From an uncultured archaeon (GTDB lineage Archaea > Hadarchaeota > Hadarchaeia > Hadarchaeales > WYZ-LMO6): a stretch of DNA of 64,000 bases. The position numbers and the translations under genes were made by a program. The notes beneath the pieces are model-generated. The model did no database searches. It saw only the letters and a list, made by a program, of their open reading frames with translations, and had not been told where the DNA came from. Each line of letters begins with the position of its first letter. The first letter of the stretch is position 1. Where the stretch lies: assembly GCA_938074535.1 (NCBI GenBank), contig CALJER010000015.1:1544-65543 (forward strand), written 5' to 3'. Positions 1-64,000 of this stretch are shown here, one piece after another.

Positions 1-232
1 CCAGGGCGGCCTCGTTGTACGCGCTCCCGAAGTTGGTTTTGGGGTACCTAGCGAGAAAAGCCATGGCCAGGGCCTCGGGCGAGGGGTTCAGGGGAGGGGG
101 CAGGATCCTGCGGCAGACCTCGGGCTCGGTCCTGAAGAAAACCATCGCCACTTCCGCGTCGAAGAAGGTGGCCCTAACTCCAAGGCTGCCCGCCAGCTCG
201 GAAAGCTCTTTGTCTTCGAGGCAGAACTTCAA
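1..232 (-). CDS. Acetoacetate decarboxylase-like family protein, N-terminal fragment. It runs off the window edge and the start codon is uncertain (TTG near 232, or ATG at 145).
   Basis: Minus-strand frame translates to ...ATFFDAEVAMVFFRTEPEVCRRILPPPLNPSPEALAMAFLARYPKTNFGSAYNEAAL, resembling the N-terminal region of ADC-family proteins. It lies in the frame opposite to listed ORF 15..596, which looks spurious. Confidence 0.35.
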   Translation of the reverse strand, partial: MKFCLEDKELSELAGSLGVRATFFDAEVAMVFFRTEPEVCRRILPPPLNPSPEALAMAFLARYPKTNFGSAYNEAAL

Positions 233-248
233 CAAACTCTTTTGTAGA

Positions 249-262
249 GGGGGGTATATATC
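249..262. promoter_or_regulatory. TATA-like element (gggggtatatatcacc) in a divergent intergenic region; candidate promoter for the LLM gene at 295 and possibly the minus-strand ADC-like gene.
   Basis: A/T-rich tatatat motif about 35 nt upstream of ATG 295 in otherwise about 70% GC DNA. Confidence 0.4.
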
Positions 263-294
263 ACCTTCAGGGCAAGAAAAGGGGTGGGATACCC

Positions 295-1395
295 ATGGGC
301 CTGGGGATAGGAACGGTGGGCCCCATCAATCCCTCCATCTTCCGCACGGACGAAGGGGGTCGTCCACAGGTGGACACCGTCTGGAGGGTGGCCAAGAGTT
401 CGGAGGAAAAGGGCTACCACTCCGTCTGGTACGCGGACCATCTGATGGGCTGGTTCCCCCCCCACGACTTCTACGATCCCATCGCCACCCTGGCCCTCGT
501 GGCCTCCAGGACCGAGAAGATCAGGATAGGCACCGCCGTCACCGATCCCATCCGCAGGAACCCGGTGATGCTCTCCCAGAGCATGCTCACCCTTGACCAT
601 TTCTCGAGGGGGAGGTGCATCTTCGGGCTGGGGACGGGGGAGGCCATGAACTACACCCCCTACGGGATGGAGTACTCGAGGCAGGTGGCGAAGTTCGAGG
701 AGGCCCTGAAGATCATAAGGCTGAGCTGGGAGGCGGGGAGGGGCAGGCCCGTGGACTTCGAGGGGAAGTTCTGGAAGCTGAAGAATGCGCCCTTCGACCT
801 GCTCCCCTACGGGGAGAGGCCCCCGCCCCTCTGGGTGGCCGCCCACGGTCCCAGGATGCTGAAGGTGGTGGGAGAGCTGGCGGACGGCTGGTTCCCCATG
901 ATGATGAGCCCGCAGGAGTATGCCGAAAGGGCCGGGGTGATAAGGGAGGCCGCGGAGAGGGCCGGGAGGAAGGCCTCCGAAATCACGCTTGCCCTCTACG
1001 CTCCCCTGGTCATAGCCGAGAGCAGGAGGGAGTGCCTCGAGATGATGGAGAACCCCGTGCTCAAGGGCTACGCCCTCACCCTCCCTCCCTCCGCCTACGA
1101 GCGCAGGGGGCTGAAGCACCCGCTGGGCGAGGACTTCAACCCCTTCGCCCACTTCATCTTCACCGAGCTCTCGGACAGGGTTTTGGAGGCGGTGCAGCAC
1201 ATACCCACCGACCTTGCCGCCGAGAGCTTTATCTACGGTACCCCGGAGGAGGTGGTGGAAGCCCTTAAGCTCTACAGGGAAAAGGGGGTGGAGGTGGTGG
1301 TCCTCTGGAACCAGACCCCCTTCGCCGACCCCTCCAAAACGGGGGCCTCCTACAGGCTCATAGACGAGGTGGTGAGGCGCTGCTCCCGCCTCTGA
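295..1395 (+). CDS. Luciferase-like monooxygenase (LLM) family, F420-dependent-type oxidoreductase.
   Basis: 366 aa. Motifs ...YHSVWYADHLMGW..., TLDHFSRGRCIFGLGTGEAM, GPRMLKVVGELADGW are typical of the LLM/F420-dependent flavin oxidoreductase fold (Mer-like superfamily, but not a close Mer match). Confidence 0.8.
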   Translation: MGLGIGTVGPINPSIFRTDEGGRPQVDTVWRVAKSSEEKGYHSVWYADHLMGWFPPHDFYDPIATLALVASRTEKIRIGTAVTDPIRRNPVMLSQSMLTLDHFSRGRCIFGLGTGEAMNYTPYGMEYSRQVAKFEEALKIIRLSWEAGRGRPVDFEGKFWKLKNAPFDLLPYGERPPPLWVAAHGPRMLKVVGELADGWFPMMMSPQEYAERAGVIREAAERAGRKASEITLALYAPLVIAESRRECLEMMENPVLKGYALTLPPSAYERRGLKHPLGEDFNPFAHFIFTELSDRVLEAVQHIPTDLAAESFIYGTPEEVVEALKLYREKGVEVVVLWNQTPFADPSKTGASYRLIDEVVRRCSRL

Positions 1396-2854
1396 GCGGG
1401 CTCTCCCCCTCCTCCATCAGCTTTAGGTGGGGCTCCAGCCTCCTCCTCATCACTCCCAAGAGAAGCCTCATCGCCATCCTCCTCATCCTGCTGTCCTTGA
1501 AGTGATCCCTGGCCAGCGCCCCTATCCACCTGAAGTCGTGCCTGAGGCAGGAGGCGTAGAGCTTCCAGTGCTCTCCCCTCATGTCCTTGGCCGTGAAAAA
1601 CTTCTCCTCCCTCAAGAAGCTCAGGGGCACGAAGAAGAGGGGGACGATCAGGGACTTGAACTCGGCCAGCCTCTCCACCAGCTCCCTCGTCTTTTCCACA
1701 TCCTCCCGCGTCTCGCCGGGAAGGCCCATCACGAGCGTGGAGCAGGGAACCCAGTTCTGGTCCGCCAGGATTTCGTGCGCCCTCATCACCACCTCGGGCC
1801 ACTCTTCCGGCTTGAAGGGGAGGGCCTTTCCTTTCATGTACTTCTCGATCAGGGAGGGGGAGCCCGTCTCTATGCCCATCTGGACCCCGAAGAAGGGCTT
1901 CTGCCTGGTGCCTATGCCCAGCAGCTCCGTGAGCTTCTGCACAAGGGAGGGGGCGGAGGCCACAGAGGCGAAGGCCGCATGGGAGGCGCTCACGTCCATC
2001 CCGGTTTTGGCCACTTCCCGGAAGAGGGCCATCACTTTCTCCTCCTCGGGCAGGATTCCCCTCGCCCCGTACCTGAGCACATCCTCCGCGTGGATCAGCA
2101 GGTGGTGGGCGGCCGCGTTCACCCTCACCTCCTCCCTTATCTTTTCCAGAGGGAGGGAGCGGAGGTAGCGCTGGGTGGGGACGCAGAACTTGCATCCCCT
2201 CCCGCACCCCCTGGCCACCTCCACTATCCCGTTCACGGTGGGGTTTTTGATGGCCGGGATTTTCTCCGGGGGGGTGGGCCCAGCCTCCACGATGGGGGGA
2301 AGGGGTTCTCCCCTTATCGCCCTGCGGAAGAGCTCGGAGGCCACGGTCTCCCCCTCCCCGAGCACCACGCAATCTATCCCGTACTTGGCCATCATCCTTC
2401 CCTCGGCCAGCTGCCAGGCCCCGGGCCCGCCGACGATCACCCTCAGGCCGGCCCTCCTGAGGATCCTCCGGCCGACCAGCTTCCTGAAGTGAAAGGCGGA
2501 GTAGGTCTCCTCTCCCGTCAGGCTGCTGAGGGTGGAAGAGGCCGGTCCCAGCCCGAGCGGATCGTTGGTGGTTATTCCCACGGCCCTGGTTCTCTCGTCC
2601 ACCACCTCCTCCAGGTGCTCGGGATGTCCCACCACCACGTCGAAGCCTTCCTCCAGCAGGACGGCCTCGATCTTCCTAGTTCCAGCGGGGGCGAAGAGCG
2701 CCACCCCCTTCCGGTGGGGAAGGGGGGGACAGAGGAAGAGGCGAAAGAGGGGGTCGGGCAGCAGCCTGGGGGCGCAGGCGGCGAAGCCCACGAACATGGA
2801 GCCCCCGTAGTCGGACATCAAAGTGCAATCAGCGGTCAGAACCACTTCCGGCAT
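1358..2854 (-). CDS. Radical SAM protein with N-terminal B12-binding-like domain (class B radical SAM).
   Basis: 498 aa. CGRGCKFC (CxxxCxxC) radical-SAM cluster motif preceded by a Rossmann-like B12-binding-type N-terminal region. A/T-rich aaatttttt element about 25 nt upstream of the start. Confidence 0.75.
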   Translation of the reverse strand: MPEVVLTADCTLMSDYGGSMFVGFAACAPRLLPDPLFRLFLCPPLPHRKGVALFAPAGTRKIEAVLLEEGFDVVVGHPEHLEEVVDERTRAVGITTNDPLGLGPASSTLSSLTGEETYSAFHFRKLVGRRILRRAGLRVIVGGPGAWQLAEGRMMAKYGIDCVVLGEGETVASELFRRAIRGEPLPPIVEAGPTPPEKIPAIKNPTVNGIVEVARGCGRGCKFCVPTQRYLRSLPLEKIREEVRVNAAAHHLLIHAEDVLRYGARGILPEEEKVMALFREVAKTGMDVSASHAAFASVASAPSLVQKLTELLGIGTRQKPFFGVQMGIETGSPSLIEKYMKGKALPFKPEEWPEVVMRAHEILADQNWVPCSTLVMGLPGETREDVEKTRELVERLAEFKSLIVPLFFVPLSFLREEKFFTAKDMRGEHWKLYASCLRHDFRWIGALARDHFKDSRMRRMAMRLLLGVMRRRLEPHLKLMEEGESPLRGGSSASPPRL

Positions 2855-3215
2855 CTATGCAAAAAATTTCGCAGAGAAGCTTAAAAGGATAGGCAGAAGG
2901 TCTGAGAAGGGCGGAGGTCTCCTTCCTCCTGCGTTTGCCTTCCACTGCTCGGCTCCTCCTTTTGGTGCCGGCCGGGGCAGGAAGGGAGCTCTCCATCCAC
3001 CACCTCAGGAGGAAGGTGGGGAGGTCGGAGAGGGCTCCGCCAGCATCCGGGATCCCTTTCGGGGATGGGACTCCCCAGGAGGAGGGTGGGGAGGACGGGG
3101 AAGGAGGGCATGTTTTTACTCCTTCGACAGGGACGAGTTCGCGGGGGGAGTGAGGAGGGTCCTGGAGGAGAGGAGAAGACGGGAGGGGGCTCGGGGAGCA
3201 CCTCGCTTAAGAACC

Positions 3216-4052
3216 TCAGCCCTCCAGCCCCTCAATGAGGGCGTGCAGGCTCCTGGCCAGGTTCTCCCCTATGTACCCACCCTCCAGCACCCCGAAGACC
3301 GGCTTCCCGTACTCTGCCAGCCTCTCCCCTATCCTGCGGAAGCCTTCCGGGGTGAGGCCCAGGGAGGAGAGGTCCCCGGCGTGGGAGTCGAAGCCCGCCG
3401 AGATCCCTACCACCTCGCACCTCTCCGCCCCCACCTTCTTCAGTCCCTTCTCCAGGCACCTGAGGTATTCCTCGTCCCCCACCTCGTCCAGCGGGATGTT
3501 CACGAAGTTGGGTCCCGACTCCCATCCCGTTCCCGGGTAGATGCCGCCCCTGTGCAGGGAGAGGAACCTGACCTTCGGGTCCCCCATGAAGATCTCCTGG
3601 GTGCCGTTCCCGTGGTGCCCGTCCACGTCCACGATCAGGGTGGGGAGATCCAGCTTTCTCACGGCCACCGCTATGTTGTTGAAGTAGCAGAAGCCCAGGG
3701 TGGGTGCTCCCAGCGCCAGCCCGTTCCTGCCTGCGTGGTGCCCCGGGGGGCGCATGAGGGAGAAGCCCTTTATTTCAGCCGCTTTGATGGCCCCTCCCGC
3801 GGCCAGCCTGGCGTACTCGTAGATGTTGGGATAGGCGGGGGTATCTGGGTCGAAGAAGTTCCCCCTTTTGATGATCTCCACGTATTTCTTGGAGTGCACC
3901 AGCAGGAGGTCCTCCTCGGTGGCAGGGCAGGGCTCCACGAACTCGTACCCCAGCCCCTTCAGGATCTCACGGGCCTTCCCCACCCTTCCAGGGTTTTCCA
4001 AATGGTAGGGATCGCCGTACTCCAGGCACTTGGGGGAGAAGACAAGCTTCAT
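3216..4052 (-). CDS. Histone deacetylase superfamily protein (AcuC / acetylpolyamine amidohydrolase-like), copy 1.
   Basis: 278 aa. HHAGRNG, DVDGHHGNGTQ, GFDSHAGD and GGY motifs of the arginase/deacetylase fold. Confidence 0.85.
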   Translation of the reverse strand: MKLVFSPKCLEYGDPYHLENPGRVGKAREILKGLGYEFVEPCPATEEDLLLVHSKKYVEIIKRGNFFDPDTPAYPNIYEYARLAAGGAIKAAEIKGFSLMRPPGHHAGRNGLALGAPTLGFCYFNNIAVAVRKLDLPTLIVDVDGHHGNGTQEIFMGDPKVRFLSLHRGGIYPGTGWESGPNFVNIPLDEVGDEEYLRCLEKGLKKVGAERCEVVGISAGFDSHAGDLSSLGLTPEGFRRIGERLAEYGKPVFGVLEGGYIGENLARSLHALIEGLEG

Positions 4053-4207
4053 CCTTTTTTTCTTCGGCGGCGCCGGTGAAAAGGCTTTTGCCCAAACCTG
4101 GGGGCGGCGGATGGCGGGTCCTTTTCCGGCTGCGGCGAGGGGTTGGGAGAATTTTTAAGACCAGTGCTCCAACCCTACGGCGGGGAAGAGTTTTGGTGAG
4201 GAAAGGG

Positions 4208-4657
4208 ATGCTCCTTTATTTCGTGACGGAGGGGATGAGGGTTCTGGTTGTGGGATCCGGCGCCATCGGGAGGAGAAAAATCTCCAAGTTGGTTGAGAGC
4301 GGAGCTGAGGTAACCGTGGTTACAAAAGATGATGCAAAAGGATTGGATGCTATGGGCGTTGAGGTCGAGAGAGGGGATGGGCTCGAGTATCTCTCGAGAA
4401 ATTTGGATCGCTTTGACATGATCGTCGCGGCCACAGACAGCAAAGAAATAAATTCAAAGATCTCAGAGCTGGCCATGCGCCACAGAAAGCTGGTGGTCTC
4501 TGTTACTTCTCATGAGGAGTGCAACGTGATGTTTCCCGCGGTGCTGGATTATAAAAAGTTTCAGATAGGCATCACGACGCATGGTCTGGATCCCAAACTC
4601 TCGAGAAAAATAAAGGAAAAGCTGTCACTGATGATAAGACCTGAAGAATTCTGTTGA
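4208..4657 (+). CDS. sirC: Precorrin-2 dehydrogenase / sirohydrochlorin-forming enzyme (SirC, CysG N-terminal domain-like).
   Basis: MRVLVVGSGAIGRRKISKLVESGAEVTVVT NAD-binding Rossmann motif typical of siroheme synthase N-domain. Convergent with cfbB. The listed ORF from 4076 has an implausible Arg-rich extension. Confidence 0.6.
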   Translation: MLLYFVTEGMRVLVVGSGAIGRRKISKLVESGAEVTVVTKDDAKGLDAMGVEVERGDGLEYLSRNLDRFDMIVAATDSKEINSKISELAMRHRKLVVSVTSHEECNVMFPAVLDYKKFQIGITTHGLDPKLSRKIKEKLSLMIRPEEFC

Positions 4658-4659
4658 GG

Positions 4660-6048
4660 TCACCTGTGAAAGTACTGGCTGCAAGCCGAAACGAACTTTG
4701 CAGGCACATCGGGGTTGGCTAGGTAGTGGAGGTGCGTGTACATCCCAACAGTCCTGTGGGCCGTAGCCCCGTCCCTCCCGTCCCTGATCCCCCTTCCCCT
4801 GAGTACATTAAAAGCGAACTCGCTCGAGAGATTTTCGATGTAAGAGTAGTGAAATTCGTGTCCCTTCAGGGTGCCCCCGGCCTCCGAGAGGGGATTTTCG
4901 GCTGTGGCCTCTAACTGGGCGTAACCCAGAGCCTTCGGTCTCTCAGAAAAATAGACATCACCATCAAAAACGCTCACCATCTTATGCTTTTTGCCCCCGT
5001 AGTTTATTGAGCTGCAAAGATACAACAGGCCACCGCCTTCCCCGACAACCGGCATTTCGTCCACGATTTTTTTGTAGAGGGAGTGCCGCAGCCGATGGTT
5101 TGCCTCAAGTTCGCTCGCAAAGATTTCAGGATACCCGCCGCCGATCAGAACTCCAGAGATTTCATTTTCGATTTCTCTGGTTGATAGGCTGTCTATCACG
5201 CGTATTTCGGCGCCAGCTTCTCTGAGCAGGACCAGGTTCTCGGGGTAGTAAAAGGAGAAGGGAAAGTCGATGAAGATTCCTATTTTCACTTTTTCGTTGA
5301 TCGCTGAGCCCCGTTGCTTGAGCAGCGGGCCCTGGCCGGCATGATCCTCGATCTCGGGGCATTGCGTCATTAGCTCAAGTAGCTTGTCGATATCCAAGGA
5401 GGGTTCGAGCAGCATAGCTGCCCTGTTTATTACTTCATCGATCTTCGGAAGCTCGCGGGGTGTTACGAGACCCCCATGCCGCTTTTTTATGCGTAGCTCA
5501 GGCGAACGGTAAAGCACACCCAGGACAGGTACTTTGGTATAGTGTTCGATCGCCTTTCTGAGTTTTTCTTCGTGTGCGGCATCCCTGACGTTGTTTAGGA
5601 TCACGCCGCCGATCCTCACCTCCCTGTCCATGGATTGGTAGCCTATTATCTGGGCGGCCACGCCCCTGGTCAAACTCCTGCAGTCGACAACCAAGACTAC
5701 GGGTGCGGAGAGGATTTTGGCGACATGCGCCGTGCTTCCCACATCCGCCACGGGAGACTCGCCTTCGTAAAGACCCCTCACCCCCTCCGCGACCGCGAAA
5801 TCGGCGCCCACACAGCCAGCCACGAAGGAGCGGCGTATGGTCTCCTCCCCCATCATCCAGGAGTCGAGAGTTCTGCAGGGCCTCCCGGAGGCCATACTTA
5901 GGTACATGGGATCGATGTAGTCCGGGCCTACTTTGAAGGGCTGGACTTTGAAGTTCTTGCTTTTCATTATTCTTAAAAGGGCAGCTGAGATCAGCGTCTT
6001 TCCCGAGCCGCTCGATGTTGCCGAGATCACAACTCTAGGAACTTTCAT
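4660..6048 (-). CDS. cfbB: Ni-sirohydrochlorin a,c-diamide synthase (CbiA/CobB-family amidotransferase).
   Basis: MKVPRVVISATSSGSGKTLISAALL P-loop plus C-terminal glutamine amidotransferase domain. Last gene of the cfb block. Start moved to the internal Met (6048) that overlaps the cfbC stop. Confidence 0.8.
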   Translation of the reverse strand: MKVPRVVISATSSGSGKTLISAALLRIMKSKNFKVQPFKVGPDYIDPMYLSMASGRPCRTLDSWMMGEETIRRSFVAGCVGADFAVAEGVRGLYEGESPVADVGSTAHVAKILSAPVVLVVDCRSLTRGVAAQIIGYQSMDREVRIGGVILNNVRDAAHEEKLRKAIEHYTKVPVLGVLYRSPELRIKKRHGGLVTPRELPKIDEVINRAAMLLEPSLDIDKLLELMTQCPEIEDHAGQGPLLKQRGSAINEKVKIGIFIDFPFSFYYPENLVLLREAGAEIRVIDSLSTREIENEISGVLIGGGYPEIFASELEANHRLRHSLYKKIVDEMPVVGEGGGLLYLCSSINYGGKKHKMVSVFDGDVYFSERPKALGYAQLEATAENPLSEAGGTLKGHEFHYSYIENLSSEFAFNVLRGRGIRDGRDGATAHRTVGMYTHLHYLANPDVPAKFVSACSQYFHR

Positions 6049-6859
6049 CGGAGCACCCGCAAGTCCGCGATTCCGCCGTGAGCAGCTGGAAGATCTCCTC
6101 CAGCTCTCTTGCGGAAAGCGGATCTGGGATCTTACCATCCTCCATCCTGAGGAGGGACAGCGATATGGATTTGACGAGGTGCGAGATGCCGGAGTTGGGC
6201 GAAAGCTCTATCACGGTCTTCCTTAATTTATCTGCCCACCTCAGCTCCTCCGAGTAGGGAAGGCTTCCGATGATCGGGATTCCCACCCTCTTCGAAAACT
6301 CTTCAACGTACCTCTTTCCGCGGGGCGTTGCCTTGTTGTACACAATACCGCAGGATGGTGCCTTGAGAGAGGAAAGTCCCAGACAGATGTTGTTCGCCGC
6401 GTATATGGACATGAACTCGTCGGAGGTGACGATGAGAACACTCTCCGCATATCCTTCTTTGACGACGATCGCAAGCCCGCCGCACAGGATATCCGCCGGC
6501 ACATCGAAGATTACAAAATCAAAGCTGCCGATGTCTAGTTTGCCCAGGAGGTGCCCAATTCCAACTATCAGCCCTCTGCCGGCGCATCCCACCCCCGGCT
6601 CAGGACCACCCACTTCAACACCGTAGACCCCAAACACTCCCCTAAAGAGAAAACTCTCGACGGGCGGGTTTTTGTTCGACCTCATCACCTCCAGCAGCGG
6701 GGTTACCCTCCTTCCGAGGATGTTCGTTGTTGAGTCTGCCTTTGGATCACATCCGACCAGCAGAGTTTTGAGATTCATTTCCCCGAGGGCCGCAGCTATG
6801 TTTGAGGCCAAAGTTGACTTTCCAATTCCCCCCTTTCCGTATATTGCCACGGATCTCAT
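6035..6859 (-). CDS. cfbC: Ni-sirohydrochlorin a,c-diamide reductive cyclase, NifH-like ATPase component.
   Basis: MRSVAIYGKGGIGKST P-loop and CGG/CAGRG NifH/BchL family motifs. ATG at 6859 sits immediately after the cfbD stop. No nifK/nifDK partner, but cfb partners are adjacent. Confidence 0.85.
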   Translation of the reverse strand: MRSVAIYGKGGIGKSTLASNIAAALGEMNLKTLLVGCDPKADSTTNILGRRVTPLLEVMRSNKNPPVESFLFRGVFGVYGVEVGGPEPGVGCAGRGLIVGIGHLLGKLDIGSFDFVIFDVPADILCGGLAIVVKEGYAESVLIVTSDEFMSIYAANNICLGLSSLKAPSCGIVYNKATPRGKRYVEEFSKRVGIPIIGSLPYSEELRWADKLRKTVIELSPNSGISHLVKSISLSLLRMEDGKIPDPLSARELEEIFQLLTAESRTCGCSDESS

Positions 6860-7941
6860 TGGGTTCCCCCTGCAAGCCCCCTGATGCTCTCGCCCAATAT
6901 TGATTTGCAAATTCTCCTGTTTCCCAGAGAGGCACTGTGGGCACCCTCCTCGTTGACCACATAATCATATCCCAAGGACTTCAGGTTCGAAGCGGCCCTC
7001 CTGCCGGCACTAACAGCCACCGTCCTCAGCTTGCCTTCAACGGCCACGGCATGTGGTATGCCCGAGATTATTGCTAGATCCGGACGGATGTCGAAGAGGA
7101 CTTCTCTTGCTCTTTCTCCCGAGATGGGGTACTCATCGAGGCCCCCCGTGATTACCTCCACCTCGATTCCCCGAGCGCTCAGCTCCTGGAGGATTTTTTC
7201 TGAGTAGGATCTTATCCTGGGAAGGCCAATTTTGGGGTCCAGGTTGGCAACGAAATGAACGCTTCCGCTTTTTCCAAATCCGGCATCGGCTAGGGCAAGG
7301 AAGAGGTCGGCGTAGAGAAAAGCAGTTTCCTTCTTGGCATTCAGGACGCATGCCACCTCACCTCCACCCTCGAGGGTTCGGAGTATCAGGGAGCCTACGG
7401 CGGCAGGATCGTCGCCGGGGCTACCGGGTATGTACTCTGCTCTAGCGGTACCCCTTGTCCTCTCCAAAAGAGCTGCCATCTCCAGCGCATGCTTCTGCCG
7501 GGAGTATTCTTCCCTGCTTACCAAACCCGCTTCCATGGCTTCTTTGAGGACCGCTACCGCTCCAAGAGTGTTATCTCCAGAGGCGCTGTGAATGCTACAG
7601 CATATCGCCTTTTTGATAACACCAGCTTCGGCGGCCGCCCTCCTGAGGTCCTCACCGATGATCATGCTGGCACAGGTACCAACGACGCCAATCAGCTTAG
7701 GATTGAAGAGCTCGTCTACTTTCCTCAGCGTCGCTGAAAGTTTTCTCTCCCCCCCGAATATCAATTCGTCTTCCGACATGGCGGTCGTCACTATCTTCAC
7801 CCCTTCTTTTTCAAGCAGCCTGGCTGGGCCGAAGCAGCAGCCGGAGGGGCCGTGCAGGACTATAACGTCTGCATCCAGATCCCTGAGGGTATACATAGCG
7901 GCAGCGATCGGGCTCGGTCTAGGATGCATTGCAGCGGACAT
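6856..7941 (-). CDS. cfbD: Ni-sirohydrochlorin a,c-diamide reductive cyclase, NifD/NflD-like component.
   Basis: 361 aa NifD/BchN-like protein (VIVLHGPSGCCFG...), too short for a true nitrogenase alpha chain. Sandwiched between cfbE and cfbC. Confidence 0.8.
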   Translation of the reverse strand: MSAAMHPRPSPIAAAMYTLRDLDADVIVLHGPSGCCFGPARLLEKEGVKIVTTAMSEDELIFGGERKLSATLRKVDELFNPKLIGVVGTCASMIIGEDLRRAAAEAGVIKKAICCSIHSASGDNTLGAVAVLKEAMEAGLVSREEYSRQKHALEMAALLERTRGTARAEYIPGSPGDDPAAVGSLILRTLEGGGEVACVLNAKKETAFLYADLFLALADAGFGKSGSVHFVANLDPKIGLPRIRSYSEKILQELSARGIEVEVITGGLDEYPISGERAREVLFDIRPDLAIISGIPHAVAVEGKLRTVAVSAGRRAASNLKSLGYDYVVNEEGAHSASLGNRRICKSILGESIRGLAGGTQ

Positions 7942-9229
7942 GCTCTTCCCTCTCTAGACGCAGGGTCGGGACCCTCGAGGCCCCAACGGGCCCCACCACA
8001 CTTTTCGATATCATCGATCGGAGGGCCTCGCCGAGTTCACCAAACAGGTAGACCTCTTCAAACGGGCTGGAGTTAATGACCTTTGCTAGTTCCACCAAGT
8101 TCACAGGCCCGCAGGTGGTCTTGAGCCTTCCGCCGATCTCCAGCCTGATCGGCGGTAGGACTTCAAGATAGTCTTTGATTGCTTTGTCCGCGGCTTTTTC
8201 ATTTATTGCTGGGCTCCTGTTCAGGATCAGAGGTCCCGAGGGGTCTTCTAAGACCATCTTTTTTGAGAAGGTTTCTGGGGGGATTTCCACTTTTTCCTCA
8301 GAAACACCAAAAAACTTTGCTATAGAAACCCCAACGAGGATGTTCTCCACATTTTGTCTGCCGATGGGCCCTTGGGCCTCGACCAGGGTTCTGGAATGGG
8401 TGGGGCCTTCCAAGGTCATGAAGCCCCGGAAGTTCGCAGTGAACTTGATGTAGCCAGCGCCGATGCATACCCCTTCCGCTGAGATCTCACAAGGTAGAGG
8501 ATGTGCAGAGAAGTACTGGACGTTTGAAACTCCCCTTAATAGAGGATCATCTGCATTGAGCAGAACGGTTGAATTTGGCTTTCTTTGTCTAACCATCGAC
8601 ATTTTCGCCGCAAGGGCAGAGGAGGAACCTTTTGCTATGGGATAGTTATCGTACACGTTCTTCAGGATTCCAAGATCGGCCATACCCGTCCCGCCCAGGG
8701 AAAGCTCGAAGATGGCAAGATCGGGATCCCTTGGACAGAGCTTCAGCGCTTTTATTATGTTAGCGGGAGTCGAGCTTGCGCTTTCTGACAGCACTCTCTC
8801 GCTCGCCCCCTTTATGAATTTTATACCATCGCTTGTCAGGCTCAGAATGGAGTAGCGGTCTCTGAGCAAGGCGGTTGCGCATCTGACAGCGGTCGTCTTC
8901 CCAAAGCTGCCCGTTATCTCCACCACGGGGAAGTGCACTTTACCGCAAGCCAGCATTCTCACCGCTTCGTGATGCGTTACAAGCCTATCCTTAAAGTCCG
9001 CAAACGACGAGGAGGGAAAGTGGACGGGGCTGACTATCAGGTCATATTTTGGGAGTTCGGAGGGATCCGGGACCTCACGCAGAATTTCCAGCTCTTTAGA
9101 ATATTCCTCACCTTCTGAGTCCTTAAGGGTCCTATAAACGTCGACGCACGTTACGGTGTCGCCCCGCTCGGTGAACGCCTCGGAGAGGGTCAGCCCGCCG
9201 TGGGTGGCATCTACAACGAGAACCTTCAA
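7919..9229 (-). CDS. cfbE: Coenzyme F430 synthetase (MurF/Mur-ligase-like).
   Basis: Mur ligase features (EITGSFGKTT P-loop, central and C-terminal Mur domains). Probable TTG start at 9229 overlapping the cfbA stop (TTGA). The listed ORF extends to 9508 only as a low-complexity N-terminal read-through. Confidence 0.75.
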   Translation of the reverse strand: MKVLVVDATHGGLTLSEAFTERGDTVTCVDVYRTLKDSEGEEYSKELEILREVPDPSELPKYDLIVSPVHFPSSSFADFKDRLVTHHEAVRMLACGKVHFPVVEITGSFGKTTAVRCATALLRDRYSILSLTSDGIKFIKGASERVLSESASSTPANIIKALKLCPRDPDLAIFELSLGGTGMADLGILKNVYDNYPIAKGSSSALAAKMSMVRQRKPNSTVLLNADDPLLRGVSNVQYFSAHPLPCEISAEGVCIGAGYIKFTANFRGFMTLEGPTHSRTLVEAQGPIGRQNVENILVGVSIAKFFGVSEEKVEIPPETFSKKMVLEDPSGPLILNRSPAINEKAADKAIKDYLEVLPPIRLEIGGRLKTTCGPVNLVELAKVINSSPFEEVYLFGELGEALRSMISKSVVGPVGASRVPTLRLEREEHVRCNAS

Positions 9230-9624
9230 GCTCTCAAAGCCTCCTTGATTCTGTCGTTGAGGATCTCCACTACTCGATCGTCCGCCCCTATGGGATCGCT
9301 GAGCACCACTTTGACCTTTTTTGTTGCAGCTTCGATCCTCCAAACCCTCGCTCCAGCGGGCATTCCCAAGATTTTTGGTATGTCTTGGTCGACGTGGGTT
9401 CCCCTGGTGAGAAAGACGGGCTGGATGATGAGCTCCTCTATCCCAGCGTTCAAGCTCTCTGAAATCACCTCCTGAAGGGAGGGTTTGTTCATTCGCATGA
9501 AAGCGCACCTAACATAGGGATGCTCGGCTTCAAGCTTTTTTGCAAAGTACTTTATAGCCCTCTTATTGTGTGGCTCCCTGCTTCCATGTCCTACCAGAAT
9601 TATTCCGATCTTTTTTGGCATCAT
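9226..9624 (-). CDS. cfbA: Sirohydrochlorin nickelochelatase (small CbiX-type).
   Basis: About 132 aa CbiX-small: KKIGIILVGHGSREP. Start overlaps the hemD stop (9621-9623). Confidence 0.8.
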   Translation of the reverse strand: MMPKKIGIILVGHGSREPHNKRAIKYFAKKLEAEHPYVRCAFMRMNKPSLQEVISESLNAGIEELIIQPVFLTRGTHVDQDIPKILGMPAGARVWRIEAATKKVKVVLSDPIGADDRVVEILNDRIKEALRA

Positions 9625-10367
9625 GCCGCCCCCAGGGAGGAGAGTACTCCCCACAGGGAAGGCTCTGGCGCTACGGAGGGCTCTATCCCAGATGATTTTA
9701 GAACTCTCGCCGTTTCCGGTCCGATTGCGATCACGTGGGTACTTTTAAGAAGCGATTGGAGCTTTCTTCTGGCTTTGAAGGGCAAAAAAGCTTGCATGAG
9801 CTCGAAGGAGGAACCGGAGGTGAAGACCACAAAATCTGCTCCGGTTCTAAGAGTTCTCAGAAATTTTTCGACGCCCTTTGGATCCACCACCGGCGAATAA
9901 ATCCGATACTCCTCGACGGGTATTCCTCCCTCAGAAAGGGCTCTGCGCATTAGATCATTTGCAAAGCTGCTTCTGAGCAAGGCGATCGATGAGAAGGGAT
10001 GCTCAGAGTGGTCGCTCAGGATTTCCTCGAGGAGCGCCTTGCTCGTGTATCTACAGGGCAACCTCACCTTGGTCAGGCCGAACTTCTCTAAAGAGGCCTT
10101 AGTTGAGGGTCCGACGGCGTAGAGCCTCATCTCCGATAAGCTGCGGATAATTTTTTTGGAGGGATTGACCACTCTTAGAGACCTCGGACTCAAAAATACG
10201 GCGGAGTCGTGGCGCTGATGGGATAGATTCTCTTTCAGTCTCAGAATCTCCTCCCTCTTGGGCAGAAGCCTTATGGTGCTTATCCTAAGGGGTCTGCAGC
10301 CGTATTTTTGAAAAGGAGAAGGGTCAAAAGGAGACAACGATGTTAACACAACCTTTCTGCATCTCAT
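9621..10367 (-). CDS. hemD: Uroporphyrinogen-III synthase.
   Basis: 248 aa HemD-like two-lobe protein between cobA and cfbA. Start overlaps the cobA stop. Confidence 0.65.
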   Translation of the reverse strand: MRCRKVVLTSLSPFDPSPFQKYGCRPLRISTIRLLPKREEILRLKENLSHQRHDSAVFLSPRSLRVVNPSKKIIRSLSEMRLYAVGPSTKASLEKFGLTKVRLPCRYTSKALLEEILSDHSEHPFSSIALLRSSFANDLMRRALSEGGIPVEEYRIYSPVVDPKGVEKFLRTLRTGADFVVFTSGSSFELMQAFLPFKARRKLQSLLKSTHVIAIGPETARVLKSSGIEPSVAPEPSLWGVLSSLGAA

Positions 10368-11077
10368 CGGAGGAACACCTCCGCGACGCGCCCTATTACC
10401 AGGACGCCAGGAGCTTTTTCCCTTCGTGAGGTATTCAAGAGATCCTTGACGCGGATGAGCTCTTTCCTGACGCGAGAACCGGTGGAGGTTATGATTGCTC
10501 CAGGGGTTTCAGGATCAATTCCGCCCTCAATGAGGTTCCTGGCCACAAAGGAAAGGTTCCTCATTGACATGAGGAGAACCAACGTTCCGGGGAACTTGGC
10601 ATGCCTCTTCAGATACTCCCCTTCGTCCTCGCTACCCGCCAAGCTCCCACTCAGGATGACGACGGAGGAGGAAACTCCGCGCATGGTAAGCGGGATTCTT
10701 GCTAGCGTCGGCAGCGCAACTGCCGAGGTGAGGCCGGGCACCACTTCCACCTCTATTCCCTCTGCCTCGAGGGCCTGGAGCTCTTCGCCACCTCTGCCAA
10801 ACACGAAAGGGTCGCCGCTTTTCAACCGAACAACACAAAGCCCCTCCCTTGCAAAGTTTTTCATCAAGTCAACGATCTCCCGCTGTTTTTCCGGGCCCTC
10901 TCCGGGCTCTTTTCCCACATAGATGATTTTCGCCCCCTTCTTGGCTATATTTAGAATACTCTCGTCCACAAGACGGTCGTGGAGTATTACATCCGCTTCC
11001 GAGATTATCCTGTGAGCCCTTAGGGTGAGATTATCGATTCCAAGAACACCGGCGCCAACCAGATAGACTCTACCCTT
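10364..11077 (-). CDS. cobA: Uroporphyrinogen-III C-methyltransferase (SUMT; precorrin-2 forming).
   Basis: GRVYLVGAGVLGIDNLTLRA, VVRLKSGDPFVFGRGGEE and PGLTSA motifs of TP-methylase family. GTG start at 11077, so the listed N-terminal extension is rejected. Confidence 0.85.
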   Translation of the reverse strand, partial: KGRVYLVGAGVLGIDNLTLRAHRIISEADVILHDRLVDESILNIAKKGAKIIYVGKEPGEGPEKQREIVDLMKNFAREGLCVVRLKSGDPFVFGRGGEELQALEAEGIEVEVVPGLTSAVALPTLARIPLTMRGVSSSVVILSGSLAGSEDEGEYLKRHAKFPGTLVLLMSMRNLSFVARNLIEGGIDPETPGAIITSTGSRVRKELIRVKDLLNTSRREKAPGVLVIGRVAEVFLR

Positions 11078-11987
11078 CACGGAACTCCCTCCAGAACCAC
11101 TCCAGCTCGCGGTTGTTGAGGACGAGTTCAGCGACCCTCCTTCCGGTATCTTCGGGAGCCCCCCTTGGGAACCTGAATTCGAAAATTCTGAAATTTGACC
11201 CGTCTGCAGCGTAAAAACCGCACACAATTTTTACGGATTCGCCTTCGACCCGCGCCGTAAATCCGATGGGTGCCGAGCAACCAGATCTCATGGCCTTCAG
11301 GAAAGACCTCTCGATCGATACTTCTTCCATAGCTTCCGGCGAATTTATCAGCTGGACCAAAGATTTAACATCCGAGTCATCGCTCCTCGCTGTTATGGCA
11401 AGCGCACCCTGACCCGGGCTTGTGGGGAAGCGCTCAATGGGCATGCGCTCCCATTTCCCCCCGAGCCCAAGTCTGATCAGAGCAGCTTCTGCGACCACTA
11501 TGCCGTCGTATTTTCCTTCCCTCAGGCGTTTAAGTCTCGTATCTACGTTGCCCCTCAAATGTGATATCTCGAGGTCCCCTCTGAAACATTTGAGCTGTGC
11601 TGCTCTTCTCGGGCTGCTGGTTCCGATGATTGCTCCTTTGGGCATTGAACTGAGTGGTGAGCCCTTACGAGAGATGAATGCATCGCACGGAGAGATCCTC
11701 TCCGGAACTGCTACGACGGAGACTCCTGGTGGGAGTGAGGTTGGCACGTCTTTGAGACTGTGGACCGCGAGGTCAACATCGCCCCTCAGAAGGGCTTCGT
11801 CGATCTCCCTCTCAAAGGTTCCGCTGCCCATCTCTCTTGCTGCTAAGCTGTTCAGTTCATCTCCGGAAGTCTTTATCTTAACAATGGCAAAGTTGAAATC
11901 GCTCAAGGATTGCAATCTCTTGATGACGTGCTCGGTTTGGATGAGTGCCAACCTGCTTCCTCTACTTCCAACCCTGAGAGTTCTCAA
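11070..11987 (-). CDS. hemC: Porphobilinogen deaminase (hydroxymethylbilane synthase).
   Basis: LRVGSRGSRLALIQTEHV N-terminus and dipyrromethane cofactor Cys region. TTG start at 11987 directly after the hemL stop. Confidence 0.85.
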   Translation of the reverse strand: MRTLRVGSRGSRLALIQTEHVIKRLQSLSDFNFAIVKIKTSGDELNSLAAREMGSGTFEREIDEALLRGDVDLAVHSLKDVPTSLPPGVSVVAVPERISPCDAFISRKGSPLSSMPKGAIIGTSSPRRAAQLKCFRGDLEISHLRGNVDTRLKRLREGKYDGIVVAEAALIRLGLGGKWERMPIERFPTSPGQGALAITARSDDSDVKSLVQLINSPEAMEEVSIERSFLKAMRSGCSAPIGFTARVEGESVKIVCGFYAADGSNFRIFEFRFPRGAPEDTGRRVAELVLNNRELEWFWREFREG

Positions 11988-13234
11988 CCAGACCACCCAC
12001 CAGCGATAGCGGAAGAAAAAACCTCTGCTGTCTTTTGCAGATCTTCTTCGGTGTGAGCCACGGATAGAAAGCAGCACTCAAACTGGGAGGGCGGTAAGAA
12101 GACGCCCCCCTCCAGCAGGAGAGCTTGTAACTTCAAAAATCTATTTGTATCACATTTTCTGGCATCTTCAGCATTTCTCAGGCGGTTCTGCGTCAGAAAA
12201 AGCGTGAAGATCGAGCCCATCCTGTTTATCTGAGCGGGGATTCCGGCATCCTCGAGAAGATCCTCCAGGGCAGAACACAGACGCTCGGTCTTAGATTCCA
12301 GCTCAGCGTACACAGAGTCCCTGAGTCTCCTCACCACCGACAGGCCCGCAGAGGTGGCCACAGGGCTTCCGTTGAACGTTCCCGCGTTGTACACTCTGCC
12401 GGCTGGAGCAACCATTTCCATTAGCTCCCTCCTGCCTCCAAAGGCGCCGATGGGGAAGCCCCCCCCTATTATCTTTCCGAGCAAGGTTATGTCGGGCCTC
12501 AGGCCGAAGAGTTGCTGTGCTCCCCCCTTAGAGAGGCGGAATCCCGTAATAACTTCGTCGAAGATCAGGAGTGCTCCAGCTTCATCGCACGCTCTCCTGA
12601 GCTCTCTCAGAAAGCCTTTTTCTGGCGGGATCAATCCCACATTGCCCATTACAGGTTCCACTATAACACAGGCGACGCTCTCGTCAACGATATCTAAGGC
12701 CTCGAAGTCGTTGAAGGGTATGACTTTGGTTTTGTCGAGAAGATCACCCGGTATCCCTTCGCTGATGGGCGATTTGCTGGATTCAACACCATTCACTAAA
12801 AGTGAGTCCACCGCTCCGTGGTAGCAACCATCGAACTTGACGACCACCTCTCTTTTGGTAAAGGCCCTGCACAGCCTGATGGCGTTCGTAGCTGCCTCCC
12901 CTCCGGAGTTGACAAACCTAATCATCTCTATCGAGGGAACTGATCGGATGATCTCTTCGGCCAACTCCAGTTCGGCTAGGTGAGGTGTTCCAAAGAGAGT
13001 CCCCCTGCGCACCTGCTCATGAACTGCCTCGATCAAAAAATCTGGGGAATGACCAAAGATAAGAGGGCCGTAGGCCATGCAGAAATCGATGAGTTCTCTT
13101 CCGTCTTCAGTTATGAGGCGGGATCCCTTGGCTGAGGAGGTAAAGAACGGGTAGGGTTTGAAAAACCTAACCGGGCTGTTCACGCCGCCGGGGAAGACCC
13201 TTTTACTTCGAAGGAACAGGTCTTCGGATTTCAT
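11984..13234 (-). CDS. hemL: Glutamate-1-semialdehyde 2,1-aminomutase.
   Basis: 416 aa class-III aminotransferase; LIFDEVITGFR, VFPGGVNSPVR motifs. Confidence 0.9.
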   Translation of the reverse strand: MKSEDLFLRSKRVFPGGVNSPVRFFKPYPFFTSSAKGSRLITEDGRELIDFCMAYGPLIFGHSPDFLIEAVHEQVRRGTLFGTPHLAELELAEEIIRSVPSIEMIRFVNSGGEAATNAIRLCRAFTKREVVVKFDGCYHGAVDSLLVNGVESSKSPISEGIPGDLLDKTKVIPFNDFEALDIVDESVACVIVEPVMGNVGLIPPEKGFLRELRRACDEAGALLIFDEVITGFRLSKGGAQQLFGLRPDITLLGKIIGGGFPIGAFGGRRELMEMVAPAGRVYNAGTFNGSPVATSAGLSVVRRLRDSVYAELESKTERLCSALEDLLEDAGIPAQINRMGSIFTLFLTQNRLRNAEDARKCDTNRFLKLQALLLEGGVFLPPSQFECCFLSVAHTEEDLQKTAEVFSSAIAGGWSG

Positions 13235-14202
13235 GACTGTTCTTCCCTTAAGGCCTTTACAACCTCGGGAGCGTAGTACGATATTATGATGTCTGCTCCC
13301 GCCCTCTTTATCGCGGTGAGAGCTTCTAGAAAAACCCCTCTCTCGTCTGTGTCAGTGCTTTTGCAGTATTCCTTGAGCATAACGTACTCCCCACTCACTT
13401 GATACGCCGCCAGTGGGCAAGTCAAAATTCTTCTGAGCTCGCTGATGACATCGAGGTACGGCATGGCAGGTTTGACCATCACCATATCCGCCCCCTCCTG
13501 TATGTCCTGGAGAGCTTCCTTAACGGCTTCCCTCCTATTCCTGAAGTCCATCTGGTACGAAGAACGGTCGCCGAAAGCCGGGGCGGAAGACGCGACCTCT
13601 CTGAAGGGGGAGTACAAAAAGGATCTGAACTTGGCGGAGTAGGACATTATGCCCACATCCTCAAAACCACCTTCGTCTAGAGCGCTCCTTATCGCCGACA
13701 CCTGACCATCTGCCATAGCCGAGGGAGCAACGATGTCAGCCCCGGCTTCGGCGTGGCTAACCGCTATCCTGGACAGTATTGAAAGGGTTTTGTTCCTGTG
13801 AATCCTACTTCCTTCGAGTATACCGCAATGACCGTGGTCAGTGTACTGACAGAGGCAAACATCTGTGAGGATGTTAACAGGGGGCAGGGACGCCTTAATA
13901 GCTCTTATCGCTCTCTGGACCACTCCGTCGCCGCTGTAAGCATGAGATCCCAGGGAGTCTTTCGATGAGGGTACACCAAAGATGAGAAAGGAACGGAGGC
14001 CTGAGGCTATGTACCCCGACAGGTACTCCACAAGGCCAGAGAGGGGCACCTTTTCCATACCGCCCCAGCGGGATCTCTCAATGTCGCCAGTCTCTTTGAC
14101 AAAGATGGGATAGATGAAGTTGTGGGGAGCCAAGGCGGTCTCAGAGACGAGGTCCCTCAATATCTTGTTGCGCCTAAGCCTGGATGTGATTGTTTTTTTC
14201 AT
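13231..14202 (-). CDS. hemB: Porphobilinogen synthase (delta-aminolevulinate dehydratase).
   Basis: 323 aa; active-site lysines and metal-site region (VMVKPAMPYLDV...). Overlaps hemL start and hemA stop. Confidence 0.9.
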   Translation of the reverse strand: MKKTITSRLRRNKILRDLVSETALAPHNFIYPIFVKETGDIERSRWGGMEKVPLSGLVEYLSGYIASGLRSFLIFGVPSSKDSLGSHAYSGDGVVQRAIRAIKASLPPVNILTDVCLCQYTDHGHCGILEGSRIHRNKTLSILSRIAVSHAEAGADIVAPSAMADGQVSAIRSALDEGGFEDVGIMSYSAKFRSFLYSPFREVASSAPAFGDRSSYQMDFRNRREAVKEALQDIQEGADMVMVKPAMPYLDVISELRRILTCPLAAYQVSGEYVMLKEYCKSTDTDERGVFLEALTAIKRAGADIIISYYAPEVVKALREEQS

Positions 14203-15383
14203 TCAAAACCCTCCGACTTTGCTCCGGAGTTTGCTATGGAGAAGATGATATCACGCATAAAGGCATAGGTGAACTCCTCGATGACCTTTTTCTGGTCCTC
14301 TGTGAAAGCACACTTTCTGAAGGCGAAGTCGACGGCCTCTCTTCTCTTAACTTCAGCCCAACGCATCAGCATTTCAAAATTCGTTTTCCTGTCCCCCAAC
14401 TTTAGCCTCCCGATCAAAGCCCTCAGCGAGTCCTCGATAATCCTTTCAGCTTCTTTTACAGCTTTTTTCCTAACTCTGAGGTTGTTTTTCGCGATACTGC
14501 TTATGAGATCGAAATCAATCAGTTCTACTCCTCCAACATGCTTTATTCCTTCATCAACGCCTCTTGGGTTCGAAACGTCCAATATCAAAAGACCATTCAA
14601 TTTCAGGCCCTCCAAATCCTCCTTTTTGAGGATGGGATGGGGGGAGGAGGTGGCGCAGACGACGGCATCGGCATCGGCGATAACTTCTTTAAGCCCGTCG
14701 AAGTGCACGGCTCTTCCCCCTACTTCACTCGCGAGACGTTCAGCTCTTGAGTAGGTTCGATTTGCCACAAAGATGGTCACGGTTCCCTTGCGGGGCACGG
14801 ATTTTGCGACCATGCTTCCTATCCTGCCGGCACCGATTATGACCAGCTTCCTTCCCTCCAGGGACCCAAGCTTTTCGGTTATGATTTTTATGACCACATT
14901 CCCCAGCGAAATCGAGCCTTTGGAGATGGAGGTTTCGCGCCTTACAACTCCGCCGCAATTTATGGCTGCGCTGAAGACCGATTCCATGGTTGATTTAGCA
15001 GTTCCCAAAATTTTTGCTCGCTCTAAGCTCTCTCGAATCTGATGCAGGATCTCTGTCTCGCCAACTATTACTGACTCCAGTCCCGCGGCCAGATAAAAAA
15101 GGTGGCGGACAGCGTCATAGCCCTCAAAAAGTTCCGCGTACGGCTCAAGTGGGTACGCGCTGTTGGTAGAGTTTCTTAAGAATTCTTTGAGCAGTTCCCC
15201 GCTCACGTTTGAACCGGAAGCGTAGATCTCCACTCTGTGGCAAGTTTGAACTATAACGCACTCCTCTGCTCCTTCCTTCTTAAGTTGAATTAATGCTGAT
15301 TGGGGGTCGGTCAGGGTGAAACTTTCCAACACTCGAATTGGTGCCTTTTTGTGGTTGAGCGTTAAACAGTATATGGGAATCAT
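14199..15383 (-). CDS. hemA: Glutamyl-tRNA reductase.
   Basis: HKKAPIRVLE and CHRVEIY catalytic Cys motif, then a GAGRIG NADPH-binding domain. ATG at 15383 chosen over the listed 15437 extension. Confidence 0.85.
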   Translation of the reverse strand: MIPIYCLTLNHKKAPIRVLESFTLTDPQSALIQLKKEGAEECVIVQTCHRVEIYASGSNVSGELLKEFLRNSTNSAYPLEPYAELFEGYDAVRHLFYLAAGLESVIVGETEILHQIRESLERAKILGTAKSTMESVFSAAINCGGVVRRETSISKGSISLGNVVIKIITEKLGSLEGRKLVIIGAGRIGSMVAKSVPRKGTVTIFVANRTYSRAERLASEVGGRAVHFDGLKEVIADADAVVCATSSPHPILKKEDLEGLKLNGLLILDVSNPRGVDEGIKHVGGVELIDFDLISSIAKNNLRVRKKAVKEAERIIEDSLRALIGRLKLGDRKTNFEMLMRWAEVKRREAVDFAFRKCAFTEDQKKVIEEFTYAFMRDIIFSIANSGAKSEGFE

Positions 15384-15763
15384 CGATCTCAACATGGTCA
15401 AGTTTGAATTTATTCTTTCTTGTTTCATATGAAACAAAAAAGTGAAGGGATCGAGCCAATGAAATGAACGTTTGTACGAGGAGGCTTTATTGGCCGATCA
15501 GCTTGCCGACCGACCCCTGTCTTGCAAAGTGTCTTCCCCCCGGCTCGCGGAGCCCTTCCGGGTGCCCCTTCCCGCGCACATTACCGCCTCCCTTCTCCAC
15601 GCAGCACCCTCTCCGCCGCCCCCCTCAGTCTCGCACAGGTATCCCACCAGGATCTCGTCCATGCTGGTGCCCCCAGCTGGGTGTCCCCGCTGGTGCTCTT
15701 CACCCCGACCCCTCCCCTTCCCGGGAGGAAAGCTTCCGCCCCGGGCCTCTCCCCCTTGGTGGA

Positions 15764-15840
15764 TGGCGGGCCCGTCGGGATTCGAACCCGAGTTGCAGGC
15801 TCCGCAGGCCTGTGTCTTATCCAGGCTAGACCACGGGCCC
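15764..15840 (-). tRNA. tRNA-Arg (anticodon GCG), CCA encoded.
   Basis: Reverse complement GGGCCCGTGGTCTAGCCTGGATAAGACACAGGCCTGCGGAGCCTGCAACTCGGGTTCGAATCCCGACGGGCCCGCCA folds as a cloverleaf (7-bp acceptor, GTTCGAATC T-loop, anticodon loop CTGCGGA). tattaat TATA-like element about 25 nt upstream on its strand. Confidence 0.85.
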
Positions 15841-15871
15841 TCCCTACTTCTTCCGGGGGGAGGATTAATAG

Positions 15872-16357
15872 ATGGCGAGCGGAGGGAGAGGTTCCGGGGC
15901 CGGGAGGGGGATCGCGGGGATGACCCGCGCCTTCGGGGGGGCGACGAGGGAGCTGGGTCCGGGGAAGAAGGTGCTCTTCCCGGGTTCAGAGGCCGTCTGT
16001 CTTCCTTTCGCCGAGCTGCCGGCGTACGCCTGCAGGGACCTGGGGCACTCCTTCTACTTCGCCCCCGGGGGGAAAGCCGGGGAAGGCGGTGGAGCTGAGG
16101 TACAGGTCGCCCCACGGCTTTCAGACCGGCAGGAGGCTCAGGCCGGGTAGGGCGGATGTTCTGGTGGTGATGGGTGGCCTGGCCCTCCCCGGAAGCTCGG
16201 TGGGGCCGGGGAGGTGAGGAGGCTCGCCCCCTCCCTCCTGAAAAAGGGGGGAAGGGTGGCGGGCTTCATGGGCATCCTGGAGGGGGAGGGATGGGAGAAG
16301 GAACTGGAGTTCGATTTCCTCCCGTACGCGCGGGCGGAGAGGGTGAGGGTGAAGTGA
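15872..16357 (+). pseudogene. Probable frameshifted gene, or sequence errors in G-runs. A conserved-looking protein is split over three frames.
   Basis: Frame 1 (15872-16150) ...KKVLFPGSEAVCLPFAELPAYACRDLGHSFYFAPGG. Frame 2 ADVLVVMGGLALPGS. Frame 3 ...EVRRLAPSLLKKGGRVAGFMGILEGEGWEKELEFDFLPYARAERVRVK*. Protein-like sequence continues across frame changes at homopolymeric G tracts. Confidence 0.3.
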
Positions 16358-16998
16358 TCAGCCCTTTCCTTCCAGCGCCCTCTTCACCCTCGCCACGCTC
16401 TCCTCCACCTCCACCTCCCCTTCAAAGGAGACCGTTCTGAGGATCCCCCTGCGGGCGTAGAAGTCCAGCAGGGGCTTGGTCTGCCTGACGTACTCCTCCA
16501 GCCTCCTCCTGATCACCTCCGGCTTGTCGTCCTCCCTCTGGTAGAGCTCCCCCCCGCACCGGTCGCAGACCCCGGGTTCACGGGGTGGCATGGAGACCAG
16601 GTTGTAGATGGCCCCGCACTTCCTGCAGATCCTGCGGGTGGAGAGCCTTTTCACGATCACCTCCTCCTTCACGTCCAGGTTGAGCACCAGCTCGGGGGGG
16701 GAGAGCTTCTCCAGGGTCTCGGCCTGGAGGATCGTCCTGGGGAAGCCGTCCAGGATGAACCCCTTCGCGCAGTCCGGCTGGGAGAGCCTTTCCTTCATGA
16801 GGCTGATCACCTCCTCCTCCGGGCCCAGCAGCCCCTTCCCCACATACTCCCCCAGCCTCTTCCCCAGGGGGGTTCCCTTCTTGATCTCCTCCCGTATGAG
16901 GTCCCCCGTGGCTATGTGGGGTATCCCGTACTCCTGCGAGAGCCTTTTTCCGTAGGTACCCTTTCCCGCCCCCGGGGGGCCGAAGAGCACCAGCTTCA
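16358..16998 (-). CDS. adk: Adenylate kinase (archaeal type with zinc-ribbon lid).
   Basis: MKLVLFGPPGAGKGT P-loop; CRKCG...CDRCG lid cysteines. The listed ORF to 17407 is an upstream read-through. Confidence 0.9.
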
Positions 16999-17134
16999 TG
17001 GGATGCCTCCAGTCCTTCCTCCTGGGGGAACGGATTTTAATCCTTTTGTGAAAGGAAGAGGGGCGCGATGAGGAGAGGGGCTCTGAGGGGTGATGAGGAT
17101 GTTGAGTGCCGAGCGCTCCGAATGATTTTAAAAG

Positions 17135-17416
17135 GTGGAACCCCAGTATAGAGCGATGGCCGGAGGATTGGCAGCCTTCAAGAAAAGGGCATATGTCCTG
17201 ATCACGGTGAGGCCGGGTTACGAGGTCTCGGTGGTCTCGGAGATAGAGAGGGTTCCCAACGTGAAGCTCTCTGACTTCGTGCACGGGGAGTACGACGTGG
17301 TGTGCGTGCTGGAGGGGAACTACGAAGAGATCGACAGGGCCGTGCTCGCCATAAGGAAGCTTCCCAACGTCATGAAGACCATCACCCTGACGGCTTTCGA
17401 CACCCACCTGGAGTAG
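17135..17416 (+). CDS. Stand-alone Lrp/AsnC C-terminal (RAM) domain protein.
   Basis: About 90 aa (YVLITVRPGYEVSVVSEIERVPNVKLSDFVHGEYDVVCVLEG...) matching the RAM ligand-binding fold. ttttaaaa element about 35 nt upstream. Confidence 0.5.
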   Translation: MEPQYRAMAGGLAAFKKRAYVLITVRPGYEVSVVSEIERVPNVKLSDFVHGEYDVVCVLEGNYEEIDRAVLAIRKLPNVMKTITLTAFDTHLE

Positions 17417-17462
17417 GCACCCGAATCCGTCTGGCCAGCGTTCTGGTCGGGTTAGCCCAGCT

Positions 17463-17480
17463 CGAAGCTTTTTATATCAT
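17463..17480 (+). promoter_or_regulatory. BRE/TATA-like promoter (aagctttttatatcat) of the atpHIKECFD operon.
   Basis: A/T-rich TATA box 33 nt upstream of atpH ATG (17509) in GC-rich context. Confidence 0.5.
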
Positions 17481-17508
17481 CATTTTTCCACTGTAGAGGG
17501 TCGACTCC

Positions 17509-17817
17509 ATGGAGGAGGACCTGCGCCTCGTCTTCGAGACGGAGAAAAAGGCCAAGGGGATCCTGGAGGAAGCGGAGAGGGAGGCCGCCAGGATTTTGGA
17601 GGAGGCCAGGAAGAGGGCGGAGAGGAGGAGGGAGGAGATAAGGGAAGAGGCGAGGAGGAAGGGGGAGGAGTTCAGGAAGAAATTCGAGGAGAAGGCGGAG
17701 CGGGAGCTGGAGAGGCTGGCGAAAGAGACGGAGAGGGAGAAGGAAAGGGTGGAGAAGAGGGCCAGGGAGAGGATGGAAGAGGCGGTGGAGGAGCTGGTGA
17801 GGGCCCTGGTGAGGTAG
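17509..17817 (+). CDS. atpH: A-type ATP synthase subunit H.
   Basis: 102 aa highly charged coiled-coil (EEAEREAARILEEARKRAE...) immediately upstream of atpI. Confidence 0.7.
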   Translation: MEEDLRLVFETEKKAKGILEEAEREAARILEEARKRAERRREEIREEARRKGEEFRKKFEEKAERELERLAKETEREKERVEKRARERMEEAVEELVRALVR

Positions 17818-19836
17818 ATGCTCAGGCCCTGCAGGATGAGGAGGTTCAGGGCTCTCTTCCCCCTCCGCTTCAGGGAGAGGGTGCTGGAGGCCCTCCACGA
17901 GAGGGGGGTGGTCCAGCTCAAGGAGGTTTCCGAGCCGGCGGTGGGAAGGAGGGCCCCGGCGGAGGAGCTGCAGCGTCTCCTCCCCCTGCTGGGCAGGCTG
18001 AGGGAGCTCCACGAGGTTCTGGGTCCGCCCTCCCGGCCCGTCCAGGTTAGGCCCCTGACCAGGGAGGAGACGGCCAGGAGGGCGGAGAGGCTCCTCTCCA
18101 GGCTGGAAGGAAAATGGGGGCCCCTGAGGTCGCGGCTGGAGGAGGTGGAGAGGAGGAGGGAGGAGCTCCTGAGGAGGAAGGAACTGCTGGAGGAACTGAG
18201 GGAGCTGGACCTTCCCCTGAGCCTCCTCCGCTCCACGGAGGAGGTCCACGTCCTGGTCGGAAAGATGGCCGCGGAGAGGGTGGAGGAGTTCTTCCGGGAG
18301 GTCAGGGAAGTTCTGGGCGAGAAGGTGGTGGCGGGGAGTGCGGGGAGGGGGGAGAGGAGGACGGTGGTGGTGGTTTGCAGGGCCGGGGAGAGGCAGAGGC
18401 TCTCCCCCCTCGTCTACAGGTTCGAGGTGGAGCCGCTGGAGCTCCCCCCGCTGGAGGAGGCTCCCTCCGTCTCCCTCCGGAGGCTGGAGGAGGAGCTGGC
18501 GGAGCTGGAGAGGAGGAAGGGGGAGCTGGAGGAGGGGAGGAGGAAGCTGGCCAGGAGGTGGGCGGAGGAGGTGGGCTCCACCCTCGAGCTGCTGGAGATC
18601 CACGTGGAGAGGCTCAGGGCCTCCGCCCTCCTGGGCTACACCGAGAGCACGGTGCTCCTGGAGGGATGGGTGCCGGAGGGGGAAGGCGGGCTGGAGGGCC
18701 TGCTGCGCACCCTCACCTCGGGAAAGCTGCTCTTCCGCACCTACGAGCCAGGGAAGGAACCTCCCGTGAAGCTGGAGAACCCCCCGGGCCTAAGGAACTT
18801 CGAGCTCCTCACGGAGACCTACGGCCTTCCCAGGTACGACGAGGTGGACCCCACCCCCTATCTGGCCCTCACCTTCCCCCTCTTCTTCGCCATCTGCCTC
18901 TCGGATGCGGCCTACGGTCTCCTCCTGGCCCTCTTCATGGGCTCGGGTTTCTGGGTGGCCAGGGTCTTTCCCCCCAGGCTCAGGAAGATCGTGCTGGTGG
19001 GTGCCCTCCTCACCATACCCGTGGGCTGCCTGCTCGGAGGATGGTTCGGGGGGCTCTTCGGCAGGGCTCCCCCCCTCTGGGTGGACCCGCTGGAGAACCC
19101 CATTCCCATCCTCAAGCTGGCGGTCTTCCTGGGGATCCTGCAGATCCTCTGGGGGGTGGCGGGGGGGGCCTGCCTGAAGGACGCCTTCAGGGGGGAGTGG
19201 AAGAGGCTCTGCCTGGTGCACCTCCCCCAGCTGCTCCTGGTGGTGGGCTTCTTCGGTCTGGCCCTCAGCTCCCTGGGGGTGAGCCTCTCCGAGTTCGGCC
19301 TCTCCTTCGCCTTCCCCAAGATGAGCCTGGTGGAGGTCTTCAACCCCCTCTCCCCCGCCCCCACCGTCCTGGTGCTCTTCAGGCTTCTCTTCTACCTGGG
19401 CCTCTTTGCCGGGATGGCGGGGTCGGCCCTCACGGCAGGCTCCGCCCTCTCTGGGGTGGGCAGCTCCGTGAACTTCGCCTACGGCATCACCGGACTGGTG
19501 GCCGATGCGGCCTCCTACACCAGGCTCACCGCCCTCTGCATCTCCTCCAGCATCATAGCCTTCGCCATCAACTACATCCTGGGGTGGATCTACGGGAGCC
19601 TTTCCCCTCCCCTGGAGGGCATCTCCTCCGCCCTGGTCATCCTCCTCCTCGCCGTGCTGGTCCTTCTCTTTTTCCTGGGGCACTGCTTCAACCTCTTCGT
19701 GCAGAGCCTGGGGGCCTTCATCCACACCATGCGCCTCCACTACGTGGAGTTCTTCTCGAAGTTCTACGAGGGAGGAGGGGAAAAGTTCTCCCCCTTCAAG
19801 GTTAAAAGGGTGTTCACCAGAATAAGGAGGAGATAA
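17818..19836 (+). CDS. atpI: A-type ATP synthase subunit I (membrane a-subunit homologue).
   Basis: 672 aa with charged N-terminal cytoplasmic domain and multi-TM C-terminal domain (...AASYTRLTALCISS...). Confidence 0.9.
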   Translation: MLRPCRMRRFRALFPLRFRERVLEALHERGVVQLKEVSEPAVGRRAPAEELQRLLPLLGRLRELHEVLGPPSRPVQVRPLTREETARRAERLLSRLEGKWGPLRSRLEEVERRREELLRRKELLEELRELDLPLSLLRSTEEVHVLVGKMAAERVEEFFREVREVLGEKVVAGSAGRGERRTVVVVCRAGERQRLSPLVYRFEVEPLELPPLEEAPSVSLRRLEEELAELERRKGELEEGRRKLARRWAEEVGSTLELLEIHVERLRASALLGYTESTVLLEGWVPEGEGGLEGLLRTLTSGKLLFRTYEPGKEPPVKLENPPGLRNFELLTETYGLPRYDEVDPTPYLALTFPLFFAICLSDAAYGLLLALFMGSGFWVARVFPPRLRKIVLVGALLTIPVGCLLGGWFGGLFGRAPPLWVDPLENPIPILKLAVFLGILQILWGVAGGACLKDAFRGEWKRLCLVHLPQLLLVVGFFGLALSSLGVSLSEFGLSFAFPKMSLVEVFNPLSPAPTVLVLFRLLFYLGLFAGMAGSALTAGSALSGVGSSVNFAYGITGLVADAASYTRLTALCISSSIIAFAINYILGWIYGSLSPPLEGISSALVILLLAVLVLLFFLGHCFNLFVQSLGAFIHTMRLHYVEFFSKFYEGGGEKFSPFKVKRVFTRIRRR

Positions 19837-19837
19837 A

Positions 19838-20308
19838 ATGGTAGCGGAAGGCGTATGGGTGGTCTTGGCGGCTTCCCTCGCCATAGCCGTCCCGGGGGTG
19901 ATAGCCGGGCTGGGGGTGGGCATGACCGGCGTCACCTGCGCGGCCATAGCGGGGGAGGACCCCAAGAAGGCGTACAGGGTCTTCGTGTACGAAGTGATGC
20001 CTGGGACGCAGGGTTTCTACGGGTTCGTGGCGGGCTTCCTCATCATACTGGGCACCGGACTCTCAGCGGGGGCGGCGGTGAAGTCGGGCGTGGCCGGCCT
20101 GGCCGTGCTGTGCGCGGCGGTACCGGCCATCCTGCAGGGCTTCACCTCCTATCCGCAGGGGATGGTGGCTTCGGCCAGCGCCACCTCCTTCGCCAAGAGG
20201 CCGGAGGTCTTCGCGGCGGGCATGATGTACACGGTGATGGTGGAGATCTACGCCATCCTGGGGCTCCTGGCCACCATTCTTCTCCTCACCTTCATAGGGG
20301 CCCTGTGA
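19838..20308 (+). CDS. atpK: A-type ATP synthase proteolipid subunit K (c), duplicated two-hairpin (about 16 kDa, 4 TM) form.
   Basis: 156 aa, twice the usual one-hairpin size. Glycine-rich TM helices (AGLGVGMTGV; GLSAGAAV) with Glu in each outer helix (VYEVMPG; MVEIYAILG). Confidence 0.85.
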   Translation: MVAEGVWVVLAASLAIAVPGVIAGLGVGMTGVTCAAIAGEDPKKAYRVFVYEVMPGTQGFYGFVAGFLIILGTGLSAGAAVKSGVAGLAVLCAAVPAILQGFTSYPQGMVASASATSFAKRPEVFAAGMMYTVMVEIYAILGLLATILLLTFIGAL

Positions 20309-20318
20309 GGGGGAGAAG

Positions 20319-20930
20319 GTGGTGGAAAGGGGAGCTCAGCTGATAGCCCAGGACATCCTGGGCGAGGCCAGGAAGAAGGCCGAGGAGATCCTGGAGAGGG
20401 CTAGGAAGGAGGCCTCCTCCCTCGTGGAGGCCGCGGAGAGGGAAGAGAAGAGGGCCGGGGAGGAGGAAGTGGAAAGGGCGAGGGAGAGGGCCAGGCAGGT
20501 CTACGAGGAGAGGGTGGCGAAGGGAAGGGTGGAGGGCAGGAAGGAGGTGCTGAAGAGGAAGGAAGAGCTGATAGAGGAGGTCTTCAGGAGGGCGGAGGAG
20601 AGGCTGAGGAAATATGTTTCTTCCAGGGAGTACGAGAGGGACCTGCTGGAGCTCACGGCGGAGGCCTGCCGGAGGCTTGGGTCGGAGGAGGTGGTGGTGG
20701 AGGCCAGCAGCAGGGACCTGGAGAGGCTGAAGGGCAGGGAGGGGGAGCTCAGGAAGAGGCTGGAGGGAGTGAGGATCTCCTTCGGCAGGCCCCTGGAGAC
20801 CCTGGGGGGGGTGAGGGTGAGGTCCGGGGACGGGAGGGCGGAGCTGGACGAAACCCTCGAGAGCAGGATGAGGAGGGAGAGGGAGGCCCTCCGGGTGAGG
20901 GTGGCCAAGCTTCTCTTCGAAGGGTCCTGA
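20319..20930 (+). CDS. atpE: A-type ATP synthase subunit E.
   Basis: 203 aa charged helical protein in conserved position. Confidence 0.8.
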   Translation: MVERGAQLIAQDILGEARKKAEEILERARKEASSLVEAAEREEKRAGEEEVERARERARQVYEERVAKGRVEGRKEVLKRKEELIEEVFRRAEERLRKYVSSREYERDLLELTAEACRRLGSEEVVVEASSRDLERLKGREGELRKRLEGVRISFGRPLETLGGVRVRSGDGRAELDETLESRMRREREALRVRVAKLLFEGS

Positions 20931-22045
20931 TGCTCGCCGTTCCCATCCTCATCTTCGTCCTGATAGGATTTTTCTTCCTCATGGTGGTCCTACACGCCAG
21001 GAGGACGGTCGGCTACCTCTACTGCAGCGCGGTGGTGAGCACCTGGGAGGCCAGGCTCCTTTCTGAGTCCAAGCTGCTGGAGCTGGCGGAGGTGCAGCGC
21101 GTGGAGGAGCTCCGCTCCTCGCTGGGGGAGGCGGGGTATCCCCTCCCCGGGGAGGACCCCGCGGAGTGGGAGCGGGCCCTGAGGGAGGCCTCGGCCGCGA
21201 GGTTCGCCGAGCTCCTGGGGATGGTCCCCGAGGACAGGGTGGAGACCGTGCGGAGGCTCCTGGCGAGGGAGGAGATCTGGAACCTGAAGGCCCTCCTCAC
21301 CTCCCTCCACCTGGGGGAGCCCAGGGAGGAGAGGAGGAAGCGCCTTCTGCCCTGCCCCACCCTCCCTCCGGAAAGGCTGGACATGCTCGCCTCCGCGGAA
21401 AGCCTGGAGCAGCTCCTGGAGTTCCTCAGGGGGAGCGAGTACTTCGAGGTCCTCTCCTCGGCCCTCCAGGACTACCAGAAGGAGGGCCTTTCCCCCCTCC
21501 TCTTCGCCCTGGACAGGCACTACTACTCCCGTCTGTGGGAGGAGGTGGTGGGGAAGAAGCCCCAGCGGTCGATCCTGCTTCCCCTGGTGGGCTTTGAGAT
21601 CGATTCCCTGAACCTCAGGCTCATCCTCAGGCTGAAGAGGGAGGGAGCACCGCCGGAGCGGATAGACTCCCTCCTCGTGCGCCTCGAGCCTCCCTACCAG
21701 CTGGGGGAGGAGATCCTGAGGGCCCTCATCTCCGCGGAGGACCTGAGGACCTGTGCGGAGCTCCTCTCCCACACCCCCTACGGCAGGATCCTCTCACCCC
21801 TCCTCCCCCAGCTGGAGGCGGGGGACCTCTTTCCCCTGGAGAAGGCGCTGGAGGAGGAGCACCTCAGGCTCTGCCGGTGGGCCGCCCTCACCAGGCCCTT
21901 CACGCTCGCCCCCGTTTATTCCTACGTGAAGAGGAGGGAGGCGGAGGTGAGGAACCTCCACCTCCTCCTCAGGCTCAAGCTCGAGGGGGCGGGGCCGGAG
22001 CGCGTCAAGGAACTGCTGGTGAGGGTGCCGGGACTTGAAGCGTGA
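20930..22045 (+). CDS. atpC: A-type ATP synthase subunit C.
   Basis: 371 aa, V0-d/AtpC-like helical protein. Possible N-terminal hydrophobic extension; start uncertain. Confidence 0.8.
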   Translation: MLAVPILIFVLIGFFFLMVVLHARRTVGYLYCSAVVSTWEARLLSESKLLELAEVQRVEELRSSLGEAGYPLPGEDPAEWERALREASAARFAELLGMVPEDRVETVRRLLAREEIWNLKALLTSLHLGEPREERRKRLLPCPTLPPERLDMLASAESLEQLLEFLRGSEYFEVLSSALQDYQKEGLSPLLFALDRHYYSRLWEEVVGKKPQRSILLPLVGFEIDSLNLRLILRLKREGAPPERIDSLLVRLEPPYQLGEEILRALISAEDLRTCAELLSHTPYGRILSPLLPQLEAGDLFPLEKALEEEHLRLCRWAALTRPFTLAPVYSYVKRREAEVRNLHLLLRLKLEGAGPERVKELLVRVPGLEA

Positions 22046-22373
22046 GGTCGTCGTGGTGGGGGAGAGGGAAACGGTGACGGGGTTCGCCCTGGCGGGGGTG
22101 GGCAGGGCGTACCTCCACTCCTCCAGGGAGGAAACGCTGCGCCTGCTCAGGGGCCTGCTCCGGGAGGAGGGGGTGGGGCTCCTCCTCGTTACCCACAGGG
22201 TGGCGGAGGAGCTGGGGGAGGAATGGAGGAGGATGGTGAGGGAGAAGGGGCCCTTTCCGATGGTCCTCAGGATCCCCGACAGGACCGGTTACCGCCCCGA
22301 GAGGGATGAGCTGGAGGAGATGGTGAGGAGGACGGTGGGGGCGGAGGTGGTGGTGAGGAGGGAAGAGGAATGA
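22035..22373 (+). CDS. atpF: A-type ATP synthase subunit F.
   Basis: 112 aa; VVVVGERETVTGFALAGV motif typical of AtpF. Confidence 0.85.
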   Translation: MKREVVVVGERETVTGFALAGVGRAYLHSSREETLRLLRGLLREEGVGLLLVTHRVAEELGEEWRRMVREKGPFPMVLRIPDRTGYRPERDELEEMVRRTVGAEVVVRREEE

Positions 22374-23023
22374 TGGCCCTTTCCCCCACCAGGATGGAGC
22401 TCCTCAGGCTCAGGAGGAGGATCGCCCTGGCCAGGAAAGGGCACGACCTCCTGAGGGAGAAGATGGACGCGCTGGTGATGGAGTTCTTCGAGGTCCTGAG
22501 GAAGATCTATGAGAAGAGGGAGGGAGCCTTTGACCAGCTGGGGAAGGCCCACTCCTCCCTCTCCCTCTGCATGGCCAGCTGGGGCACGGCGGAGACGGAG
22601 CAGGCGGCTAGGGAAGCGAGGAAGGGCGCGGTCCTGGAGACCTCCCTGAGGTACATCATGGGGGTGCCCGTGCCGGTGGTGGAGGTGGGGGAGACCGTGC
22701 GCACCGCGCTGGGCAGGGGATACTCCCTCCACCCCTCCCCCTCCCTCCTGGACCGGGCCTCCGAGGAGTTCGAGAGGGCCCTGAAGATGCTGGCCGAAGT
22801 GGCGGAGCTGGAGGAGGCCGCCAGGGCCCTGGCCTGGGAGCTGGAGAGGACCAGGAGGAGGGTCAACGCCCTGGAGTACATCCTCATCCCCAGGCTGGAG
22901 GCCGCGCTCAAGTTCATAGGGATGAGGCTGGACGAGATGGAGAGGGAGCACTTCTTCAGGCTGAAGAGGATCAAGGCCACGCTGGAGAGGAGGGAGGCGG
23001 TTGGAGGAGGTGCTGAAGGCTGA
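22370..23023 (+). CDS. atpD: A-type ATP synthase subunit D (central stalk).
   Basis: PTRMELLRLRRRIALARKGHDLLREKMDALVMEF signature. Follows atpF directly, with A/B not in between. Confidence 0.9.
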   Translation: MMALSPTRMELLRLRRRIALARKGHDLLREKMDALVMEFFEVLRKIYEKREGAFDQLGKAHSSLSLCMASWGTAETEQAAREARKGAVLETSLRYIMGVPVPVVEVGETVRTALGRGYSLHPSPSLLDRASEEFERALKMLAEVAELEEAARALAWELERTRRRVNALEYILIPRLEAALKFIGMRLDEMEREHFFRLKRIKATLERREAVGGGAEG

Positions 23024-23390
23024 GCTGGCCAGGCTGAACTCCCCCTTCCCCAGGGAGAGGGTGCCGCTGGAGGAGGCCCTCTCCTCCGAAAGGCCGGGCG
23101 TGCCCCTGACCAACGGCGGCTTCCAGCCCTTCAAGAGGGAGGAGCTCGAGCTGCTGGCCAGGATCCTCCCGAGCGAGGAGAGGAAGGAACTGAGGCTCCC
23201 CATCCTCCTGGCCCTGGACCCTGGACTGGGGAGGGGGGCGGTGAAGATAGGGGGGAGGGCGGAGGCGAGGGCGGTAGGGAGGCTCCTGGGGAAGGAAGTG
23301 AAGGGGGGAGAGCTGGTGATCCACCGCCCGGAGCTCCTGGAGGTGAGGAGGAAGCTCCCCACCACCACCTACTATCTCTTCCTACCATGA
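23001..23390 (+). CDS. Hypothetical protein (low confidence).
   Basis: 129 aa ORF overlapping the atpD end; no recognisable motifs. Confidence 0.25.
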   Translation: MEEVLKAELARLNSPFPRERVPLEEALSSERPGVPLTNGGFQPFKREELELLARILPSEERKELRLPILLALDPGLGRGAVKIGGRAEARAVGRLLGKEVKGGELVIHRPELLEVRRKLPTTTYYLFLP

Positions 23391-23686
23391 GGGGAGCCCG
23401 GGAAAGCGGGTGGGGAAGGTCGGCCCCCCTTGTCCTCCTCTTTTATCCTTTCTCCCTCGTCACCGTGACCGCCGGCCTCCTGGCCTTCCTCCTCCTCATG
23501 GTGGGGGTGGAGAGGGAGCTCCTGGTCCCCTGCGTGCTCTGGTTCTACTTCGCTTCCTTCCTCTCGGTCTACCTGGTCACCCGCAGGGTCCTGAGGGTCT
23601 TCGGGTTCCAGAGGCTCTTCCTCCTCTTCCTCCTCACGCTGGGGCTTCTCTCCCTCCTCTCCCTCCTCCCCCTCCTGCAAGGATGA
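23387..23686 (+). CDS. Small hypothetical membrane protein (2-3 TM).
   Basis: 99 aa, hydrophobic helices LVLLFYPFSLVTVTAGLLAFLLLMV. Confidence 0.3.
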   Translation: MRGARESGWGRSAPLVLLFYPFSLVTVTAGLLAFLLLMVGVERELLVPCVLWFYFASFLSVYLVTRRVLRVFGFQRLFLLFLLTLGLLSLLSLLPLLQG

Positions 23687-23698
23687 GCCGGGGGAGGT

Positions 23699-25093
23699 TC
23701 ATCCCGCCTTCCTGTGCAGGTACTTGGAGATGAACTTGGGATCCACCCTGGTGAGCTCGTCCTCGGGGAGCATGCCCAGCAGCTCCCAGCCCAGGTCCAG
23801 GGTCCTGTCTATGGAGCGGTCCTCGTCCCTTCCCTGGTTCACGAACCTGCGCTCGAAGGCGTCCGCGAACTCCAGGTACTTCTTATCCCTCTCCGTCAGG
23901 GCCTCCTCCCCCACCACCGCCACCAGCGCCCTCAGGTCCCTCCCCTCGGCGTAGGCGGCGTAGAGCTGGTTGGAGACATCCGAGTGGTCCTCCCTGGTCT
24001 TGCCCCTCCCTATTCCGTCCTTCATGAGCCTGGAGAGAGAGGGGAGGACGTTGATGGGGGGGTAGATCCCCTTCCGGTGCAGCTCCCTCTCCATCACCAG
24101 CTGCCCCTCCGTGATGTAGCCGGAGAGGTCGGGGACGGGGTGGGTGATGTCGTCCCCAGGCATGGTCAGGATGGGCATCTGGGTCACAGACCCCTTCTTC
24201 CCCTTCACCCTTCCCGCCCTCTCGTAGATGGTGGCCAGGTCCGTGTACATGTACCCGGGGTAGCCCCTCCTCCCGGGAACCTCGCTCCTCGCTGCCGAGA
24301 GCTCACGCAGGGCCTCGGCATAGTTCGTCATGTCCAGCAGGATCACCAGCACGTGCATGCCCTGCACGAAGGCCAGATACTCCGCCGTGGTCAGGCCGAG
24401 CCTGGGGGTGAGGATGCGCTCTATGGCGGGGTCGCTGGCCAGGTTGAGGAAGACCACCGCCCTCTCCAGGGCGCCCGTCCGCTCGAAGTCCCTGATGAAG
24501 AAGGAGGCGTCCTCGTGGGTGATGCCCATTCCGCAGAACACCGCCGCAAACTTCTCCTCCTCCCCCAGCACCTTCGCCTGCCTGGCCACCTGGGCGGCCA
24601 GCTCGTTGTGGGGGAGGCCCGAGCCGGAGAAGATGGGGAGCTTCTGCCCCCTTACCAGCGTGTTCATCCCGTCGATGGCGGAGATTCCCGTCTGGATGAA
24701 CTCGGAGGGATACTCCCTGGAGGAGGGGTTGAGGGGTGCCCCGTGCACGTCCCACTCGTCCTCAGGAATGGGCTTCGGCCCCCCGTCTATGGGCTCCCCC
24801 CTCCCGTTGAAGATCCTGCCCACCAGGTCCATCCCCACCCCGAACTTGATGGTCTCCCCTGTGAACCTCACCCTGGTCCTGGAGGTGTCTATTCCGCCCG
24901 TCCCCTCGTAGACCTGCACCACCGCCAGGTTCTCCCTGGCGTCCAGCACCTGCCCCCTCCTCCTCTCCCCGCTCGGGGTGACGATCTCCACCACCTCCCC
25001 GTAGGCCACTCCCCTCACCCCCTCCACCACCAGCAGGGGCCCCGAGACCTCCCTCACCGAAAGATACTCCAGACCCTTGCTCCCCCCCTTCAA
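23699..25093 (-). CDS. atpB: A-type ATP synthase subunit B.
   Basis: 464 aa; classic non-catalytic B subunit sequence ([20 protein letters not shown]...). Confidence 0.95.
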
Positions 25094-26844
25094 CCCTTAC
25101 CCCTCCTCAGCCCCTCGAACTGCTCGTCTATCCTCCTCTCCAGCTCCTTTTCCGCTTTCCTGAACTCCTCCAGCGGGAGCTTTTTCATCCTGGCCAGTTC
25201 CTCCCTCACCGGGAGCTTCCTGACCTCCGCGACCGAAATCCCATCCCTGGCCGCCTCCATGCACCTCCTGTAGAAGCGCAGCATGAGCTTCAGCATCCCC
25301 AGCTGCTTCTCCGGCGGGCAGTAGCTGTCCACCTCGTCGAAGGCGAACTGCTGAAGGAGGTTCTCCCTCACCATCCTGGCGGACTCAAGCACCGCCCTCT
25401 CCGGCTCGGGAAGGGCGTCCGCCCCTATCAGCTTCACGATCTCCTCCAGCTCCGCCTCCCTCTGGAGCAGGGCCATGGCCTCCGTCCTGAGGCCCTTCCA
25501 GTCCTCCCCCGACTTCTTCCACCACCCCTCCACCCCGTCCACGTACAGGGAGTAGCTGGTGAGCCAGTTGATGGCGGGGAAGTGGCGGCGGTAGGCCAGG
25601 GCGGTGTCGAGGGCCCAGAAGACCTTCACGATCCTCAGGGTGTTGGTGGACACGGGCTCGGAGAGGTCCCCCCCGGGGGGTGAGACCGCACCCAGCACGG
25701 TGAGGGAGCCGTACCTCTCGTCGCTCCCCAGCGTCTTCACCCATCCGGCCCTCTCGTAGAACTCGGCCAGCCTGGAGGCCAGGTAGGCGGGGAAGCCCTC
25801 CTCCCCGGGCATCTCCTCCAGCCTCCCGGAGATCTCCCTCATGGCCTCCGCCCAGCGGGAGGTGGAGTCGGCCATCAGGGCCACGTCGTAGCCCATGTCC
25901 CTGAAGTACTCACCCAGCGTGATGCCCGTGTAGACGCTGGCCTCCCTGGCGGCCACGGGCATGTTGGAGGTGTTGGCTATGAGCACGGTCCGCTCCATCA
26001 GGGGTCTGCCGGTGCGCGGGTCCTTGAGCTCCGGGAAGTGCACCAGCACATCGCACATCTCGTTTCCCCTCTCCCCGCACCCCACGTACACCACGAGGTC
26101 CGCGTCCGCCCACTTGGCCACCTGGTGGAGGAAAACGGTCTTTCCGGTTCCGAAGCCCCCTGGAATGGCACCCGTCCCGCCCTTCGCTATGGGGAAGAAG
26201 GTGTCCGCTATGCGCTGTCCTATGAGGAGGGGTTCCCTGGGATCCAGCTTCTCCTTGTAGGGCCTGGGCCTCCGCACGGGCCAGGTCTGCATGAGCCTTA
26301 TCTCCTCCTTTCCCCTCGGTCCCTCCACCCTCACCACCGTTTCTTCCACCGTGTGCTTCCCCTCGCTCACCTCCACCACCTTCCCCCCCACGCCCGGGGG
26401 GACCAGGATGCGGTGCTCCACCAGCTCCGTCTCCCTCACCACCCCCACCACGTCCCCCTCCACCACTTCCGCCCCCTTCTTCACCCTGGGCTCGAACTCC
26501 CACTTCCTCTCCCTGTCGAGGGCGGGGACGTAGATCCCCCTCTTCACCATCTCGCCCACCCTCTTGCTTATCTCGGTGAGGGGGCGCTGCACCCCGTCGT
26601 AGATGGTGCCCACCAGGCCCGGGCCCAGCTCGGCGGAGAGGGGCCTCCCGGTCCTCTCCACCTTTTCTCCCGGTCTCACTCCAGAGGTCTCCTCGTAGAC
26701 CTGGATGGTGGCCCTCTCCCCCTGCAGCCCTATGATCTCCCCCATCAGGCCCTCTTCCCCCACCCTCACGAGCTCGTACATTTCGGAGCCCTTCATCCCG
26801 TCCGCCAGGACCACGGGGCCGGTGATTCTCACTATCCTGCCCAA
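25090..26844 (-). CDS. atpA: A-type ATP synthase catalytic subunit A (no intein).
   Basis: 584 aa; GGFGTGKTV Walker A, non-homologous insert region typical of A subunits. Stop overlaps atpB start. Confidence 0.95.
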
Positions 26845-26898
26845 GTCGACCTAAGAAGATGGGAGAAAGGCGTAAAAATGTTGCGTTTCCGTGCGGTC

Positions 26899-27783
26899 TC
26901 AGGGTTTGAGGAGCCCGAGCCCGGAGAGGACCTCCCTCAGCCTCTTCCTGGTCCCCTCTCCCACCCTCACCAGGGGCAGGCGCGGGGAGCCGGCCGGGAG
27001 GCCCACCATCTCCATGGCCTCCTTCACGGGGGAGGGATTGGTCTCGAGGAAGAGGGCCTCGAAAAGGGGTGAGAGCTCGTAGTGGAGGCTCCTGGCTTCC
27101 TCCGTCCTCCCCTCCCTGAAGGCCCTCACCATCCTCACCATCTGGGCGGGGACCAAGTTGGAGGCCACGGAGACCACCCCCACCGCCCCCAGGGCCATCA
27201 TGGGCAGGGTGTGGGAGTCGTTCCCGGAGGTCACCACGAAGTCCTCCCCCCTGGTCAGCTCCAGGATCTTGGAGATCTGGTCGAAGTTCCCGCTGGCTTC
27301 TTTCACCCCCACCACGTTCTTCAGCCTGGCCAGCCTGGCCACGGTCTCAGGGGCCAGGTTGACCCCCGTTCTGGAGGGGACGTTGTACAGGATCTGGGGG
27401 AGGTCCACCTCCTCCGCCAGGCGCTTGAAGTGCTGGTAGAGCCCCTCCTGCGTGGGCCTGTTGTAGTACGGCACCACCACCAGGGCCCCGTCCGCCCCCC
27501 TTTCCTTGGCCTCCCGCGTGAGCATCAGGGCCTCCTTCGTGCTGTTGCTCCCCGTCCCGGCCACCACCGGCACCCTCCCCCCGGCGGCCTCCACCACCAC
27601 CTCCACCACCCTGAGGTGCTCCTCGTAGCTCAGGGTGGAGCACTCTCCCGTGGTTCCCGCGGGTACGAGCCCGTCCACCCCGCTCCTTATCTGGAACTCC
27701 ACGTTCTTCCTCAGCCCCTCCTCGTTCAGCTCGCCGTTTTCCAGGAAGGGTGTGACCATCGCCGTGAGCACGCCCTCGAACAT
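26899..27783 (-). CDS. dapA: 4-hydroxy-tetrahydrodipicolinate synthase.
   Basis: MFEGVLTAMVTPF..., GTTGE, and Schiff-base lysine region (NVVGVKEASGN). The listed ORF to 28062 is an N-terminal read-through. Confidence 0.9.
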   Translation of the reverse strand: MFEGVLTAMVTPFLENGELNEEGLRKNVEFQIRSGVDGLVPAGTTGECSTLSYEEHLRVVEVVVEAAGGRVPVVAGTGSNSTKEALMLTREAKERGADGALVVVPYYNRPTQEGLYQHFKRLAEEVDLPQILYNVPSRTGVNLAPETVARLARLKNVVGVKEASGNFDQISKILELTRGEDFVVTSGNDSHTLPMMALGAVGVVSVASNLVPAQMVRMVRAFREGRTEEARSLHYELSPLFEALFLETNPSPVKEAMEMVGLPAGSPRLPLVRVGEGTRKRLREVLSGLGLLKP

Positions 27784-29003
27784 CAGCCGTCCCCCTTGAG
27801 GACTTTCACGGCTCTCTCCCTGTCCTCCCATCTGAAGAAGAAGCTTATGGAAGCCCTGCTCGAGAGGATCTCCACGATGTTTATTCCCTCCCTGGCGAGG
27901 GGGGACGTGAGCTTGGCGATCATCCCGGGTGTGTCTATGAACTCCTCGCTCTCCACCACCACCATGGCCAGGTTCTCCTCGCTGGTCACGGACTTCATCA
28001 CCCTGCTTTTCTTCACCTGCCGGTGCACCAGCTCCACGGCTTTCCTCAGGTCCTTTTGCCACACGTAGAGGGAGAAGGACCTTGGTCCTATGGAGACTCC
28101 CAGGATGTTCAGGCCCCTCCTGCTGAGGGGTGAGATGGCCTGCAGGAGCACACCGGGGGTCCGCTGCATTCCCTCCCCCACCACCGTGAGCATGCCGATG
28201 GGCTCCTCGTGCAGGGTTACCTCCATTTTATCGCTTCCCAGGATCCCCCCTTTGATGGTGGTTCCCGGAGCAGATAAATCCCCATGCCTGAAGTGGATGA
28301 CTTTGGCGTCCATCTGGGGGAGCTTGTAGTTCATGGCGGCAGGGTGCATTACCCTGGCCCCGAACCTGCCCAGCTCCCTCAGCTCCAGCGCGGTGAGGGA
28401 GTCCAGCAGCCTGGCGTCCCTGAACTCGTTGACGTCGGCCGTCATCACTCCCTCCACATCGGTGACGATGATCACCTCGGAGGCGTTCAGGTATTTGCCC
28501 AGGATGAAGGCGGTCGTGTCGCTTCCCCCTCTTCCCAGGGTGGTGACCTCCCCCTTGAGGTTTCTTCCCAGGAAGCCGCATACCACCGGGACCGCCCTTT
28601 CCCTGAGCATGGGCTCCAGGTACCTCTTCACCCTCTCTTCAGTTCTCCTCTCGTCCACCTTGGCCCTGGAGAAGGAGGAGTCCGTGATGATGGGCCACTC
28701 CCTCATGCCCGGGTCTATGGCCCTGGCCTTCACCCCCAGGCTGCGCAGGGCGGCGGCGAAGATCCTGGCGCTGGTCCTCTCCCCCATGGCCAGGATGTCG
28801 TCCAGGTCCCTGGCCTGGAGGTTGCCTCCCGAGGCCTCCCTCGCCGCCTCCAGCAGCTCATCGGTGGTGTGCCCCATGGCCGAGACGACTACCGCCACCT
28901 GCGTGCCCTTCCTCCATTCCTTCCTCACGGAGCTGGCCGCCAGCCTGATCCTCTCCCCGTTTCCCAGGGAGGTACCGCCGAACTTCACCACTATTCTCCT
29001 CAT
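27783..29003 (-). CDS. lysC: Aspartate kinase with C-terminal ACT domains.
   Basis: VVKFGGTSLG N-terminal kinase motif and C-terminal ACT region. Stop overlaps dapA start (ATGA). Confidence 0.85.
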   Translation of the reverse strand: MRRIVVKFGGTSLGNGERIRLAASSVRKEWRKGTQVAVVVSAMGHTTDELLEAAREASGGNLQARDLDDILAMGERTSARIFAAALRSLGVKARAIDPGMREWPIITDSSFSRAKVDERRTEERVKRYLEPMLRERAVPVVCGFLGRNLKGEVTTLGRGGSDTTAFILGKYLNASEVIIVTDVEGVMTADVNEFRDARLLDSLTALELRELGRFGARVMHPAAMNYKLPQMDAKVIHFRHGDLSAPGTTIKGGILGSDKMEVTLHEEPIGMLTVVGEGMQRTPGVLLQAISPLSRRGLNILGVSIGPRSFSLYVWQKDLRKAVELVHRQVKKSRVMKSVTSEENLAMVVVESEEFIDTPGMIAKLTSPLAREGINIVEILSSRASISFFFRWEDRERAVKVLKGDG

Positions 29004-30295
29004 CACAACCAGCTCGGGAGGGTGTCGTACCTCCATATGTCCTCGCAGCTTTCCCTCTTCCTTATCACTTCAGCCTTTTCTCCCTTCACCATCACCACCG
29101 CCGCTCTGGGCCTGGAGTTGTACTGGTTGGCCATGGTGAGGGTGTAGGCCCCGGCATTGAAGACCACCAGCAGGTCTCCTCTCCTCACGGGCGGCAGCCT
29201 CCTCCCCCTTCCTATCACATCCCCCGCCTGGCAGAGCGGCCCGCCCACGTTGACCACCTCCCCGCCTCCTTCCCCCCTTCTGTCCGCCAGCTCCATGTGG
29301 TAGTAGGTGCCCATGAGGGCAGGACGCAGGAGGAGGTTGGTCCCCCCGTCCACGCAGATCCAGGTGGCCCCGCCCTTCCTGGGCTTCACATACTCCACCC
29401 TGAGCAGGAGGAGACCCGCATCGCCCACGAGATACCTCCCGGGCTCCAGCACCAGGGTGAAAGGCTTTCCCCCCTCCGCGTGCTCCTCGAGGATCGGAAC
29501 CACCCTGGAGGCCAGGTCCTCAGGTGAGGGTCCCCTCTCCCCGGGTCTCTCCGGCACTCCCAGCCCCCCTCCCACATCCACGAACTCCAGCTCCAGCCCC
29601 AGCTCCCTCTTCAGAAGCCCGGCGAACTCCATCACCTTCCTCGTCCCTTCCTCGAAGGGCCGGAGGTCCAGGAGCTGAGAGCCCAGGTGGAAGTGGATGC
29701 CCTTCACCCTCAGCCCCACCTCCAGCGCCTTCCTGAAGCCCTCCAGGGCCTCTCCCGTCTCCAGCTCCAGGCCGAACTTGCTGTCCTTCACCCCCGTGGC
29801 TATGTAGGGATGGGTGGGGACCTCTATCCCCGGGTTCACCCTCAGCCCCACCTCCGCCTCCTTTCCGAGCCTGCCCGCTACCTCCCCCACCACCTCCACC
29901 TCCTCCAGGCTATCCAGGTTGATCTTCACTCCCTTCTCCACCGCCAGCTCTATCTCCGCCTCGCTCTTGGCGTTTCCGTTGAAGAAGATTCGTTCGGGTG
30001 GCACCCCCACCTTCAGGGCTGCCCTCAGCTCGCCCTCCGAGACCACCTCGGCCCCCGCGCCCTCCTGCTGCAGCACCCTGCACACGGCCAGAGCGGAGTT
30101 GGCCTTGTAGGCGTAGGCCACCACCACTCTCTCCCACCTGCTGGAGAAGGCCTGCCTGAAGCGCCTGTAGTTCTCTCTTATCCGGTCCTCATCCAGCACG
30201 AAGAGAGGGGTCCCGAACCTCTCCGCCAGCTCCGAAACCCTCAGCCCGCCGGCTCTGAGGTGCCCTTCTTCGTCCAGCCGGAAGCCCCCGAACAT
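29003..30295 (-). CDS. lysA: Diaminopimelate decarboxylase.
   Basis: PLP fold-III decarboxylase (YAYKANSALAV...HLGSQ...EPGRYLV). ATG at 30295 chosen. DAP-pathway lysine operon lysA-lysC-dapA. Confidence 0.9.
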   Translation of the reverse strand: MFGGFRLDEEGHLRAGGLRVSELAERFGTPLFVLDEDRIRENYRRFRQAFSSRWERVVVAYAYKANSALAVCRVLQQEGAGAEVVSEGELRAALKVGVPPERIFFNGNAKSEAEIELAVEKGVKINLDSLEEVEVVGEVAGRLGKEAEVGLRVNPGIEVPTHPYIATGVKDSKFGLELETGEALEGFRKALEVGLRVKGIHFHLGSQLLDLRPFEEGTRKVMEFAGLLKRELGLELEFVDVGGGLGVPERPGERGPSPEDLASRVVPILEEHAEGGKPFTLVLEPGRYLVGDAGLLLLRVEYVKPRKGGATWICVDGGTNLLLRPALMGTYYHMELADRRGEGGGEVVNVGGPLCQAGDVIGRGRRLPPVRRGDLLVVFNAGAYTLTMANQYNSRPRAAVVMVKGEKAEVIRKRESCEDIWRYDTLPSWL

Positions 30296-30384
30296 CCAAG
30301 CTCCTCTTTTCCCCTCCCTCTTAACCCTTATCGCCCAGGCCCGGGCCGGAAAATTTTTAGGCTTGGGGAAAAAAACTGCCACGT

Positions 30385-31485
30385 TTGATAAGGACCGAGC
30401 TGTGCGAGAAGCTGGGGATCAAGTACCCCATCATCCAGGCCGGGATGGGGCCCTTCGGCACCAACAGGCTTGCCATCGCCTCCGCGAACGCGGGCGTCCT
30501 GGGGCTGATAAGCGCCAGCGCTCTGGAATTCAAGTTCATGTCCGAGGACACCTACGAGATGTTCAAGAGGACCTTCGAGCCGGGGATAGAGGGACCCACG
30601 CCCGCCGAAACCCTCAAGAACATCTTCAGGCGCACGCTGGAGAGGACCAGGGAAGCCGGGGGGATCTTCGGGCTCAACGTGATGGTTTCGGAGGAGGTGA
30701 GGGAGCCGGCGGAGGAGATGATCAAAGCCACCATCGAGGTGAGGGAGGAGGACCCGGAGATGAGGAGGAGGCTGAAGGTGCTGGTCACCTCGGCCGGGAA
30801 CCCGGTCCCCTGGAGGGACCTGCTGAAGTCCACCGACCTCTTCTGGATGCACGTGGTTCCCTCCGTGAGGGCGGCCAGGAAGTGCGTGGAGGCGGGGGTG
30901 GACGGGATCATAGCTTCCGGGCACGAGGGGGGTTTCCACGTGGCCTGGGAGCCCCTGCACACCATGACCCTCCTGCCGGCCGTGGTGGAGGCCTGCCCGG
31001 GGGTGCCGGTGGTGGGTGCCGGGGGCTTCTGCGACGGGAAGACGCTGGTGGCGGCCCTGGCCCTGGGGGCCCAGGGGGTGCAGATGGGCACCAGATTCCT
31101 CTGCACGCAGGAGAGCGACTTCGTGGACCTCTGGAAGGAGAGCATCCTGAAGGCGGGTGACAGGGGAACCGTGGTGGCGAGGGGGATCGTGGGGCCGGCC
31201 AGGTACATCAGGACGCCCTTCTCCGAGGAGATGGTGGAGGTGACGGTGAGGCACTCCCCGGGGGTTTACACCGGAAAGCCGGACGACCTCACCACCGTGC
31301 CCGTGGAGGTTCTCATGAAGGAAATGGAGGGTTTCTCGGCCACCTACGCCGGGGACAGGGAGAGGGCCCTGACCGCCGGGGGGGAGTGCGCCCAGAGGAT
31401 CAACGACCTCCCCACCGTGAAGGAGCTGGTGGAAAGGATCATGAGGGAGGCCGAGGAAACCCTGGAAAAGCTGAAAAAGCTTTAG
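30385..31485 (+). CDS. Nitronate monooxygenase / 2-nitropropane dioxygenase-like FMN oxidoreductase (FabK-like).
   Basis: YPIIQAGMGPFG N-terminus and TIM-barrel FMN motifs (GASGHEGG...). Confidence 0.8.
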   Translation: MIRTELCEKLGIKYPIIQAGMGPFGTNRLAIASANAGVLGLISASALEFKFMSEDTYEMFKRTFEPGIEGPTPAETLKNIFRRTLERTREAGGIFGLNVMVSEEVREPAEEMIKATIEVREEDPEMRRRLKVLVTSAGNPVPWRDLLKSTDLFWMHVVPSVRAARKCVEAGVDGIIASGHEGGFHVAWEPLHTMTLLPAVVEACPGVPVVGAGGFCDGKTLVAALALGAQGVQMGTRFLCTQESDFVDLWKESILKAGDRGTVVARGIVGPARYIRTPFSEEMVEVTVRHSPGVYTGKPDDLTTVPVEVLMKEMEGFSATYAGDRERALTAGGECAQRINDLPTVKELVERIMREAEETLEKLKKL

Positions 31486-31489
31486 CCCC

Positions 31490-31969
31490 TCAGAGATAGC
31501 CCGTGTTCCCCTCCCAGACGCGGTAGGAGTTGTCGGTCAGGGTGAGGTGGACCTTTACGTAGTACTGTTGCCCCCTCTGCGGGTGGGTCCCGCCCTGGAG
31601 GGTCCACTTCGCCGCATCCTCCTTCAGCACGAGCTTATGGTTTTCGGGAGAGGGAAGGCCGCCGAACTTGACTTCGAAGACCTTCACCAACCCTACGCCG
31701 TCCCCCTTATCTATATCCACCGACCACGCCTTCACCCCACGGCCGCCGCTGGTGATCTCCACCACTATTGCGAAGTCGTAGGGTGAGACATTTCCCATGA
31801 AGTCAACCCAGTCGTCGAAGTAAACCCTGTCCACCGAGAAATAGTCCGGGGATAAACCTGGAGGGGCCCCCTGTCCCCCCTGTCCTTCCCCCCTCGAGCG
31901 CAGGACCGCTATGGAGGAGGCGGCTATCACCACCACCAGGAGGACCAGAAGAGCTCCCCAGTACCTCAT
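31490..31969 (-). CDS. Hypothetical secreted/membrane-anchored protein with N-terminal signal/TM segment.
   Basis: MRYWGALLVLLVVVIAASSIAVL hydrophobic N-terminus. Confidence 0.5.
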   Translation of the reverse strand: MRYWGALLVLLVVVIAASSIAVLRSRGEGQGGQGAPPGLSPDYFSVDRVYFDDWVDFMGNVSPYDFAIVVEITSGGRGVKAWSVDIDKGDGVGLVKVFEVKFGGLPSPENHKLVLKEDAAKWTLQGGTHPQRGQQYYVKVHLTLTDNSYRVWEGNTGYL

Positions 31970-31999
31970 CCTTTTAGCTTTTCCCCCATTTTTTTAAGC

Positions 32000-33181
32000 T
32001 TGACGGGTAAGGAGGAGGGGTCCCGCGTGAAGGTGAAGGACCTGATGTCGGGGGAGTTCCAGACCATAGGGGAGGAGGAGTTCCTCTCCAGGGCGGTGGG
32101 GATGTTCAGGGAAGGTGCGGTGAAGCCGGGAGGGGCTCTGCTGGTGGTGGACGGGAAGGGAAGGTGCAGGGGGGTGCTCACGGAGCGCATGATCGTCAGG
32201 TCCAGGCTTGACCCCAGCAGGACCAAGGTGAAGGCGGTCTACCGCCCCTCCCCTTCCCTCTCACCCGAAGAAGGGGCGGAGGAGGCGGCGAGGCTGATGG
32301 TGGAGAACGACCTGAAGCACCTCCCGGTGGTGGAGGGGGAAAAGGTGGTGGGGGTGGTGACCGACATGGCCCTCCTGCAGAGAATGGTGGAGGGCGAGGA
32401 TGGTTCGAGGCCCGTGAGGGAGGTGGCCACCAGGGAGGTGAGGACGATAGACGAGAACGAGTCCCTGGCCACGGCCCTGGCGGTGATGAGGGAGGAGGGT
32501 GTGTCCAGGCTTCCCGTCACCAGGAGGGGAAAGCCCGTGGGCATCATCACCATGCACGACCTGGTGGTGCGCGTGATAAGACCGAAGGACCAGGTGAGGT
32601 TCGGGGATCTGGCGGGGGAGAAGCCCAGGCCCCTCGGCACGCCGGTGAGGGGGCTGATGAGCGAGCCCCTGCTCGGGGTCCGTCCGGACGCCACCCTCAG
32701 GGAGGCGGTGAGGCTGATGGCGGAGAGGAACGTGGCCTCGCTGGCGGTGATGGAGGACGGGAGGCTGGAGGGGATCCTCACGAAGAGCGACCTCCTCTCC
32801 TCGCTGGCCAGGAAGGAAGAGAAAGGGGGGGTCTACCTGCAGCTCTCCCTGGACAGGAGCGCGGTGGACGACCTGGAGTACGAGCGCATGGTATCCGACC
32901 TAAAGGGCTTCGCCAGGAAATACGCCCAGCAGGTGAGGGGAGGGGTGCTCACCGCCCACTTCAAGAGGGTGGGGAGCAGGAGGGGAAGCCAGCCCCTGGT
33001 GAGCTGCAGGCTCACGGTGAGGGGAAAGGAGCAGCTGGTGGGGGTGGGGGAAGGGTGGGGATTCGCGCAGGCCCTCTCCTCCGCCATGGGACACGTGGAG
33101 AGGAGGCTCATGAGGAGCAGGGAGAGGGAGAAGGACCGCAGGCTGGAGGAGAGGCTGCTGGAAAAGTTCGTGTGGGAGTGA
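32000..33181 (+). CDS. CBS-domain protein (four CBS motifs) fused to a C-terminal HPF/RaiA (YfiA)-like ribosome-associated inhibitor domain.
   Basis: Four CBS repeats (..LLVVDGKGRCRGVLTERM.., ..KHLPVVEGEKVVGVVTDMAL.., ..SRLPVTRRGKPVGIITMHDL.., ..ASLAVMEDGRLEGILTKSDL..). C-terminal about 100 aa (VYLQLSLDRSAVDDLEYERMVSDLKGFARKYAQQ...VSCRLTVRGKEQLVGVGEGWGFAQALSSAMGHVERRLMRSRE) follows the HPF beta-alpha-beta-beta-beta-alpha pattern. Confidence 0.75.
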   Translation: MTGKEEGSRVKVKDLMSGEFQTIGEEEFLSRAVGMFREGAVKPGGALLVVDGKGRCRGVLTERMIVRSRLDPSRTKVKAVYRPSPSLSPEEGAEEAARLMVENDLKHLPVVEGEKVVGVVTDMALLQRMVEGEDGSRPVREVATREVRTIDENESLATALAVMREEGVSRLPVTRRGKPVGIITMHDLVVRVIRPKDQVRFGDLAGEKPRPLGTPVRGLMSEPLLGVRPDATLREAVRLMAERNVASLAVMEDGRLEGILTKSDLLSSLARKEEKGGVYLQLSLDRSAVDDLEYERMVSDLKGFARKYAQQVRGGVLTAHFKRVGSRRGSQPLVSCRLTVRGKEQLVGVGEGWGFAQALSSAMGHVERRLMRSREREKDRRLEERLLEKFVWE

Positions 33182-33183
33182 GC

Positions 33184-33993
33184 TCAGCCCAGCCCCTCCA
33201 GCTCCCTCAGCACCTCCAAAGCCTCTTCCCTGCTCTCCGGCAGGACCACCGAGTAGACCTGGCATCCCCTCTTCCCGAACTCCTCCGCCCTCTCCCCCAC
33301 CTCCTGGGCCGTGGCCCAGTCCTGCAGGGAGAAGACGAAGGAGTCCCTCCTCTCCGGGGGCAGGCCCTCCTTGAGGGAGCGGGCCAGCTTTCCGTACTGC
33401 TCCGGGGAGAGGGCGGCGGGGATCCAGCCGGAGCCGTGCCGGAGGGCGAGCTCCAGCATGCGCTTCCCGGTGCTTCCCACCCACAGCGGTGGGTGCGGCC
33501 TCTGCAGGGGCTTGGGCTCCAGGATCCCATCCTCCACGGAGTAGAACTCCCCCCGGAAGTTCACCCTCTCCTCCGTCCACATCCTCACCATGAGCTCCAC
33601 CGCCTCCGAGGTTCTCCTCACCCTCGCACCTGCCCTCTCCCACTGCCCGTAGATCTTGAACTCGTCCGCGTGCCACCCGGCCCCCACCCCCACCACCAGC
33701 CTCCCCCCCGAGAGGTGATCCAGGGAGGAGATCATCTTGGCCAGGAGGGGGGGATGGCGGAGGGGGATGGGGGTCACGCAGGTCCCCAGCTTTATCCTCT
33801 CCGTTTTGCCCGCCAGGTAGGAGAGGAGGGTGTAGGCTTCCAGCGTCCTCTCACCCCCTTGCATGGGCAGGAGGAGGTGATCCCACACCAGGAAGACCTC
33901 CGCTCCTCTCTTCTCGGCCTCCCCGGCCATCTCCGCCGCCAGGGAAGGGTCGGAGTAGCTCCCGTAAGCTGGGTAGATCACCCCGAACCTCAT
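33184..33993 (-). CDS. LLM-family F420-dependent-type oxidoreductase, copy 2.
   Basis: MRFGVIYPAYG..., LGTCVTPIPLRHP, GRLVVGVGAGW motifs. Start placed at the internal Met directly after the HDAC-2 stop. Confidence 0.8.
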   Translation of the reverse strand: MRFGVIYPAYGSYSDPSLAAEMAGEAEKRGAEVFLVWDHLLLPMQGGERTLEAYTLLSYLAGKTERIKLGTCVTPIPLRHPPLLAKMISSLDHLSGGRLVVGVGAGWHADEFKIYGQWERAGARVRRTSEAVELMVRMWTEERVNFRGEFYSVEDGILEPKPLQRPHPPLWVGSTGKRMLELALRHGSGWIPAALSPEQYGKLARSLKEGLPPERRDSFVFSLQDWATAQEVGERAEEFGKRGCQVYSVVLPESREEALEVLRELEGLG

Positions 33994-35060
33994 CCTTTCC
34001 CCACCTCCAGCCCGTGGAGGGGAAAAAGGTTTCTCTTCACCTCCTCCACCACCTCCCTCACCTCCCTCCAGAGGGCGGGCGGTGAGGTCCTTTCCTCGTC
34101 CATCAGCCCCTTCAGTTTCTCCAGCGGAAAGCCGGAGAGGAAGGAGAACATCACGGTCCAGCACCGGCACACGTCGGAGGGGCTGTAGCCCCCTCCCCCC
34201 AGCACCAGGTACCTCCCCCCGCAGAGCTCGTGGGCGAGCCCGTGCATGATCCTGGAGAGCGCCAGGTAGCCGTGGGTGGTGAGGCCCAGCCCCACCAGGG
34301 GGTCCCTGAAGTGCCCGTCGACCCCGAACTGGTGGATGAGGACCTCGGGACGGTAGGCCCTCAGGAGGGGAGGGACCACCTCCTCGAAGGCGAAGAGGTA
34401 GGCGTCGTCGGAGGTCCCTCCAGGAAGGGGTATGTTCACGGAGTATCCCCTCCCCTCACCCTCCCCCACCTCCCAGGGGTAGCCCGTCCCTGGGTAGATC
34501 CCCTCCCTGTGCAGGGAAATCTTGAGCACGGGCTCCCTGTAGAGGAGGTCCTGGGTTCCGTCCCCGTGATGCCCGTCCGTGTCCACCACGGCAATCCTCT
34601 TCACACCTTTCCTCTGGAGGTACCTCACGCAGAGGACCACATCGTTGAACACGCAGAAGCCCGCCGCGTGCTCGCTGCCGGCGTGGTGCAGCCCCCCTCC
34701 CGGGTTGAAGGCGTGTTCCGCTTCCCCTGCCAGCACCAGCTCGGCCCCCTTGAGGGAGCCCCCCACCACCCAGAGGGAGCCCTCGTAGAGCTCCTTCGTG
34801 GCGGGGGTGTCACCGTAATCCAGGAAGCCCGTCCCCCTCTCGCTCATCCTCTTCACGAAGTCCACGTATTCCTTGGAGTGGACCATCAGGAGGTCCTCCT
34901 CGCCGGCCGGCTCGGGCTCCACCAGCCTCGCGTACTCCCCTATCACCCCCAGCTCCCTCAACTTCTCCACGGTCCTCCTTTCCCTCTCAGGCTGGAAGGG
35001 ATGGCGGGGACCGAAGTGGTACTTCAGGTACCCCTCCGAGTAGACCAGGATGCTCCTCAT
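33990..35060 (-). CDS. Histone deacetylase superfamily protein (AcuC-like), copy 2.
   Basis: GGGLHHAGSEHAAGFCVFND, DTDGHHGDGTQ, FGVDGHFRD motifs. ATG 35060; co-directional with and abutting the LLM-2 gene. Confidence 0.85.
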   Translation of the reverse strand: MRSILVYSEGYLKYHFGPRHPFQPERERRTVEKLRELGVIGEYARLVEPEPAGEEDLLMVHSKEYVDFVKRMSERGTGFLDYGDTPATKELYEGSLWVVGGSLKGAELVLAGEAEHAFNPGGGLHHAGSEHAAGFCVFNDVVLCVRYLQRKGVKRIAVVDTDGHHGDGTQDLLYREPVLKISLHREGIYPGTGYPWEVGEGEGRGYSVNIPLPGGTSDDAYLFAFEEVVPPLLRAYRPEVLIHQFGVDGHFRDPLVGLGLTTHGYLALSRIMHGLAHELCGGRYLVLGGGGYSPSDVCRCWTVMFSFLSGFPLEKLKGLMDEERTSPPALWREVREVVEEVKRNLFPLHGLEVGKG

Positions 35061-35118
35061 CCTCAGCTCCTTTCCTTGGCTCGGAAAAAGCTTAACCTCC
35101 CACGCCGGAAGTTCTTCG

Positions 35119-36306
35119 GTGGAGGCGGACTTCAGCAGGAAGGAACTGGAGAACGGCATGACGGTTCTGGTGGAGCGCAGGCAGCTCCCCCTCTTCTCCT
35201 GCGTGCTGGCCGTCAGGGCGGGTGCAGCCCATGAGCCTGAGAGGGAGAAGGGGGTGGCCCACTACCTGGAGCACTGCCTCTTCCAGGGGACGGAGACCCG
35301 CTCCTCCGAGGAGCTCTCTGCCGCGGTGGAGAAGAGGGGAGGCACGCTCAACGGGTTCACCGCCGAGGAGCTCACGGCCTTCTGGCTGAGGCTCCCCTCG
35401 CAGCACCTGGAGCTCGGGCTGGAGCTGCTGGGGGACATGCTCTTCCATCCGGCTTTTCAGGAGGAGAGACTGGAGAAGGAGAAGAGGGTGGTGCTTGAAG
35501 AGGTGAAAATGGTTCACGACAATCCCAGGTCCCACGTGCTGAGTAGGATCAAGTCCCTTCTTTACGAGAGGCCCTTCGGGGTGGAGGTTCTGGGGGAGAT
35601 GGAGACGGTGAGGAAGCTCTCCAGGGCCTCGCTCCTGAGCTTCCTGGGGAACTACAACCGGCCCATCCTCTCGGTGGTGGGCAAGGTGGACCCGGAGGAG
35701 GTGGTGGAGATGGCCAGAAGGTATCTCCCCTTTCCCAAGAGGCCTGAGCCGGGGATCAGGGTGAGGAGGAGGAGGGGGGGGAGGGTGGAGAGGAGGAAGG
35801 AACTCAGGCAGGCCCACCTGGTGCTGGGCTTCCATACCCCCACCCTCAGGGACAGGAGGAGGTATGCCCTTCAGTCCTTTCTGGCGGTGCTGGCGGAGGG
35901 GGCCTCCTCCAGGCTCTTCCAGGAGATCAGGGACAGGAGGGGGCTGGCCTACGAGGTGTCCGCCCACCTCAACCTGGGGAGGAGCTACGGCTACGCGGCC
36001 CTCTACGCCGGGACGGAGCCCGGGAAGGTGGAGGAGGTGAAGGGGCTCATGCTCTCGGAGATAAAGAAGATGCGCGAGCTCGACCGGAAGGAACTGGAGG
36101 AGGCCAAGGAGCAGCTCATAGGCCAGTACAGACTGATGGCTGAGAACAGCTACAGGGTGGCCCTCGCCCTGGTCTACGAGGAGCTGGCCGGATCGGCGGA
36201 GGAGTTCTACAGGTACGAGGAGAGAGTCTCCGGGCTGACCCTGGAGGAAGTGAGGGGGCTGGGGAGGCTCGGGGATTACTCTTTTTTCCTCCTCCTCCCA
36301 GGGTGA
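35119..36306 (+). CDS. M16-family zinc metallopeptidase (insulinase/pitrilysin-like).
   Basis: HYLEHCLFQGTE inverted zincin HxxEH motif. Start uncertain (GTG 35119 or ATG 35158); the listed 35050 start would overlap the divergent HDAC gene. Confidence 0.8.
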   Translation: MEADFSRKELENGMTVLVERRQLPLFSCVLAVRAGAAHEPEREKGVAHYLEHCLFQGTETRSSEELSAAVEKRGGTLNGFTAEELTAFWLRLPSQHLELGLELLGDMLFHPAFQEERLEKEKRVVLEEVKMVHDNPRSHVLSRIKSLLYERPFGVEVLGEMETVRKLSRASLLSFLGNYNRPILSVVGKVDPEEVVEMARRYLPFPKRPEPGIRVRRRRGGRVERRKELRQAHLVLGFHTPTLRDRRRYALQSFLAVLAEGASSRLFQEIRDRRGLAYEVSAHLNLGRSYGYAALYAGTEPGKVEEVKGLMLSEIKKMRELDRKELEEAKEQLIGQYRLMAENSYRVALALVYEELAGSAEEFYRYEERVSGLTLEEVRGLGRLGDYSFFLLLPG

Positions 36307-36310
36307 AGGA

Positions 36311-36880
36311 ATGAGGGAGCTGCTTTCCGTCTACCTCTCCACCTGGGTGCTGGGTCCTGTGGGGGGTACGGCGTGCGCCTCCCTGGAGGGCTTCCAGCCG
36401 GGGGAGATCCTCCTCCTCGTCACCCTCAGCAATGCCCTCATCGCTCTTTTCTGGCTGCTGGTGGCGGAGGTCCTCTTTCGCAGATGGGGGAGCATCCTCC
36501 CCCTGCTCGGGAGGGAGAAGAGGGGAGCGCTCGCCCTCACCAGCCTGGGTTTGCTGGCGTTCTCCCTTGGTTCGATGGTGGCCGTGATGACCGCCTACGC
36601 ACTGGGAGTGGGGAGGAAGGCCTTTCCCCTCATCGCCCCCTGCGCGGTGGGAAGCGGCGCCCTCTGGACCATGGGTGCCCTGGGTCTCCTCACCTTTCTC
36701 CCCCCCCTCTGGCTCTACCTGGCCGCCCTGGCGGCCACCCTCCTCCTCGTCTCCACCAGGGTTTACTGCAGGAGGGAACTCCTCAGGCAGGTCCTCAGGA
36801 GCCGGAGAAAGGGGCGGCCCGGAGTGATGCCTGGGGACCGAGAGCTGGGAAGTAAGGCGGGGTTACGAAGGGTTCGCTAA
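36311..36880 (+). CDS. Hypothetical integral membrane protein (5-6 TM).
   Basis: 189 aa, multiple hydrophobic helices; no motif recognised. Confidence 0.45.
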   Translation: MRELLSVYLSTWVLGPVGGTACASLEGFQPGEILLLVTLSNALIALFWLLVAEVLFRRWGSILPLLGREKRGALALTSLGLLAFSLGSMVAVMTAYALGVGRKAFPLIAPCAVGSGALWTMGALGLLTFLPPLWLYLAALAATLLLVSTRVYCRRELLRQVLRSRRKGRPGVMPGDRELGSKAGLRRVR

Positions 36881-38902
36881 GAGCCCCTCGTACCTTTCCC
36901 GGAATCTCTCCCAGTACTCCCTCGCCGTCCCCTTCTTGTCCTCTTGGAACCTCGCCCACCACTTCCTCCCGCTCTCGCTCTTCTCCGAGAATTCCCTGGC
37001 CATGCCGGCCAAGACGTCCACCACCCTCTCACCCTCGAAGAAGACGGGGCCTACCCCCGCCCTCCTGTTGTACTCGGCGATCCTCCGGAGGATCTTCCTG
37101 CAGTGGGCATCGTAGTCCACCTTCACCCCCCAGGCCTCCTCCAGCAGGCTTGGGAGGATGCGCTCGCTCCATCCCCTGTGGAACCTGCAGAGGCCGTTGT
37201 TCTCCGAGTACATCTCCTTCACCGCCCTCTGGTAGCAGAGCTCCGCGAATTCCTCTGGTTCCCTGAACTCGGAGTGGTAGAAGGTGAAGTACTTGCCTTG
37301 GATGGGCACGGGCATGAAGTTCCCCGGGCTCCAGTACATGGCGGGGGTGATGGAGCCACCCTGCCCGAAGGCCACGTATACCGCCAGGTCCTCGAACCTC
37401 TTCCCCAGCCCCCTCACCCTCTCCCCGAACCTGCGGGTGAACTCCCTGGCGGCCCTTCTCACACCCTCCCCCACCCAGCGTGAGAGTTCGTTCTCGCCGT
37501 AGGCCACAGCCCTCGCCAGCCTTTCCAGGAGCGCCGCGTTCCTCTCGGAGTCGGCGGGGTCGAAGGAGAGGGGGTCGAAGGAGGGCTTCCCCTCAAGCCC
37601 CAGCTCTTCCGGCAGCAGGAGCCCGAGGTGGAGGCACCCGAAGATCCAGCCGCAGGTGTTTCCAAACTCGATGGCATCGAAGCCCAGAGAGTCCACGGCA
37701 TACACGGCCCTCTCGGCCGCCCTCTGGTCAAAAATCCCGCAGTTGGGACCGTTGGCTTCGTAGGGCTCGTAGTCCTTTTTGTACTTGTCCCTCACCTTCT
37801 TGCACACTCCCGGACAGGGCTCCCCGCAGTTCTTCCAGACCTTCGCCTTCACCCACGGCCTGGAGGTGGGGGAAGAGAGCTCCAGGGAGGGGCGCAGGTG
37901 CCTCCTGGAGGTGATTTCCTCGTCGAACTGCTTCAGGTACCTGGAGCGGATCAGCCTCTCGTAGAGCTCAAGCCTCTTTTCCTTGGGGAGGGCCACCGTT
38001 CCCCAGCCGAACATGATCGCCATCTCCCTCAGCACGAAGTAGTTCACCCCGAAGGTGCCCCCGGAGCCCACCGAATCGTCGTACCTGTACTTGACGGTGG
38101 CCTCTGAGGCCGCCTTCATCACTCCCCTCCCCACCAGCTTCCTGAAGGTCTCGTCCGCTTCCTCGGGGTCTGCCAAGTTGGTTCCAGAGAACTTCCTCCA
38201 TTCGTTCCTCCCTCCCACGACCAGGGCCACCACCCCGTGGGCCCTCGCCATCACCGAACCCGGGCCCCCTCTGGCTGCCCAGTCTTCCGATCCCAGCTCT
38301 CCCCTGTCTCCCTTCACCGCGGAGGAGAAGATCCCGCCCAGATTGGTGTGGAGGGAGGCGGGACCCACACAGAGCACCCGGTACTCCATAGGGCCCCCCC
38401 TCCGCCTGTACCACCCCCCGAACTCTTCCAGTATGAAGTCCTGGAGGGCGTAAACCCCCTCCTCCCCCCCGTGTCCGCGGTAAATTTCCAAAAGCTCCTG
38501 CGGGGGAATTTCCCTAAATCTGGATTCCAGTCCTGAAGGAGTGCCTCTGAGGGCCACCGCCAGGGGGGTGCTTGCCTTTCCCTCCAGCGTCAGGTAGTCC
38601 ACTCCGAGATGGCGGAAGGCGTAAGCCGCTCCCCCTATGGTGGAAAAGAAGAAACCCTCCCAGAGGGGTGAGCGGAAGCAGAGGGTGAGGCGGTGGGTGC
38701 CCGGTATGCAGCTGCCCGCCAGCTTACCCATTCCCAGACATAGCACGTTGTGTTCGTCGTAGGGGGAATGGAGATAGCTCCGGTAGAGGTCCAGATGACA
38801 GCGTACCCCCCAGTCCACCGGTCCCAGGATTTCCGGGTCACTCACCTCCGACACGCGCAGTTCTTCTTTCCCCGCGTTCAGGAAGGCCACGCGATTCTCC
38901 AC
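36863..38902 (-). CDS. Aldehyde:ferredoxin oxidoreductase (AOR) family, divergent long member (tungstopterin/4Fe-4S enzyme family).
   Basis: 679 aa. N-terminal AOR_N-like region (NVLCLGMGKLAGSCIPG...GVDYLTLEGKA), central cysteines (CGEPCPGVC). Confidence 0.75.
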   Translation of the reverse strand: MENRVAFLNAGKEELRVSEVSDPEILGPVDWGVRCHLDLYRSYLHSPYDEHNVLCLGMGKLAGSCIPGTHRLTLCFRSPLWEGFFFSTIGGAAYAFRHLGVDYLTLEGKASTPLAVALRGTPSGLESRFREIPPQELLEIYRGHGGEEGVYALQDFILEEFGGWYRRRGGPMEYRVLCVGPASLHTNLGGIFSSAVKGDRGELGSEDWAARGGPGSVMARAHGVVALVVGGRNEWRKFSGTNLADPEEADETFRKLVGRGVMKAASEATVKYRYDDSVGSGGTFGVNYFVLREMAIMFGWGTVALPKEKRLELYERLIRSRYLKQFDEEITSRRHLRPSLELSSPTSRPWVKAKVWKNCGEPCPGVCKKVRDKYKKDYEPYEANGPNCGIFDQRAAERAVYAVDSLGFDAIEFGNTCGWIFGCLHLGLLLPEELGLEGKPSFDPLSFDPADSERNAALLERLARAVAYGENELSRWVGEGVRRAAREFTRRFGERVRGLGKRFEDLAVYVAFGQGGSITPAMYWSPGNFMPVPIQGKYFTFYHSEFREPEEFAELCYQRAVKEMYSENNGLCRFHRGWSERILPSLLEEAWGVKVDYDAHCRKILRRIAEYNRRAGVGPVFFEGERVVDVLAGMAREFSEKSESGRKWWARFQEDKKGTAREYWERFRERYEGLLANPS

Positions 38903-39181
38903 TCAACCACCAGCGGCGGGAGGAAGGATCATCAGCAGGTCTCCCTCCTTCACCCCCGTTTTCCCCCCTTCCAGCAGTTTAACGTTCCTGCCGTTCAGGA
39001 GGAGGACGAAGGAGGGGAGGAGCCTTCCGTCCTTCCCCAGGCTTCCCAGCTCCTCCAGCTCCTTCCGGAACCTCCTTTCGAACTCCCTCACCACCTCCTC
39101 CACGGTCCTTCCCTCCACCTCCACCTCTCCTGCTATTCTCTCCGTGAGGATGAGACCGGGTTTGACCCTCACCTTTGGCAT
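38903..39181 (-). CDS. MoaD/ThiS-like beta-grasp small protein ending in Gly-Gly (SAMP-type ubiquitin-like sulfur carrier).
   Basis: 92 aa ending ...LMILPPAAGG. Immediately upstream of, and co-directional with, the AOR-family gene. Confidence 0.6.
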   Translation of the reverse strand: MPKVRVKPGLILTERIAGEVEVEGRTVEEVVREFERRFRKELEELGSLGKDGRLLPSFVLLLNGRNVKLLEGGKTGVKEGDLLMILPPAAGG

Positions 39182-39271
39182 CTACCGGTTTGGGGGGGGT
39201 GGGGATTTAGCGGTTTTCCCGGGGACCCCGCGCCCCCGCCGGGTCCTCTGCAAGCATCCCCAGTCCGAGCC

Positions 39272-39287
39272 CCTTCAAATTTAAATC
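39272..39287 (+). promoter_or_regulatory. TATA-like element (caaatttaaatcggg) upstream of phaE.
   Basis: A/T-rich box about 25-35 nt upstream of ATG 39309. Confidence 0.4.
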
Positions 39288-39308
39288 GGGAAACTCCGAA
39301 AGTAAGAG

Positions 39309-40217
39309 ATGTCCCTGTCAAGGGAGGAGCTGATCGAGCTCTTCAGAGAGGCACCGAAGGAGTCCTTCGAGCTCCTGCTGAGGAACCTGAGGATAAGGGA
39401 GCACCTCCGGATCCTCCACGCCAAGCACGTTGCGGGGCTGAAGCTCTCCTACGATGAGAACTTCGACAGGATCTTCGAGGAGTTCTTCCGTTTCTTCTTC
39501 CGTCCGCTCGAGAGTGCCATCCACGGGACCAGGCAGCTGAGGTTCCTTTTTTTCATGTTTGATTTCGGCCTCATGGAGTCGCAGAGCGAGACCTTCCGCG
39601 CCTACTCCGACTTCCTGAGGAGCTGGCTGGAGCACCTGAGGCTGACGTCGGAGCTGATGATGGGAAGGGTTCTTCCCGTTTCTATGGCGGATGTCTTCAG
39701 GGAGTTCATCCGGACGTACAGGAGCAAAGTGGAGAGCCCGGCGATGGATTTTGAGTATCCCGTGGAATATCCCTTTTTGCTCCCCAAGAGCGTTCTGACG
39801 GACCTGGAGAGGTCGGTCGAGCACTGGGAGAAGTTCTCGGAAGCCTTCAGGGAGTACAGGAAGATCATAAAGGAAACATACGTGAGGGCCGCGGAGGGGT
39901 TCATAGAGGAGGTCAACAGGAGGAGGTTCGAGGGTTACCAGGAGTTCGCCGGGGTTTTCTCCGAGTTTGAGGCCAGGGCCTTCGACGAGCTGCTGAAGTC
40001 GGAGGGCTATCTGGGAGTCCAGAGGTCCATGCTGGACAACCTAATGGACTACATCTATTTCTACCGCAGGTTCTCCGAGGGGATGCTGGAGTCGAACCCG
40101 ATGAATCCCTTCGCCACGGTTTCGATGCTCGACGAGGCCTTCAAGAGGATACTGGAGCTCAAGAGGAGGGTTTCAGAGCTTGAGAAGAAGGTCTCGCGGC
40201 TGGAGGGGAGCAGGTGA
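39309..40217 (+). CDS. phaE: Putative PHA synthase subunit PhaE (class III), coiled-coil C-terminus.
   Basis: 302 aa helical protein with C-terminal KRRVSELEKKVSRLEG coiled coil. Stop overlaps phaC start (4 nt). Assignment rests mainly on position and partnership with phaC. Confidence 0.5.
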   Translation: MSLSREELIELFREAPKESFELLLRNLRIREHLRILHAKHVAGLKLSYDENFDRIFEEFFRFFFRPLESAIHGTRQLRFLFFMFDFGLMESQSETFRAYSDFLRSWLEHLRLTSELMMGRVLPVSMADVFREFIRTYRSKVESPAMDFEYPVEYPFLLPKSVLTDLERSVEHWEKFSEAFREYRKIIKETYVRAAEGFIEEVNRRRFEGYQEFAGVFSEFEARAFDELLKSEGYLGVQRSMLDNLMDYIYFYRRFSEGMLESNPMNPFATVSMLDEAFKRILELKRRVSELEKKVSRLEGSR

Positions 40218-41191
40218 TAGTGGAGAAGATCAGGGGGATAAAACCTGGCCCCTGTGAGTACGAGACAGTTTACGAGGATGCCCCCTTCAGATTGCACAGG
40301 TTCAGGGGTGAGGTGGGGCACAAAACACCGGTGCTGGTGAACTACGCCTTCATCAACCGCCCGTACGTGCTGGACCTGCACCGCGACGTGAGCGTGATAA
40401 GGCTTCTGCTCGAGGCCCGGCTGGGGGTCTGGATGATAGACTGGGGTTACCCCTCCCTGGCGGACAGGCACTTGAGGATAGAGGACTACGTGAACTTCAT
40501 AGACACCTGTGTGGGGAAGGTTGGCGAGCACACGGGCGCCGATAAAGTCACGCTGTGGGGTTACTGCCTGGGGAGCACCCTCTCCGTCATTTACGCCTCC
40601 CTCCATCCCGAGAAGGTCAGGAACCTCGTCGTCCAGACCCCCCCCATCAACTTCAGCACCCAGAATACCTTGGCCCTCTGGGCGAGGAGCATAGACCCCG
40701 AGAAGGTTTCCAGAGCGCTTTTCAACGCCACGGGAGATTTTTTGAACCTGGCCTTCCTGCTGGTGGATCCGGTCAGGCTGGTCATCGGCAAATACCAGTC
40801 GCTGCTGGACAGCCTGGAGGATGAAAAGAGCGTCAAGGATTTCTTCTACATGGACCACTGGATTTTCGATTCTCCTGCCGTGGCCGGGAAGGTCTACGAG
40901 GAGTACATCACCCGGTGGTACCAGAGGAACGAGGTGATGGAGGGAAGGTTCACGGTGGGCGGGAGGAAAGTCGACCTGGGGAGGGTGAGGATGCCCCTCC
41001 TGGTCCTGGCCGCTGCCAGGGACCACATAACACCCCCCGAGAGCGTCCTCCCCTTCTTCGAGGCCGTTCCTTCACAGGATAAGAAGATGCTGCTTTCGGA
41101 CAAGGGGCACATAGGGCTGACGGTGAGCCGCTCCTCCCACGCGAAGATATGGCCGGAGGCGATCAGGTGGGTGGTGGAGAGGTCGGACTGA
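40214..41191 (+). CDS. phaC: Poly(3-hydroxyalkanoate) synthase catalytic subunit PhaC, class III.
   Basis: Alpha/beta-hydrolase with lipase-box GYCLGS (G-x-C-x-G), a catalytic Asp in LLVLAAARDHITPPES and a His in KGHIGLTVS, spaced as in class III PhaC. Size 325 aa. Confidence 0.85.
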   Translation: MIVEKIRGIKPGPCEYETVYEDAPFRLHRFRGEVGHKTPVLVNYAFINRPYVLDLHRDVSVIRLLLEARLGVWMIDWGYPSLADRHLRIEDYVNFIDTCVGKVGEHTGADKVTLWGYCLGSTLSVIYASLHPEKVRNLVVQTPPINFSTQNTLALWARSIDPEKVSRALFNATGDFLNLAFLLVDPVRLVIGKYQSLLDSLEDEKSVKDFFYMDHWIFDSPAVAGKVYEEYITRWYQRNEVMEGRFTVGGRKVDLGRVRMPLLVLAAARDHITPPESVLPFFEAVPSQDKKMLLSDKGHIGLTVSRSSHAKIWPEAIRWVVERSD

Positions 41192-41634
41192 AGGAGGTCT
41201 CCAGCTTCTACTCGGAAGCCGGAGGGGAGCTGAAGGAGTTCAAGAAGCTCGACGGCGAGCTGACGCCAGGCTCCAGGATAACCTACGAGAAGAGGCTGAC
41301 CGAGGTCGATGTGGCCTTCTTCGGCCTGGCTTCCGGCGATTTGAATCCCCTACACTTCGACGAGGAGGCGGCCTCCAGGACGAGGTTCGGAGGGAGGGTC
41401 GTCCACGGGATGCTGACGGCCAGTCTTGTTTCGGCGGCCGTGGCCAGAATCCCCGGCACCGTGGTCCTGCTGGAGGAAGGCTTCAAGTACCTTGCTCCCG
41501 TGAGGGTGGGGGATACGGTGAGGGTGGAGGGCGTGATCAGCGAGAAGGAAAAAAACAGGTACAGGATTGAGGTGAAGTGTTCGGTTGGTGGGAAGGTCGT
41601 GGCTGAAGGTTATGTAAGAGTACTGGTGTGGTGA
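41149..41634 (+). CDS. phaJ: MaoC-like (R)-specific enoyl-CoA hydratase (PhaJ-type hot-dog fold).
   Basis: FFGLASGDLNPLHFDEEAA...RVVHGMLTASL hydratase motif. Start uncertain (ATG 41149 or GTG 41167) and overlaps the phaC end. Confidence 0.75.
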   Translation: MAGGDQVGGGEVGLKEVSSFYSEAGGELKEFKKLDGELTPGSRITYEKRLTEVDVAFFGLASGDLNPLHFDEEAASRTRFGGRVVHGMLTASLVSAAVARIPGTVVLLEEGFKYLAPVRVGDTVRVEGVISEKEKNRYRIEVKCSVGGKVVAEGYVRVLVW

Positions 41635-41679
41635 GGCTCCGGTTATCCGGGGAGGATAAGCCGCCGTGCGGCGCCGGGC

Positions 41680-41991
41680 TCACTGTTTCTTGGGAACCGT
41701 TTTCTCAGTCATTTCCGCGAACTTGCTGAAGACCTCGTCCTGCTGCTTCTCAAAGCTCTCCACCAGCTTTCTGAAGTTCTCGAAAACCCTTTCCTGCGAC
41801 TCCAGGTAGAGGCTCATGCTCTTCTTCATGCCTTCGTAGGCTTCCGAGGGAAGTAGGCTCCGCATGTAGAGCTCATACATGTTTACGTAGCTGTCCATCG
41901 CCACCTTTATCATGTCCAGCGTGGTCTTTGCCACGGCAAAGCCCATTTTGTAGAACCCCCTTACCATTTCCAGGTAGTCCTTAAGCTCCAT
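41680..41991 (-). CDS. Phasin-like small helical protein (putative PHA granule-associated protein).
   Basis: About 103 aa all-helical, amphipathic (MELKDYLEMVRGFYKMGFAVAKTT...). tttatataa TATA box at about 42021-42030 sits about 30 nt upstream of ATG 41991, which argues against the listed 42042 start. Confidence 0.4.
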   Translation of the reverse strand: MELKDYLEMVRGFYKMGFAVAKTTLDMIKVAMDSYVNMYELYMRSLLPSEAYEGMKKSMSLYLESQERVFENFRKLVESFEKQQDEVFSKFAEMTEKTVPKKQ

Positions 41992-42053
41992 TCCAACCAC
42001 CTCTTTCCCTTCCAGAGGGGGGTTATATAAATTTTTGCTCAAACACGGGTTTC

Positions 42054-42260
42054 CTACCCACCGATGGCCACCGGGAGGATTCTTATCCTCTCGCCCTCCC
42101 TGAGCTCCTCTCCCTCCCCCAGCATTTTTCTTTCCCTGATCACCACCACCCCCCTTTCTTTCAGTCCCAGCGCCGAGAGGAGGTCCAGCACGGTGGAGCC
42201 CTCCGGCAGCTCCACCTCCCTTTCCTCCAGTTCCTCCAGCACCCTCACCCTCACCTTCAT
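42054..42260 (-). CDS. ThiS/MoaD-like small protein ending Gly-Gly.
   Basis: 68 aa MKVRVRVLEE...ILPVAIGG. Confidence 0.55.
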   Translation of the reverse strand: MKVRVRVLEELEEREVELPEGSTVLDLLSALGLKERGVVVIRERKMLGEGEELREGERIRILPVAIGG

Positions 42261-42270
42261 CCCCTTCCCC

Positions 42271-42552
42271 TCATCCCCCTCCCACGGGGGGGAAGAGGTA
42301 GACCACATCCCCCTCCCGGAGGGTGGTGTCCAGCCCCTTGAGCCAGCGTATCTCCCTTCCGTTGACCAGCACCTTCACGGTTTTCCTTAGGCTCACCCCC
42401 TCCGAGGATTCTTCCAGCAGGGCCTCCCCCAGCCCCCTTCTTTTCTCCGTGAGGCTTCTGAGGAGGGAGCGCACGTCCCCCGCCTCCACCTCCATTTCCT
42501 CGGTTCCAGCCAGTTCCCTGAACCTGGCGAAGAACTTGACCCTGACCATCAT
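42271..42552 (-). CDS. MoaD-like beta-grasp protein ending Gly-Gly-Gly.
   Basis: 93 aa MMVRVKFFARFRELAG...VVYLFPPVGGG, typical MoaD N-terminus and C-terminal diglycine. Confidence 0.6.
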   Translation of the reverse strand: MMVRVKFFARFRELAGTEEMEVEAGDVRSLLRSLTEKRRGLGEALLEESSEGVSLRKTVKVLVNGREIRWLKGLDTTLREGDVVYLFPPVGGG

Positions 42553-42571
42553 GGAGGGGGGTAGAGACGAA

Positions 42572-42586
42572 TAAAAAATTTTGGGC
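42572..42586 (-). promoter_or_regulatory. A/T box (aataaaaaatttt) about 25 nt upstream of the minus-strand MoaD-like gene; a divergent partner TATA (ctttaaga, about 42628-42636) serves the S4e operon.
   Basis: Only A/T-rich stretch in the 108-bp divergent intergenic region. Confidence 0.35.
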
Positions 42587-42659
42587 TAAACCGGGGTGGG
42601 ACGCGGGGGACGGGGGGTTAGCACCTTTAAGAGAGGGAAGAGGAAATATAGAGGTCGAA

Positions 42660-43352
42660 ATGGTGAAGAAAGGTCCGGGCAGGCATCTCAGGCGGTACGC
42701 GGTGCCTAGGGCGGTGAAGCTGCCGAGGAAGTCCCTGCCCTGGGCGGTGAAGCCCTCTCCAGGCCCCCATCCTTCCGACAGGGCCCTTCCCCTTTCCCTC
42801 CTCCTCCGGGACACGTTGGGCCTCACCTCCACCCTCCTGGAAACCAAGAAGGTGCTGGCGGGCAGGAAGGTGCTGGTGGACGGGAGGGTGAGGACGGATC
42901 ACGGCTTTCCCGTGGGTTTGATGGACCTCGTGTCCCTTCCCTCCCTCGGTGCTTCCTTCCTGATCTCAGTGGACAGGAACGGGAGGCTGGTGCCCCTCCC
43001 CGCCAAGGAGACCTCCTCCAAACTCTGCAGGGTGACGGGCAAGCGGACGATCAGGGGGGGTAAGATCCAGCTCTCCCTCCACGACGGCAAGACGGTGGTG
43101 GGGGACTACGGGGAGGTCAGGGTGGGGGATACCCTGAAGCTCTCCCTCCCCGAGTACCGGGTTTTGGAGAGGATACCCCTTCAGCCCGGGGTCTGGGCGC
43201 TGGTGACGGGCGGGAAGAACGTGGGCAGGAGCGGGAGGGTCGCCAGAGTGGAGGGGAGGATGGTGGAACTCGAGGAGAACGGGGAGAAGTTCCAGACCAC
43301 TTCCGAGTACGTCTTTCCCGTGGGGGAGAAGCCGCTGGAGGTGGGAGCCTGA
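42660..43352 (+). CDS. rps4e: 30S ribosomal protein S4e.
   Basis: 230 aa; MVKKGPGRHLRRYAVP N-terminus. Confidence 0.9.
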   Translation: MVKKGPGRHLRRYAVPRAVKLPRKSLPWAVKPSPGPHPSDRALPLSLLLRDTLGLTSTLLETKKVLAGRKVLVDGRVRTDHGFPVGLMDLVSLPSLGASFLISVDRNGRLVPLPAKETSSKLCRVTGKRTIRGGKIQLSLHDGKTVVGDYGEVRVGDTLKLSLPEYRVLERIPLQPGVWALVTGGKNVGRSGRVARVEGRMVELEENGEKFQTTSEYVFPVGEKPLEVGA

Positions 43353-43357
43353 ATCCC

Positions 43358-43858
43358 ATGAGGGAGGTGAGGGTGGAAAAAGTTACCCTGAACATAGGGG
43401 TGGGGGAGGGGGGTGAGAAACTCTCAAAGGCCGAGGCCCTGCTGGAGAGGCTCTCGGGGCAAAAACCCTTCCGCACCCTGGCCAGGAAGACCGTGAGGGA
43501 GTTCGGGATGAGGAAAGGGGAGCCTGTGGGTGTGAAAGTCACCCTCAGGGGGGAGAGGGCTGAAGAGATGCTGGCGAAGCTGCTTCAGGCGGTGGACAAC
43601 AAGCTCCCCTCCAGATGCTTTAACGGGAGCGGTAACTTCTCCTTCGGCATAAAGGAGTACATAGACATCCCGGGCGTGCGCTACGATCCGGAGCTGGGGA
43701 TGTTCGGGATGGATGTCTGCGTCAGCTTGGAGAGGCCGGGCTACAGGGTGAAGAGGAGGAGGCACCGGCCTGGAAAGATACCGGCGTCTCATGCCCTGAC
43801 TAGAGAGGAAGCCATAAACTTCGTGACCCAGAAGTTGGGGGTAACGGTGGTGGAGTGA
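43358..43858 (+). CDS. rpl5: 50S ribosomal protein L5 (uL5).
   Basis: 166 aa; [13 protein letters not shown]..., [15 protein letters not shown]. Confidence 0.9.
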
Positions 43859-43998
43859 AGAGAGTCTTCGGAAAGGGGGCCCACAAGTGCAGGAGGTGCG
43901 GAAGGTCGGGCCCAGTGTATACCAGGTACGGGCTCTACCTTTGCAGGAGGTGCTTCAGGGAGCTCGCCCCCAGACTGGGCTTCAGGAAGTACCAGTAG
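43855..43998 (+). CDS. rps14: 30S ribosomal protein S14 type Z (zinc-binding), not in ORF track.
   Basis: GTG start overlapping the L5 stop. Translates [47 protein letters not shown] with CxxC...CxxC zinc ribbon. Confidence 0.8.
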
Positions 43999-44006
43999 GT
44001 GGAAGG

Positions 44007-44384
44007 ATGCTGCTCGACCCTCTGGCCAACGCCCTCTCCAAGATCTACAACTACGAGAAGGCCGGGAAGAGGGAGGTGGTGGTCCATCCCTCCTCCCGGC
44101 TCATCGAGAGGGTTCTGGAGGTCTTCAGGGAGGAAGGCTACATAGAGGGGTTTGAGAGGGAAGAGGGGAAGCTCAGGGTGAGGCTCGCGGGAAGGATCAA
44201 CAGGTGCGGCGCCATAAAGCCCAGACACTCCCTGAAGAAAGGAGAGTACGAGAAGTGGGAGAAGAGGTTTCTTCCGGCGAGCGGCCTGGGCACCATCGTC
44301 ATCACTTCCTCCCAGGGCATCATGTCCCTTTCTCAGGCCAGGGAGAAGGGAGTGGGGGGGAAGCTGCTGGCATACGTGTACTAG
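44007..44384 (+). CDS. rps8: 30S ribosomal protein S8 (uS8).
   Basis: MLLDPLANALSKIYNYEKAGKREVVV... Start at the internal Met of listed ORF 43887. Confidence 0.9.
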   Translation: MLLDPLANALSKIYNYEKAGKREVVVHPSSRLIERVLEVFREEGYIEGFEREEGKLRVRLAGRINRCGAIKPRHSLKKGEYEKWEKRFLPASGLGTIVITSSQGIMSLSQAREKGVGGKLLAYVY

Positions 44385-44915
44385 GTGGTGATCGTGATCC
44401 AGGAGGAGATAGGTATCCCGGAAGGTGTGGAGGTGAAGGTGGAGGGCAGCAGGGTGGAGGTCAGCGGGCCCAGGGGCAAGGTCGTGAGGAGCTTCAACCT
44501 GAGGGATCTGGAGCTCAAGGTGGAGGAGGGAAGGATCAAGCTTTCTTCTCCTTCCACCAAGCGGAAGGTCAGGGCCATGGCGGGCACCGTGAAGGCCCAC
44601 CTGCGCAACGCCTTCAAGGGCGTGACGCAGGGCTTCGTGTACAGGCTGAAGATCGTGTACTCCCACTTCCCCATCACGGTGAAGGTGGAGGGGGACAGGG
44701 TCACCATCCACAACCTCCTGGGGGAGAAGGTGCCGAGGGTGGCGAGGATAGTGGGTGGAGCCCAGGTGGAGGTGGCGGGAGATGAGATCGTGGTGAGGGG
44801 TGTGGACAAGGAGGAGGTGGGGCAGACAGCGCTCAACATAGAGCAGGCCACCAGGGTGAGGGGAAGGGACCCCAGGGTCTTCCAGGACGGGTGTTACCTG
44901 TTCGAGAGGGGATGA
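44385..44915 (+). CDS. rpl6: 50S ribosomal protein L6 (uL6).
   Basis: 176 aa two-domain uL6. Confidence 0.9.
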   Translation: MVIVIQEEIGIPEGVEVKVEGSRVEVSGPRGKVVRSFNLRDLELKVEEGRIKLSSPSTKRKVRAMAGTVKAHLRNAFKGVTQGFVYRLKIVYSHFPITVKVEGDRVTIHNLLGEKVPRVARIVGGAQVEVAGDEIVVRGVDKEEVGQTALNIEQATRVRGRDPRVFQDGCYLFERG

Positions 44916-45271
44916 GGGTGCAGAAGAGAAAGCTTCCGAAGTTCAGGAGACAGGAGTGGTTCAGGTACCGCAGGCTGGGAGAGAAGTGGAGGAGACCCAA
45001 GGGGAAAGACAGCAAGATGAGGCTGGGGCTCAAGGGGAGGGCAGCCACGGTCAAGGTGGGTTACCGGAACCCCAAAGAGCTCAGGGGTCTTCATCCCAGC
45101 GGCCTGCGGGAGGTGCTGGTGAGCCGCCCTGAGGACCTGGAGGGTTTGAACCCCTCCACCCACGCCGTGAGGATCTCCTCCGGGGTGGGAAGGAAGAAGA
45201 GGGGACAAATCCTGGCAAGGGCCGGGGAGCTGGGCCTGAGGGTGCTCAACCCGGGGAGGAAGGGCGGATGA
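44912..45271 (+). CDS. rpl32e: 50S ribosomal protein L32e.
   Basis: KLPKFRRQEWFRYRRLGEKWRRPKGKDSK signature. Confidence 0.85.
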   Translation: MRVQKRKLPKFRRQEWFRYRRLGEKWRRPKGKDSKMRLGLKGRAATVKVGYRNPKELRGLHPSGLREVLVSRPEDLEGLNPSTHAVRISSGVGRKKRGQILARAGELGLRVLNPGRKGG

Positions 45272-45696
45272 GGCTGAGCACCCAGCGCAGGCTGGCGGCG
45301 GACCTCCTGGGTGTGGGGGAGCACAGGATCTGGATGGATCCCTCCAGGCTGGAGGAGATTTCCTCGGCCATCACCAGGAGGGACGTGGAGCGTTTGATCA
45401 GGGAGGGTGCGATAAGGGCAAGGCCCTTGAGGGGGATAAGCGGGGGGAGGAGGGGGGAGAGGAAGAGGGGTCCCGGAAGCAGGAAGGGATCTTGGGGCGC
45501 GAGGCTGCCGGAGAAGGAGAGGTGGATGAGGAGGGTGAGGGCCCTCAGGAGGAGGTTGAGGGAGCTGAGGGACAGCGGGAAGCTCTCGAGGGCCGAGTAC
45601 CGCAGGCTCTACCGGAGGGTGAGCGGAGGATACTTCAGGAGCAAGTCCCACCTGGAGGCTTACCTGAAGGAGAAAGAGGGTGGTGAGAGGAGATGA
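45268..45696 (+). CDS. rpl19e: 50S ribosomal protein L19e.
   Basis: MRLSTQRRLAADLLGVGEHRIWMDP N-terminus. Confidence 0.9.
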   Translation: MRLSTQRRLAADLLGVGEHRIWMDPSRLEEISSAITRRDVERLIREGAIRARPLRGISGGRRGERKRGPGSRKGSWGARLPEKERWMRRVRALRRRLRELRDSGKLSRAEYRRLYRRVSGGYFRSKSHLEAYLKEKEGGERR

Positions 45697-46262
45697 GGTG
45701 CTTCAGAAGGAGGAGGGAGGGAAGGACGGACTACAGGCTCAGGTTCAGGCTCCTGAGGTCGGGGAAGCCGCGCCTGGTGGTCAGGTCTTCCCTGAACCAT
45801 ATCAGGGCCCAGGTGGTGGAGTTCGATCCCAGGGGAGACAGGGTGAGGGCCTCCGCCTTCTCCGGAGAGCTCAAGGAGTTCGGCTGGAAGGGGGGCACCT
45901 CCAACCTTCCCGCGGCCTACCTGGTGGGTTTGATGTGCGGTCTGAGGGCCAGGAAGGAGGGGGTGGAGGAGTGCGTGCTGGATGTCGGGCTGCACGACCC
46001 CGTTCCCTCCTCCAAGGTCTTCGCCGTGCTCAAGGGGGCCCTGGATGCAGGCCTGGTCGTCCCGCACTCCGAGGAGGTGCTGCCGGCGGAGGGAAGGGTG
46101 AGGGGGGAACACATTGCGGAGTATGCCAGGAAGCTCAGGGAGGAGGGAGAGGAGTACAGCAGGAGGTTCTCCGAGTACCTTAAGAGGGGCCTGCCGCCGG
46201 AGGAGCTCCCGAGGCACTTCGATGAAGTAAAAAAGACCCTGGGGGAGAGGTTGAGCGGGTGA
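45693..46262 (+). CDS. rpl18: 50S ribosomal protein L18 (uL18).
   Basis: [29 protein letters not shown] signature. Confidence 0.9.
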
Positions 46263-46266
46263 GACG

Positions 46267-46929
46267 ATGGAGAAACCGGCGCAGGAGTCCTGGGAGCCCA
46301 AGACCGCACTGGGAAGGGAGGTCAAGGAGGGAAAGGTGAAGAGCATCTCCGAGGTCCTCAGGAGGGGGGTGCCCATCAAGGAGCCGGAGATCGTGGAGGC
46401 CCTGGCCCCTGGCCTGGAGGAGAGAATCCTGGCCATAAACTTCGTGCAGCGCATGCACAAGTCGGGGAGGAGAAACAAGTACAGGGTGCTGGTGGCGGTG
46501 GGGAACCGGGACGGTCTGGTGGGGGTGGGACACAACAGCGCCAGGGAGATAAGGGAGGCGATAAGAAAGGCCACCCTCACGGCCAAGATGGGTCTGGTGG
46601 AGGTGGCGAGGGGATGCGGGAGCTGGGAGTGCAGGTGCGACAGACCGCACTCCGTTCCGGTGGAGGGGAAGGGGAAATACGGGAGCGTGGAAATCACCAT
46701 CAAACCCGCTCCCAGGGGTCTGGGTCTGGTGGCCTCAGAAGTTCCCAGAGCGGTGCTGGAGCTGGCTGGGGTGAAGGACGCCTGGACCTTCTCCAGGGGC
46801 GAGACCAGAACCACCATCAACCTTTCGATGGCCACCTTGCAGGCTCTCAAGAACCTCACGAAGGTGGCCTTCGTGGGAAGGAAGAAGGGCGTGCAGCTTG
46901 GCCCGACGGGAGGGGAGACCGGTGGCTGA
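46267..46929 (+). CDS. rps5: 30S ribosomal protein S5 (uS5).
   Basis: [25 protein letters not shown] motif. Confidence 0.9.
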
Positions 46930-47389
46930 GCTTCTGGCGGCGGTGAGGCTCAGGGGCAGCGTTAAGGCCAGGAAGGAGGTGGTGGATACCCTCCGGATGA
47001 TGGGTCTCACCAGGGTGAACCACTGCGTTCTGCTCAGGGGGGGGGACCCGGAGAAAGGAATGCTGAAGAAGGTCAAAGACATGGTGACTTGGGGTGAGAT
47101 AAACAGGGAGACCCTTCTCTCCCTTCTCAGGAAGAGGGGCAGGCTGAAGGGGGACCTCCCCCTCACCGACGAGAGGGTGAAGGCAGCGGGGTTTTCCTCC
47201 CTGGAGGAGTTCGCCGACGCCCTCCTGGAGGGGAAGGCAGGGGTGAAGGACCTCCCGGGCTTCAAAAAGGTCTTCAGGCTCCATCCTCCCAGGGGGGGTT
47301 ACAGGGCCACCAAGAAGCCGGTGGGGGAAGGAGGAGACTTGGGCTACAGGGGGGAGGGAATAAACGAGCTGATCCTGAGGATGATTTGA
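46922..47389 (+). CDS. rpl30: 50S ribosomal protein L30 (uL30).
   Basis: [28 protein letters not shown] 46922 preferred over the listed 46898. Confidence 0.85.
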
Positions 47390-47398
47390 GGTGGGAGA

Positions 47399-47857
47399 GT
47401 GGTGGTGAGGAGGAGGCGGAAGGCCGGAAAGTACGACGGGAGGACCCACGGAAGGGGCTGCTCCAAGAGGGGAAGGGGGAGCGGGGAGAAGGGTGGAAAG
47501 GGGTGGAGCGGGGGACACAAGCAGAAGTGGAGTTACATCCTGAGGTACTTCCCCGATCACTTCGGCAAGCACGGCTTCGTTCCCCCGGAGAGGCCTGAGC
47601 CCTCGGTGGTGAACGTGGGGGAGATAGACGAAAAGCTGGAGGAGCTGCTGGAGAGAGGCCTGGCCGAGAGGAAGGGGGAGAGGATAGCGGTGGACGTGTC
47701 CAAGCTGGGGGTGAGGAAGGTGCTGGGAGGGGGGAGGGTGGAGCACGCTTTGGAGCTGAAGGCTCCCCGCGTGACCGCCGCAGCCAGGGCGAAGGTGGAG
47801 GAGGCCGGGGGTTTGGTGGTAGGGGAGTCGGCCGATGAACCAGGAAGAGAAGCCTAG
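47399..47857 (+). CDS. rpl15: 50S ribosomal protein L15 (uL15).
   Basis: 152 aa; Gly/Arg-rich N-terminus and KVLGGGRV motif. Confidence 0.9.
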   Translation: MVVRRRRKAGKYDGRTHGRGCSKRGRGSGEKGGKGWSGGHKQKWSYILRYFPDHFGKHGFVPPERPEPSVVNVGEIDEKLEELLERGLAERKGERIAVDVSKLGVRKVLGGGRVEHALELKAPRVTAAARAKVEEAGGLVVGESADEPGREA

Positions 47858-49187
47858 GTCCAGACTTTACGCGTTAAAGCCACTCCTCAGAGTTCTTCCG
47901 GAGGTGGAGGTCCCGAAGAGGCACATTTCCTTCAAAGAGAAGTTCCTCTGGAGCGCGCTCGCTCTCCTCCTCTTCCTGGTGATGACCCAGGTTCCCCTTT
48001 ACGGGGTGGAAAGACAGACCGAGAGCTTCTTCGGGGCCCTGAGGTACGTGCTGGCAAGCCACGCTGGCAGCTTGGTGGAGCTGGGGATAGGGCCCATCGT
48101 GACGGCGGGCATCATCATGCAGCTGCTGGTGGGGGCCAAGCTCATAGGGCTGGATCTGCGCGACAGGGAGGACAGGTCCCTCTTCACGGGGGTGCAGAAG
48201 CTCTTCGCCATCTTCATGGCCCTCTTCCAGGGGGGAGCGCTGGTGATGGGCGGGTGGTACACCAGGGGAGGGCCCCTCCTCCCGGTGGAGACCAGGATGG
48301 TCATCCTGGGCCAGCTGGTGCTGGGAGCGGTGGTGGTGATGTACCTGGACGAGCTTGTCTCCAAGTACGGCTTCGGGAGCGGCATAGGTCTCTTCATCGT
48401 GGGCGGGGTGGCCACGGAGGTGATATGGCAGGCCCTCTCCCCCTTCAGGTACGGGGGGGAGCCCATAGGGGCGGTCCCCTTCTTCGTGAAGACCCTCGTT
48501 TCCGGCGGACCCCTCTCCGACGCCTTCCTGAGGGGAGGGGCCAACATGCTGGGGGTGATAGCCACGGTGTTGGTCTTCCTGCTGGCCGTGTACGCCGAGA
48601 GCATGAGGGTGGAGATCCCCATCGCCTACGGGAGGTTCGGGGGAATCAGGGGGAGGTATCCCCTGAAGTTCATGTACACCTCGGTGATACCGGTGATCCT
48701 GGCCATGGCGGTCTTCGCCAACCTAAGGCTCCTGGCCTACTTCTTCCCACGCCTGGGCTTCCTGGATCCATACCTGAGCGCCCCCCACGGGCTGACGGAG
48801 GTGGCAGGCGATCCGCTCAGGGCCTTGATCTACTTCCTCCTGCTGGTCTCCCTCTGCGTGGGCTTCAGCATCCTCTGGGTCTCCCTCGCGGGCATGGGCC
48901 CCAGGGAGGTGGCGGAGAGCCTGGACGAGTCGGGCTTCCTCATCCCCGGTTTCAGGAGGGACGTGAGGGTGATGGAGCAGCTCCTCTCCAGGTACATCTC
49001 CGGCCTCACGGTGCTGAGCGGGCTGACCGTAGGTGCGCTCTCCGCCGTGGCGGACTTCCTGGGGGCCCTGGGGTCGGGAACGGGTATCCTTTTGGCCGTG
49101 GGGATTACTTATAGCCTCTACGAGGAAATAGCCAGGGAGCGGGTGAGCGAGATGTTCCCGGCTCTGAGGAGGTTCCTGGGTGAGTGA
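47835..49187 (+). CDS. secY: Preprotein translocase subunit SecY.
   Basis: 450 aa, 10 TM, plug/hinge motifs (GIGPIVTAGIIMQLL). Confidence 0.95.
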   Translation: MNQEEKPRSRLYALKPLLRVLPEVEVPKRHISFKEKFLWSALALLLFLVMTQVPLYGVERQTESFFGALRYVLASHAGSLVELGIGPIVTAGIIMQLLVGAKLIGLDLRDREDRSLFTGVQKLFAIFMALFQGGALVMGGWYTRGGPLLPVETRMVILGQLVLGAVVVMYLDELVSKYGFGSGIGLFIVGGVATEVIWQALSPFRYGGEPIGAVPFFVKTLVSGGPLSDAFLRGGANMLGVIATVLVFLLAVYAESMRVEIPIAYGRFGGIRGRYPLKFMYTSVIPVILAMAVFANLRLLAYFFPRLGFLDPYLSAPHGLTEVAGDPLRALIYFLLLVSLCVGFSILWVSLAGMGPREVAESLDESGFLIPGFRRDVRVMEQLLSRYISGLTVLSGLTVGALSAVADFLGALGSGTGILLAVGITYSLYEEIARERVSEMFPALRRFLGE

Positions 49188-50067
49188 AGTGCGCCCTGCG
49201 GTTTCGGAGGTCCCTGCCCCCCAGACCCCCCCAGCTCCCCCACCGACCCCCCGCGGGAAGGGAAAGCTGGTGGAGGTGTCGGTGCTCCTCCTCCTTCTCC
49301 TGCTCCTGGGCGCCGTTCTCTGGGCGGTGTTCGCCCATCGGGCCGACACTCCGGCCAAGGAAATGCTCCAGAAGGTGGACCACTCCCTGATCTCCCTCAG
49401 GCACGGGGACGAGACGGGGGCCAAGGACAGCCTGGGGAGGGCCAAGCAGGACTACCTCGGCCTGAGGTCCGCGCTGGAGAGCGTCGACCCCGAGCTGGAC
49501 AACCGCATCCTCTCGGCCTTCGACAACCAGCTCTCCACCCCCTCGGAAAAAGGCATCCTCTCCCTGCGCTCCATGCTGGAGAGGGGAAGCTCGAAGGCGG
49601 CGCTGGAGGTTCCTCTCGCCTACAGCCACGCCGCCTTCCTGGTGCTCCTCATCTCCATCCTCTTTTCCTTTTTGGTTACCATGCTCACCCGCAGGATGGT
49701 GGACTGGGAGAAGGTGAGGAGGATCAGGAGGGAGGTCGCCTCCTGGCAGGCCGAGCTCAGGGAGGCCCAGCGCAGGAAGGACATGAAGAAAGTCCACAAG
49801 ATGATAACGGAGCAGGGGCGCATCCTCTCCCTCCAGGGGGAAATGATGAGGGAGAGCCTCCGCCCTACCCTGGTCTACCTCTTTCCCTGGCTCCTCCTCT
49901 GGGCCCTGCTCAGCAGGCTGTACGTGGGGTGGGTGATGGTTTGGCTTCCCTTCTCCCTCCCCCTCCCCTTCTTCGGGGAGTGGTCCTCCTGCGGGTTCGT
50001 GGGATGGCTCTTTATAACCTACTTCGTCTTTTCCCACCTCTGGAGGAGACTGCTGATAGGTGAGTGA
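49180..50067 (+). CDS. DUF106/EMC3-TMCO1-like (Oxa1-superfamily) membrane protein with long Pro-rich N-terminal extension.
   Basis: C-terminal half (coiled coil KVRRIRREVASWQAELREAQRRKDMKKV then TM helices ..LVYLFPWLLLWALL..VMVWLPF..) matches the conserved archaeal gene that follows secY. N-terminal 120 aa unusual. Confidence 0.6.
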   Translation: MSEVRPAVSEVPAPQTPPAPPPTPRGKGKLVEVSVLLLLLLLLGAVLWAVFAHRADTPAKEMLQKVDHSLISLRHGDETGAKDSLGRAKQDYLGLRSALESVDPELDNRILSAFDNQLSTPSEKGILSLRSMLERGSSKAALEVPLAYSHAAFLVLLISILFSFLVTMLTRRMVDWEKVRRIRREVASWQAELREAQRRKDMKKVHKMITEQGRILSLQGEMMRESLRPTLVYLFPWLLLWALLSRLYVGWVMVWLPFSLPLPFFGEWSSCGFVGWLFITYFVFSHLWRRLLIGE

Positions 50068-50313
50068 ATGCCCGCGCGCAGGCTTAGGACGAGGGCCTAC
50101 AGGAGGGTTTCCCTGAGGCTGCCCGGGGGGAGGACGGTGGTTAGATACGAGGAGAGGAGGAAGGGTCAGGCCAGGTGCAGGAGGTGCGGCCTCCCCCTGC
50201 CCGGCCAGTCTTCTCGGAGGTCCCTGCCCCGCTCCTCCAGGAAGGCCAACCGCCCCTTCTCCGACCTCTGCTCCAGGTGCTCCAGGGAGGCCCTGAGGAG
50301 CCTCCTCCGGTAG
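50068..50313 (+). CDS. rpl34e: 50S ribosomal protein L34e.
   Basis: 81 aa with CRRCG zinc-ribbon-like motif. Confidence 0.85.
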   Translation: MPARRLRTRAYRRVSLRLPGGRTVVRYEERRKGQARCRRCGLPLPGQSSRRSLPRSSRKANRPFSDLCSRCSREALRSLLR

Positions 50314-50320
50314 GTGGAAC

Positions 50321-50863
50321 TTGCTCGTCACCATAAGCGGTGATCACGGGGCCGGGAAGAGCGTGGTGGCCAGGGAGCTCGCCAGGAGACTGGGGTTCGG
50401 GTACCTCTCGGCTGGGGAGATCTTCAGGCGCATGGCGGAGGAGAAGGGAATGGACCTGAGGGAGTTCTCTGAGTACGCGGAGAAACACCCGGAGGTAGAC
50501 AGGGAGATCGACAGGAGGCTGAGTGAGGTTAAGGGGGAGGTGGTGGTGGATGGGAGGCTTTCGGGCTGGATGGTGAGGGAGGCGGACCTCAGGGTGCTTC
50601 TCACGGCCCCGCTCGAGGTGAGGGTGAGGAGGATTGCGGAGAGGGAGGGCAGGGACCTGGAGGAAGTGAGGGAGGAGACGCTGATCAGGGAGAGGAGCGA
50701 GAGAAAGCGGTTTAAGGAGCTCTACGGGATAAATATAGACGATCTCTCCATCTTCGACCTCGTGATCAACACCTCCAGACTGGGGGTGGAGGAGGAGGTG
50801 GAGATGCTGGAGAAACTGGTGGAAGGGAGGAGGAAGAGTGGAAGTAGGAAGGGTGTGCGTTAA
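50321..50863 (+). CDS. cmk: Cytidylate kinase (archaeal type).
   Basis: VTISGDHGAGKS P-loop. Conserved position between L34e and L14e. Confidence 0.85.
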   Translation: MLVTISGDHGAGKSVVARELARRLGFGYLSAGEIFRRMAEEKGMDLREFSEYAEKHPEVDREIDRRLSEVKGEVVVDGRLSGWMVREADLRVLLTAPLEVRVRRIAEREGRDLEEVREETLIRERSERKRFKELYGINIDDLSIFDLVINTSRLGVEEEVEMLEKLVEGRRKSGSRKGVR

Positions 50864-51089
50864 GGTGGCGGGGAGGGAAGCGGGGAGAAAGTGCGTGGTG
50901 GTGGAGACGATAGACGACACCTACGTCGTGGTGGTGGGGAAGGGAGTAAAGAGGAGGAGGTGCAACCTCAAACACCTGGAGCCCCTGCCCCTCAAGCTCG
51001 ACCTTCCCCCGGGGGCGGGGGAGGAGGAGGTGGTGAGGCTGCTAGAGGATGCCCTCTCGCGCTCCGGGAGTCAGGGGACCCAGACTTGA
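50838..51089 (+). CDS. rpl14e: 50S ribosomal protein L14e.
   Basis: VEVGRVCVKVAGREAGRKCVVV...KRRRCNLKHLEP signature. Confidence 0.8.
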   Translation: MEVGRVCVKVAGREAGRKCVVVETIDDTYVVVVGKGVKRRRCNLKHLEPLPLKLDLPPGAGEEEVVRLLEDALSRSGSQGTQT

Positions 51090-52072
51090 AGAAGCTGCCC
51101 TTTCTCTCCCCGAGAGAGGTGCTGGTGAGGGCCGAAGACCTTACGGACGAGCGGTACGGCTGTCCCCCTTTCCAGCGTCCCATAAGGGAGCACCTGAGGC
51201 TGGGAGTGCTGAACCTCGACAAGCCCGTGGGCCCCACCTCCCATGAGGTGGTCTCCTGGGTCAAGTCGGTGATGGAGAGAAGGAAGGCCGGCCACTCCGG
51301 TACCCTCGACCCGGCGGTCAGCGGGGTGCTCCCCATAGCCCTGGAGGATGCGACCAAGGTTCTTCAGGCCCTCCTTCCCGCTGGCAAGGAGTACGTTTGC
51401 CTGCTGCACCTCCACGGGGACGTGCCGGAGGTGCGCCTGAGGGAGGTGCTCGAGGAGTTCCAGGGGGAGATTTACCAGCGCCCACCCATGCGGGCAGCGG
51501 TCAGGAGGAAGCTCAGGAAGAGAAAGATTTACTACGCGGAGATCCTGGAGAGGGAGGGAAGGAACGTCCTGCTCAGGGTGGGCTGCGAGGCCGGAACCTA
51601 CCTCAGGAAGTACTGCTTCGACCTGGGGCTGGCGCTGGGCCCGGGGGCCCACATGAAGGAGCTCAGGAGGACCAGGACGGGACCCTTCGCGGAGGACGGC
51701 ACGCTGGTGAAGCTGCAGGACATCGCGGATGCCTACGCCTTCTGGAAGGAGGAGGGTGAGGAAAAGTGGCTGCGGAGGACGGTGCTGCCCGTGGAGGTCG
51801 CGGTGGGGCACCTCCCCAAGCTTGTGGTGAGGGACGGTGCGGTGGACGCCCTCTGCCACGGGGCGGCTCTGGCGGCGCCCGGCGTGCTTACGGTGGAAAC
51901 GGGGATCTCCCCCGGGGATCTGGTGGCGGTGATGACCCTGAAGGGTGAGCTCGTATGCTTGGCCAAGGCTACCCAGACCTCCAGACAGATCCTGGAGGCG
52001 GACCACGGGATCGTGGCCAGACCTGAGAGGGTGGTGATGTCCCCCGGTACGTACCCGAGGAAGTGGAAGTGA
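51086..52072 (+). CDS. cbf5: tRNA/rRNA pseudouridine synthase Cbf5 (TruB family, H/ACA RNP catalytic subunit).
   Basis: GVLNLDKPVGPTSHEVVSWVK...AGHSGTLDPAVSGVLPIAL catalytic-Asp motif plus C-terminal PUA. TTG start at 51086 overlapping the L14e stop (TTGA). Confidence 0.85.
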   Translation: MKKLPFLSPREVLVRAEDLTDERYGCPPFQRPIREHLRLGVLNLDKPVGPTSHEVVSWVKSVMERRKAGHSGTLDPAVSGVLPIALEDATKVLQALLPAGKEYVCLLHLHGDVPEVRLREVLEEFQGEIYQRPPMRAAVRRKLRKRKIYYAEILEREGRNVLLRVGCEAGTYLRKYCFDLGLALGPGAHMKELRRTRTGPFAEDGTLVKLQDIADAYAFWKEEGEEKWLRRTVLPVEVAVGHLPKLVVRDGAVDALCHGAALAAPGVLTVETGISPGDLVAVMTLKGELVCLAKATQTSRQILEADHGIVARPERVVMSPGTYPRKWK

Positions 52073-52315
52073 AGACCACTCGAGGGGGGCGGTCTTGAAG
52101 GTGCTCCATGGGCCCTCGAGCGGGCTGAACGGTGCTCTGGGAGAAAGGGGATTCCGGGTCCCTCGAGATGATGAAGGGGGGGCGCAGGAAGGCAGGGTCA
52201 GGTGCCTTGGAGGAGCAGGGAGGTTCGGAGCCGGCTCCCCCGCGCCGCCATCCGCCTTTCTCCGACCCGGGGGGAGCCTAGATAGGCTTTTACTCCAGCC
52301 GGTTCAAACACATCG

Positions 52316-52400
52316 GCCGGGGTAGCCTAGCCAGGTAAGGCGCACGCCTGGAGAGCGTGTGACCCTTTGGGTCTCGAGGGTTCAAATCCCTCCCCCGGCG
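52316..52400 (+). tRNA. tRNA-Ser (anticodon GGA), class II with long variable arm; no encoded CCA.
   Basis: GCCGGGGTAGCCTAGCCAGGTAAGGCGCACGCCTGGAGAGCGTGTGACCCTTTGGGTCTCGAGGGTTCAAATCCCTCCCCCGGCG; anticodon loop CTGGAGA. Confidence 0.85.
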
Positions 52401-52431
52401 CTTCCTGGGGGGGCGGGAGAGGGGGAGGGCA

Positions 52432-52445
52432 ATTCCTTATAAGTT
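52432..52445 (+). promoter_or_regulatory. TATA-like element (ttccttataagttt) upstream of S13.
   Basis: A/T box about 25-30 nt before ATG 52466. Confidence 0.35.
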
Positions 52446-52465
52446 TTGGTTTTAAAGTTTTCGTA

Positions 52466-52972
52466 ATGGCCGAGTTCAGGCACATCGTGAGGATGATTTA
52501 CAAGGACCTGCCGGGGGAGAAACCCGTGCAGTGGGCCCTCTCCGAGCTCAAAGGGGTGGGGCCCGCCTTCGCCAGGGCGGTGGCCCTGGCAGCGGGCGTC
52601 GATCCCTCAGAGAAGCTGGGCTCCCTGGACGAGGAGGCCCTGAAGAGGGTGGAGGAGGTGCTCAGGGATCCGGCTAAGCACGGAATCCCCTCCTGGATGT
52701 TCAACCTCAGGAAGGATTACGAGACGGGGAAGGACCTGCACCTCCTGGGACCAGACCTGGACATGGCGGTCCAGGGCTACATCGGGCTGGAGCGCAGGAT
52801 AAGGAGCCGCAGGGGGATAAGGCATGAGCTGGGACTTCCGGTGAGGGGTCAGAGGACCAGGACCACCGGTAGGAAAGGAATGACCGTGGGAGTGAAGAGG
52901 AAAGAGGTGAGGATAAGAGAGGAAGCCGCCAAGGCCAAGGAGTCCAAGTCCAAGAAGGAGAAGAAGGGGTGA
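52466..52972 (+). CDS. rps13: 30S ribosomal protein S13 (uS13).
   Basis: [21 protein letters not shown]... The listed ORF start 52367 overlaps tRNA-Ser and is rejected. Confidence 0.9.
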
Positions 52973-52976
52973 GGAC

Positions 52977-53486
52977 TTGAAGAGGCAGAGGAAGAAGTAC
53001 AGCAGGCCCCTCCACCCCTGGGACAAGGAAAGGATGGATGCGGAGGATGCCCTCCTAAAGAAGTACGGTCTGAGGAGGAAAGAAGAAATATGGAAGACGG
53101 CGGCCGTCCTCAGGGGATGGAGGAGACAGGCCAGAAGGCTGCTGGCCCTTAGCGGCAGGCAGGCCGAGCTGGAGACCAGGCAGCTGCTGGACAGACTCAG
53201 GAGGTTCGGGTTGGTGGGGGAAAACGCCACCCTGGACGACGTGCTCAGCCTCACCCTGGAGGACCTGCTGGAGAGGAGGCTGCAGACGGTGGTATACAGG
53301 AAGGGTCTGGCGAGGACCCAGCGCCAGGCCAGGCAGCTTATCGTCCACGGTCACGTGAAGATTGGGGACCACAAGGTGAGGATTCCGAGCTACCTGGTGC
53401 CCACGGAGGAGGAGGGGAAGGTGGAGGCCTCCCTCCAGGTGGTGCCTCCATCCCCCGCAAAGCCTGCACAGGAGGGTGAGGGATGA
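52977..53486 (+). CDS. rps4: 30S ribosomal protein S4 (uS4).
   Basis: [20 protein letters not shown]-terminus; TTG start. Confidence 0.9.
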
Positions 53487-53881
53487 GCGAACACAAAGCA
53501 GGGAGGTGGGGCGTGGCCCACATCTACTCCTCCTTCAACGATACCATCATCCACATCACCGACCTGACGGGAGCGGAGACGATCGCCAGGAAGTCTGGGG
53601 GGATGGTGGTGAAGACCGACAGGGAGGAAGCCTCCCCCTACGCGGCGATGCAGGCCGCGGCCAGGGCGGCGGAAGAGGCCATGGAGAAGGGGATAGTGGG
53701 AGTCCACATCAAGGTGAGGGCTCCGGGGGGCAGCGGCTCCAGGAGCCCTGGCCCGGGGGCGCAGGCGGCCATCAGGGCCCTGGCCAGGGCGGGGTTGAAG
53801 ATAGGCAGCATCGAGGATGTTACCCCCATCCCCCACGACGGTACGAAGAGGAAGGGGGGGAGGAGGGGGAGGAGGGTCTGA
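53483..53881 (+). CDS. rps11: 30S ribosomal protein S11 (uS11).
   Basis: [22 protein letters not shown] signature. Confidence 0.9.
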
Positions 53882-54670
53882 ATGGAAGTGAAGATAAACT
53901 CTCTCACGGACCAGGAGATGGAGCTGAGGCTGGAGGGGATTACCCCCGCCATGGCCAACTCCCTGAGGAGGGCCATCCTGAGGGAGGTCCCCGTGATGGC
54001 CGTGGACGAGCTGGAGGTGAAGCTGAACGACTCGGCCCTCCACGATGAAATTCTCGCCCACAGGATGGCGATGGTGCCCCTGAAAACCCCCCTGAGGGGT
54101 TACGTCCTGCCGGAGGAGTGCAAGTGCGGGGAGGGGAGGTGCCCCAGGTGCACCGTTACCCTCTCCCTTCAGAAAGAGGGACCGTGCTTGGTGGTGAGCG
54201 GGGACCTCCTGTCCTCGGATGAGAATGTGGTGCCGGTGAGCGACTCCATACCCATCGTTAAGCTGGAGAGGGGACAGAAGCTGGAGTTGATCGCCCTCGC
54301 GAGGCTGGGGCTGGGGAAGCAGCACGCGAAGTGGCAGCCCGGCCTGGCCTTCTACAAGTACATGCCGCTGGTGAGGGTGAACCAGAAGGAGTGCGATGGC
54401 TGCGAGGACTGCGTGCAGGCATGTCCGCCGAAAATCCTCGCCCTCTCGGGTGGGAAGGTGGTGGTTACGGACGTGCTCAAGTGTATCATGTGCAGGATGT
54501 GTGAGAAGGTATGCAAGAGGGGAGCGATAAGGGTGAGTTTCGATGACAGCAGGTTCATCTTCAGGGTGGAGACCAACGGTTCTCTCAGGCCGGAGCAGCT
54601 CTTCCTCCAGGCGGTGAAGGTCCTAGCGGAGAAGTGCGGAGAATTCGAGAAGCTGGTGGAGAAGCTGTGA
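53882..54670 (+). CDS. rpoD: DNA-directed RNA polymerase subunit D (Rpo3) with 4Fe-4S ferredoxin-like domain.
   Basis: 262 aa; CxxCxxCxxxCP clusters (CDGCEDCVQACPP; CIMCRMCEKVC) in the dimerisation-domain insert. Confidence 0.9.
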   Translation: MEVKINSLTDQEMELRLEGITPAMANSLRRAILREVPVMAVDELEVKLNDSALHDEILAHRMAMVPLKTPLRGYVLPEECKCGEGRCPRCTVTLSLQKEGPCLVVSGDLLSSDENVVPVSDSIPIVKLERGQKLELIALARLGLGKQHAKWQPGLAFYKYMPLVRVNQKECDGCEDCVQACPPKILALSGGKVVVTDVLKCIMCRMCEKVCKRGAIRVSFDDSRFIFRVETNGSLRPEQLFLQAVKVLAEKCGEFEKLVEKL

Positions 54671-54786
54671 GGAAGGTTTCCCGCAGGGTCTTCGCCGAAG
54701 GTCTTCTGCAGCCTGGGGGTTATTCCGCCTGTCCTCGATTTTTCCTTCGGTAAAGAGATAAACCCCAAAAGGTTAGAAAAGTAGGT

Positions 54787-54874
54787 GCGGGGGTAGCCAA
54801 GCCAGGTCTAAGGCGCTGGCCTGAGGCGCCAGTCCCGTAGGGGTTCGGGGGTTCAAATCCCCTCCCCCGCACCA
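54787..54874 (+). tRNA. tRNA-Leu (anticodon GAG), long variable arm, CCA encoded.
   Basis: GCGGGGGTAGCCAAGCCAGGTCTAAGGCGCTGGCCTGAGGCGCCAGTCCCGTAGGGGTTCGGGGGTTCAAATCCCCTCCCCCGCACCA; anticodon loop CTGAGGC. Confidence 0.85.
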
Positions 54875-54989
54875 CCTCGGCCCGAAGGGGGAAGCTTCTA
54901 AGGGTGCGGTATCTTCAGGCGGGGTTCAGAGGCGGCGGAAAGGAAAAAAAGAACTAGAGGTTTCCAGCGTGCTGCCTGGGGGGAGCTTC

Positions 54990-55376
54990 TCATTCCACCC
55001 TCGGGGCCACCACCAGAGCTATCTCCCGGTCCATCAGAAAGACCACAGGAGAGGTCTCCGGCCAGTAGTGGGCTACCACTCCGCAGGGGTACAGGTTCAG
55101 CCCCCTCACCAGGTGGTAGAGGGCCCCGCTCGCCAGCTCCACGTCTATGGTGTATCCGTACCTCACCCTCAGCGTGGTGGCCAGCTCGGTGAGGCCCAGG
55201 GCCGCCCTGCCCTTGGTGGAAACGTCCACCTCGGCCTTTTCCAGCCCCTCCAGTTTGGTCTTGGCCTCCTCGCTCGGTTTCAGCACCGCCATCACGTGGG
55301 TCGGATCCAGGATTCCCTTCTCCGCCACTTCCTTACCCATCACTTCCTCGAACCGCGGTAGGCTTTTTGGCTCCAT
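54990..55376 (-). CDS. Hypothetical protein (about 128 aa).
   Basis: Coding-like C-terminal part of listed ORF 54990..55880 (MEPKSLPRFEEVMGKEVAEKGILDP...). N-terminal 160 aa of that ORF is low-complexity read-through. Confidence 0.35.
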   Translation of the reverse strand: MEPKSLPRFEEVMGKEVAEKGILDPTHVMAVLKPSEEAKTKLEGLEKAEVDVSTKGRAALGLTELATTLRVRYGYTIDVELASGALYHLVRGLNLYPCGVVAHYWPETSPVVFLMDREIALVVAPRVE

Positions 55377-55475
55377 TTTCTCCTGCCGGATTGGCCCTTT
55401 TCCCTCTTTTAAAGGGGAAAAAGCCGGCGGTGCCCTTCCAGCAGGGAGAAATAGAAGGGAGGAGAGAGGGGAGGG

Positions 55476-55868
55476 GTGGAAGTGAAATCCTTCCTGGACC
55501 GAAGGAACCTCTTCGCCGTGGTGGGGGCCAGCGCCAATCCCAAGAAGTACGGATACCAGGTCTACCGGGACTTGAAGGAGGCCGGGTTTTCCGTTTTTCC
55601 CGTCAATCCCCACCTGAGAGAGCTGCTGGGGGAGAAGTGCTATCCCTCCCTCAGGGAGCTCCCCCGGAGACCTGAGGTGGTGGTGACGGTGGTCCCGCCG
55701 AGGGCAACCGAGAAGGTGGTGAGGGAGTGCGCGGAGCTGGGGATAGGCAGAGTTTGGATGCAGCCAGGGTCGGAGTCTGAGGAGGCCATAGCCTTCTGCA
55801 GGAAGAAGGGGGTGGAGGTGGTGCATGGGGCCTGCCTGATGGTGCAGAGAAGAAAGCTGGGCCCCTAA
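55476..55868 (+). CDS. CoA-binding domain protein (YccU/YneT-like).
   Basis: FAVVGASANPKKYGYQVYRDLKEAGFSVFPVNP Rossmann-like CoA-binding signature. Confidence 0.7.
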   Translation: MEVKSFLDRRNLFAVVGASANPKKYGYQVYRDLKEAGFSVFPVNPHLRELLGEKCYPSLRELPRRPEVVVTVVPPRATEKVVRECAELGIGRVWMQPGSESEEAIAFCRKKGVEVVHGACLMVQRRKLGP

Positions 55869-56296
55869 GAGGGCCGCCACGTGCGAAGAGTTTGCTGGGC
55901 GGGCACGTAGATCACGGTTACGGTGTCCCCCTTCCCCACGCTCACGGGAAGCTCCAGCCTGGCCCCCGGGCCGAAGTCCACCATCCCCGTGGTGAGGCCC
56001 CCCACCCTGGCCCCCCCGGTCACGCTCAGGTTCTCCCCGTTCAGCTTCACCACCAGGTTCAGCCAGGTGACCGCCCCGTTGTACAGCTTGAAGGCCTTCG
56101 GCACGGCGTCCCCGCCCAGGTGTTCCACCTCTATCCCCCCGCCCACCTGCCTTACCTCCAAGAAGCAGGTTATGGGGGGGGTGGGGGCGGGGGAGCGCAG
56201 GTAGGCATAGACGTAGACGGCGAAAGCCATCACCACCAGCAGAAGGAGGCTGAGGGTGGCGATGAGGGGGGAGACCCCCTTTTCACTCCTGTCCAC
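55865..56296 (-). CDS. Archaeal type IV pilin-like protein (class III signal peptide, DUF1628-like).
   Basis: [27 protein letters not shown]: K-G-V-S-P-L-I-A-T prepilin peptidase site plus hydrophobic helix. Confidence 0.55.
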   Translation of the reverse strand: MDRSEKGVSPLIATLSLLLLVVMAFAVYVYAYLRSPAPTPPITCFLEVRQVGGGIEVEHLGGDAVPKAFKLYNGAVTWLNLVVKLNGENLSVTGGARVGGLTTGMVDFGPGARLELPVSVGKGDTVTVIYVPAQQTLRTWRPS

Positions 56297-57074
56297 GATA
56301 TCCCTCCTCTCCCAGGTCTAACTCCGTCTCCGCCCCGAAGAGCCTTTCCACGGATGCCTGAAGCTCGAGGATACCCTCGTTTCGAAGGGGGGAGACCATC
56401 TGGAGGGTGGTGGGCATGCCCACCGCGGAGAGGGCCGAGAGCAGTCCTCTGGCCACCTCCCTCCTCAGTCCCCTCGCCTCGGCCTCCACCTCCGAGGACA
56501 GGTAGTCCGGATCTTCCATCCACCTCTCCACCCTCTCCAGCTCTTCGGGCTGGAGGAGATCGACCTTGGTGAGCACGTTGAGCTGGGGCAGACCGAACCT
56601 GGTGTGCACGGAAGTGGCAAGCGTGAGCATGGAGACGAAGTCGGTGGGGCTGCGGGCGAAGAAGGAATCCACCAGGAAGAGAATGGCGGCCCTCCCCCCC
56701 AGCCCCCTCACCACCCTTACCCCCGTATCCCTGAAGGCGAAGAGCTCGAGCTGTCCTGGGGTGTCCACCAGCACGTAGTCCGGTCCCCAGGAGGAAATCA
56801 GTTCCTCGAACTCCGGGAGATGGTTGAGGGTGAGGTTGACGGAGGCCAGGAGGGCGCCGTTGGGCCCCAGTCGGTACTCCTCCATCACCTCCGCCAGCGT
56901 GATCCTCGTTCTCACATCCACTTCAGGGGTGTAGGGGAGCCAGTCGGCCCCTGGGTCCAGGTTGAGGGGGAGGACCTTCTGCTGCTGGCTAAGGAGGTCG
57001 AGCATGGAGGAGAGGAGGGTGGACTTTCCGCTTCCTGCAGGACCCAGGAGATAAACGAACTTGGTTTTTTCCAT
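56283..57074 (-). CDS. GPN-loop GTPase (XAB1/Npa3 family).
   Basis: [14 protein letters not shown]-loop and LGPNGAL GPN motif. ATG 57074; the listed ORF to 57476 is read-through. Confidence 0.8.
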
Positions 57075-57191
57075 CTCTACCCCTTCGCCCCCCACCACAT
57101 GAAGCTTTCGGGACCTTAAAGGCGTGCAATTTAAATATTTCGAAAAACTTAAATATAGAAACAGGACCGGCGCGGGGTCGGAGGTGGAGGA

Positions 57192-57431
57192 ATGAGGAGG
57201 GTGGGAAGGTTGCTGCACAGGACCCCCAGGGGGCTGGTGGCCAAGCTGGAGAGCCCCCAGAAGCTGGGAGAGGTCCTGCTGGTGAGGGGGAGGGGGGAGG
57301 TGGGCAGGATCCAGGACCTTTTTGGTCCCGTCTCCGGCCCCTATGCCCTGATCCGACCCAGCAAGGGCCTGGAGGAGAAGAGATGGGAGGACCTGCTGGG
57401 GAAAGAGCTCTACGTGGAGGTGAGGAAATGA
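57192..57431 (+). CDS. gar1: H/ACA ribonucleoprotein subunit Gar1.
   Basis: 79 aa, ...[42 protein letters not shown]... A/T-rich divergent promoter region 57105-57160 upstream. Confidence 0.8.
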
Positions 57432-58375
57432 CGGCCGAGCAGGAGGCGGAGGAAAAGCCCAAGAGGAGGACCTCATGTCCCAGCTGCGGGGGGACCAGCC
57501 TGGTGCGGGACTATGAGCACGGAGAGCTGGTGTGTGCAGGCTGCGGCTACGTGATAGCGGAGAGGATCATGGACCTGGGGCCGGAGTGGAGAGCTTTCGA
57601 CCAGGAGCAGAGAGACAAGAGGGGAAGGGTGGGTGCACCCATGACCTTCACCATCCACGATAAGGGTCTCTCCACCATGATAGACTGGAGGGACAGGGAC
57701 TCCTACGGGAAGGATCTGACGCCCAAGCGCAGGGCGCAGATCTACAGGCTGCGCAAATGGCAGCGCAGGATAAGGGTTTCCGATGCCATAGAGAGAAACC
57801 TGGCCTTCGCCCTCTCGGAGATAGACCGAATGGCCTCCCATCTAAGCCTTCCCAAGAACGTGCGCGAGACCGCGGCCGTGATCTACAGGAGGGCGGTGGA
57901 GGAGAAGCTGATAAGGGGAAGATCGATAGAGGGCGTGGCGGGAGCAGCCCTCTACGCCGCCTGCAGGGAGTGCAAGGTGCCCAGAACCCTGGACGAAATA
58001 GCCGATGTGTCCAGGGTCAGCAAGAAGGAGATAAGCCGCAGCTACAGGTTCATAGCGAGGGAACTGCTCATTCACCTCCACCCCACCTCCCCCGCGGATT
58101 ACGTCCCGAGGTTTGCCAGCGAGCTGGGCCTCAGCGGTGAGGTCCAGTCCAAGGCCATAGAGATCCTGAAGGAGGCCGTGGAGAAAGGCCTGACCTCCGG
58201 CAGGGGGCCCACGGGGGTAACGGCGGCTGCCATCTACATCGCCGCCCAGATGCTGGGGGAGAGGAGGACCCAGAGGGAGGTGGCGGACGTGGCCAGGGTC
58301 ACGGAGGTCACGGTGAGGAACAGGTACAAGGAGCTCTGCGAGAGGTTGGGCTTCAACTGCGAGAAGCTGGGTTAA
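57428..58375 (+). CDS. tfb: Transcription initiation factor IIB (TFB).
   Basis: N-terminal zinc ribbon CPSCGG...CAGCGY and two cyclin-fold repeats. ATG 57428 overlaps the Gar1 stop; Gar1-TFB linkage is a conserved archaeal arrangement. Confidence 0.9.
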
Positions 58376-58469
58376 CCGTGGCGCGGGAGCCGCTGTATTG
58401 GCCGGTATATATCCCGCTGCGGAGTCGATAGGGTTAAATAGAGCGAGGGAAGGGGGGGAAGGTGAAAAC

Positions 58470-58832
58470 TTGGGAAAGGTAGCGGACGGATGGAAGAAGG
58501 CGGCTGAGATAGCCAACACTATGGAGCCGGCCAGGCAGGCGCTGAAAGCGTGGGGCAACAAGGCGGTGCAGTTCGTGGTGGAGGGGGAGGATCCCAAGGA
58601 GTTCTACCTGGAGGCCAAGGACGGGGTGGCAAGCTTCCATGTGGGGAGACACCCCAGTCCAGCCTTCACCATGGTGGGGAACGCGGACATCATGTGGAAG
58701 CTGCTGACGAGGGAGGAGGACGCCGTTAAGGCGTTCATGGCCAAGAAGTACGCCGTGCAGGGTTCCCTGGCCGAGTCCATAAAGTTCAGGAAGATCTTGG
58801 AGGAAGTGGGCAGGAACGTCAGCCTCGTGTAG
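58470..58832 (+). CDS. SCP2 (sterol-carrier-protein-2) domain protein, tandem copy 1.
   Basis: 120 aa; FMAKKYAVQGSLAESIKF C-terminal SCP2 signature. TTG start; ttaaatag TATA 29 nt upstream. Confidence 0.7.
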   Translation: MGKVADGWKKAAEIANTMEPARQALKAWGNKAVQFVVEGEDPKEFYLEAKDGVASFHVGRHPSPAFTMVGNADIMWKLLTREEDAVKAFMAKKYAVQGSLAESIKFRKILEEVGRNVSLV

Positions 58833-58852
58833 AGGCGGGCGGCAGCCTGCCC

Positions 58853-58860
58853 ATCCTTTT
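58853..58860 (+). terminator. Oligo-T archaeal terminator after SCP2 copy 1.
   Basis: ccttttttt run 20 nt past the stop. Confidence 0.5.
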
Positions 58861-58934
58861 TTTCGAGTTTTCATGGGGAGGGTGTTCCGGAGAAGGGTTA
58901 AATAAGGGAAAGGCGAAGGAGGAAAGGTGAAAAC

Positions 58935-59297
58935 TTGGGAGAAGTAGCTGAAGGCTGGAAGATGTTTGCGGAGCTGGCGAACCAGAACGAGGGTGCCAAG
59001 AAGCTGATGCAGGGCTGGGACAAGGTGGTGCAGTTCGTGGTGGACGGGGAGGATCCCAAGGAGTTCTACCTGGAGTTCAAGGGGGGACAGGTGACTTTCA
59101 ACGCGGGGAAGCACCCGAGCCCCGCTTTCACCATGATAGGGAACAAGGACATCATGTGGAAGCTACTGACGAGGGAGGAGGACGCCACCAGGGCTTTCAT
59201 GGCCAAGAAGTACAGCATCCAGGGCTCCCTTGCCGACGCCATGAAGTTCGGCAAGATCGGGCAGGAAGTGGCCAAGAGCGCCCCCAGTTTCAAGTAA
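58935..59297 (+). CDS. SCP2 domain protein, tandem copy 2.
   Basis: Same length (120 aa) and about 70% identical to copy 1; upstream about 40 nt including gggttaaata TATA also duplicated. Confidence 0.7.
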   Translation: MGEVAEGWKMFAELANQNEGAKKLMQGWDKVVQFVVDGEDPKEFYLEFKGGQVTFNAGKHPSPAFTMIGNKDIMWKLLTREEDATRAFMAKKYSIQGSLADAMKFGKIGQEVAKSAPSFK

Positions 59298-59320
59298 GCC
59301 CTCAACCGCGGCTCCGACCC

Positions 59321-59329
59321 ATATTTTTT
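59321..59329 (+). terminator. Oligo-T terminator (T8-9) after SCP2 copy 2.
   Basis: atattttttttctt immediately downstream of the stop. Confidence 0.5.
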
Positions 59330-59333
59330 TTCT

Positions 59334-60101
59334 TCAGTTCTTCTTCAGGGCCCTGACCCTTCTGACGAGTTCGGGGAGCACCCTGCCCGTCTTCCCCCTC
59401 ACCACCACCGAGGCGAACGCGTCCATGGGCGTGATTTCCTCGTTCACGATGAGAAGGTGGGCCCCTTTCTCCACCGCCATGGGGGGGAGAAAGTTGGCCG
59501 GGCTCACCGCCAGCGAGCTCCCCGCCACCAGCAGGAGATCGCACCTCCCCGCCAGTTCGAAGGCCCTTTCCAGGGCCTCCCTCGGTAGCTGCTCCCCGAA
59601 GAAGATCACGTTGGGCTTGAGGATCCCCCCGCAGGCATCGCACAGGGGGGGGATCTCCCCCTCCTGCACGAGCTTCGTCACCAGCACCTCTATCGGGGAG
59701 ATCCTGCCGCAGGAGAGGCACTTGCACTCCCTGAGGTTTCCGTGGAGCTCCACCACCTCCCTGGAGCCCGCCGCCTGGTGGAGGCCGTCTATGTTTTGGG
59801 TGATCACAGCCTTCAGGATGCCCATCTCCTCGAGCTGCGCCAGCGCCCTGTGTCCCTCGTTGGGCTCCGCGGTGAAAACGGAGAGGAACTCCGAGGCGGC
59901 ACGGTAGAAGCGTGAGGGGTCTTTGAGGAAGGAGGAAAGGGTGGCGAATTCAGAGGGATCGTACTTTGACCACAGGCCCCCCGGGGAGCGGAAGTCAGGT
60001 ATGCCCGACTCCGTGCTCACCCCAGCGCCCGTGAGGGCCACGGCGTAGCTGGAAGAGGAAAGGAGCTCGGCAGCCCTTCTCATCCCCTCCTCCCAGCCCA
60101 T
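59334..60101 (-). CDS. NAD-dependent protein deacylase, Sir2 family.
   Basis: GAGVSTESGIPDFR, zinc ribbon CLSCG...CDACGG, FGE and NxD motifs. Confidence 0.9.
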   Translation of the reverse strand: MGWEEGMRRAAELLSSSSYAVALTGAGVSTESGIPDFRSPGGLWSKYDPSEFATLSSFLKDPSRFYRAASEFLSVFTAEPNEGHRALAQLEEMGILKAVITQNIDGLHQAAGSREVVELHGNLRECKCLSCGRISPIEVLVTKLVQEGEIPPLCDACGGILKPNVIFFGEQLPREALERAFELAGRCDLLLVAGSSLAVSPANFLPPMAVEKGAHLLIVNEEITPMDAFASVVVRGKTGRVLPELVRRVRALKKN

Positions 60102-60179
60102 CTTCTCCCCTTTTTCCTTCCCTCCTTTAACCCTGCCGGACCGGCTCGCGAAGCTTTAGGAAAGCAGGGGGAACTCGGT

Positions 60180-61328
60180 ATGATGAAGACGGAGAGGGTG
60201 AGGGAGGGAAAGGTGGAGCTGGAGGTACCGGAGCTCTCGGGCTTCAGGGCCCCCTCCGGGGACTTCGTGCCTTCCCTCGCCCCCGTGTTCTACAACCCCC
60301 ACATGGAGCTGGGAAGGGACCTGGGGGTGGCGGCGGTCTCGGTCTTCAGCCGGAGGGTGGGGGGGAACCTCAGGATCTGCGACCCGCTCGCGGGTGTGGG
60401 GGCGAGGGGGCTGAGGTACGCGGCCGAGGTGGAGGGAGTGAGGGAGGTGGTGGTGAACGATGTGTCCGAGGAGGCCCATTCCCTTCTGCGCAGGAACGTG
60501 TCCCTCAACTCCCTCTCCAACGTGGTGGTGTGCAGGGAGGAAGCCCACCTCCTCCTCTGGGGGAACAGGAGGGGGTTTCAGGTGGTGGACCTTGACCCCT
60601 TCGGCTCCCCCTCCCCCTTCCTGGAGGCCTCCTGTGTCTCCCTCTCCGCTCCGGGGCTGCTTGCCCTCACCGCCACCGACACGGCCTGCTTGGCGGGCAC
60701 CTACCCCACAGCCTGCTTCAGGAAGTACGGGGCCCTTCCCCTCAGGACGGAGTACTCCCACGAACTTGGGCTCAGGATTCTGATAGGCCACTGCCAGAGG
60801 GTGGCGGGGGTTCACGGTCTCTCCCTCACCCCCCTTCTCTCCCACTCCACCCGCCATTACTTCAGGGTCTACCTTCTCGCCCGCAGGGGTGGGGTGAATT
60901 CCCTGCTCAGGGAGCAGGGATACCTCCTGGCCTGCGGGTGCGGGAGGAGATCCTCCTCCCGCAGGCCGGAGGGTGGGGTCTGCGAGTGCGGGAGGAGGAG
61001 AGAGGTCGCGGGACCAATGTGGCTGGGAAGGCTGTGGGAGAGGGAATTCGTGGAGGAAACCCTCCGGCAGGTGGAGGCTTCGGACTTCAGGCTCAGGTCG
61101 ACGGAGGCGAGAATGCTGAGGCTCTGCGCGGAGGAGGCAGAGGGTCCGCCCTTCTTCTACGACTCCCACTCCCTGGCCCGCAGGAAAGCCCTTTCCCCCC
61201 CGAGGCTGGAGAGGATTTTGGAGGGGTTGAGGAAAGGGGGCTACCTGGCCCTCCGCACCCACTTCTCCCCCACCGGGTTCAGGACGGACGCCCCCTTTGA
61301 GGAGATCGAGAAGCTCTTCAGGGGGTGA
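60180..61328 (+). CDS. trm1: tRNA (guanine26-N2)-dimethyltransferase Trm1.
   Basis: FYNPHMELGRDL, SAM-binding DPLAGVGARGL, and C-terminal Cys cluster. Confidence 0.9.
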   Translation: MMKTERVREGKVELEVPELSGFRAPSGDFVPSLAPVFYNPHMELGRDLGVAAVSVFSRRVGGNLRICDPLAGVGARGLRYAAEVEGVREVVVNDVSEEAHSLLRRNVSLNSLSNVVVCREEAHLLLWGNRRGFQVVDLDPFGSPSPFLEASCVSLSAPGLLALTATDTACLAGTYPTACFRKYGALPLRTEYSHELGLRILIGHCQRVAGVHGLSLTPLLSHSTRHYFRVYLLARRGGVNSLLREQGYLLACGCGRRSSSRRPEGGVCECGRRREVAGPMWLGRLWEREFVEETLRQVEASDFRLRSTEARMLRLCAEEAEGPPFFYDSHSLARRKALSPPRLERILEGLRKGGYLALRTHFSPTGFRTDAPFEEIEKLFRG

Positions 61329-61920
61329 GCCTCCTGTATCCCTTCCCTACCACATAGACCTCCGCGCTCCCCTTCCTGGAGGCGGGGGGCTTCGAGACTT
61401 TCGTGAACTCGAATCTTTTCCGGAAGTCCCGCAGAAAGTCCTCCAGTCCCTCCCCCTGAAAGACCTTTATCAGGGCTTTCCCCCCCTCCCTGAGCACTTT
61501 TTCCGCCAGGCGGAGGGCGGCCTCCGCCAGCTCCAGCGATCTGGCCTGGTCCACCTCCCGCACTCCGGAGATCCTGGGTGAGGCGTCGGAGAGGAGCACG
61601 TCCGCCTTTCTGGGAAGGTGGGAGAGGATGAGTTCGGCCGTGGAGGGGTCCAGGAGGTCCCCCAAAAGGGTGCGGACGTTGGACTCCCGGAAGGGTGGAA
61701 TGGGCTGGAGGTCTACCCCGAGCACGAAGCCCTCTCCGCCCACCTCCTCCCTGGCCACCTGCATCCATCCCCCGGGAGCCGCTCCCAGGTCCACCACCAC
61801 CTCCCCTCTGCGCAGGAGGGAGTAGCGGGAACTGAGCTGCTTCAGCTTGAAGGCAGACCTGGCCCTGTACCCCATCTTCCTGGCCATCCTGCGGTAGGCT
61901 TCCTCCCTCCTCCAGGCCAT
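61318..61920 (-). CDS. rlmE: Ribosomal RNA large-subunit 2'-O-methyltransferase RlmE (FtsJ).
   Basis: RSAFKLKQL, VVDLGAAPGGW, and DASP catalytic motifs. Confidence 0.85.
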   Translation of the reverse strand: MAWRREEAYRRMARKMGYRARSAFKLKQLSSRYSLLRRGEVVVDLGAAPGGWMQVAREEVGGEGFVLGVDLQPIPPFRESNVRTLLGDLLDPSTAELILSHLPRKADVLLSDASPRISGVREVDQARSLELAEAALRLAEKVLREGGKALIKVFQGEGLEDFLRDFRKRFEFTKVSKPPASRKGSAEVYVVGKGYRRLTP

Positions 61921-61924
61921 CGAC

Positions 61925-62380
61925 CTATCCTCCGGGGAGAGCTTCCCACCCCCGCTCGGGTCTGAGTCCTGCCTTCCTGAAGGCGCGGAGGACCCTCTCC
62001 GTGAGGAGCTGCCTGTCGGGATGGTAGAAGAGGTGGCTGGCGCAGCGGCAGTCGCTGGACCCGAACCCCTGCACCGAGGGGAGGTCGGCCAGCCCCTTCG
62101 CCACCCTGCATTCCTTCCTCACCCTGCTTCCGGCCTTTACCAGGTCCACCACTGCGGCCCTCATCCTCAGGTAGTCTATGTGCCAGTGCGAGGGTTTTTC
62201 CTTCACGAGGTGGCGCCGCACCCTCCTTCCCACCCCGGAGAGGGCGGAGCCCACGTAGGCGTAGTAACCCTCCCTGAAGCTCCTCACCCCCAGCTCCCCC
62301 ACCTTGAGCTGCAGGTCGAAGGGCACGTGCAGAATGAGGGCATAGGTTCCCCCCCGCATCCTCTCCCTACCGAGGGACAA
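61925..62380 (-). CDS. GIY-YIG-superfamily DUF123-like protein.
   Basis: GTYALILHV...GYYAYVGSA pattern reminiscent of DUF123/Uri nuclease fold. Confidence 0.5.
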   Translation of the reverse strand: MSLGRERMRGGTYALILHVPFDLQLKVGELGVRSFREGYYAYVGSALSGVGRRVRRHLVKEKPSHWHIDYLRMRAAVVDLVKAGSRVRKECRVAKGLADLPSVQGFGSSDCRCASHLFYHPDRQLLTERVLRAFRKAGLRPERGWEALPGG

Positions 62381-62410
62381 GGCTTAAGCCCCTCCCTCCC
62401 TTTTTCTTCT

Positions 62411-63109
62411 GTGGCGATAAAGAACGTGTTCGTGGACTACGACAACACCCTCCACGACTCCGATTCCAAGTTCGTGGCCCACTTTCAGGCGCCGGCCCTC
62501 GAGCTGGGGATTACGGGAAGGGAGCTCTGGAGGCTTTACCTCTTCGAGGTGCACAGGGACATGGTGCACAGGTGGTACCCGGAGAGGCACGACGACAGGG
62601 AGTTCCACTGCCTCCTGCTTTTTCAGAAGCTGGGAAGGCCCTACCGGAAAGATGTGGCTTCCCGGATTACCTCGGCCTTCGAGAGGGCCATGGAGGAGTG
62701 CTGGCGCACCCCCACCTTCTTCCCCGAGGCCTTCCGTTTCCTGGACGAGGTTTCGCGCAGGTACAGGCTGTTTCTCGCCACCTCCGAGAACGCGCTTCAG
62801 AAGGCCTCCTCCCTGGAGAGGGTGGGTGGCAGGAAGTACTTCCACTCCGTGCTCGGTGATCACAACGTGGGGATAAGGAAGACGGAGAGGGAGTACTACC
62901 TGAAGGCCCTCGAGCTGGCCGGGGCGAGGGCGGAGGAGAGCGTGATGGTGGGCGACAGCACGACCCACGACATCCAGCCCGCCCAGGAGGCGGGGATGAG
63001 GACGATATGGGTCAACAGGAGGGGGGAGGTCTTCCACGGCAGAAAGGACTGCGAGGTGAGGGATCTGGAGGAGGCCCTCCGGTGCCTCCTCGACCGTCAC
63101 CTTTTTTAA
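62411..63109 (+). CDS. HAD-superfamily hydrolase.
   Basis: VFVDYDNTL motif I (DxD), motif III/IV VGDSTTHD. GTG start 62411; the listed 362-aa ORF is mostly read-through. Confidence 0.75.
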   Translation: MAIKNVFVDYDNTLHDSDSKFVAHFQAPALELGITGRELWRLYLFEVHRDMVHRWYPERHDDREFHCLLLFQKLGRPYRKDVASRITSAFERAMEECWRTPTFFPEAFRFLDEVSRRYRLFLATSENALQKASSLERVGGRKYFHSVLGDHNVGIRKTEREYYLKALELAGARAEESVMVGDSTTHDIQPAQEAGMRTIWVNRRGEVFHGRKDCEVRDLEEALRCLLDRHLF

Positions 63110-63127
63110 ACGAAAATCGTAAAGAAA

Positions 63128-63418
63128 TTGATGCCCACCTACATCCTGCTGTCCATACTGACGGCTGAGGGGAGGAAGACCATCAGGGACAGGCCCAACC
63201 GCATTCTGGAGGTGAACAAGGAGATCGAAGGCTTTGGGGCCAAGGTGCTGAAGCAGTACGCCGTACTCGGTCCCTACGACTTCGTCAACATCGTGGAGGC
63301 CCCCAACAACGAAACGATAGCCCGCATCTCCATCGAGCTGGGTGCCAGGGGGACGCTCAAGGTGATGAGCCTCCCGGCCATACCCGTGGAGGAATTCATC
63401 GAGAAGATAAAGAAGTAG
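63128..63418 (+). CDS. GYD-domain protein.
   Basis: 96 aa; ...VLGPYDFVNIVEAPNNE... GYD family signature. Confidence 0.7.
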   Translation: MMPTYILLSILTAEGRKTIRDRPNRILEVNKEIEGFGAKVLKQYAVLGPYDFVNIVEAPNNETIARISIELGARGTLKVMSLPAIPVEEFIEKIKK

Positions 63419-63433
63419 TCCCCCTTCCCCTCT

Positions 63434-63441
63434 TTTTTTTC
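63434..63441 (+). terminator. Oligo-T (T8) terminator after the GYD gene.
   Basis: ctcttttttttcc 15 nt after the stop. Confidence 0.45.
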
Positions 63442-63446
63442 CACGG

Positions 63447-64000
63447 TCAGGGACAGAGGAGCTTTTTCTTCAGCCACTCCGCCGTGAACTCGACGGCAGT
63501 CCTCCTCCCTCCCTCCTGGGTGAACCTGTGGTCGGCCCCTTCCACCCACAGCAGCACTTTGGGCGGGAGGGCTTCCTCGAAGAGTTCGCACGAGTGGTGG
63601 GGGGGAACCAGTTCGTCCTTCGTTCCGTGCAGGAGGAGGAGGGGTGCCCTCACCCTGCGCACGGACTCGAGGAGGCGGTATTTCCTCGCATCCCCCGCCA
63701 GCTCCTCCAGTCCTTCCCCCTCCAGCAGGCTCTCCAGTCTGCTCGGCGTGGCCCAGGCAGCCAGGGCATGAATCCCTCCGTGGAGGGAGGAGAAGAGGAG
63801 GATCACGCACCCCCCGAGACTGCTCCCCATGAGTCCTATCCTCTCGTGGCCCAGGGAGCGGGCAAAGTTGACCATCTTCTTCAGGTCCTCTATCCTCTGG
63901 GTGAGAGTGGCCTGTTTCCCACCTTCTCCCATCCTCTGATTGAACCTGAGGGAGGGGAGTCCCCTTCGTCCGAGTTCTTCGGAGAGCTCGGTGTACTTGG
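63447..64000 (-). CDS. Alpha/beta-hydrolase (dienelactone hydrolase/esterase-like), N-terminus beyond window edge.
   Basis: GxSxG nucleophile elbow (LMGSSLGG), catalytic His near C-terminus (GADHRFT). Reading frame remains open to position 64000. Confidence 0.7.
   Translation of the reverse strand, partial: KYTELSEELGRRGLPSLRFNQRMGEGGKQATLTQRIEDLKKMVNFARSLGHERIGLMGSSLGGCVILLFSSLHGGIHALAAWATPSRLESLLEGEGLEELAGDARKYRLLESVRRVRAPLLLLHGTKDELVPPHHSCELFEEALPPKVLLWVEGADHRFTQEGGRRTAVEFTAEWLKKKLLCP

Follow-up and report, generated by a model that had tools for sequence, protein, structure and literature searches.

A twelve-gene coenzyme F430 island bordering the CCA end of tRNA-Arg in a Hadarchaeales archaeon

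Genes and composition of the locus

The window, i.e. the whole 64-kb stretch of DNA analysed here, is part of the core chromosome of a hot-spring Hadarchaeales archaeon with high GC content. Its AtpA is 92% identical to that of Ca. Hadarchaeales, and the A-ATPase and ribosomal operons as well as the SecY, RpoD and TFB genes are found on the same contig. Twelve genes of the F430 pathway lie together between positions 4088 and 15763 (11,676 bp, about 11.7 kb), and every open reading frame of this segment is a hem/cfb gene. The leftmost gene, sirC (precorrin-2 dehydrogenase, 4208..4657, plus strand), scores 73.6 bits with NCBIfam cysG_Nterm (above the cut-off of 62.3), contains Pfam NAD_binding_7 and shares 70% of its amino acids with its homologue in the Methanomethylicaceae contig L002. 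It is transcribed divergently from the other island genes, which are encoded on the minus strand.

Three of these are assigned with profile scores below the respective cut-off: cfbB (Ni-sirohydrochlorin a,c-diamide synthase, 4660..6048, start coordinate approximate) matches NCBIfam F430_CfbB with 5e-142 and 473.8 bits (exception cut-off 560), cfbC (NifH-like reductase subunit, 6035..6859) matches NCBIfam F430_CfbC with 3e-79, and cfbE (coenzyme F430 synthase, 7919..9229, with a TTG start at 9229) matches NCBIfam F430_CfbE with 231.2 bits (cut-off 250). Their identities to L002 are 66%, 69% and 60%, respectively. cfbD (methanogenesis marker 13, 6856..7941) scores 430.9 bits with TIGR03282, above the cut-off of 268.4. 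cfbA (small CbiX-type Ni-chelatase, 9226..9624) was assigned by tblastn, in which L002, L003 and L007 have a CbiX gene of 57% identity at the matching position. The tetrapyrrole genes follow: hemD (uroporphyrinogen-III synthase, 9621..10367; Pfam HEM4 2.5e-35, 61% identity to L002), sirA/cobA (uroporphyrinogen-III C-methyltransferase, 10364..11080; TIGR01469), hemC (hydroxymethylbilane synthase, 11070..11996; TIGR00212), hemL (glutamate-1-semialdehyde aminomutase, 11984..13234; TIGR00713), hemB (porphobilinogen synthase, 13231..14202; NF006762, 77% identity to L003) and hemA (glutamyl-tRNA reductase, 14199..15383; Pfam GlutR_N and Shikimate_DH, 65% identity to L002), whose start was placed at MIPIYCL by alignment. 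The scores of sirA, hemC, hemL and hemB (230, 299.6, 529.9 and 409.5 bits) exceed their cut-offs (185, 164, 527.3 and 297). Together, the island genes make up a complete, self-contained twelve-gene route from glutamyl-tRNA to the nickel cofactor coenzyme F430 (hemA-B-L-C, sirA, hemD, cfbA-E-D-C-B, sirC).

At both ends the insert carries a GC-rich, non-coding piece, 60 nt with 72% GC on the left (4088..4147) and 283 nt with 68% GC on the right (15481..15763). The left piece has no similarity to the donor-cluster spacer. For the right piece no relative and no Rfam match were found and its fold is not unusual; likewise, 15438-15763 gave no coding or Rfam signal.

In 1-kb windows the GC content is 0.48-0.57 at 4.0-15.5 kb versus 0.60-0.68 in the rest of the window. 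GC3 of the island genes is 0.55-0.655 (mean about 0.60, 0.602-0.605) versus 0.74-0.92 in the host genes (mean about 0.87, 0.872-0.874; sd 0.044; minimum 0.744), with zero overlap for the 12 island genes. An earlier note made from the sequence had described a low-GC block here. Both the GC windows and the disjoint GC3 ranges agree with this description, and the composition is foreign to the host. Codon usage of the island is intermediate (RSCU r=0.82 to the host and 0.50 to Methanomethylicaceae).

Empty sites, boundaries and the tRNA-Arg target

The island is flanked on the left by an HDAC-family gene of the host (3216..4052, minus strand; Pfam Hist_deacetyl 3.6e-53, host-like GC3) with its host-derived upstream spacer (4053..4087). 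On the right it is followed by an intact tRNA-Arg(GCG) with encoded CCA on the minus strand (15764-15840), as noted before. Next are a DUF2124 homologue (15872..16357, plus strand), which is frameshifted at a G-run relative to the DUF2124 protein of L008, and adenylate kinase (16358..16996, minus strand; Pfam ADK), beyond which the A-type ATPase operon begins. The DUF2124 split recurs in Logan contig L019, and the adenylate kinase region is syntenic in L008, L009, L010 and L012.

Two sister lineages, represented by three contigs (L012; L013 and L014), lack the island at the same site: tRNA-Arg is followed by 10-11 nt and then by the HDAC flank, the very adjacency by which the earlier note had proposed to recognise genomes without the block. 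In L012 (Ca. Hadarchaeales JZ-2_201705_bins_146), positions 1-1131 align to window positions 16882-15764 and positions 1143-5274 to 4087-1, with about 86% identity (blastn). The HDAC-family gene itself is ~86% identical in nucleotides to the L012 copy, which adjoins tRNA-Arg there, and the flank genes of L012 have a GC3 of 0.879. L013 and L014 are JGI metagenome contigs of the second lineage with the same tRNA-Arg/HDAC adjacency and a conserved 10-nt spacer. The empty-site spacer reads G(A/T)ACAAA(A)CGG; 4053..4087 is conserved in the empty sites, and homology to the relatives ends at 4087. Consequently, both boundaries of the island are known to the nucleotide from synteny: 4087|4088 on the left and 15763|15764 on the right, the latter being the CCA end of tRNA-Arg. 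The empty sites also refute biosynthetic-gene codon bias, the alternative named in the earlier note, as the cause of the low GC content. The segment 4088-15763 is thus almost certainly an acquired island inserted at a tRNA end, in line with the integrated island proposed earlier.

The junctions are present in independent assemblies. Logan contig L001 crosses the left junction from the HDAC-family gene into cfbB with 99.98% identity over 5040 nt, and L019 extends over the junction of the tRNA with the GC-rich piece, both contigs being >=99.9% identical to the window; the stretch from hemA to 15675 lies outside them. The junctions are therefore not an assembly artefact.

The tRNA-Arg end is an integration hot spot. 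The tRNA-Arg(GCG) is identical at 77/77 positions in L008, L012, L013 and L014. L008 (contig SRR27730044_2223) is homologous to the window as well as to L013/L014 only up to the same CCA, and beyond it lies an integrase gene, frameshifted as assembled, with an HMM control score of 5e-62 and 70 homologues, several of them with PF00589. The L010 contig breaks exactly at the tRNA-Arg CCA end. In L015 a related integrase follows the CCA of a different tRNA, and the element-end motif is shared with L008; this motif, ACTTTTGGGTTC, was not found at the island junctions.

Origin of the cassette

The same order of 12 genes is found in L002-L007 and L018, and all 12 island proteins are 57-77% identical to Methanomethylicaceae cluster proteins. 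The best CfbD matches are from Methanomethylicia (64-75% identity, 75% to Methanomethylicaceae P0002), and in a neighbour-joining tree CfbD nests inside the Methanomethylicia clade, which answers for this protein the question of phylogeny raised before. The cluster is native to the Methanomethylicales lineage: its GC content there is 0.45 versus 0.44 in the flanks. The donor very probably belonged to, or stood near, the Methanomethylicales (Thermoproteota); the nearest relatives of the block are methanogens from another phylum than the host. Since the cassette is complete, colinear with the Methanomethylicia cluster and nested within Methanomethylicia, the capacity for F430 biosynthesis was gained in one piece, as the note had supposed. 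The closest sampled donor is only ~75% identical and codon usage is intermediate; hence, either the transfer is of some age or its donor has yet to be sampled.

A perfect palindrome, TTGTTTCATATGAAACAA, lies upstream of hemA (15420..15437) and is invariant in the aligned donor-lineage clusters. Thus, the native 5' control region travelled with the cassette. The sirC 5' region (4148..4207, plus strand) contains a TATA-like ATTTTTAAG at 4151-4159, a putative sirC promoter element, and over its final ~35 nt it can be aligned to the sirC leader of Methanomethylicaceae. The native clusters (L002-L007, GCA_038880995.1 and others) share gene order, orientation, palindrome and the above protein identity with the island. 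They differ in that their GC of 0.45 equals that of their own genome, and that their neighbours are tRNA-Glu/tRNA-Leu and a peptide/nickel-type ABC transporter, which did not come along with the cassette.

Mode of entry and known systems

On balance we consider it probable that a Methanomethylicales cassette island was brought to the tRNA-Arg CCA end by an integrative element. For the step itself, we lean slightly towards site-specific entry mediated by an integrase. The insertion separates tRNA-Arg and HDAC, which were neighbours ancestrally, at the 3' (CCA) end of tRNA-Arg(GCG). A tyrosine integrase of the element would have recombined site-specifically with the tRNA end, which would have served as attB, and the F430 cassette would have been cargo; an integrase-bearing element sits at the identical nucleotide in L008. 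The GC-rich end pieces (4088-4147, 15481-15763) and an imperfect 16-nt repeat may be leftovers of the vehicle. The integrase would later have been lost, or been supplied in trans, leaving a fixed island that resembles a cis-mobilisable element.

The two copies of this repeat, proximal GGTGGATGGCGGGCCC (15758..15773, plus strand) and distal GGCGGATGGCGGGTCC (4106..4121, plus strand; repeat family D20), match at 14/16 positions including the exact 10-mer GGATGGCGGG. The proximal copy spans the junction with 6 nt of insert, the CCA, the discriminator and 6 acceptor bases. The distal copy, a candidate attR core, is located where the GC content changes, within the HDAC/sirC spacer (4053-4207). To this extent the earlier description holds, and orientation and placement are as expected of att sites with a candidate core CCCGCCATCC. 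The sequence as such is unremarkable: the same 12 kb contain 39 comparable direct-repeat families, 0.18 matches per window are expected at <=2 mismatches, and the 10-mer also occurs by chance at 19412 and 34999. It is the position that counts, and this is suggestive, not decisive. With the boundaries set independently by synteny, a direct match of 14/16 positions close to both (+/-40-60 nt) has P=0.0016-0.0024 by shuffling and P=0.011-0.027 for random real window pairs. A 140 x 208 nt local alignment, in which the repeat does not extend beyond 16 nt, gives P=0.04. The distal copy is set back from the left boundary by 18 nt of insert, and the 22-nt sequence that separates this copy from the host flank (TCCGCCGCCCCCAGGTTTGGGC) has no resemblance to the spacer of the empty sites. 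Since the repeat is not flush and the spacer does not match, a simple attL/attR model needs extra assumptions. The repeat is real and well placed (P ~0.002-0.04), but its proposed role as an att site is not established for so short and imperfect a match.

These properties leave some room for entry of the same island by a route without site specificity, for example uptake of DNA followed by illegitimate or microhomology-mediated recombination, or homologous replacement by DNA of an island-bearing Hadarchaeales strain. The repeat would then be chance or a microhomology footprint, tRNA-adjacent intergenic DNA merely tolerating insertions. Similar repeats are plentiful, P is just 0.01-0.04 under the more conservative nulls, the repeat is off the boundary, the empty-site spacer is gone and the L008/L015 motif is missing. 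As the earlier note had stated, no integrase is recognisable either: an HMM of 48 archaeal integrases had zero matches in a six-frame search of the entire window, and profile searches were negative for integrases, excisionases and transposases, both in the island and across the full 64 kb. The suggestion that the GC-rich piece of ~320 bp is a decayed integrase is not established: no similarity was found to the integrase family at the relatives' tRNA, the one family tested. However, the right boundary coincides with the tRNA CCA to the nucleotide and shares its junction with the integrase-bearing insertion of L008, the repeat is oriented and placed like att sites, and the GC-rich end pieces, which are not donor-derived, suggest a vehicle. 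A route of this kind is possible but clearly the less likely one.

It is very unlikely that the block is ancestral to the Hadarchaeales clade and was precisely lost in L012 and L013/L014, its low GC reflecting gene-specific constraint. Integrative elements can excise precisely, and the codon usage of the island shows a fairly good correlation with that of the host (r=0.82). This reading is disfavoured since at least two independent precise losses, each leaving the conserved spacer, would be needed, GC3 is disjoint (0.60 vs 0.87), CfbD, gene order and the regulatory palindrome point to Methanomethylicia, and 5.8 billion protein clusters contain no relative above 75% identity. A chimera of assembly or binning, with a Methanomethylicia fragment fused to a Hadarchaeales contig at a common tRNA sequence, is hardly credible: tRNAs are classic points of chimeric joining and 15438-15675 has no independent assembly coverage, but no repeat is shared at the left junction, which is yet seen in L001, L019 repeats the right one, both junctions are a single point in the empty sites, and the island GC is 0.53 versus 0.44-0.45 in sampled Methanomethylicaceae.

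The island belongs to the known class of genomic islands at tRNA ends. Tyrosine recombinases drive such islands and integrative elements in bacteria and archaea, e.g. the Thermococcales TKV-type elements, pathogenicity islands and metabolic islands. Shared features are insertion at the 3' end of an intact tRNA, deviant composition, presence or absence between close relatives, a coherent metabolic cargo, a short direct repeat of the tRNA end on the far side, and an integrase-bearing insertion at the same tRNA end in a relative. In contrast, the F430 island has no integrase or mobility gene, its 16-nt repeat has two mismatches and is not flush, and evidence of excision is missing. Cis-mobilisable elements (CIMEs), described in Streptococcus thermophilus, and decayed islands are att-flanked elements whose recombination module has been lost. 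The F430 island likewise consists of cargo only, with candidate att-like repeats at both ends, and integrase-bearing elements at the same site in relatives could act in trans; it differs in that its att sites are candidates only and no tandem partner element lies in the genome segment.

In the literature examined for F430/cfb terms, a limited search, the present case is not described. Horizontal transfers of the CfbABCDE pathway are reported at shallow tree positions for Archaeoglobi WYZ-LMO2 and Helarchaeales (PMC9982363), and horizontal transfers of Acr are reported into Hadarchaeia (PMC11057702, PMC10811742). Here too, cofactor or enzyme machinery of Mcr/Acr metabolism crossed lineages into a non-TACK recipient. 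Unlike these transfers, the F430 island went from a Methanomethylicales donor clade to a Hadarchaeales lineage, is resolved to the nucleotide with known empty sites, and brings along, as a single 11.7-kb segment, all upstream steps of tetrapyrrole synthesis (hemA-D, sirA, sirC) as well.

Genes, composition and origin of the cassette

A Hadarchaeales chromosome carries, at the CCA end of its tRNA-Arg(GCG), an inserted F430/tetrapyrrole cassette of the Methanomethylicales type that is complete and intact (window 4088-15763). Core genes with host-type GC3 throughout, among them the A-type ATPase operon, a ribosomal-protein/SecY operon, RpoD and TFB, lie in the same window. AtpA, encoded on this contig, shares 92% identity with a protein from Candidatus Hadarchaeales, and its top matches are all from Hadarchaeota. 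Therefore, the block is located in a core chromosomal region and not on a doubtful bin fragment. The minus-strand tRNA gene that the earlier note had placed at 15764-15840 was detected there by ARAGORN and Rfam; it is intact and its CCA is encoded. Beside it, a DUF2124 homologue at 15872-16357 (+) is frameshifted at a C5G6 run near 16060-16072. Since the same split (76 aa + 47 aa) is found in the independent Logan contig L019, this may be a real pseudogene. Two histone-deacetylase-family (HDAC) paralogues occur in the window, at 33990-35159 (-) and 3216-4052 (-), of which that at 34-35 kb is the copy conserved beside the M16 peptidase in locus L011.

The block consists of sirC at 4208-4657 (+), above the NCBIfam cut-off, and on the minus strand cfbB, cfbC, cfbD, cfbE, cfbA, hemD, sirA/cobA, hemC, hemL, hemB and hemA, which were identified by NCBIfam, Pfam and related clusters. 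CfbD, HemL, HemB, HemC, SirA and SirC scored above the strict NCBIfam cut-offs. For CfbB, CfbC and CfbE the F430 models of NCBIfam were the best match with scores below the cut-offs, and hence their assignment leans also on orthology and synteny. CfbA was identified by 57% identity to the CbiX gene of the Methanomethylicaceae cluster, HemA and HemD by Pfam. All five cfb genes (CfbABCDE) are present and intact, with full-length alignments to the Methanomethylicaceae cluster. The genes of the block as a whole align with their homologues from end to end and contain no internal stop codon; consequently, the cassette looks functional. The genes for sirohydrochlorin supply were identified as well (7/7: hemA, hemL, hemB, hemC, hemD, sirA and sirC). 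Together, these genes cover every step from glutamyl-tRNA to coenzyme F430. No gene for Mcr or Acr, the F430-dependent enzyme, was found within the 64-kb window.

The low GC of the block against high-GC flanks, noticed earlier in sampled lines, is borne out as a sharp break. In 1-kb windows, GC is 0.48-0.57 across ~4.0-15.5 kb and 0.60-0.68 everywhere else in the 64 kb. GC3 of the block genes (n=12) is 0.55-0.65, with a mean of ~0.60 (0.602-0.605), and that of the flanking genes (n=23) is 0.74-0.92, with a mean of ~0.87 (0.872-0.874) and a standard deviation of 0.044. The two ranges do not overlap, and the block thus deviates from its host (0.605 vs 0.872) in the manner of a genomic island. 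The Methanomethylicaceae cluster has a GC of 0.45 compared with 0.44 in its own flanks. The block is intermediate, with a GC3 of 0.60 and RSCU correlations of 0.82 with the host and 0.50 with Methanomethylicaceae, which fits either partial amelioration or an unsampled donor with intermediate GC. Codon bias of biosynthetic genes, which had been put forward as an alternative cause of the low GC, is rejected because the block is missing from the same site in relatives. A second, milder GC dip (0.57-0.58) at 39000-42500 contains genes for an alpha/beta hydrolase, a MaoC dehydratase and one protein without Pfam match. GC3 is host-like there (0.77-0.85), and the dip seems due to amino-acid composition rather than to foreign DNA.

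Among 5.8 billion protein clusters, the best matches of CfbD belong to Methanomethylicia (Verstraetearchaeota) with 64-75% identity; only the window's own protein was closer than 75%. The 75% relative is encoded by the Methanomethylicaceae MAGs L002-L007, which contain the same 12 genes in the same order and orientation. L018, a further locus of the donor lineage (CfbD 74% identical), has the same 12-gene arrangement. Identity to the L002 set is 57-77% for all 12 window proteins, and in a neighbour-joining tree the window CfbD falls inside the Methanomethylicia clade, with Methanosuratincola outside. Exact-protein look-ups with CfbD, ADK and HemB for further independent assemblies gave no match.

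A perfect 18-nt palindrome, TTGTTTCATATGAAACAA, is located at 15420-15437, ~40 nt upstream of hemA. Since it is invariant in the donor-lineage clusters L002 (about 2494-2511), L003 and L018, the cassette presumably carried its own 5' control region, and the palindrome is a candidate control element arriving with it. A related copy, GTTTCTTATGAAAC, is present in the sirC/ABC-transporter spacer of L002 and L007. The palindrome may be the operator of a tetrapyrrole/F430 (perhaps nickel) regulon.

In Methanomethylicaceae, tRNA-Glu(TTC) (L002 2305-2382) lies ~150 nt upstream of hemA, and Glu-tRNA is the substrate of HemA. L002 and L003/L006 are 99% identical over 18 kb and part at position 2369 of L002, 14 nt short of the tRNA-Glu end. 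At about 1010-1040, L003 contains what seems to be a short imperfect look-alike of this end (~10/13 nt, by eye), and the DNA preceding it is GC-richer (0.54-0.66 vs 0.45). From the strain breakpoint and the look-alike, the donor cluster may itself lie beside an integration hot spot.

Empty sites and integrases at the tRNA-Arg end

A search of public genomes and metagenomes with the exact tRNA-Arg sequence yielded three contigs with an empty site, from two sister lineages. L012 (Candidatus Hadarchaeales isolate JZ-2_201705_bins_146, GC 0.64) aligns in two parts, 1-1131 with window 16882-15764 and 1143-5274 with window 4087-1, each with ~86% identity. L013 and L014, JGI contigs 97-99% identical to the integrase-bearing contig L008, show the same arrangement. 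Each of the three close relatives has a spacer of 10-11 nt, G(A/T)ACAAA(A)CGG, and nothing else between the CCA of tRNA-Arg and the region upstream of HDAC, the adjacency that the earlier note had asked about for genomes lacking the block. From this single-point adjacency it follows that the window holds an 11,676-bp insertion at 4088-15763. To the right it is bounded by the tRNA's last nucleotide: homology to L008, L012, L013 and L014 stops at 15764, the CCA end, and the tRNA remains intact and is identical to the copies of the relatives (77/77). The 12 colinear donor-type genes together with the empty sites bear out the earlier proposal that F430 capacity was acquired as one cassette.

The same tRNA end is occupied differently in L008, which is from the same species as L013/L014 and has an AtpA 92% identical to that of the window. 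Its synteny with the window runs from the ATPase operon to exactly 15764, beyond which the two sequences differ. After its tRNA-Arg CCA follows a tyrosine-recombinase gene, frameshift-broken as assembled. In the Logan assembly this gene (L008 11349-12082) is spread over three reading frames, owing to either a pseudogene or assembly errors, and its frame is open back into the 3' half of the tRNA. With the integrase fragment, a PDB sequence search gave no match and Pfam no integrase match, only two weak sub-threshold matches. Hence, its identity was taken from homologues: the conceptual product has 70 that are named site-specific integrase or integrase, several with Pfam PF00589, from Hadarchaeum, Bathyarchaeia, Nitrososphaeria and Methanomethylicaceae, and an HMM of the family scores it at 5e-62.

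The L015 contig (Ca. Hadarchaeum) carries a related integrase after the CCA of a different, intron-bearing tRNA. The two share an element-end motif, ACTTTTGGGTTC, so that the family is marked by CCA-(G)ACTTTTGGGTTC adjoining the tRNA and an integrase reading away from it. The tRNA-like gene preceding the L015 integrase (9365-9500) has a long intron-like insert and was missed by ARAGORN. The sequence after its CCA, GACTTTTGGGTTCAAAAC, matches ACTTTTGGGTTCGGAAC of L008 and looks like a conserved element end of the family. Together, the two cases indicate that in these archaea the CCA ends of tRNA genes, this tRNA-Arg among them, are precise integration points of such elements. The contig L010, from another run, breaks off right at the 3' end of the tRNA and thereby suggests that the population is heterogeneous at the site.

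Junctions and the route of insertion

The 16-mer repeat that the earlier note had regarded as att-like is exactly as described: GGTGGATGGCGGGCCC (15758-15773) and GGCGGATGGCGGGTCC (4106-4121) agree in 14/16 positions and share an exact 10-mer. Read in tRNA orientation, GGGCCCGCCA/TCCACC is the proximal junction (the slash marks the boundary) and GGACCCGCCATCCGCC the distal end, which is followed by 16 nt and then the host flank. This geometry fits att sites. Most likely, the block would have entered as cargo of an integrative element, by site-specific recombination through a tyrosine integrase. The recombination module would later have been lost, or supplied in trans, leaving a fixed island that would work like a cis-mobilisable element.

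The main rival explanation is the same acquisition through non-site-specific recombination, with a fortuitous repeat. The junctions are set by synteny, independently of the repeat. For a direct 14/16 match lying no more than 40-60 nt to either side of each, P is 0.0016-0.0024 by shuffling and 0.011-0.027 for random real window pairs; a wider local alignment of the junction regions gave P=0.04. As a candidate attL/attR pair the repeat has positional P values of 0.002-0.04, but its copy sits 18 nt inside the left boundary, and the 22 nt after the distal CCA, on the host side, are dissimilar to the empty-site spacer. In the 12 kb, 39 comparable repeats were counted, the exact 10-mer occurs twice more in the window, and the tRNA region and the left end showed no further similarity, longer or gapped, outside the 16-mer. 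The spacer GTACAAACGG of L013/L014 has a single 9/10 match in the window, GTACAAACGT at 15468-15477 (-), at the inner edge of the GC-rich end piece. Since about one such match is expected per 64 kb, it may have arisen by chance, or else be a hint of a composite insertion in two steps. The L012 version of the spacer had no match near the junctions.

No integrase was found in the window, and in this the block departs from tRNA-targeted integrative elements, with which the insertion at the tRNA end, the empty sites and the composition agree. The ORFs of the block are all hem/cfb genes. Run over all six frames of the whole window, an HMM of 48 members of the integrase family detected none (best E=1.8), and its positive control was strong. 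The motif ACTTTTGGGTTC is absent from the window junctions, its only match in the window being inside hemA with 2 mismatches. Both ends of the insert are GC-rich (72% in 4088-4147, 68% in 15481-15763), non-coding, unlike the flanks of the donor cluster and free of any RNA-family or folding signal; they may be remains of a vehicle. That the right-end piece is a decayed integrase was suspected before, but tblastx against the L008 integrase region, six-frame translation and the family HMM were all negative for a remnant of the L008 family in the end pieces. A structured RNA in 15481-15763 was rejected too, with no Rfam match but the tRNA and fold z-scores of -1.4 and +0.6.

An ancestral block with repeated precise loss in the relatives is strongly disfavoured. 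The window lineage is nearer to L012 (~86%) than to L013/L014 (~75-79%), and both of these lineages share the empty state. Consequently, one insertion in the lineage of the window is the most parsimonious reading, and the insertion is later than the split of this lineage from that of JZ-2 bins_146. An assembly chimera is strongly disfavoured as well, since it would not place both junctions at a single point in the empty sites, and contigs L001 (window 1-5040 at 99.98%, covering the left junction) and L019 (window 15675-19159 at 99.9%, covering the join of tRNA and GC-rich piece), both assembled by Logan from run ERR9287632, reproduce the junction regions and leave only 15438-15675 without independent assembly coverage.

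Possible mobility of F430 synthesis and relation to known islands

Beyond cargo-type entry at this one site, a wider but doubtful possibility is that the hem-cfb operon travels, or travelled until recently, as cargo of an integrase-driven element that passes from one tRNA gene to another and across phyla in co-resident hot-spring archaea. For such a mobile 'F430 from scratch' cassette speak the position of the donor cluster ~150 nt from tRNA-Glu with its strain-variable 3' breakpoint and a possible remnant of the tRNA end (L002 vs L003) and the presence of the same integrase family in Hadarchaeum and Methanomethylicaceae. Had the cluster been captured through an aberrant excision of the kind seen in specialised transduction and then integrated at tRNA-Arg, both the repeat and the GC-rich, non-donor end pieces would be accounted for. 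In viral and proviral contigs, neither cfb genes nor the L008-type integrase family were found. An integrase match and a CfbD match, both on 10169-nt contigs, proved to belong to two different contigs. An Mcr or Acr enzyme is useless without F430; if the cassette were mobile, Mcr/Acr-based metabolism could be gained with only two transferable modules.

Mcr/Acr-based methane and alkane metabolism is patchy in Archaea, and the share owed to transfer is debated. The present locus shows that everything needed to get from glutamyl-tRNA to F430 can pass between phyla in a single 11.7-kb piece (12 genes and the upstream palindrome). The piece landed at a recombination hot spot of the core chromosome, and the states before and after are kept in sister lineages. 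It is a concrete, datable transfer event which can calibrate Cfb/Mcr reconciliations, and the locus can be used to examine whether the supply of the cofactor sets a limit to how far alkane and methane metabolism spreads.

Shallow horizontal transfer of the Cfb pathway has been described for Archaeoglobi WYZ-LMO2 and Helarchaeales (PMC9982363), Hadarchaeia are considered to have gained Acr by horizontal transfer (PMC11057702, PMC10811742), and Mcr-bearing Hadesarchaea are known from Jinze springs (PMC6783470). A limited search of the literature on F430/cfb found no description of the cassette, its donor or the insertion site. What is unusual here is the resolution: the boundaries are placed to the nucleotide, empty sites exist and the donor clade is identified. 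From tRNA-linked genomic islands, a classic category, the present case differs in that no integrase is found in the window; it shares with them the insertion at a tRNA, the deviating composition and the presence/absence pattern among relatives.

What the first reader, a model, noticed from the sequence alone, without database searches (positions are those of the whole stretch)
32000..33181. CBS-domain sensor fused to an HPF/RaiA-like ribosome hibernation domain
The 393-aa protein has four CBS motifs (two Bateman modules, usually adenosine-nucleotide or SAM sensors). Its C-terminal about 100 residues follow the beta-alpha-beta-beta-beta-alpha pattern and spacing of bacterial hibernation-promoting factor/YfiA (compare MQLNITGHHVEITDALREYVEEKL...VHVVLKVEK...[36 protein letters not shown] with VYLQLSLDRSAVDDLEYERMVSDLKGFARKYAQQ...VSCRLTVRGKEQLVGVGEGWGFAQALSSAMGHVERRL). 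HPF homologues are not a recognised part of archaeal translation control. A fusion to an energy-charge sensor suggests nucleotide-gated ribosome silencing.
Basis: inference. Interest (0 to 1): 0.55.

Follow-up and report, generated by a model that had tools for sequence, protein, structure and literature searches.

The report
Known archaeal ribosome hibernation factor HibA
This gene encodes an ordinary member of HibA/AHA, a family of archaeal proteins described in 2025-2026 that park idle ribosomes by plugging them with an HPF-like domain fused to a four-CBS AMP-binding module.

Summary
The ORF is real. Its start is probably GTG 32027 (384 aa), not TTG 32000. It has four CBS domains (Pfam E=4.7e-48) and a C-terminal domain of about 118 aa. 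[quoted passage not shown] Its 11 best structural matches in the PDB are all bacterial or chloroplast HPF/RaiA/pY chains on hibernating ribosomes. A sequence profile of the domain finds only HPF/RaiA chains after two archaeal CBS-fusion chains.

The whole protein aligns end to end (E=5.5e-73, 38% identity) with PDB 9SR9 chain H. That chain is Pyrococcus abyssi HibA, a ribosome hibernation factor characterised by cryo-EM and genetics (Nat Commun 2026, PMC13324472). The same family is called AHA in Haloferax volcanii (PMC12934967). The PTC-inserting loop in CBS3 is conserved, and so are the Thr/Asp nucleotide-pocket motifs of CBS3 and CBS4.

The host is a Hadarchaeota MAG. The family is reported in about 47% of archaeal genomes. 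So the structural interpretation is supported, but the claim that HPF homologues are unrecognised in archaea is out of date. Nucleotide binding is shown for homologues. Nucleotide gating of ribosome binding is still unproven for this family.

Verdict: already known, low interest.

The parts
31989..31999 (+). Conserved T-rich TATA-box-like element (TTTTTTTAAGC), about 30 nt upstream of the probable start; putative archaeal promoter of hibA
   Evidence: 10 of its 11 positions are invariant in the DNA alignment of the window with three Hadarchaeota loci; sequence read. The promoter function is inferred and was not tested.
32009..32020 (+). Purine-rich AAGGAGGAGGGG, Shine-Dalgarno-like, 7-11 nt upstream of GTG 32027
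   Evidence: largely conserved. Whether it lies in the transcript depends on the unmapped transcription start.
32027..33181 (+). hibA coding sequence (revised start GTG; 384 aa plus stop).
   Evidence: the orthologue L003 has ATG at this position; P0002-P0004 begin MKVKDLMS. Full-length homology to P. abyssi HibA 9sr9_H, E=5.5e-73.
32027..32815 (+). CBS module: four tandem CBS domains, i.e. two Bateman modules (residues 10-272 in 393-aa numbering). In homologues it binds the 50S subunit at the tRNA sites.
   Evidence: Pfam PF00571, 4 stretches, E=4.7e-48. AF2 model pLDDT is mostly 85-95. Best structural matches are SriA, AMPK-gamma, MJ1225 and Dri.
32585..32638 (+). Extended loop after the second helix of CBS3 (residues 196-213, KDQVRFGDLAGEKPRPLG). 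It is the equivalent of the PTC loop of HibA (Pa residues 190-207) and loop 3 of AHA.
   Evidence: Aligned without gaps to the Pa-HibA loop, 7/18 identical, core G-D/E-L-A-G-E-K. Predicted as low-confidence coil, pLDDT<50 at 196-205.
32540..32560 (+). CBS3 nucleotide-pocket motif GIITMHD (residues 181-187; Thr184/Asp187 pair)
   Evidence: The T/D pair as nucleotide anchor is described. AMP/ATP are seen at the CBS3/CBS4 interface in homologues.
32771..32791 (+). CBS4 nucleotide-pocket motif GILTKSD (residues 258-264). G258, T261 and D264 are invariant in the 14-sequence alignment.
32825..33178 (+). [quoted passage not shown] In homologues it sits in the 30S mRNA/tRNA channel.
   Evidence: AF2 pLDDT 85.6. 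Foldseek top 11 hits are HPF/RaiA/pY, TM 0.50-0.72. Profile against PDB. 4/10 family members hit TIGR00741 and 3/10 hit PF02482.

Best explanation
The gene encodes the Hadarchaeota orthologue of HibA (also called AHA), an archaeal ribosome hibernation factor. [quoted passage not shown] The N-terminal four-CBS disc sits on the 50S subunit over the A/P/E tRNA sites and can insert its CBS3 loop (residues 196-213) into the peptidyl-transferase centre. This holds an empty 70S ribosome together, blocks translation and shields functional rRNA from degradation during stationary phase or stress. The CBS3/CBS4 pocket most likely binds adenine nucleotides, AMP best. Shown here: the architecture, the fold, the homology, and conservation of the loop and pocket motifs. 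Inferred from homologues: ribosome binding, translation inhibition and AMP binding. Not established even for homologues: that nucleotide binding switches ribosome engagement.
For: Full-length alignment to P. abyssi HibA (9sr9_H), E=5.5e-73, query 10-390 against 4-388, 38% identity (41% in the CBS module, 31% in the C-terminal domain). A second full-length solved homologue is 9l96_a, E=1.4e-38. Four CBS domains. [quoted passage not shown] Its top 11 Foldseek PDB hits are all HPF/RaiA/pY/PSRP1/RafH on hibernating ribosomes. With a profile of the C-terminal domain, all 17 PDB hits after the two archaeal CBS-fusion chains are HPF/RaiA/PSRP1, best E=0.0016. The PTC loop is conserved in length and in its core GDLAGEK. 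T/D pocket motifs are intact only in CBS3 and CBS4, the site where AMP/ATP were seen. The C-terminal profile finds 319 cluster representatives, and 80 of the best 150 have the same full fusion architecture. The function of the family comes from cryo-EM, in vitro translation inhibition and deletion phenotypes.
Against: No experiment exists for this protein or for any Hadarchaeota member. Identity to the characterised proteins is only 38% or less. The window's own C-terminal domain does not reach curated thresholds for bacterial HPF models (TIGR00741 12.7 bits against a cut-off of 40.9; no PF02482 hit), so the link to HPF rests on fold, on family-level profiles and on the HibA structure. The model could not be superposed on 9SR9 itself because that entry is not in the Foldseek library.
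Confidence: 0.9

Rival explanations
1. One reading: the protein is an energy-charge switch. AMP binding at CBS3/CBS4 promotes ribosome engagement, for example by exposing the PTC loop, and ATP binding releases it. The ribosome is then silenced and reactivated directly by the adenylate ratio.
For: The Pa-HibA CBS module binds AMP (Kd 12 uM) more tightly than ADP (65 uM) or ATP (113 uM). Two AMP molecules were seen in ribosome-bound AHA next to loop 3, and its authors propose this model. The related CBS-only ARC complex is released from ribosomes by ATP. The T/D pocket motifs of CBS3 and CBS4 are intact in the window protein.
Against: In reconstituted P. abyssi 70S:HibA complexes, 5 mM AMP or ATP left binding and the distribution of conformations largely unchanged, and native complexes carried no nucleotide. 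ARC lacks the HPF domain and belongs to a different CBS family. Nothing was tested for this protein.
Confidence: 0.35
2. The availability of the factor is controlled by sequestration rather than on the ribosome. Nucleotide binding regulates its association with other partners, such as the DNA replication and recombination proteins pulled down with the Thermococcales orthologues. The ribosome sees it only when it is freed.
For: The HibA authors raise this possibility on the basis of pull-down and mass-spectrometry data for Pab0961/TK1186 (discussion).
Against: Purely speculative. No partner gene is linked to hibA here: the neighbours are unrelated metabolic genes, and the gene order is conserved only within Hadarchaeota.
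Confidence: 0.1
3. It is a generic CBS-domain regulator unrelated to ribosomes: a transcription factor like HhpR (the CM-3 family), or a subunit of a metabolic enzyme as suggested by legacy labels such as 'dehydrogenase' or IMPDH-related.
For: NCBIfam gives only sub-threshold CBS-region hits to PrdR, IMPDH, HhpR and others. The PDB depositors' molecule name for 9sr9_H is 'Dehydrogenase'.
Against: All those hits cover only the CBS repeats and lie far below their cut-offs. The HPF-fold C-terminal domain and the full-length homology to ribosome-bound HibA are not explained by this reading. No catalytic domain is present.
Confidence: 0.03

Closest known systems
HibA (Pyrococcus abyssi Pab0961 / Q9UYR4; PDB 9SR9-9SRF, 9T7H; Madru et al., Nat Commun 2026, PMC13324472), equal to AHA (Haloferax volcanii HVO_2384; Souza et al., bioRxiv 2026, PMC12934967)
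   Same: Same length (384-393 aa against 392 aa). Same order of four CBS domains followed by an HPF/RaiA-like domain. The two proteins are collinear over the full length (E=5.5e-73). The PTC loop is in the same place with the same core motif. T/D pocket motifs are in CBS3 and CBS4, and both have a long basic C-terminal helix.
   Different: Only 38% identical. It comes from an uncultured Hadarchaeota lineage and is untested experimentally. No feature was found that departs from the family description.
Bacterial HPF / RaiA (YfiA) / plastid pY-PSRP1 (Pfam PF02482, TIGR00741)
   Same: [quoted passage not shown] Remote sequence similarity is detectable at profile level. In HibA/AHA the domain occupies the same 30S site.
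   Different: It scores below the curated family thresholds. Its beta2-beta3 hairpin is longer: E. coli HPF shows a 6-residue gap there. Its last helix is longer. It is fused at its N-terminus to a CBS tetrad rather than being stand-alone or carrying the C-terminal dimerisation domain of long HPF. HibA stabilises 70S ribosomes; 100S dimers were not reported for it.
SriA-D / ARC-A,P (Methanosarcina acetivorans, Methanolobus; PDB 9ZNF-9ZNI) and Dri (Pyrobaculum calidifontis; PDB 9E6Q, 9E7F)
   Same: All are CBS-tetrad ribosome hibernation factors of Archaea. SriA is the best structural match to the CBS module (Foldseek E=6.4e-23) and the third-best sequence match. The published phylogenies place the HibA CBS module next to SriA/CM-5.
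   Different: They have no HPF domain. Sri/ARC act as separate proteins binding in tandem, and Dri is a fusion of two CBS tetrads. ATP-triggered release was reported for ARC but not for HibA.
AMPK gamma subunit (eukaryotic energy sensor)
   Same: It has the same four-CBS disc (Foldseek E about 1e-17, TM 0.46-0.60) and binds adenylates at sites equivalent to CBS3/CBS4.
   Different: It regulates a kinase heterotrimer, not the ribosome, and has no HPF domain and no PTC loop.

Membership tests
HibA / AHA archaeal hibernation factor | N-terminal module of four tandem CBS domains (about 270 aa) | tested here: met
   Pfam PF00571, 4 stretches, E=4.7e-48. The AF2 model shows four beta-alpha CBS units.
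HibA / AHA archaeal hibernation factor | [quoted passage not shown] | tested here: met
   Model pLDDT 85.6 with topology E4-8, H16-37, E41-53, E56-66, E70-78, H80-116. Foldseek top 11 hits are HPF/RaiA/pY.
HibA / AHA archaeal hibernation factor | Collinear full-length sequence homology to an experimentally characterised member | tested here: met
   9sr9_H: E=5.5e-73, 249 bits, query 10-390 against 4-388, 38% identity. This is far above the next family, SriA, at 83.5 bits over the CBS region only.
HibA / AHA archaeal hibernation factor | Extended loop in CBS3 (PTC loop / loop 3) | tested here: met
   Window residues 196-213 align without gaps to Pa-HibA 190-207, 7/18 identical, core GDLAGEK. 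Predicted as disordered coil.
HibA / AHA archaeal hibernation factor | Archaeal-specific insertion in the beta14-beta15 hairpin of the HPF domain | tested here: met
   In the profile alignment E. coli HPF has a 6-residue gap opposite 'kekrrg' of the family profile (window residues 323-330, RVGSRRGS, by my reading of the alignment). The predicted hairpin strands are longer, 13 and 11 residues.
HibA / AHA archaeal hibernation factor | Archaeal-specific insertion between beta13 and alpha11 | tested here: inconclusive
   The model has a 7-residue connection with a short helical turn at 286-288. The alignments to bacterial HPF do not resolve this segment.
HibA / AHA archaeal hibernation factor | Adenine-nucleotide binding at the CBS3/CBS4 interface | not testable with these tools
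   Consistent only: the G-h-h-T-x-x-D motifs are intact in CBS3 (181-187) and CBS4 (258-264) and degenerate in CBS1 and CBS2. G258, T261 and D264 are invariant.
HibA / AHA archaeal hibernation factor | Binds 70S/30S ribosomes and inhibits translation | not testable with these tools
   Shown for the P. abyssi and H. volcanii proteins, not for this one.
HibA / AHA archaeal hibernation factor | Encoded in an archaeal genome | tested here: met
   The closest genomes are Hadarchaeota MAGs (90%, 76% and 72% identity) with conserved gene order.
Bacterial HPF/RaiA family (PF02482 Ribosomal_S30AE; TIGR00741 yfiA) | Score above the curated model cut-off | tested here: not met
   TIGR00741 gives 12.7 bits (E=0.13) against a cut-off of 40.9, and there is no PF02482 hit for the window protein. 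Some relatives hit weakly (best 6.5e-5 and 1.7e-4). The protein is a remote homologue, not a member by these models.
Bacterial HPF/RaiA family (PF02482 Ribosomal_S30AE; TIGR00741 yfiA) | Stand-alone core domain, or core plus C-terminal dimerisation domain (long HPF) | tested here: not met
   Here the domain is C-terminal to a 270-aa CBS tetrad.
Sri / ARC / Dri CBS-tetrad hibernation factors | Composed only of CBS tetrad(s), with no HPF domain | tested here: not met
   An HPF-like domain is present. The matches to 9znf_4/5 and 9zni_6 stop at residue 267-269.

The most novel reading that the evidence does not exclude
The CBS3/CBS4 adenylate pocket of HibA-type factors might be a true energy-charge switch: AMP stabilises the PTC loop and ribosome engagement, and ATP promotes release. 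It has been hypothesised but not demonstrated for this family. This compact orthologue, probably from a thermophile, would be one more test case.
Probability: 0.35. Interest if true: 0.45.

Novelty: already known. Interest (0 to 1): 0.15.

Why it matters
The protein itself adds little, because the CBS-HPF fusion was discovered, solved on the ribosome, knocked out and surveyed across Archaea in 2025-2026. The result does show that a sequence-only reading recovered a real and recently validated piece of biology. It gives this gene in Hadarchaeota MAGs a functional name (hibA/AHA) in place of 'CBS domain-containing protein'. It also corrects the start codon. The one open question it touches is whether adenylate binding actually gates hibernation, and that question belongs to the whole family, not to this locus.

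Tried and rejected
(1) Pfam on the C-terminal 113 aa alone found nothing. NCBIfam gave only a sub-threshold yfiA hit. A family profile and fold comparison were therefore needed.

(2) The look-up of encoding contigs found no record for the exact protein, and the listing of cluster members gave no accession or name. The organism was inferred from genome contigs relatives instead.

(3) The Foldseek search with the full-length model was dominated by the CBS module and did not list 9SR9. That entry is evidently not in that library, which stops at 2026-04-08. I predicted the C-terminal domain separately to get round this.

(5) A regular-expression scan for the loop and 'GEGWG' motifs in distant homologues was too strict to be informative and was not used as evidence.

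(6) I looked for an operon or functional linkage with neighbours: aspartate kinase, LysA, an NMO-family oxidoreductase, a luciferase-like oxidoreductase, an HDAC-family protein and an M16 peptidase. The genes flanking hibA are on the opposite strand, and the gene order is conserved only among close Hadarchaeota relatives. I rejected linkage.

(7) I searched the window for further CBS or HibA paralogues and found none (tblastn).

(8) No paper in the library mentions PDB 9L96.

Full report
**Observation.** Pfam finds four CBS stretches (PF00571, E=4.7e-48) and nothing else significant. On its own, the C-terminal 113 aa has no Pfam hit. It gives only a sub-threshold match to the NCBIfam HPF/YfiA model TIGR00741 (12.7 bits, E=0.13, cut-off 40.9).

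**Start codon.** The TTG at 32000 immediately follows TTTTTTTAAGC (31989-31999). Ten of the eleven positions of this element are invariant in an alignment with three related Hadarchaeota loci, and it looks like an archaeal TATA box. A purine-rich AAGGAGGAGGGG follows at 32009-32020, then GTG at 32027. The 90%-identical orthologue has ATG exactly at the GTG position. The closest database homologues start MKVKDLMS. The gene is most likely 32027..33181 (384 aa). I keep the 393-aa numbering below for continuity.

**What it is.** A sequence search of the PDB gave a full-length hit to 9sr9_H, a 392-aa chain present in eight entries: E=5.5e-73, query 10-390 against chain 4-388. A second full-length hit was 9l96_a (406 aa, E=1.4e-38). 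Hits restricted to the CBS region followed, to chains of 9ZNF/9ZNI/9ZNG.

The literature search identifies 9SR9/9SRA as the Pyrococcus abyssi 70S ribosome with HibA. [quoted passage not shown] The C-terminal domain sits in the 30S mRNA/tRNA channel. The CBS module adopts three positions on the 50S subunit: at the PTC, at uL5 and at the L1 stalk. A loop in CBS3 (residues 190-207) reaches into the peptidyl-transferase centre. [quoted passage not shown] The family was found in 47% of archaeal genomes.

An independent preprint describes the same protein in Haloferax volcanii as AHA (HVO_2384). [quoted passage not shown]

**Independent tests of membership.**

(i) Identity to Pa-HibA is 38% over 377 aligned positions: 41% in the CBS module and 31% in the C-terminal domain.

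(ii) AlphaFold2 on a 14-sequence alignment gives mean pLDDT 79 for the whole protein, with low confidence only at the N-terminus, the CBS3 loop (196-205), the linker (273-276) and the last residues. The C-terminal domain predicted alone has pLDDT 85.6 and the topology strand-helix-strand-strand-strand-helix.

(iii) Foldseek of that domain against the PDB returns HPF, RaiA, pY/PSRP1 and RafH chains from hibernating bacterial and chloroplast ribosomes as its 11 best hits. Examples are 5zep_x (E=5.3e-5) and 6eri_BV (TM 0.66/0.72). Double-stranded-RNA-binding domains and others come below them.

(iv) A profile of ten C-terminal domains searched against PDB sequences finds HibA (7e-16) and 9l96_a (9e-14). 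After those it finds 17 further chains, and every one is an HPF/RaiA/PSRP1 protein (best E=0.0016). Four of the ten members hit TIGR00741 individually (best 6.5e-5) and three hit PF02482 (best 1.7e-4).

(v) The PTC loop is conserved. Window residues 196-213 (KDQVRFGDLAGEKPRPLG) align without gaps to Pa-HibA 190-207 (RFKAQYGELAGEKIPPFS).

(vi) In the profile alignment, E. coli HPF has a six-residue gap in the beta2-beta3 hairpin relative to the family. [quoted passage not shown] The other insertion could not be resolved.

(vii) The G-h-h-T-x-x-D motif supplies the Thr/Asp pair that anchors nucleotides in CBS pockets. It is intact in CBS3 (GIITMHD, 181-187) and CBS4 (GILTKSD, 258-264) and degenerate in CBS1 (GVLTERM) and CBS2 (GVVTDMA). 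G258, T261 and D264 are invariant across the alignment. This fits the CBS3/CBS4 nucleotide site seen in HibA and AHA.

**Distribution and host.** The closest reference genomes are Hadarchaeota MAGs: Ca. Hadarchaeales JZ-2 at 90%, Hadesarchaea WYZ-LMO6 at 76% and another at 72%. More distant full-length relatives occur in Nitrososphaeria, Bathyarchaeia, Thorarchaeota, Halobacteria, Woesearchaeota, Methanomassiliicoccales and Aenigmatarchaeota.

An exhaustive HMM search with the C-terminal profile over 1.84 billion cluster representatives finds 319 at E<=0.001. Of the best 150, 80 have the full CBS-tetrad plus HPF-like architecture. Another 38 are HPF-like proteins of 150 aa or less, and most of the rest look like fragments. 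This agrees with the published picture of HibA plus rarer stand-alone HPF/RaiA-like proteins. Hadarchaeota genomes were part of the HibA authors' survey set.

**Surroundings.** The two genes immediately flanking hibA are on the opposite strand: a 159-aa membrane-anchored hypothetical protein upstream and a luciferase-like oxidoreductase downstream. Further out lie aspartate kinase, diaminopimelate-decarboxylase-like LysA, an NMO-family oxidoreductase, an HDAC-family deacetylase, an M16 peptidase and an aldehyde:ferredoxin oxidoreductase. This order is conserved in the three Hadarchaeota loci but not in Nitrososphaerales, Bathyarchaeia or Natronomonas. It therefore reflects recent common ancestry rather than functional linkage. 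No other CBS or HibA paralogue lies in the 64-kb window.

**Mechanism.** The best-supported account comes from homology to the solved complexes. The HPF-like domain plugs the decoding centre and mRNA channel of the 30S subunit. The tethered CBS disc covers the tRNA sites on the 50S subunit, with its loop able to occupy the PTC. Empty 70S ribosomes are thus kept assembled, inactive and protected.

Whether adenylates gate this is open. HibA's CBS module prefers AMP (Kd 12 uM) over ADP (65 uM) and ATP (113 uM). Yet 5 mM AMP or ATP did not materially change binding or conformer distribution, and native complexes carried no nucleotide. The AHA authors saw AMP bound and propose that it stabilises loop 3. 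ATP-triggered release has been shown only for the HPF-less ARC complex.

**Comparison and novelty.** The protein meets every sequence and fold criterion of HibA/AHA that could be tested here. It fails the curated thresholds of the bacterial HPF models, so it is a remote homologue of them rather than a member. It is not a Sri/ARC/Dri protein because it carries the HPF domain, although its CBS module is structurally closest to SriA. Nothing about it departs from the published family description.

Its premise that HPF homologues are unrecognised in archaea has been overtaken by work from 2025-2026. I rate the finding already known, and interest is low.

Noticed in passing
window 4076-15437 (mostly - strand), next to tRNA-Arg(gcg) at 15764-15840: This block is about 10 points lower in GC (0.52-0.56 against 0.63-0.66). 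It encodes a complete tetrapyrrole-to-coenzyme-F430 route: GluTR, ALAD, HemL, PBG deaminase, SUMT, HemD and a precorrin-2 dehydrogenase-like protein. It also encodes CfbB-, CfbC-, CfbD- and CfbE-like proteins. CfbD scores above the curated cut-off (TIGR03282, 431 bits against 268); the other three score below theirs. F430 is the cofactor of methyl- and alkyl-coenzyme M reductases. Its presence in a Hadarchaeota genome, in a compositionally distinct block ending at a tRNA gene, suggests horizontal acquisition.
   Followed up: partly
window 1361-2854 (-): A B12-binding/radical SAM protein lies just beside the F430 block. It has weak, far sub-threshold similarity to the methyl-coenzyme M reductase glutamine C-methyltransferase family (TIGR04014, 41 bits against a cut-off of 360). 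It might be an MCR-modifying enzyme or something unrelated.
   Followed up: no
L050 (3061-4191) and L053 (2138-3262): Two contigs binned as 'uncultured Gammaproteobacteria' encode 374-376-aa relatives that match the query well into the HPF-like region (query residues 72-376 and 4-345). They are either bacterial HibA/AHA-like proteins or misbinned archaeal contigs. The AHA preprint mentions a few bacterial AHA-like sequences, mainly in Patescibacteria.
   Followed up: no
PDB 9l96_a (also 9l98, 9l9c, 9l9v): This is a second solved full-length homologue: 406 aa, labelled 'CBS domain-containing protein', E=1.4e-38. Its chain name suggests a ribosome complex. No paper in the searchable library cites these entries, so its organism and context are unknown to me.
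   Followed up: partly
window 33184-34170 (-) and 33990-35159 (-): The mechanically listed luciferase-like oxidoreductase ORF (328 aa from GTG 34170) overlaps the 3' end of the HDAC-family gene by about 180 nt. Its Hadarchaeota orthologues align only from about residue 35 onward. Its true start is probably an internal codon (MRFGVIYP...). Its stop lies only 2 nt from the hibA stop, on the other strand.
   Followed up: partly
window 31493-31969 (-): This is the divergent neighbour of hibA. It encodes a 159-aa protein with an N-terminal hydrophobic anchor and no Pfam family. It is conserved (58-86% identity) in the three Hadarchaeota loci and shares the 57-nt intergenic region with hibA.
   Followed up: no

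What the first reader, a model, noticed from the sequence alone, without database searches (positions are those of the whole stretch)
39272..42042. Class III PHA synthase module (phaE-phaC-phaJ plus phasin-like gene) in an F430-encoding, thermophile-like archaeon
ORF 40214-41191 is an alpha/beta-hydrolase with the PHA-synthase lipase box GYCLGS, an Asp in ...AARDHITPPES... and a His in ...KGHIGLTVS..., spaced as in class III PhaC. It is translationally coupled to an upstream 302-aa coiled-coil protein in the PhaE position and followed by a MaoC-type (R)-enoyl-CoA hydratase (PhaJ-like). A divergently transcribed small amphipathic helical protein looks phasin-like and has its own TATA box. Sampled lines in this 2.7 kb run 52-55% GC, below the about 70% neighbours, and the proteins are richer in Phe/Tyr/Met than the Glu/Arg-rich host proteins, suggesting horizontal acquisition. 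To my knowledge PHA synthases in archaea are mainly reported for Haloarchaea and some Thaumarchaeota; a PhaEC system in a methanogen- or alkanotroph-type archaeon would be new and would imply carbon/reductant storage.
Basis: partly seen in the sequence, partly recalled or inferred. Interest (0 to 1): 0.75.

Follow-up and report, generated by a model that had tools for sequence, protein, structure and literature searches.

The report
PHA bioplastic-storage operon in alkane-type Hadarchaeota
This is a well-conserved set of four genes for making and coating polyhydroxyalkanoate (bioplastic) storage granules, sitting in the chromosome of a hot-spring Hadarchaeota archaeon that also makes coenzyme F430; it is a credible but ordinary member of a known enzyme class, seen here in a lineage where it has not been discussed.

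Summary
The ORFs and motifs are real. phaE (39309-40217), phaC (40214-41191, GTGA stop/start overlap) and a MaoC/PhaJ hydratase gene (41149-41634) form one + strand operon.

PhaC best matches the class III PhaC model (315 bits, E 4e-94, below the 365-bit curated cut-off). Cys118, Asp270 and His299 align with characterised PhaCs. PhaE is a distant PhaE homologue. The small protein belongs to no known phasin family, but in Archaeoglobi it sits where phaP sits, just after a phaR homologue.

The host is a Hadarchaeota archaeon with cfbB-E. The module sits at the same housekeeping locus in every close relative recovered and is under purifying selection.

The GC argument for recent transfer fails: 57% against 64%, not 52-55% against 70%, and phaE/phaC synonymous codon usage is host-like. 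A neighbour-joining tree nests the Hadarchaeota clade inside an Archaeoglobi-dominated clade, so any transfer is old.

Novelty is limited. PhaEC is experimentally established in Mcr-bearing Methanoperedens, and the Archaeoglobaceae homologues were reported in 2025. I found no paper linking PHA to Hadarchaeota. This is a new member of a known kind.

The parts
39278..39287 (+). TATA-like element AAATTTAAAT, about 22 nt upstream of the phaE ATG; suggests a leaderless or short-leader transcript
   Evidence: Read directly from the sequence. Function as a promoter is inferred, not tested.
39309..40217 (+). phaE: 302-aa non-catalytic subunit of a class III-type PHA synthase, with a C-terminal coiled-coil segment
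   Evidence: ORF. TIGR01834 PhaE 23 bits and PF09712 17 bits, both C-terminal and below cut-off. 20 of 25 orthologues hit TIGR01834, best E 3e-15. H. mediterranei PhaE matches 39768-40202 by tblastn at E 6e-6. hhalign E 2.6e-4, probability 42%. It lies immediately upstream of phaC in all 29 genome loci. dN/dS 0.13-0.36.
40214..41191 (+). phaC: 325-aa catalytic subunit; alpha/beta hydrolase with a Cys118 nucleophile in GYCLGS, plus Asp270 and His299; GTG start overlaps the phaE stop
   Evidence: TIGR01836 class III PhaC 315 bits, E 4e-94, cut-off 365; class I 114 bits. The PDB class I PhaCs 9knj and 5hz2 align across the box, cap, Asp and His. The triad is invariant with H. mediterranei PhaC at 40% identity. 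dN/dS 0.07-0.18.
41149..41634 (+). phaJ: 161-aa MaoC-type (R)-specific enoyl-CoA hydratase; overlaps the phaC 3' end by 43 nt
   Evidence: PF01575 91 bits. GDLNPLH with Asp64 and His69. 37% identical (E 8e-28) to the granule-associated PhaJ1 (HFX_5217) of H. mediterranei (PMC4823750). dN/dS 0.16-0.19.
41680..41991 (-). Gene for a 103-aa amphipathic two-helix protein; candidate phasin (PhaP-like) from an uncharacterised family; convergent with phaJ
   Evidence: The start is set by orthologue lengths and by a 100%-identical 103-aa database entry. AF2 gives helices 3-46 and 49-98 at pLDDT 89. Hydrophobic moment z = 4.5. No Pfam, NCBIfam or PDB match, and no similarity to Hfx PhaP. In 8 archaeal loci (Archaeoglobi and unclassified) it follows a PhaR homologue, as phaP does in Haloferax. 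The family is tiny: about 4 clusters at 50% identity among 1.84 billion representatives. dN/dS 0.11-0.17.
42024..42034 (-). Archaeal TATA box AAATTTATATA for the small gene, followed by GAGGTGG just before the ATG at 41991
   Evidence: Sequence. It is the only match to WWWTTTAWATA in the 64 kb window, with 0 expected from shuffles. Promoter function is inferred.

Best explanation
This is a chromosomal, vertically maintained PHA storage module of an F430/Acr-type thermophilic Hadarchaeota archaeon.

Proposed mechanism:
1. phaE, phaC and phaJ are transcribed as one operon from a TATA-like element and are translationally coupled.
2. PhaE and PhaC form a class III-type PHA synthase. Cys118, activated by His299 and assisted by Asp270, takes the (R)-3-hydroxyacyl group from its CoA thioester and extends a polyester chain.
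3. PhaJ (Asp64/His69) interconverts 2-enoyl-CoA and (R)-3-hydroxyacyl-CoA. It therefore links the polymer to the beta-oxidation pathway that this family uses for alkane-derived acyl-CoAs. The link can run towards monomer supply, as with Aeromonas PhaJ, or towards mobilisation, as with Haloferax PhaJ1.
4. The separately and probably strongly promoted 103-aa amphipathic helical hairpin coats the granule surface as a phasin.

Likely product and role: short-chain PHA (PHB or PHBV), serving as a carbon and redox buffer when the syntrophic partner or nutrients are limiting.

Shown here: the gene structures, homologies, catalytic residues, synteny, purifying selection and host identity.
Inferred: operon expression, polymerase activity, substrate chain length, the direction of PhaJ flux, granule binding by the small protein, and the physiological role.
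For: PhaC:
- TIGR01836 is by far the best model at 315 bits; class I scores 114 bits.
- PDB class I PhaCs align through the lipase box, the cap with its conserved Trp (MDHWIFDS), the Asp and the His.
- The triad is invariant with the experimentally studied H. mediterranei PhaC.
- The nucleophile is Cys rather than Ser, which marks synthases rather than hydrolases.

PhaE:
- 20 of 25 orthologues hit TIGR01834, and there is a direct tblastn match to Hfx PhaE at E 6e-6.
- It is always immediately upstream of phaC, with a GTGA overlap here.

PhaJ:
- PF01575, the catalytic dyad, and 37% identity to granule-bound Hfx PhaJ1 (PMC4823750).

Small protein:
- It co-occurs with phaEC in 15 of 29 genome loci across Hadarchaeota, Archaeoglobi and Desulfobacterales.
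- It occupies the phaP position downstream of a PhaR homologue in Archaeoglobi.
- It is an amphipathic helical hairpin with a unique strong TATA element.

Conservation:
- The same M16-GAPOR-ThiS-[module]-SAMP2-MoaD-rpS4e synteny occurs in L001-L003 and L032-L038.
- Module identities (PhaC 79-81%) parallel those of the flanking genes (GAPOR 82-83%, rpS4e 77-78%).
- dN/dS is 0.07-0.36.

Host:
- cfbB-E are in the window.
- The closest genomes are Hadarchaeota, including WYZ-LMO6.
- All Acr-bearing Hadarchaea fall in that family and have complete beta-oxidation (PMC10811742).
Against: - No experimental evidence exists for this clade. Even the Archaeoglobaceae homologues are only predicted (10.1101/2025.05.06.652502).
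- PhaC scores below NCBIfam's curated class III cut-off (315 against 365). It lacks about 26 N-terminal profile positions, and its box reads GYCLGS rather than the usual G-x-C-x-G-G.
- The window's own PhaE is far below both curated cut-offs (23 against 155 bits; 17 against 25.7 bits).
- The small protein matches no phasin family and not haloarchaeal PhaP (hhalign probability 1%). The fold search returns only generic hairpins.
- The window holds no phaR, phaA, phaB, phaZ or beta-oxidation gene.
- The two papers on cultured alkane-degrading Hadarchaeota do not mention PHA.
- PHA has been argued to be rare in extreme thermophiles (10.1101/2025.05.06.652502).
Confidence: 0.75

Rival explanations
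1. The synthase is as described, but PhaJ mainly serves mobilisation. It would dehydrate (R)-3-hydroxyacyl-CoA released from PHA into enoyl-CoA for beta-oxidation. Monomers for synthesis would come from a PhaA/PhaB-type route (acetyl-CoA to acetoacetyl-CoA to (R)-3HB-CoA) encoded elsewhere in the genome.
For: The closest characterised relative of the window PhaJ within a pha cluster is H. mediterranei PhaJ1 (37% identity). That enzyme is granule-associated and was shown to act in mobilisation, with only a slight contribution to synthesis (PMC4823750). The reaction is reversible. The Acr-bearing family is reported to have acetyl-CoA acetyltransferase.
Against: The window has no phaA or phaB, and no PHA depolymerase was seen in the window. 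In Aeromonas caviae the phaP-phaC-phaJ cluster supplies monomers from beta-oxidation (PMC4823750 introduction). An organism living on alkane-derived acyl-CoA has an abundant enoyl-CoA pool. The two roles are not mutually exclusive.
Confidence: 0.3
2. The small 103-aa protein is not a phasin. It could instead be a regulator, an adaptor or activator of the synthase (in the manner of PhaM or PhaR), or an unrelated helical protein that simply travels with the cluster.
For: It has no similarity to any phasin family or to Hfx PhaP, and Foldseek gives only generic helical hairpins. Hadarchaeota and Desulfobacterales loci lack the PhaR homologue, so a compact protein might have taken over a regulatory or adaptor role. 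The 'Phasin family protein' label that a few UniRef entries carry is automatic.
Against: It has no recognisable DNA-binding motif. Its size, amphipathicity and helical hairpin are typical of phasins, which are known to be phylogenetically heterogeneous (PMC5658603 title and abstract). In eight archaeal loci (Archaeoglobi and unclassified) it occupies exactly the phaP slot of a phaR-phaP pair. Its own canonical TATA box fits an abundant structural protein.
Confidence: 0.3
3. The PhaC-like protein is not a PHA polymerase. It could be another alpha/beta-hydrolase-fold enzyme such as a thioesterase, acyltransferase, esterase or depolymerase, and the cluster would serve acyl-CoA metabolism without polymer storage.
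For: The score is below the curated class III cut-off. NCBI names most members of the clade only 'alpha/beta fold hydrolase'. There are weak secondary hits to DUF3141 and to depolymerase models. PHA is argued to be rare in extreme thermophiles (10.1101/2025.05.06.652502).
Against: The nucleophile is Cys rather than Ser. The full triad, the cap and the conserved Trp align with solved PhaCs. The E-value to the class III PhaC model is 4e-94, against at best 1e-5 for hydrolase models. There is an obligate adjacent PhaE homologue, plus PhaJ, plus a PhaR-PhaP-type neighbourhood in sister lineages. The Archaeoglobaceae members passed an independent check of 12 conserved residues.
Confidence: 0.07
4. 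The module is a recent horizontal acquisition (a genomic islet) in this organism, as the reader proposed from the GC content.
For: GC is about 7 points lower than in the surroundings. PhaJ and the small gene have mildly atypical codon usage (z -2.4 and -2.2). The module interrupts a minus-strand array MoaD-SAMP2-...-ThiS-GAPOR. In the NJ tree the Hadarchaeota PhaCs nest within an Archaeoglobi-dominated clade (96% bootstrap), with Archaeoglobaceae and Nezhaarchaeota as sisters (98%).
Against: GC3 and synonymous codon usage of phaE and phaC are host-like. The GC dip is in positions 1 and 2, so it reflects amino-acid composition. The insertion site is identical in every relative recovered, down to 78% PhaC identity, and module divergence equals flank divergence. 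No flanking repeats or integrase were found. Any transfer therefore predates the radiation of this Hadarchaeota family.
Confidence: 0.05

Closest known systems
Predicted PhaEC clusters of Archaeoglobaceae (Ferroglobus placidus, Geoglobus ahangari, Archaeoglobus spp.; Schroyen et al. 2025, bioRxiv 10.1101/2025.05.06.652502)
   Same: They belong to the same PhaC clade: 59-72% identity, about 325 aa, and the NJ clade has 96% bootstrap. They share the long (~300 aa) PhaE immediately upstream, the 103-aa helical protein family and often the MaoC hydratase. Neither group has been validated experimentally.
   Different: In most loci that carry the small gene (named Archaeoglobi and unclassified archaeal MAGs), a PhaR (AbrB-type) gene lies directly upstream of it. 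Several also carry a second pair, PhaE2 (170 aa) and PhaC2 (366 aa). The window and the other Hadarchaeota loci have neither. The host here is a different phylum with an Acr/F430-based alkane metabolism.
Haloferax mediterranei maoC(phaJ1)-phaR-phaP-phaE-phaC cluster on pHM300 (the experimentally characterised archaeal class III system)
   Same: The gene set is the same: PhaC with an identical Cys-Asp-His triad (40% identity), a PhaE with a homologous C-terminal region, a MaoC hydratase at 37% identity, and a small granule-protein gene.
   Different: Hfx PhaC is 492 aa with a long C-terminal extension and an N-terminal extension, both absent here. Hfx PhaE is short (182 aa against 302 aa). Hfx PhaP (154 aa) is unrelated in sequence to the 103-aa protein. 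There is no PhaR here. The gene order and strands also differ.
Bacterial class III PhaEC synthases (TIGR01836/TIGR01834 families; the Allochromatium vinosum and Synechocystis type, and PhaEC of the sulfate reducer Desulfococcus multivorans, Hai et al. 2004, as cited in PMC13597711)
   Same: The architecture is two subunits, a PhaC of about 40 kDa plus a PhaE of about 35-40 kDa, with the genes adjacent. This is the best HMM family for both subunits. Desulfobacterales MAGs carry the same four-gene set at 53-58% PhaC identity.
   Different: The window PhaC lacks about 26 N-terminal profile positions and scores below the curated cut-off. PhaE matches only in its C-terminal third. The lipase box ends in Ser rather than Gly. 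I could not align the window protein to the A. vinosum or D. multivorans sequences, because neither was available in the tools.
PhaCE of 'Ca. Methanoperedens' (ANME-2d)
   Same: This is a class III PhaC plus PhaE in an Mcr-bearing archaeon. PHA accumulation is confirmed experimentally there and interpreted as a carbon store and auxiliary electron sink (PMC8561730, PMC13046784).
   Different: None of the named hits among the 120 closest PhaC clusters (44% identity or more) is Methanoperedens, though most of those clusters carry no name. That host is a mesophilic methane oxidiser. The host here is a thermophilic lineage from a family that uses multi-carbon alkanes, where PhaJ can connect directly to beta-oxidation.
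Aeromonas caviae phaP-phaC-phaJ
   Same: A phasin, a synthase and an (R)-enoyl-CoA hydratase are clustered so that beta-oxidation intermediates feed PHA. The PhaJ catalytic Asp/His dyad is conserved (PMC4823750 introduction).
   Different: That system uses a class I single-subunit PhaC of about 590 aa (PDB 9knj), which aligns to the window PhaC only over the catalytic domain (89 bits). It has no PhaE.

Membership tests
Class III PHA synthase, catalytic subunit PhaC | Alpha/beta-hydrolase fold with a lipase-box-like G-x-C-x-G motif in which Cys, not Ser, is the nucleophile | tested here: met
   PF00561 77 bits. GYCLGS at residues 116-121 with Cys118. It aligns with GYCIGG of 9knj and GFCVGG of 5hz2 and with GYCMGG of Hfx PhaC. 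The sixth position is Ser rather than Gly.
Class III PHA synthase, catalytic subunit PhaC | Cys-Asp-His catalytic triad at the conserved positions, plus the cap region with its conserved Trp | tested here: met
   Cys118, Asp270 and His299 are invariant across 8 aligned sequences, including two H. mediterranei PhaCs. The Asp, the His and MDHW216IFDS align with class I PhaC structures.
Class III PHA synthase, catalytic subunit PhaC | Score at or above the curated cut-off of NCBIfam TIGR01836 (365.3 bits) | tested here: not met
   The score is 315.4 bits (E 4.4e-94), covering profile positions 27-350 of 350. It is the best model by 200 bits over class I (113.7) and class II (58.4). The cut-off is an annotation threshold rather than a biochemical criterion. 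NCBI names one member of the clade class III PhaC and most others 'alpha/beta fold hydrolase'.
Class III PHA synthase, catalytic subunit PhaC | Small size (about 40 kDa) without the long N-terminal domain of class I/II enzymes | tested here: met
   The protein is 325 aa. The class I model aligns only over its positions 168-463 of 532. There is no PhaC_N hit at E <= 0.01 in the window protein.
Class III PHA synthase, PhaE subunit | A second subunit, homologous to PhaE, encoded next to phaC and co-expressed with it | tested here: met
   A 302-aa ORF ends in a GTGA overlap with the phaC start. A homologue lies directly upstream of phaC in all 29 genome loci. 20 of 25 family members hit TIGR01834, best E 3.3e-15. 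Hfx PhaE matches by tblastn at E 6e-6.
Class III PHA synthase, PhaE subunit | Score at or above the curated cut-offs of TIGR01834 (154.95 bits) or PF09712 (25.7 bits) | tested here: not met
   The scores are 23.1 bits and 17 bits, covering the C-terminal third only (residues 166-299). hhalign against Hfx PhaE gives probability 42% and E 2.6e-4. This is a divergent PhaE.
Class III PHA synthase (holoenzyme) | Polymerisation of short-chain (R)-3-hydroxyacyl-CoA that requires both subunits | not testable with these tools
This needs an enzyme assay or heterologous expression.
[quoted passage not shown] | MaoC hot-dog domain above the Pfam gathering score | tested here: met
   PF01575 91.1 bits against a cut-off of 27, residues 46-145.
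[quoted passage not shown] | Catalytic Asp/His dyad (Asp31 and His36 of A. caviae PhaJ) in the G-D-x-N-P-x-H motif | tested here: met
   GDLNPLH at residues 63-69, with Asp64 and His69. The dyad is described in PMC4823750. The residues that set chain-length specificity were not analysed.
Phasins (PhaP; Pfam phasin families and haloarchaeal PhaP) | Sequence membership in a described phasin family | tested here: not met
   No phasin family appears among the Pfam or NCBIfam hits for the window protein, even at E <= 10 for Pfam. None of the 15 orthologues hits one. The PDB profile search finds nothing relevant. hhalign against Hfx PhaP gives probability 1%. The profile search of 1.84 billion representatives finds only the family itself.
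Phasins (PhaP; Pfam phasin families and haloarchaeal PhaP) | Small, amphipathic, alpha-helical protein encoded with pha genes | tested here: met
   103 aa; two helices at pLDDT 89; hydrophobic moment z = 4.5. It is linked to phaEC in three phyla and sits in the phaP slot after a PhaR homologue in Archaeoglobi.
Phasins (PhaP; Pfam phasin families and haloarchaeal PhaP) | Binds the surface of PHA granules and affects their number and size | not testable with these tools
   This needs granule proteomics or localisation experiments.

The most novel reading that the evidence does not exclude
Acr-bearing, long-chain-alkane-oxidising thermophilic Hadarchaeota (Ca. Cerberiarchaeaceae) may really accumulate PHA at 60-80 C. 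They would divert beta-oxidation enoyl-CoA through PhaJ into a compact PhaEC synthase, using the polyester as a carbon and redox buffer for a syntrophic lifestyle. The granules would be coated by a previously undescribed phasin family found in Hadarchaeota, Archaeoglobi and a few Desulfobacterales MAGs. This would be a demonstrated PHA producer among thermophilic (60-70 C) archaea and would add a carbon sink to budgets of anaerobic alkane oxidation.
Probability: 0.5. Interest if true: 0.5.

Novelty: new member of a known kind. Interest (0 to 1): 0.35.

Why it matters
If the module is active, alkane-oxidising Hadarchaeota do not only respire or ferment alkane carbon. They can also park it as polyester. 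That matters in three ways.
- It affects how growth yields, electron balances and isotope-labelling experiments are read in these slow syntrophic cultures.
- It would show that PHA granules are compatible with life at 60-80 C, which a 2025 survey found to be rare and unproven.
- It would provide a compact, presumably thermostable two-subunit PHA synthase, with a matching hydratase and granule protein, for biotechnology.

It also gives cultured relatives (Ca. Cerberiarchaeum, Ca. Melinoarchaeum) a directly testable phenotype. In itself, though, the finding is a gene-annotation result within a well-known enzyme class.

Tried and rejected
- Pfam and NCBIfam scans of the small protein and its 15 orthologues gave only noise: Vps54, DUF5098 and similar, none reaching a curated cut-off.
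- PDB profile searches with the small-protein and PhaE alignments found nothing relevant.
- The hhalign comparison of the small protein with haloarchaeal PhaP gave probability 1%.
- AF2 plus Foldseek against the PDB returned only generic helical hairpins of the EsxA type, best E 1.2. The afdb50 library was not available.
- The profile search of 1.84 billion representatives for distant relatives of the small protein found only the family itself, so it cannot be bridged to known phasins.
- Exact look-ups of the source contig failed. The cluster tables show only that the window proteins come from a 70,486-bp NCBI/ENA contig.
- The metagenome scan with rpS4e, meant to find a relative with an 'empty site', returned three relatives that all carry the module, plus distant and uninformative loci.
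- No flanking direct repeats or mobile-element genes surround the module. The sigma-70 promoter and terminator scan is not applicable to archaea and gave nothing useful.
- Searches for phaR, phaA, phaB and beta-oxidation genes in the window were negative.
- Literature searches found no paper linking PHA to Hadarchaeota. The two papers that contain both terms were not read. The two culture papers and one held supplement do not mention PHA.
- Hai et al. 2004 (D. multivorans PhaEC) is not held in the library.
- The 321-aa ORF at 40061-41026(-), antisense to phaC, and other long overlapping ORFs were set aside as artefacts of a GC-rich sequence. I did not test them.

Full report
**Observation**

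The four ORFs are present as described.
- phaE-like: 39309-40217 on the + strand, 302 aa.
- phaC: 40214-41191 on the + strand, 325 aa, with a GTG start.
- MaoC/PhaJ-like: 41149-41634 on the + strand, 161 aa.
- A small ORF on the - strand.

The phaE stop overlaps the phaC start as GTGA, with GGAGG upstream. phaJ overlaps the phaC 3' end by 43 nt. PhaC carries GYCLGS (Cys118), RDHITPP (Asp270) and KGHIGL (His299).

Two details need correcting. First, the small gene is convergent with phaJ, stop to stop and 45 nt apart, not divergent. Second, its real start is the ATG at 41991, giving 103 aa. Orthologues are 101-109 aa, and a 100%-identical database protein is 103 aa. The 120-aa TTG ORF reads through the gene's own promoter. 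That promoter holds AAATTTATATA at 42024-42034(-), the only match to that TATA pattern in the 64 kb window, with 0 expected by chance. phaE has a TATA-like AAATTTAAAT about 22 nt before its ATG.

**Identity of the proteins**

PhaC. The best model by a wide margin is NCBIfam TIGR01836, class III PhaC: 315 bits and E 4e-94, against 114 bits for class I and 58 for class II. The score is below the curated 365-bit cut-off, and the first 26 or so profile positions are missing. Solved class I PhaCs (9knj, 5hz2) align through the lipase box, the cap region with its conserved Trp, the Asp and the His. In an alignment with Hadarchaeota, Archaeoglobi and Desulfobacterales orthologues and two Haloferax mediterranei PhaCs (40-43% identity), Cys118, Asp270 and His299 are invariant. 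The haloarchaeal N- and C-terminal extensions are absent.

PhaE. The window protein alone matches the PhaE models only weakly: 23 bits to TIGR01834 and 17 bits to PF09712, in the C-terminal third. The family-level evidence is better. 20 of 25 orthologues hit TIGR01834, with best E 3e-15. H. mediterranei PhaE matches the window by tblastn at E 6e-6. hhalign gives E 2.6e-4.

PhaJ. It has a MaoC domain (PF01575, 91 bits) and the Asp64/His69 dyad. It is 37% identical to H. mediterranei PhaJ1 (HFX_5217), the granule-associated hydratase that links PHA to beta-oxidation (PMC4823750).

**The small protein**

It matches no Pfam or NCBIfam phasin family, nothing in the PDB, and not haloarchaeal PhaP. 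A profile search of 1.84 billion cluster representatives finds only about four clusters, all within the family itself.

It is, however, a confident two-helix hairpin (AF2 pLDDT 89, helices 3-46 and 49-98). Its amphipathicity is significant (hydrophobic moment z = 4.5). The Foldseek matches are generic hairpins.

The strongest functional clue is positional. In eight archaeal loci (named Archaeoglobi MAGs and unclassified archaeal MAGs) the gene directly follows, and often overlaps, a 90-aa homologue of H. mediterranei PhaR (blastp about 1e-15). This reproduces the haloarchaeal phaR-phaP pair. The same arrangement was noted in Ferroglobus and Geoglobus by Schroyen et al. 2025. The family occurs next to phaEC in Hadarchaeota, Archaeoglobi and Desulfobacterales. 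I therefore treat it as a candidate phasin from a new, narrow family, and not as a member of any described phasin family.

**Host and context**

The closest PhaC-bearing genomes are three Hadarchaeota MAGs: JZ-2_201705_bins_146 at 92%, WYZ-LMO6 at 79% and SRP104967_co1_43 at 78%. Archaeoglobi follow at 59-72%, and Desulfobacterales at 53-58%. The window PhaC shares a 90% cluster with 'Hadesarchaea archaeon' proteins.

The window encodes CfbB, CfbC, CfbD and CfbE, plus sirC and the hem genes, so the 'F430-encoding' context is correct. According to PMC10811742, all Acr-bearing Hadarchaea fall in one family (GTDB WYZ-LMO6, Ca. Cerberiarchaeaceae) with a complete beta-oxidation pathway. I infer that the window's host belongs to that family. 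The window itself has no phaA, phaB, phaZ, phaR or beta-oxidation genes. The module sits among housekeeping genes: GAPOR, ThiS/MoaD/SAMP-like genes, the ribosomal protein operon and lysine biosynthesis.

**Horizontal transfer**

The compositional argument does not hold.
- GC is 57.2% in the module against 64.0% outside, not 52-55% against 70%.
- GC3 is 0.85 for phaE and 0.83 for phaC, against 0.80-0.92 in the larger host genes.
- Under host synonymous codon usage, the per-codon log-likelihood of phaE (z -0.5) and phaC (z -0.9) is typical. phaJ and the small gene are mildly low (z -2.4 and -2.2). The cfb/hem genes in the same window are strongly foreign-looking (z -5.4 to -8.4).

The GC dip therefore reflects amino-acid composition at codon positions 1 and 2.

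The module lies at the identical site, M16 peptidase-GAPOR-ThiS-[phaE phaC phaJ small]-SAMP2-MoaD-rpS4e, in every close relative recovered from GTDB, JGI, ENA and Logan assemblies. Its divergence matches that of the flanks, and dN/dS is 0.07-0.36.

A neighbour-joining tree (57 sequences, 324 columns, 100 bootstraps) gives the following:
- The Hadarchaeota PhaCs are monophyletic (99%).
- Their sister group, at 98%, contains an Archaeoglobaceae MAG and a Nezhaarchaeota MAG.
- Both lie inside an Archaeoglobi-dominated clade (96%) that also contains the Desulfobacterales sequences.

This is compatible with an old inter-phylum transfer before the family radiated. NJ is a weak method and the deeper nodes are poorly supported. 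No repeats or integrase flank the module.

**Mechanism (inferred)**

phaE, phaC and phaJ are expressed as one translationally coupled operon. PhaEC polymerises (R)-3-hydroxyacyl-CoA through Cys118. PhaJ reversibly connects enoyl-CoA of beta-oxidation, which is the route for alkane-derived acyl-CoA in this family, with the monomer pool. It could act in supply, as in Aeromonas, or in mobilisation, as with Haloferax PhaJ1. The small, strongly promoted amphipathic protein coats the granules.

Because the PhaJ route stores carbon at an intermediate oxidation state, PHA could act as an overflow store when the syntrophic partner cannot take electrons. This is analogous to the 'auxiliary electron sink' role discussed for Methanoperedenaceae (PMC13046784).

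**Novelty**

PhaCE and PHA accumulation are already established in Mcr-bearing Methanoperedens (PMC8561730, PMC13046784). The Archaeoglobaceae members of this very clade were reported bioinformatically in 2025. For Hadarchaeota I found no paper linking them to PHA. The two papers that contain both terms were not read, and the two culture papers and one held supplement do not mention PHA.

The finding is therefore a new member of a known kind. It has a modest twist: a thermophilic, alkane-type host, a compact PhaC, no phaR, and a candidate new phasin family.

Noticed in passing
window 4076-15437 (mostly - strand), with tRNA-Arg(gcg) at 15764-15840(-): An 11.5-kb block, sirC-like / cfbB / cfbC / cfbD / cfbE / hemD-like / uroporphyrinogen-III methyltransferase / hemC / hemL / hemB / hemA, forms a sharp low-GC island. 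GC is 0.52-0.56 against 0.61-0.67 elsewhere, GC3 is 0.55-0.65 against 0.80-0.92 in the larger host genes, and codon-usage z is -5.4 to -8.4. It ends next to a tRNA-Arg gene. A 14/16 direct repeat (4106-4121 and 15758-15773) overlaps the tRNA 3' end. That could be an att-like remnant or chance, since many repeats of this size were found. No integrase was seen. The block looks like a horizontally acquired F430/tetrapyrrole biosynthesis island, a much stronger transfer signal than the PHA module gives.
   Followed up: partly
L004 7436-9045(-); also L005, L006, L008, L020, L026: Several Archaeoglobi loci carry a second, divergent synthase pair next to the first: PhaC2 (366 aa, with a PhaC_N hit, 33-37% identical to PhaC1) with a short PhaE2 (170 aa, Haloferax-like length). 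Hadarchaeota have only the long-PhaE pair.
   Followed up: partly
L004 9981-10253(-), L018 1510-1782(+), and equivalents in L005-L007, L016, L020, L025: A 90-aa homologue of haloarchaeal PhaR (motif VFRAKxQSGGRISIP, blastp about 1e-15 to Hfx PhaR) directly precedes the small helical gene in Archaeoglobi. Pfam does not recognise it at E <= 0.001. It is absent from the window and from the Hadarchaeota and Desulfobacterales loci, so regulation of the module must differ there.
   Followed up: partly
window 38903-39181(-), 42054-42308(-), 42271-42552(-), next to GAPOR 36863-38902(-): Three ThiS/MoaD/SAMP-type ubiquitin-like small proteins flank the module on the - strand, beside a glyceraldehyde-3-phosphate:ferredoxin oxidoreductase gene (NF040818, 612 bits, below its cut-off). 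The PHA module splits what looks like one minus-strand array, MoaD-SAMP2 ... ThiS-GAPOR. That may mark an old insertion point.
   Followed up: no
L021-L023, L028 (Desulfobacterales MAGs): Bacterial MAGs carry the same four-gene set in the order small gene-phaE-phaC-(tandem Usp gene in L021)-phaJ. Their PhaCs nest inside the archaeal clade in the NJ tree, which implies transfer of the whole module between domains. MAG mis-binning was not excluded: 'Marinimicrobia' and 'Leptospiraceae' labels also appear within the clade.
   Followed up: partly
window 40061-41026(-), and many other long ORFs: The GC-rich sequence produces long ORFs that overlap the real genes on other frames and strands, for example a 321-aa ORF antisense to phaC and a 235-aa ORF across the phaE promoter. 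I assumed these are spurious and did not test them. ORF length alone is not evidence of a gene here.
   Followed up: no
window 40559-40576 (PhaC residues 116-121): The lipase box of this clade reads G-Y-C-L-G-S/T/A, not the G-x-C-x-G-G seen in the Haloferax and class I enzymes aligned here. The protein is also about 30 residues shorter at the N-terminus than the class III model. I do not know whether either feature affects activity or PhaE binding.
   Followed up: no
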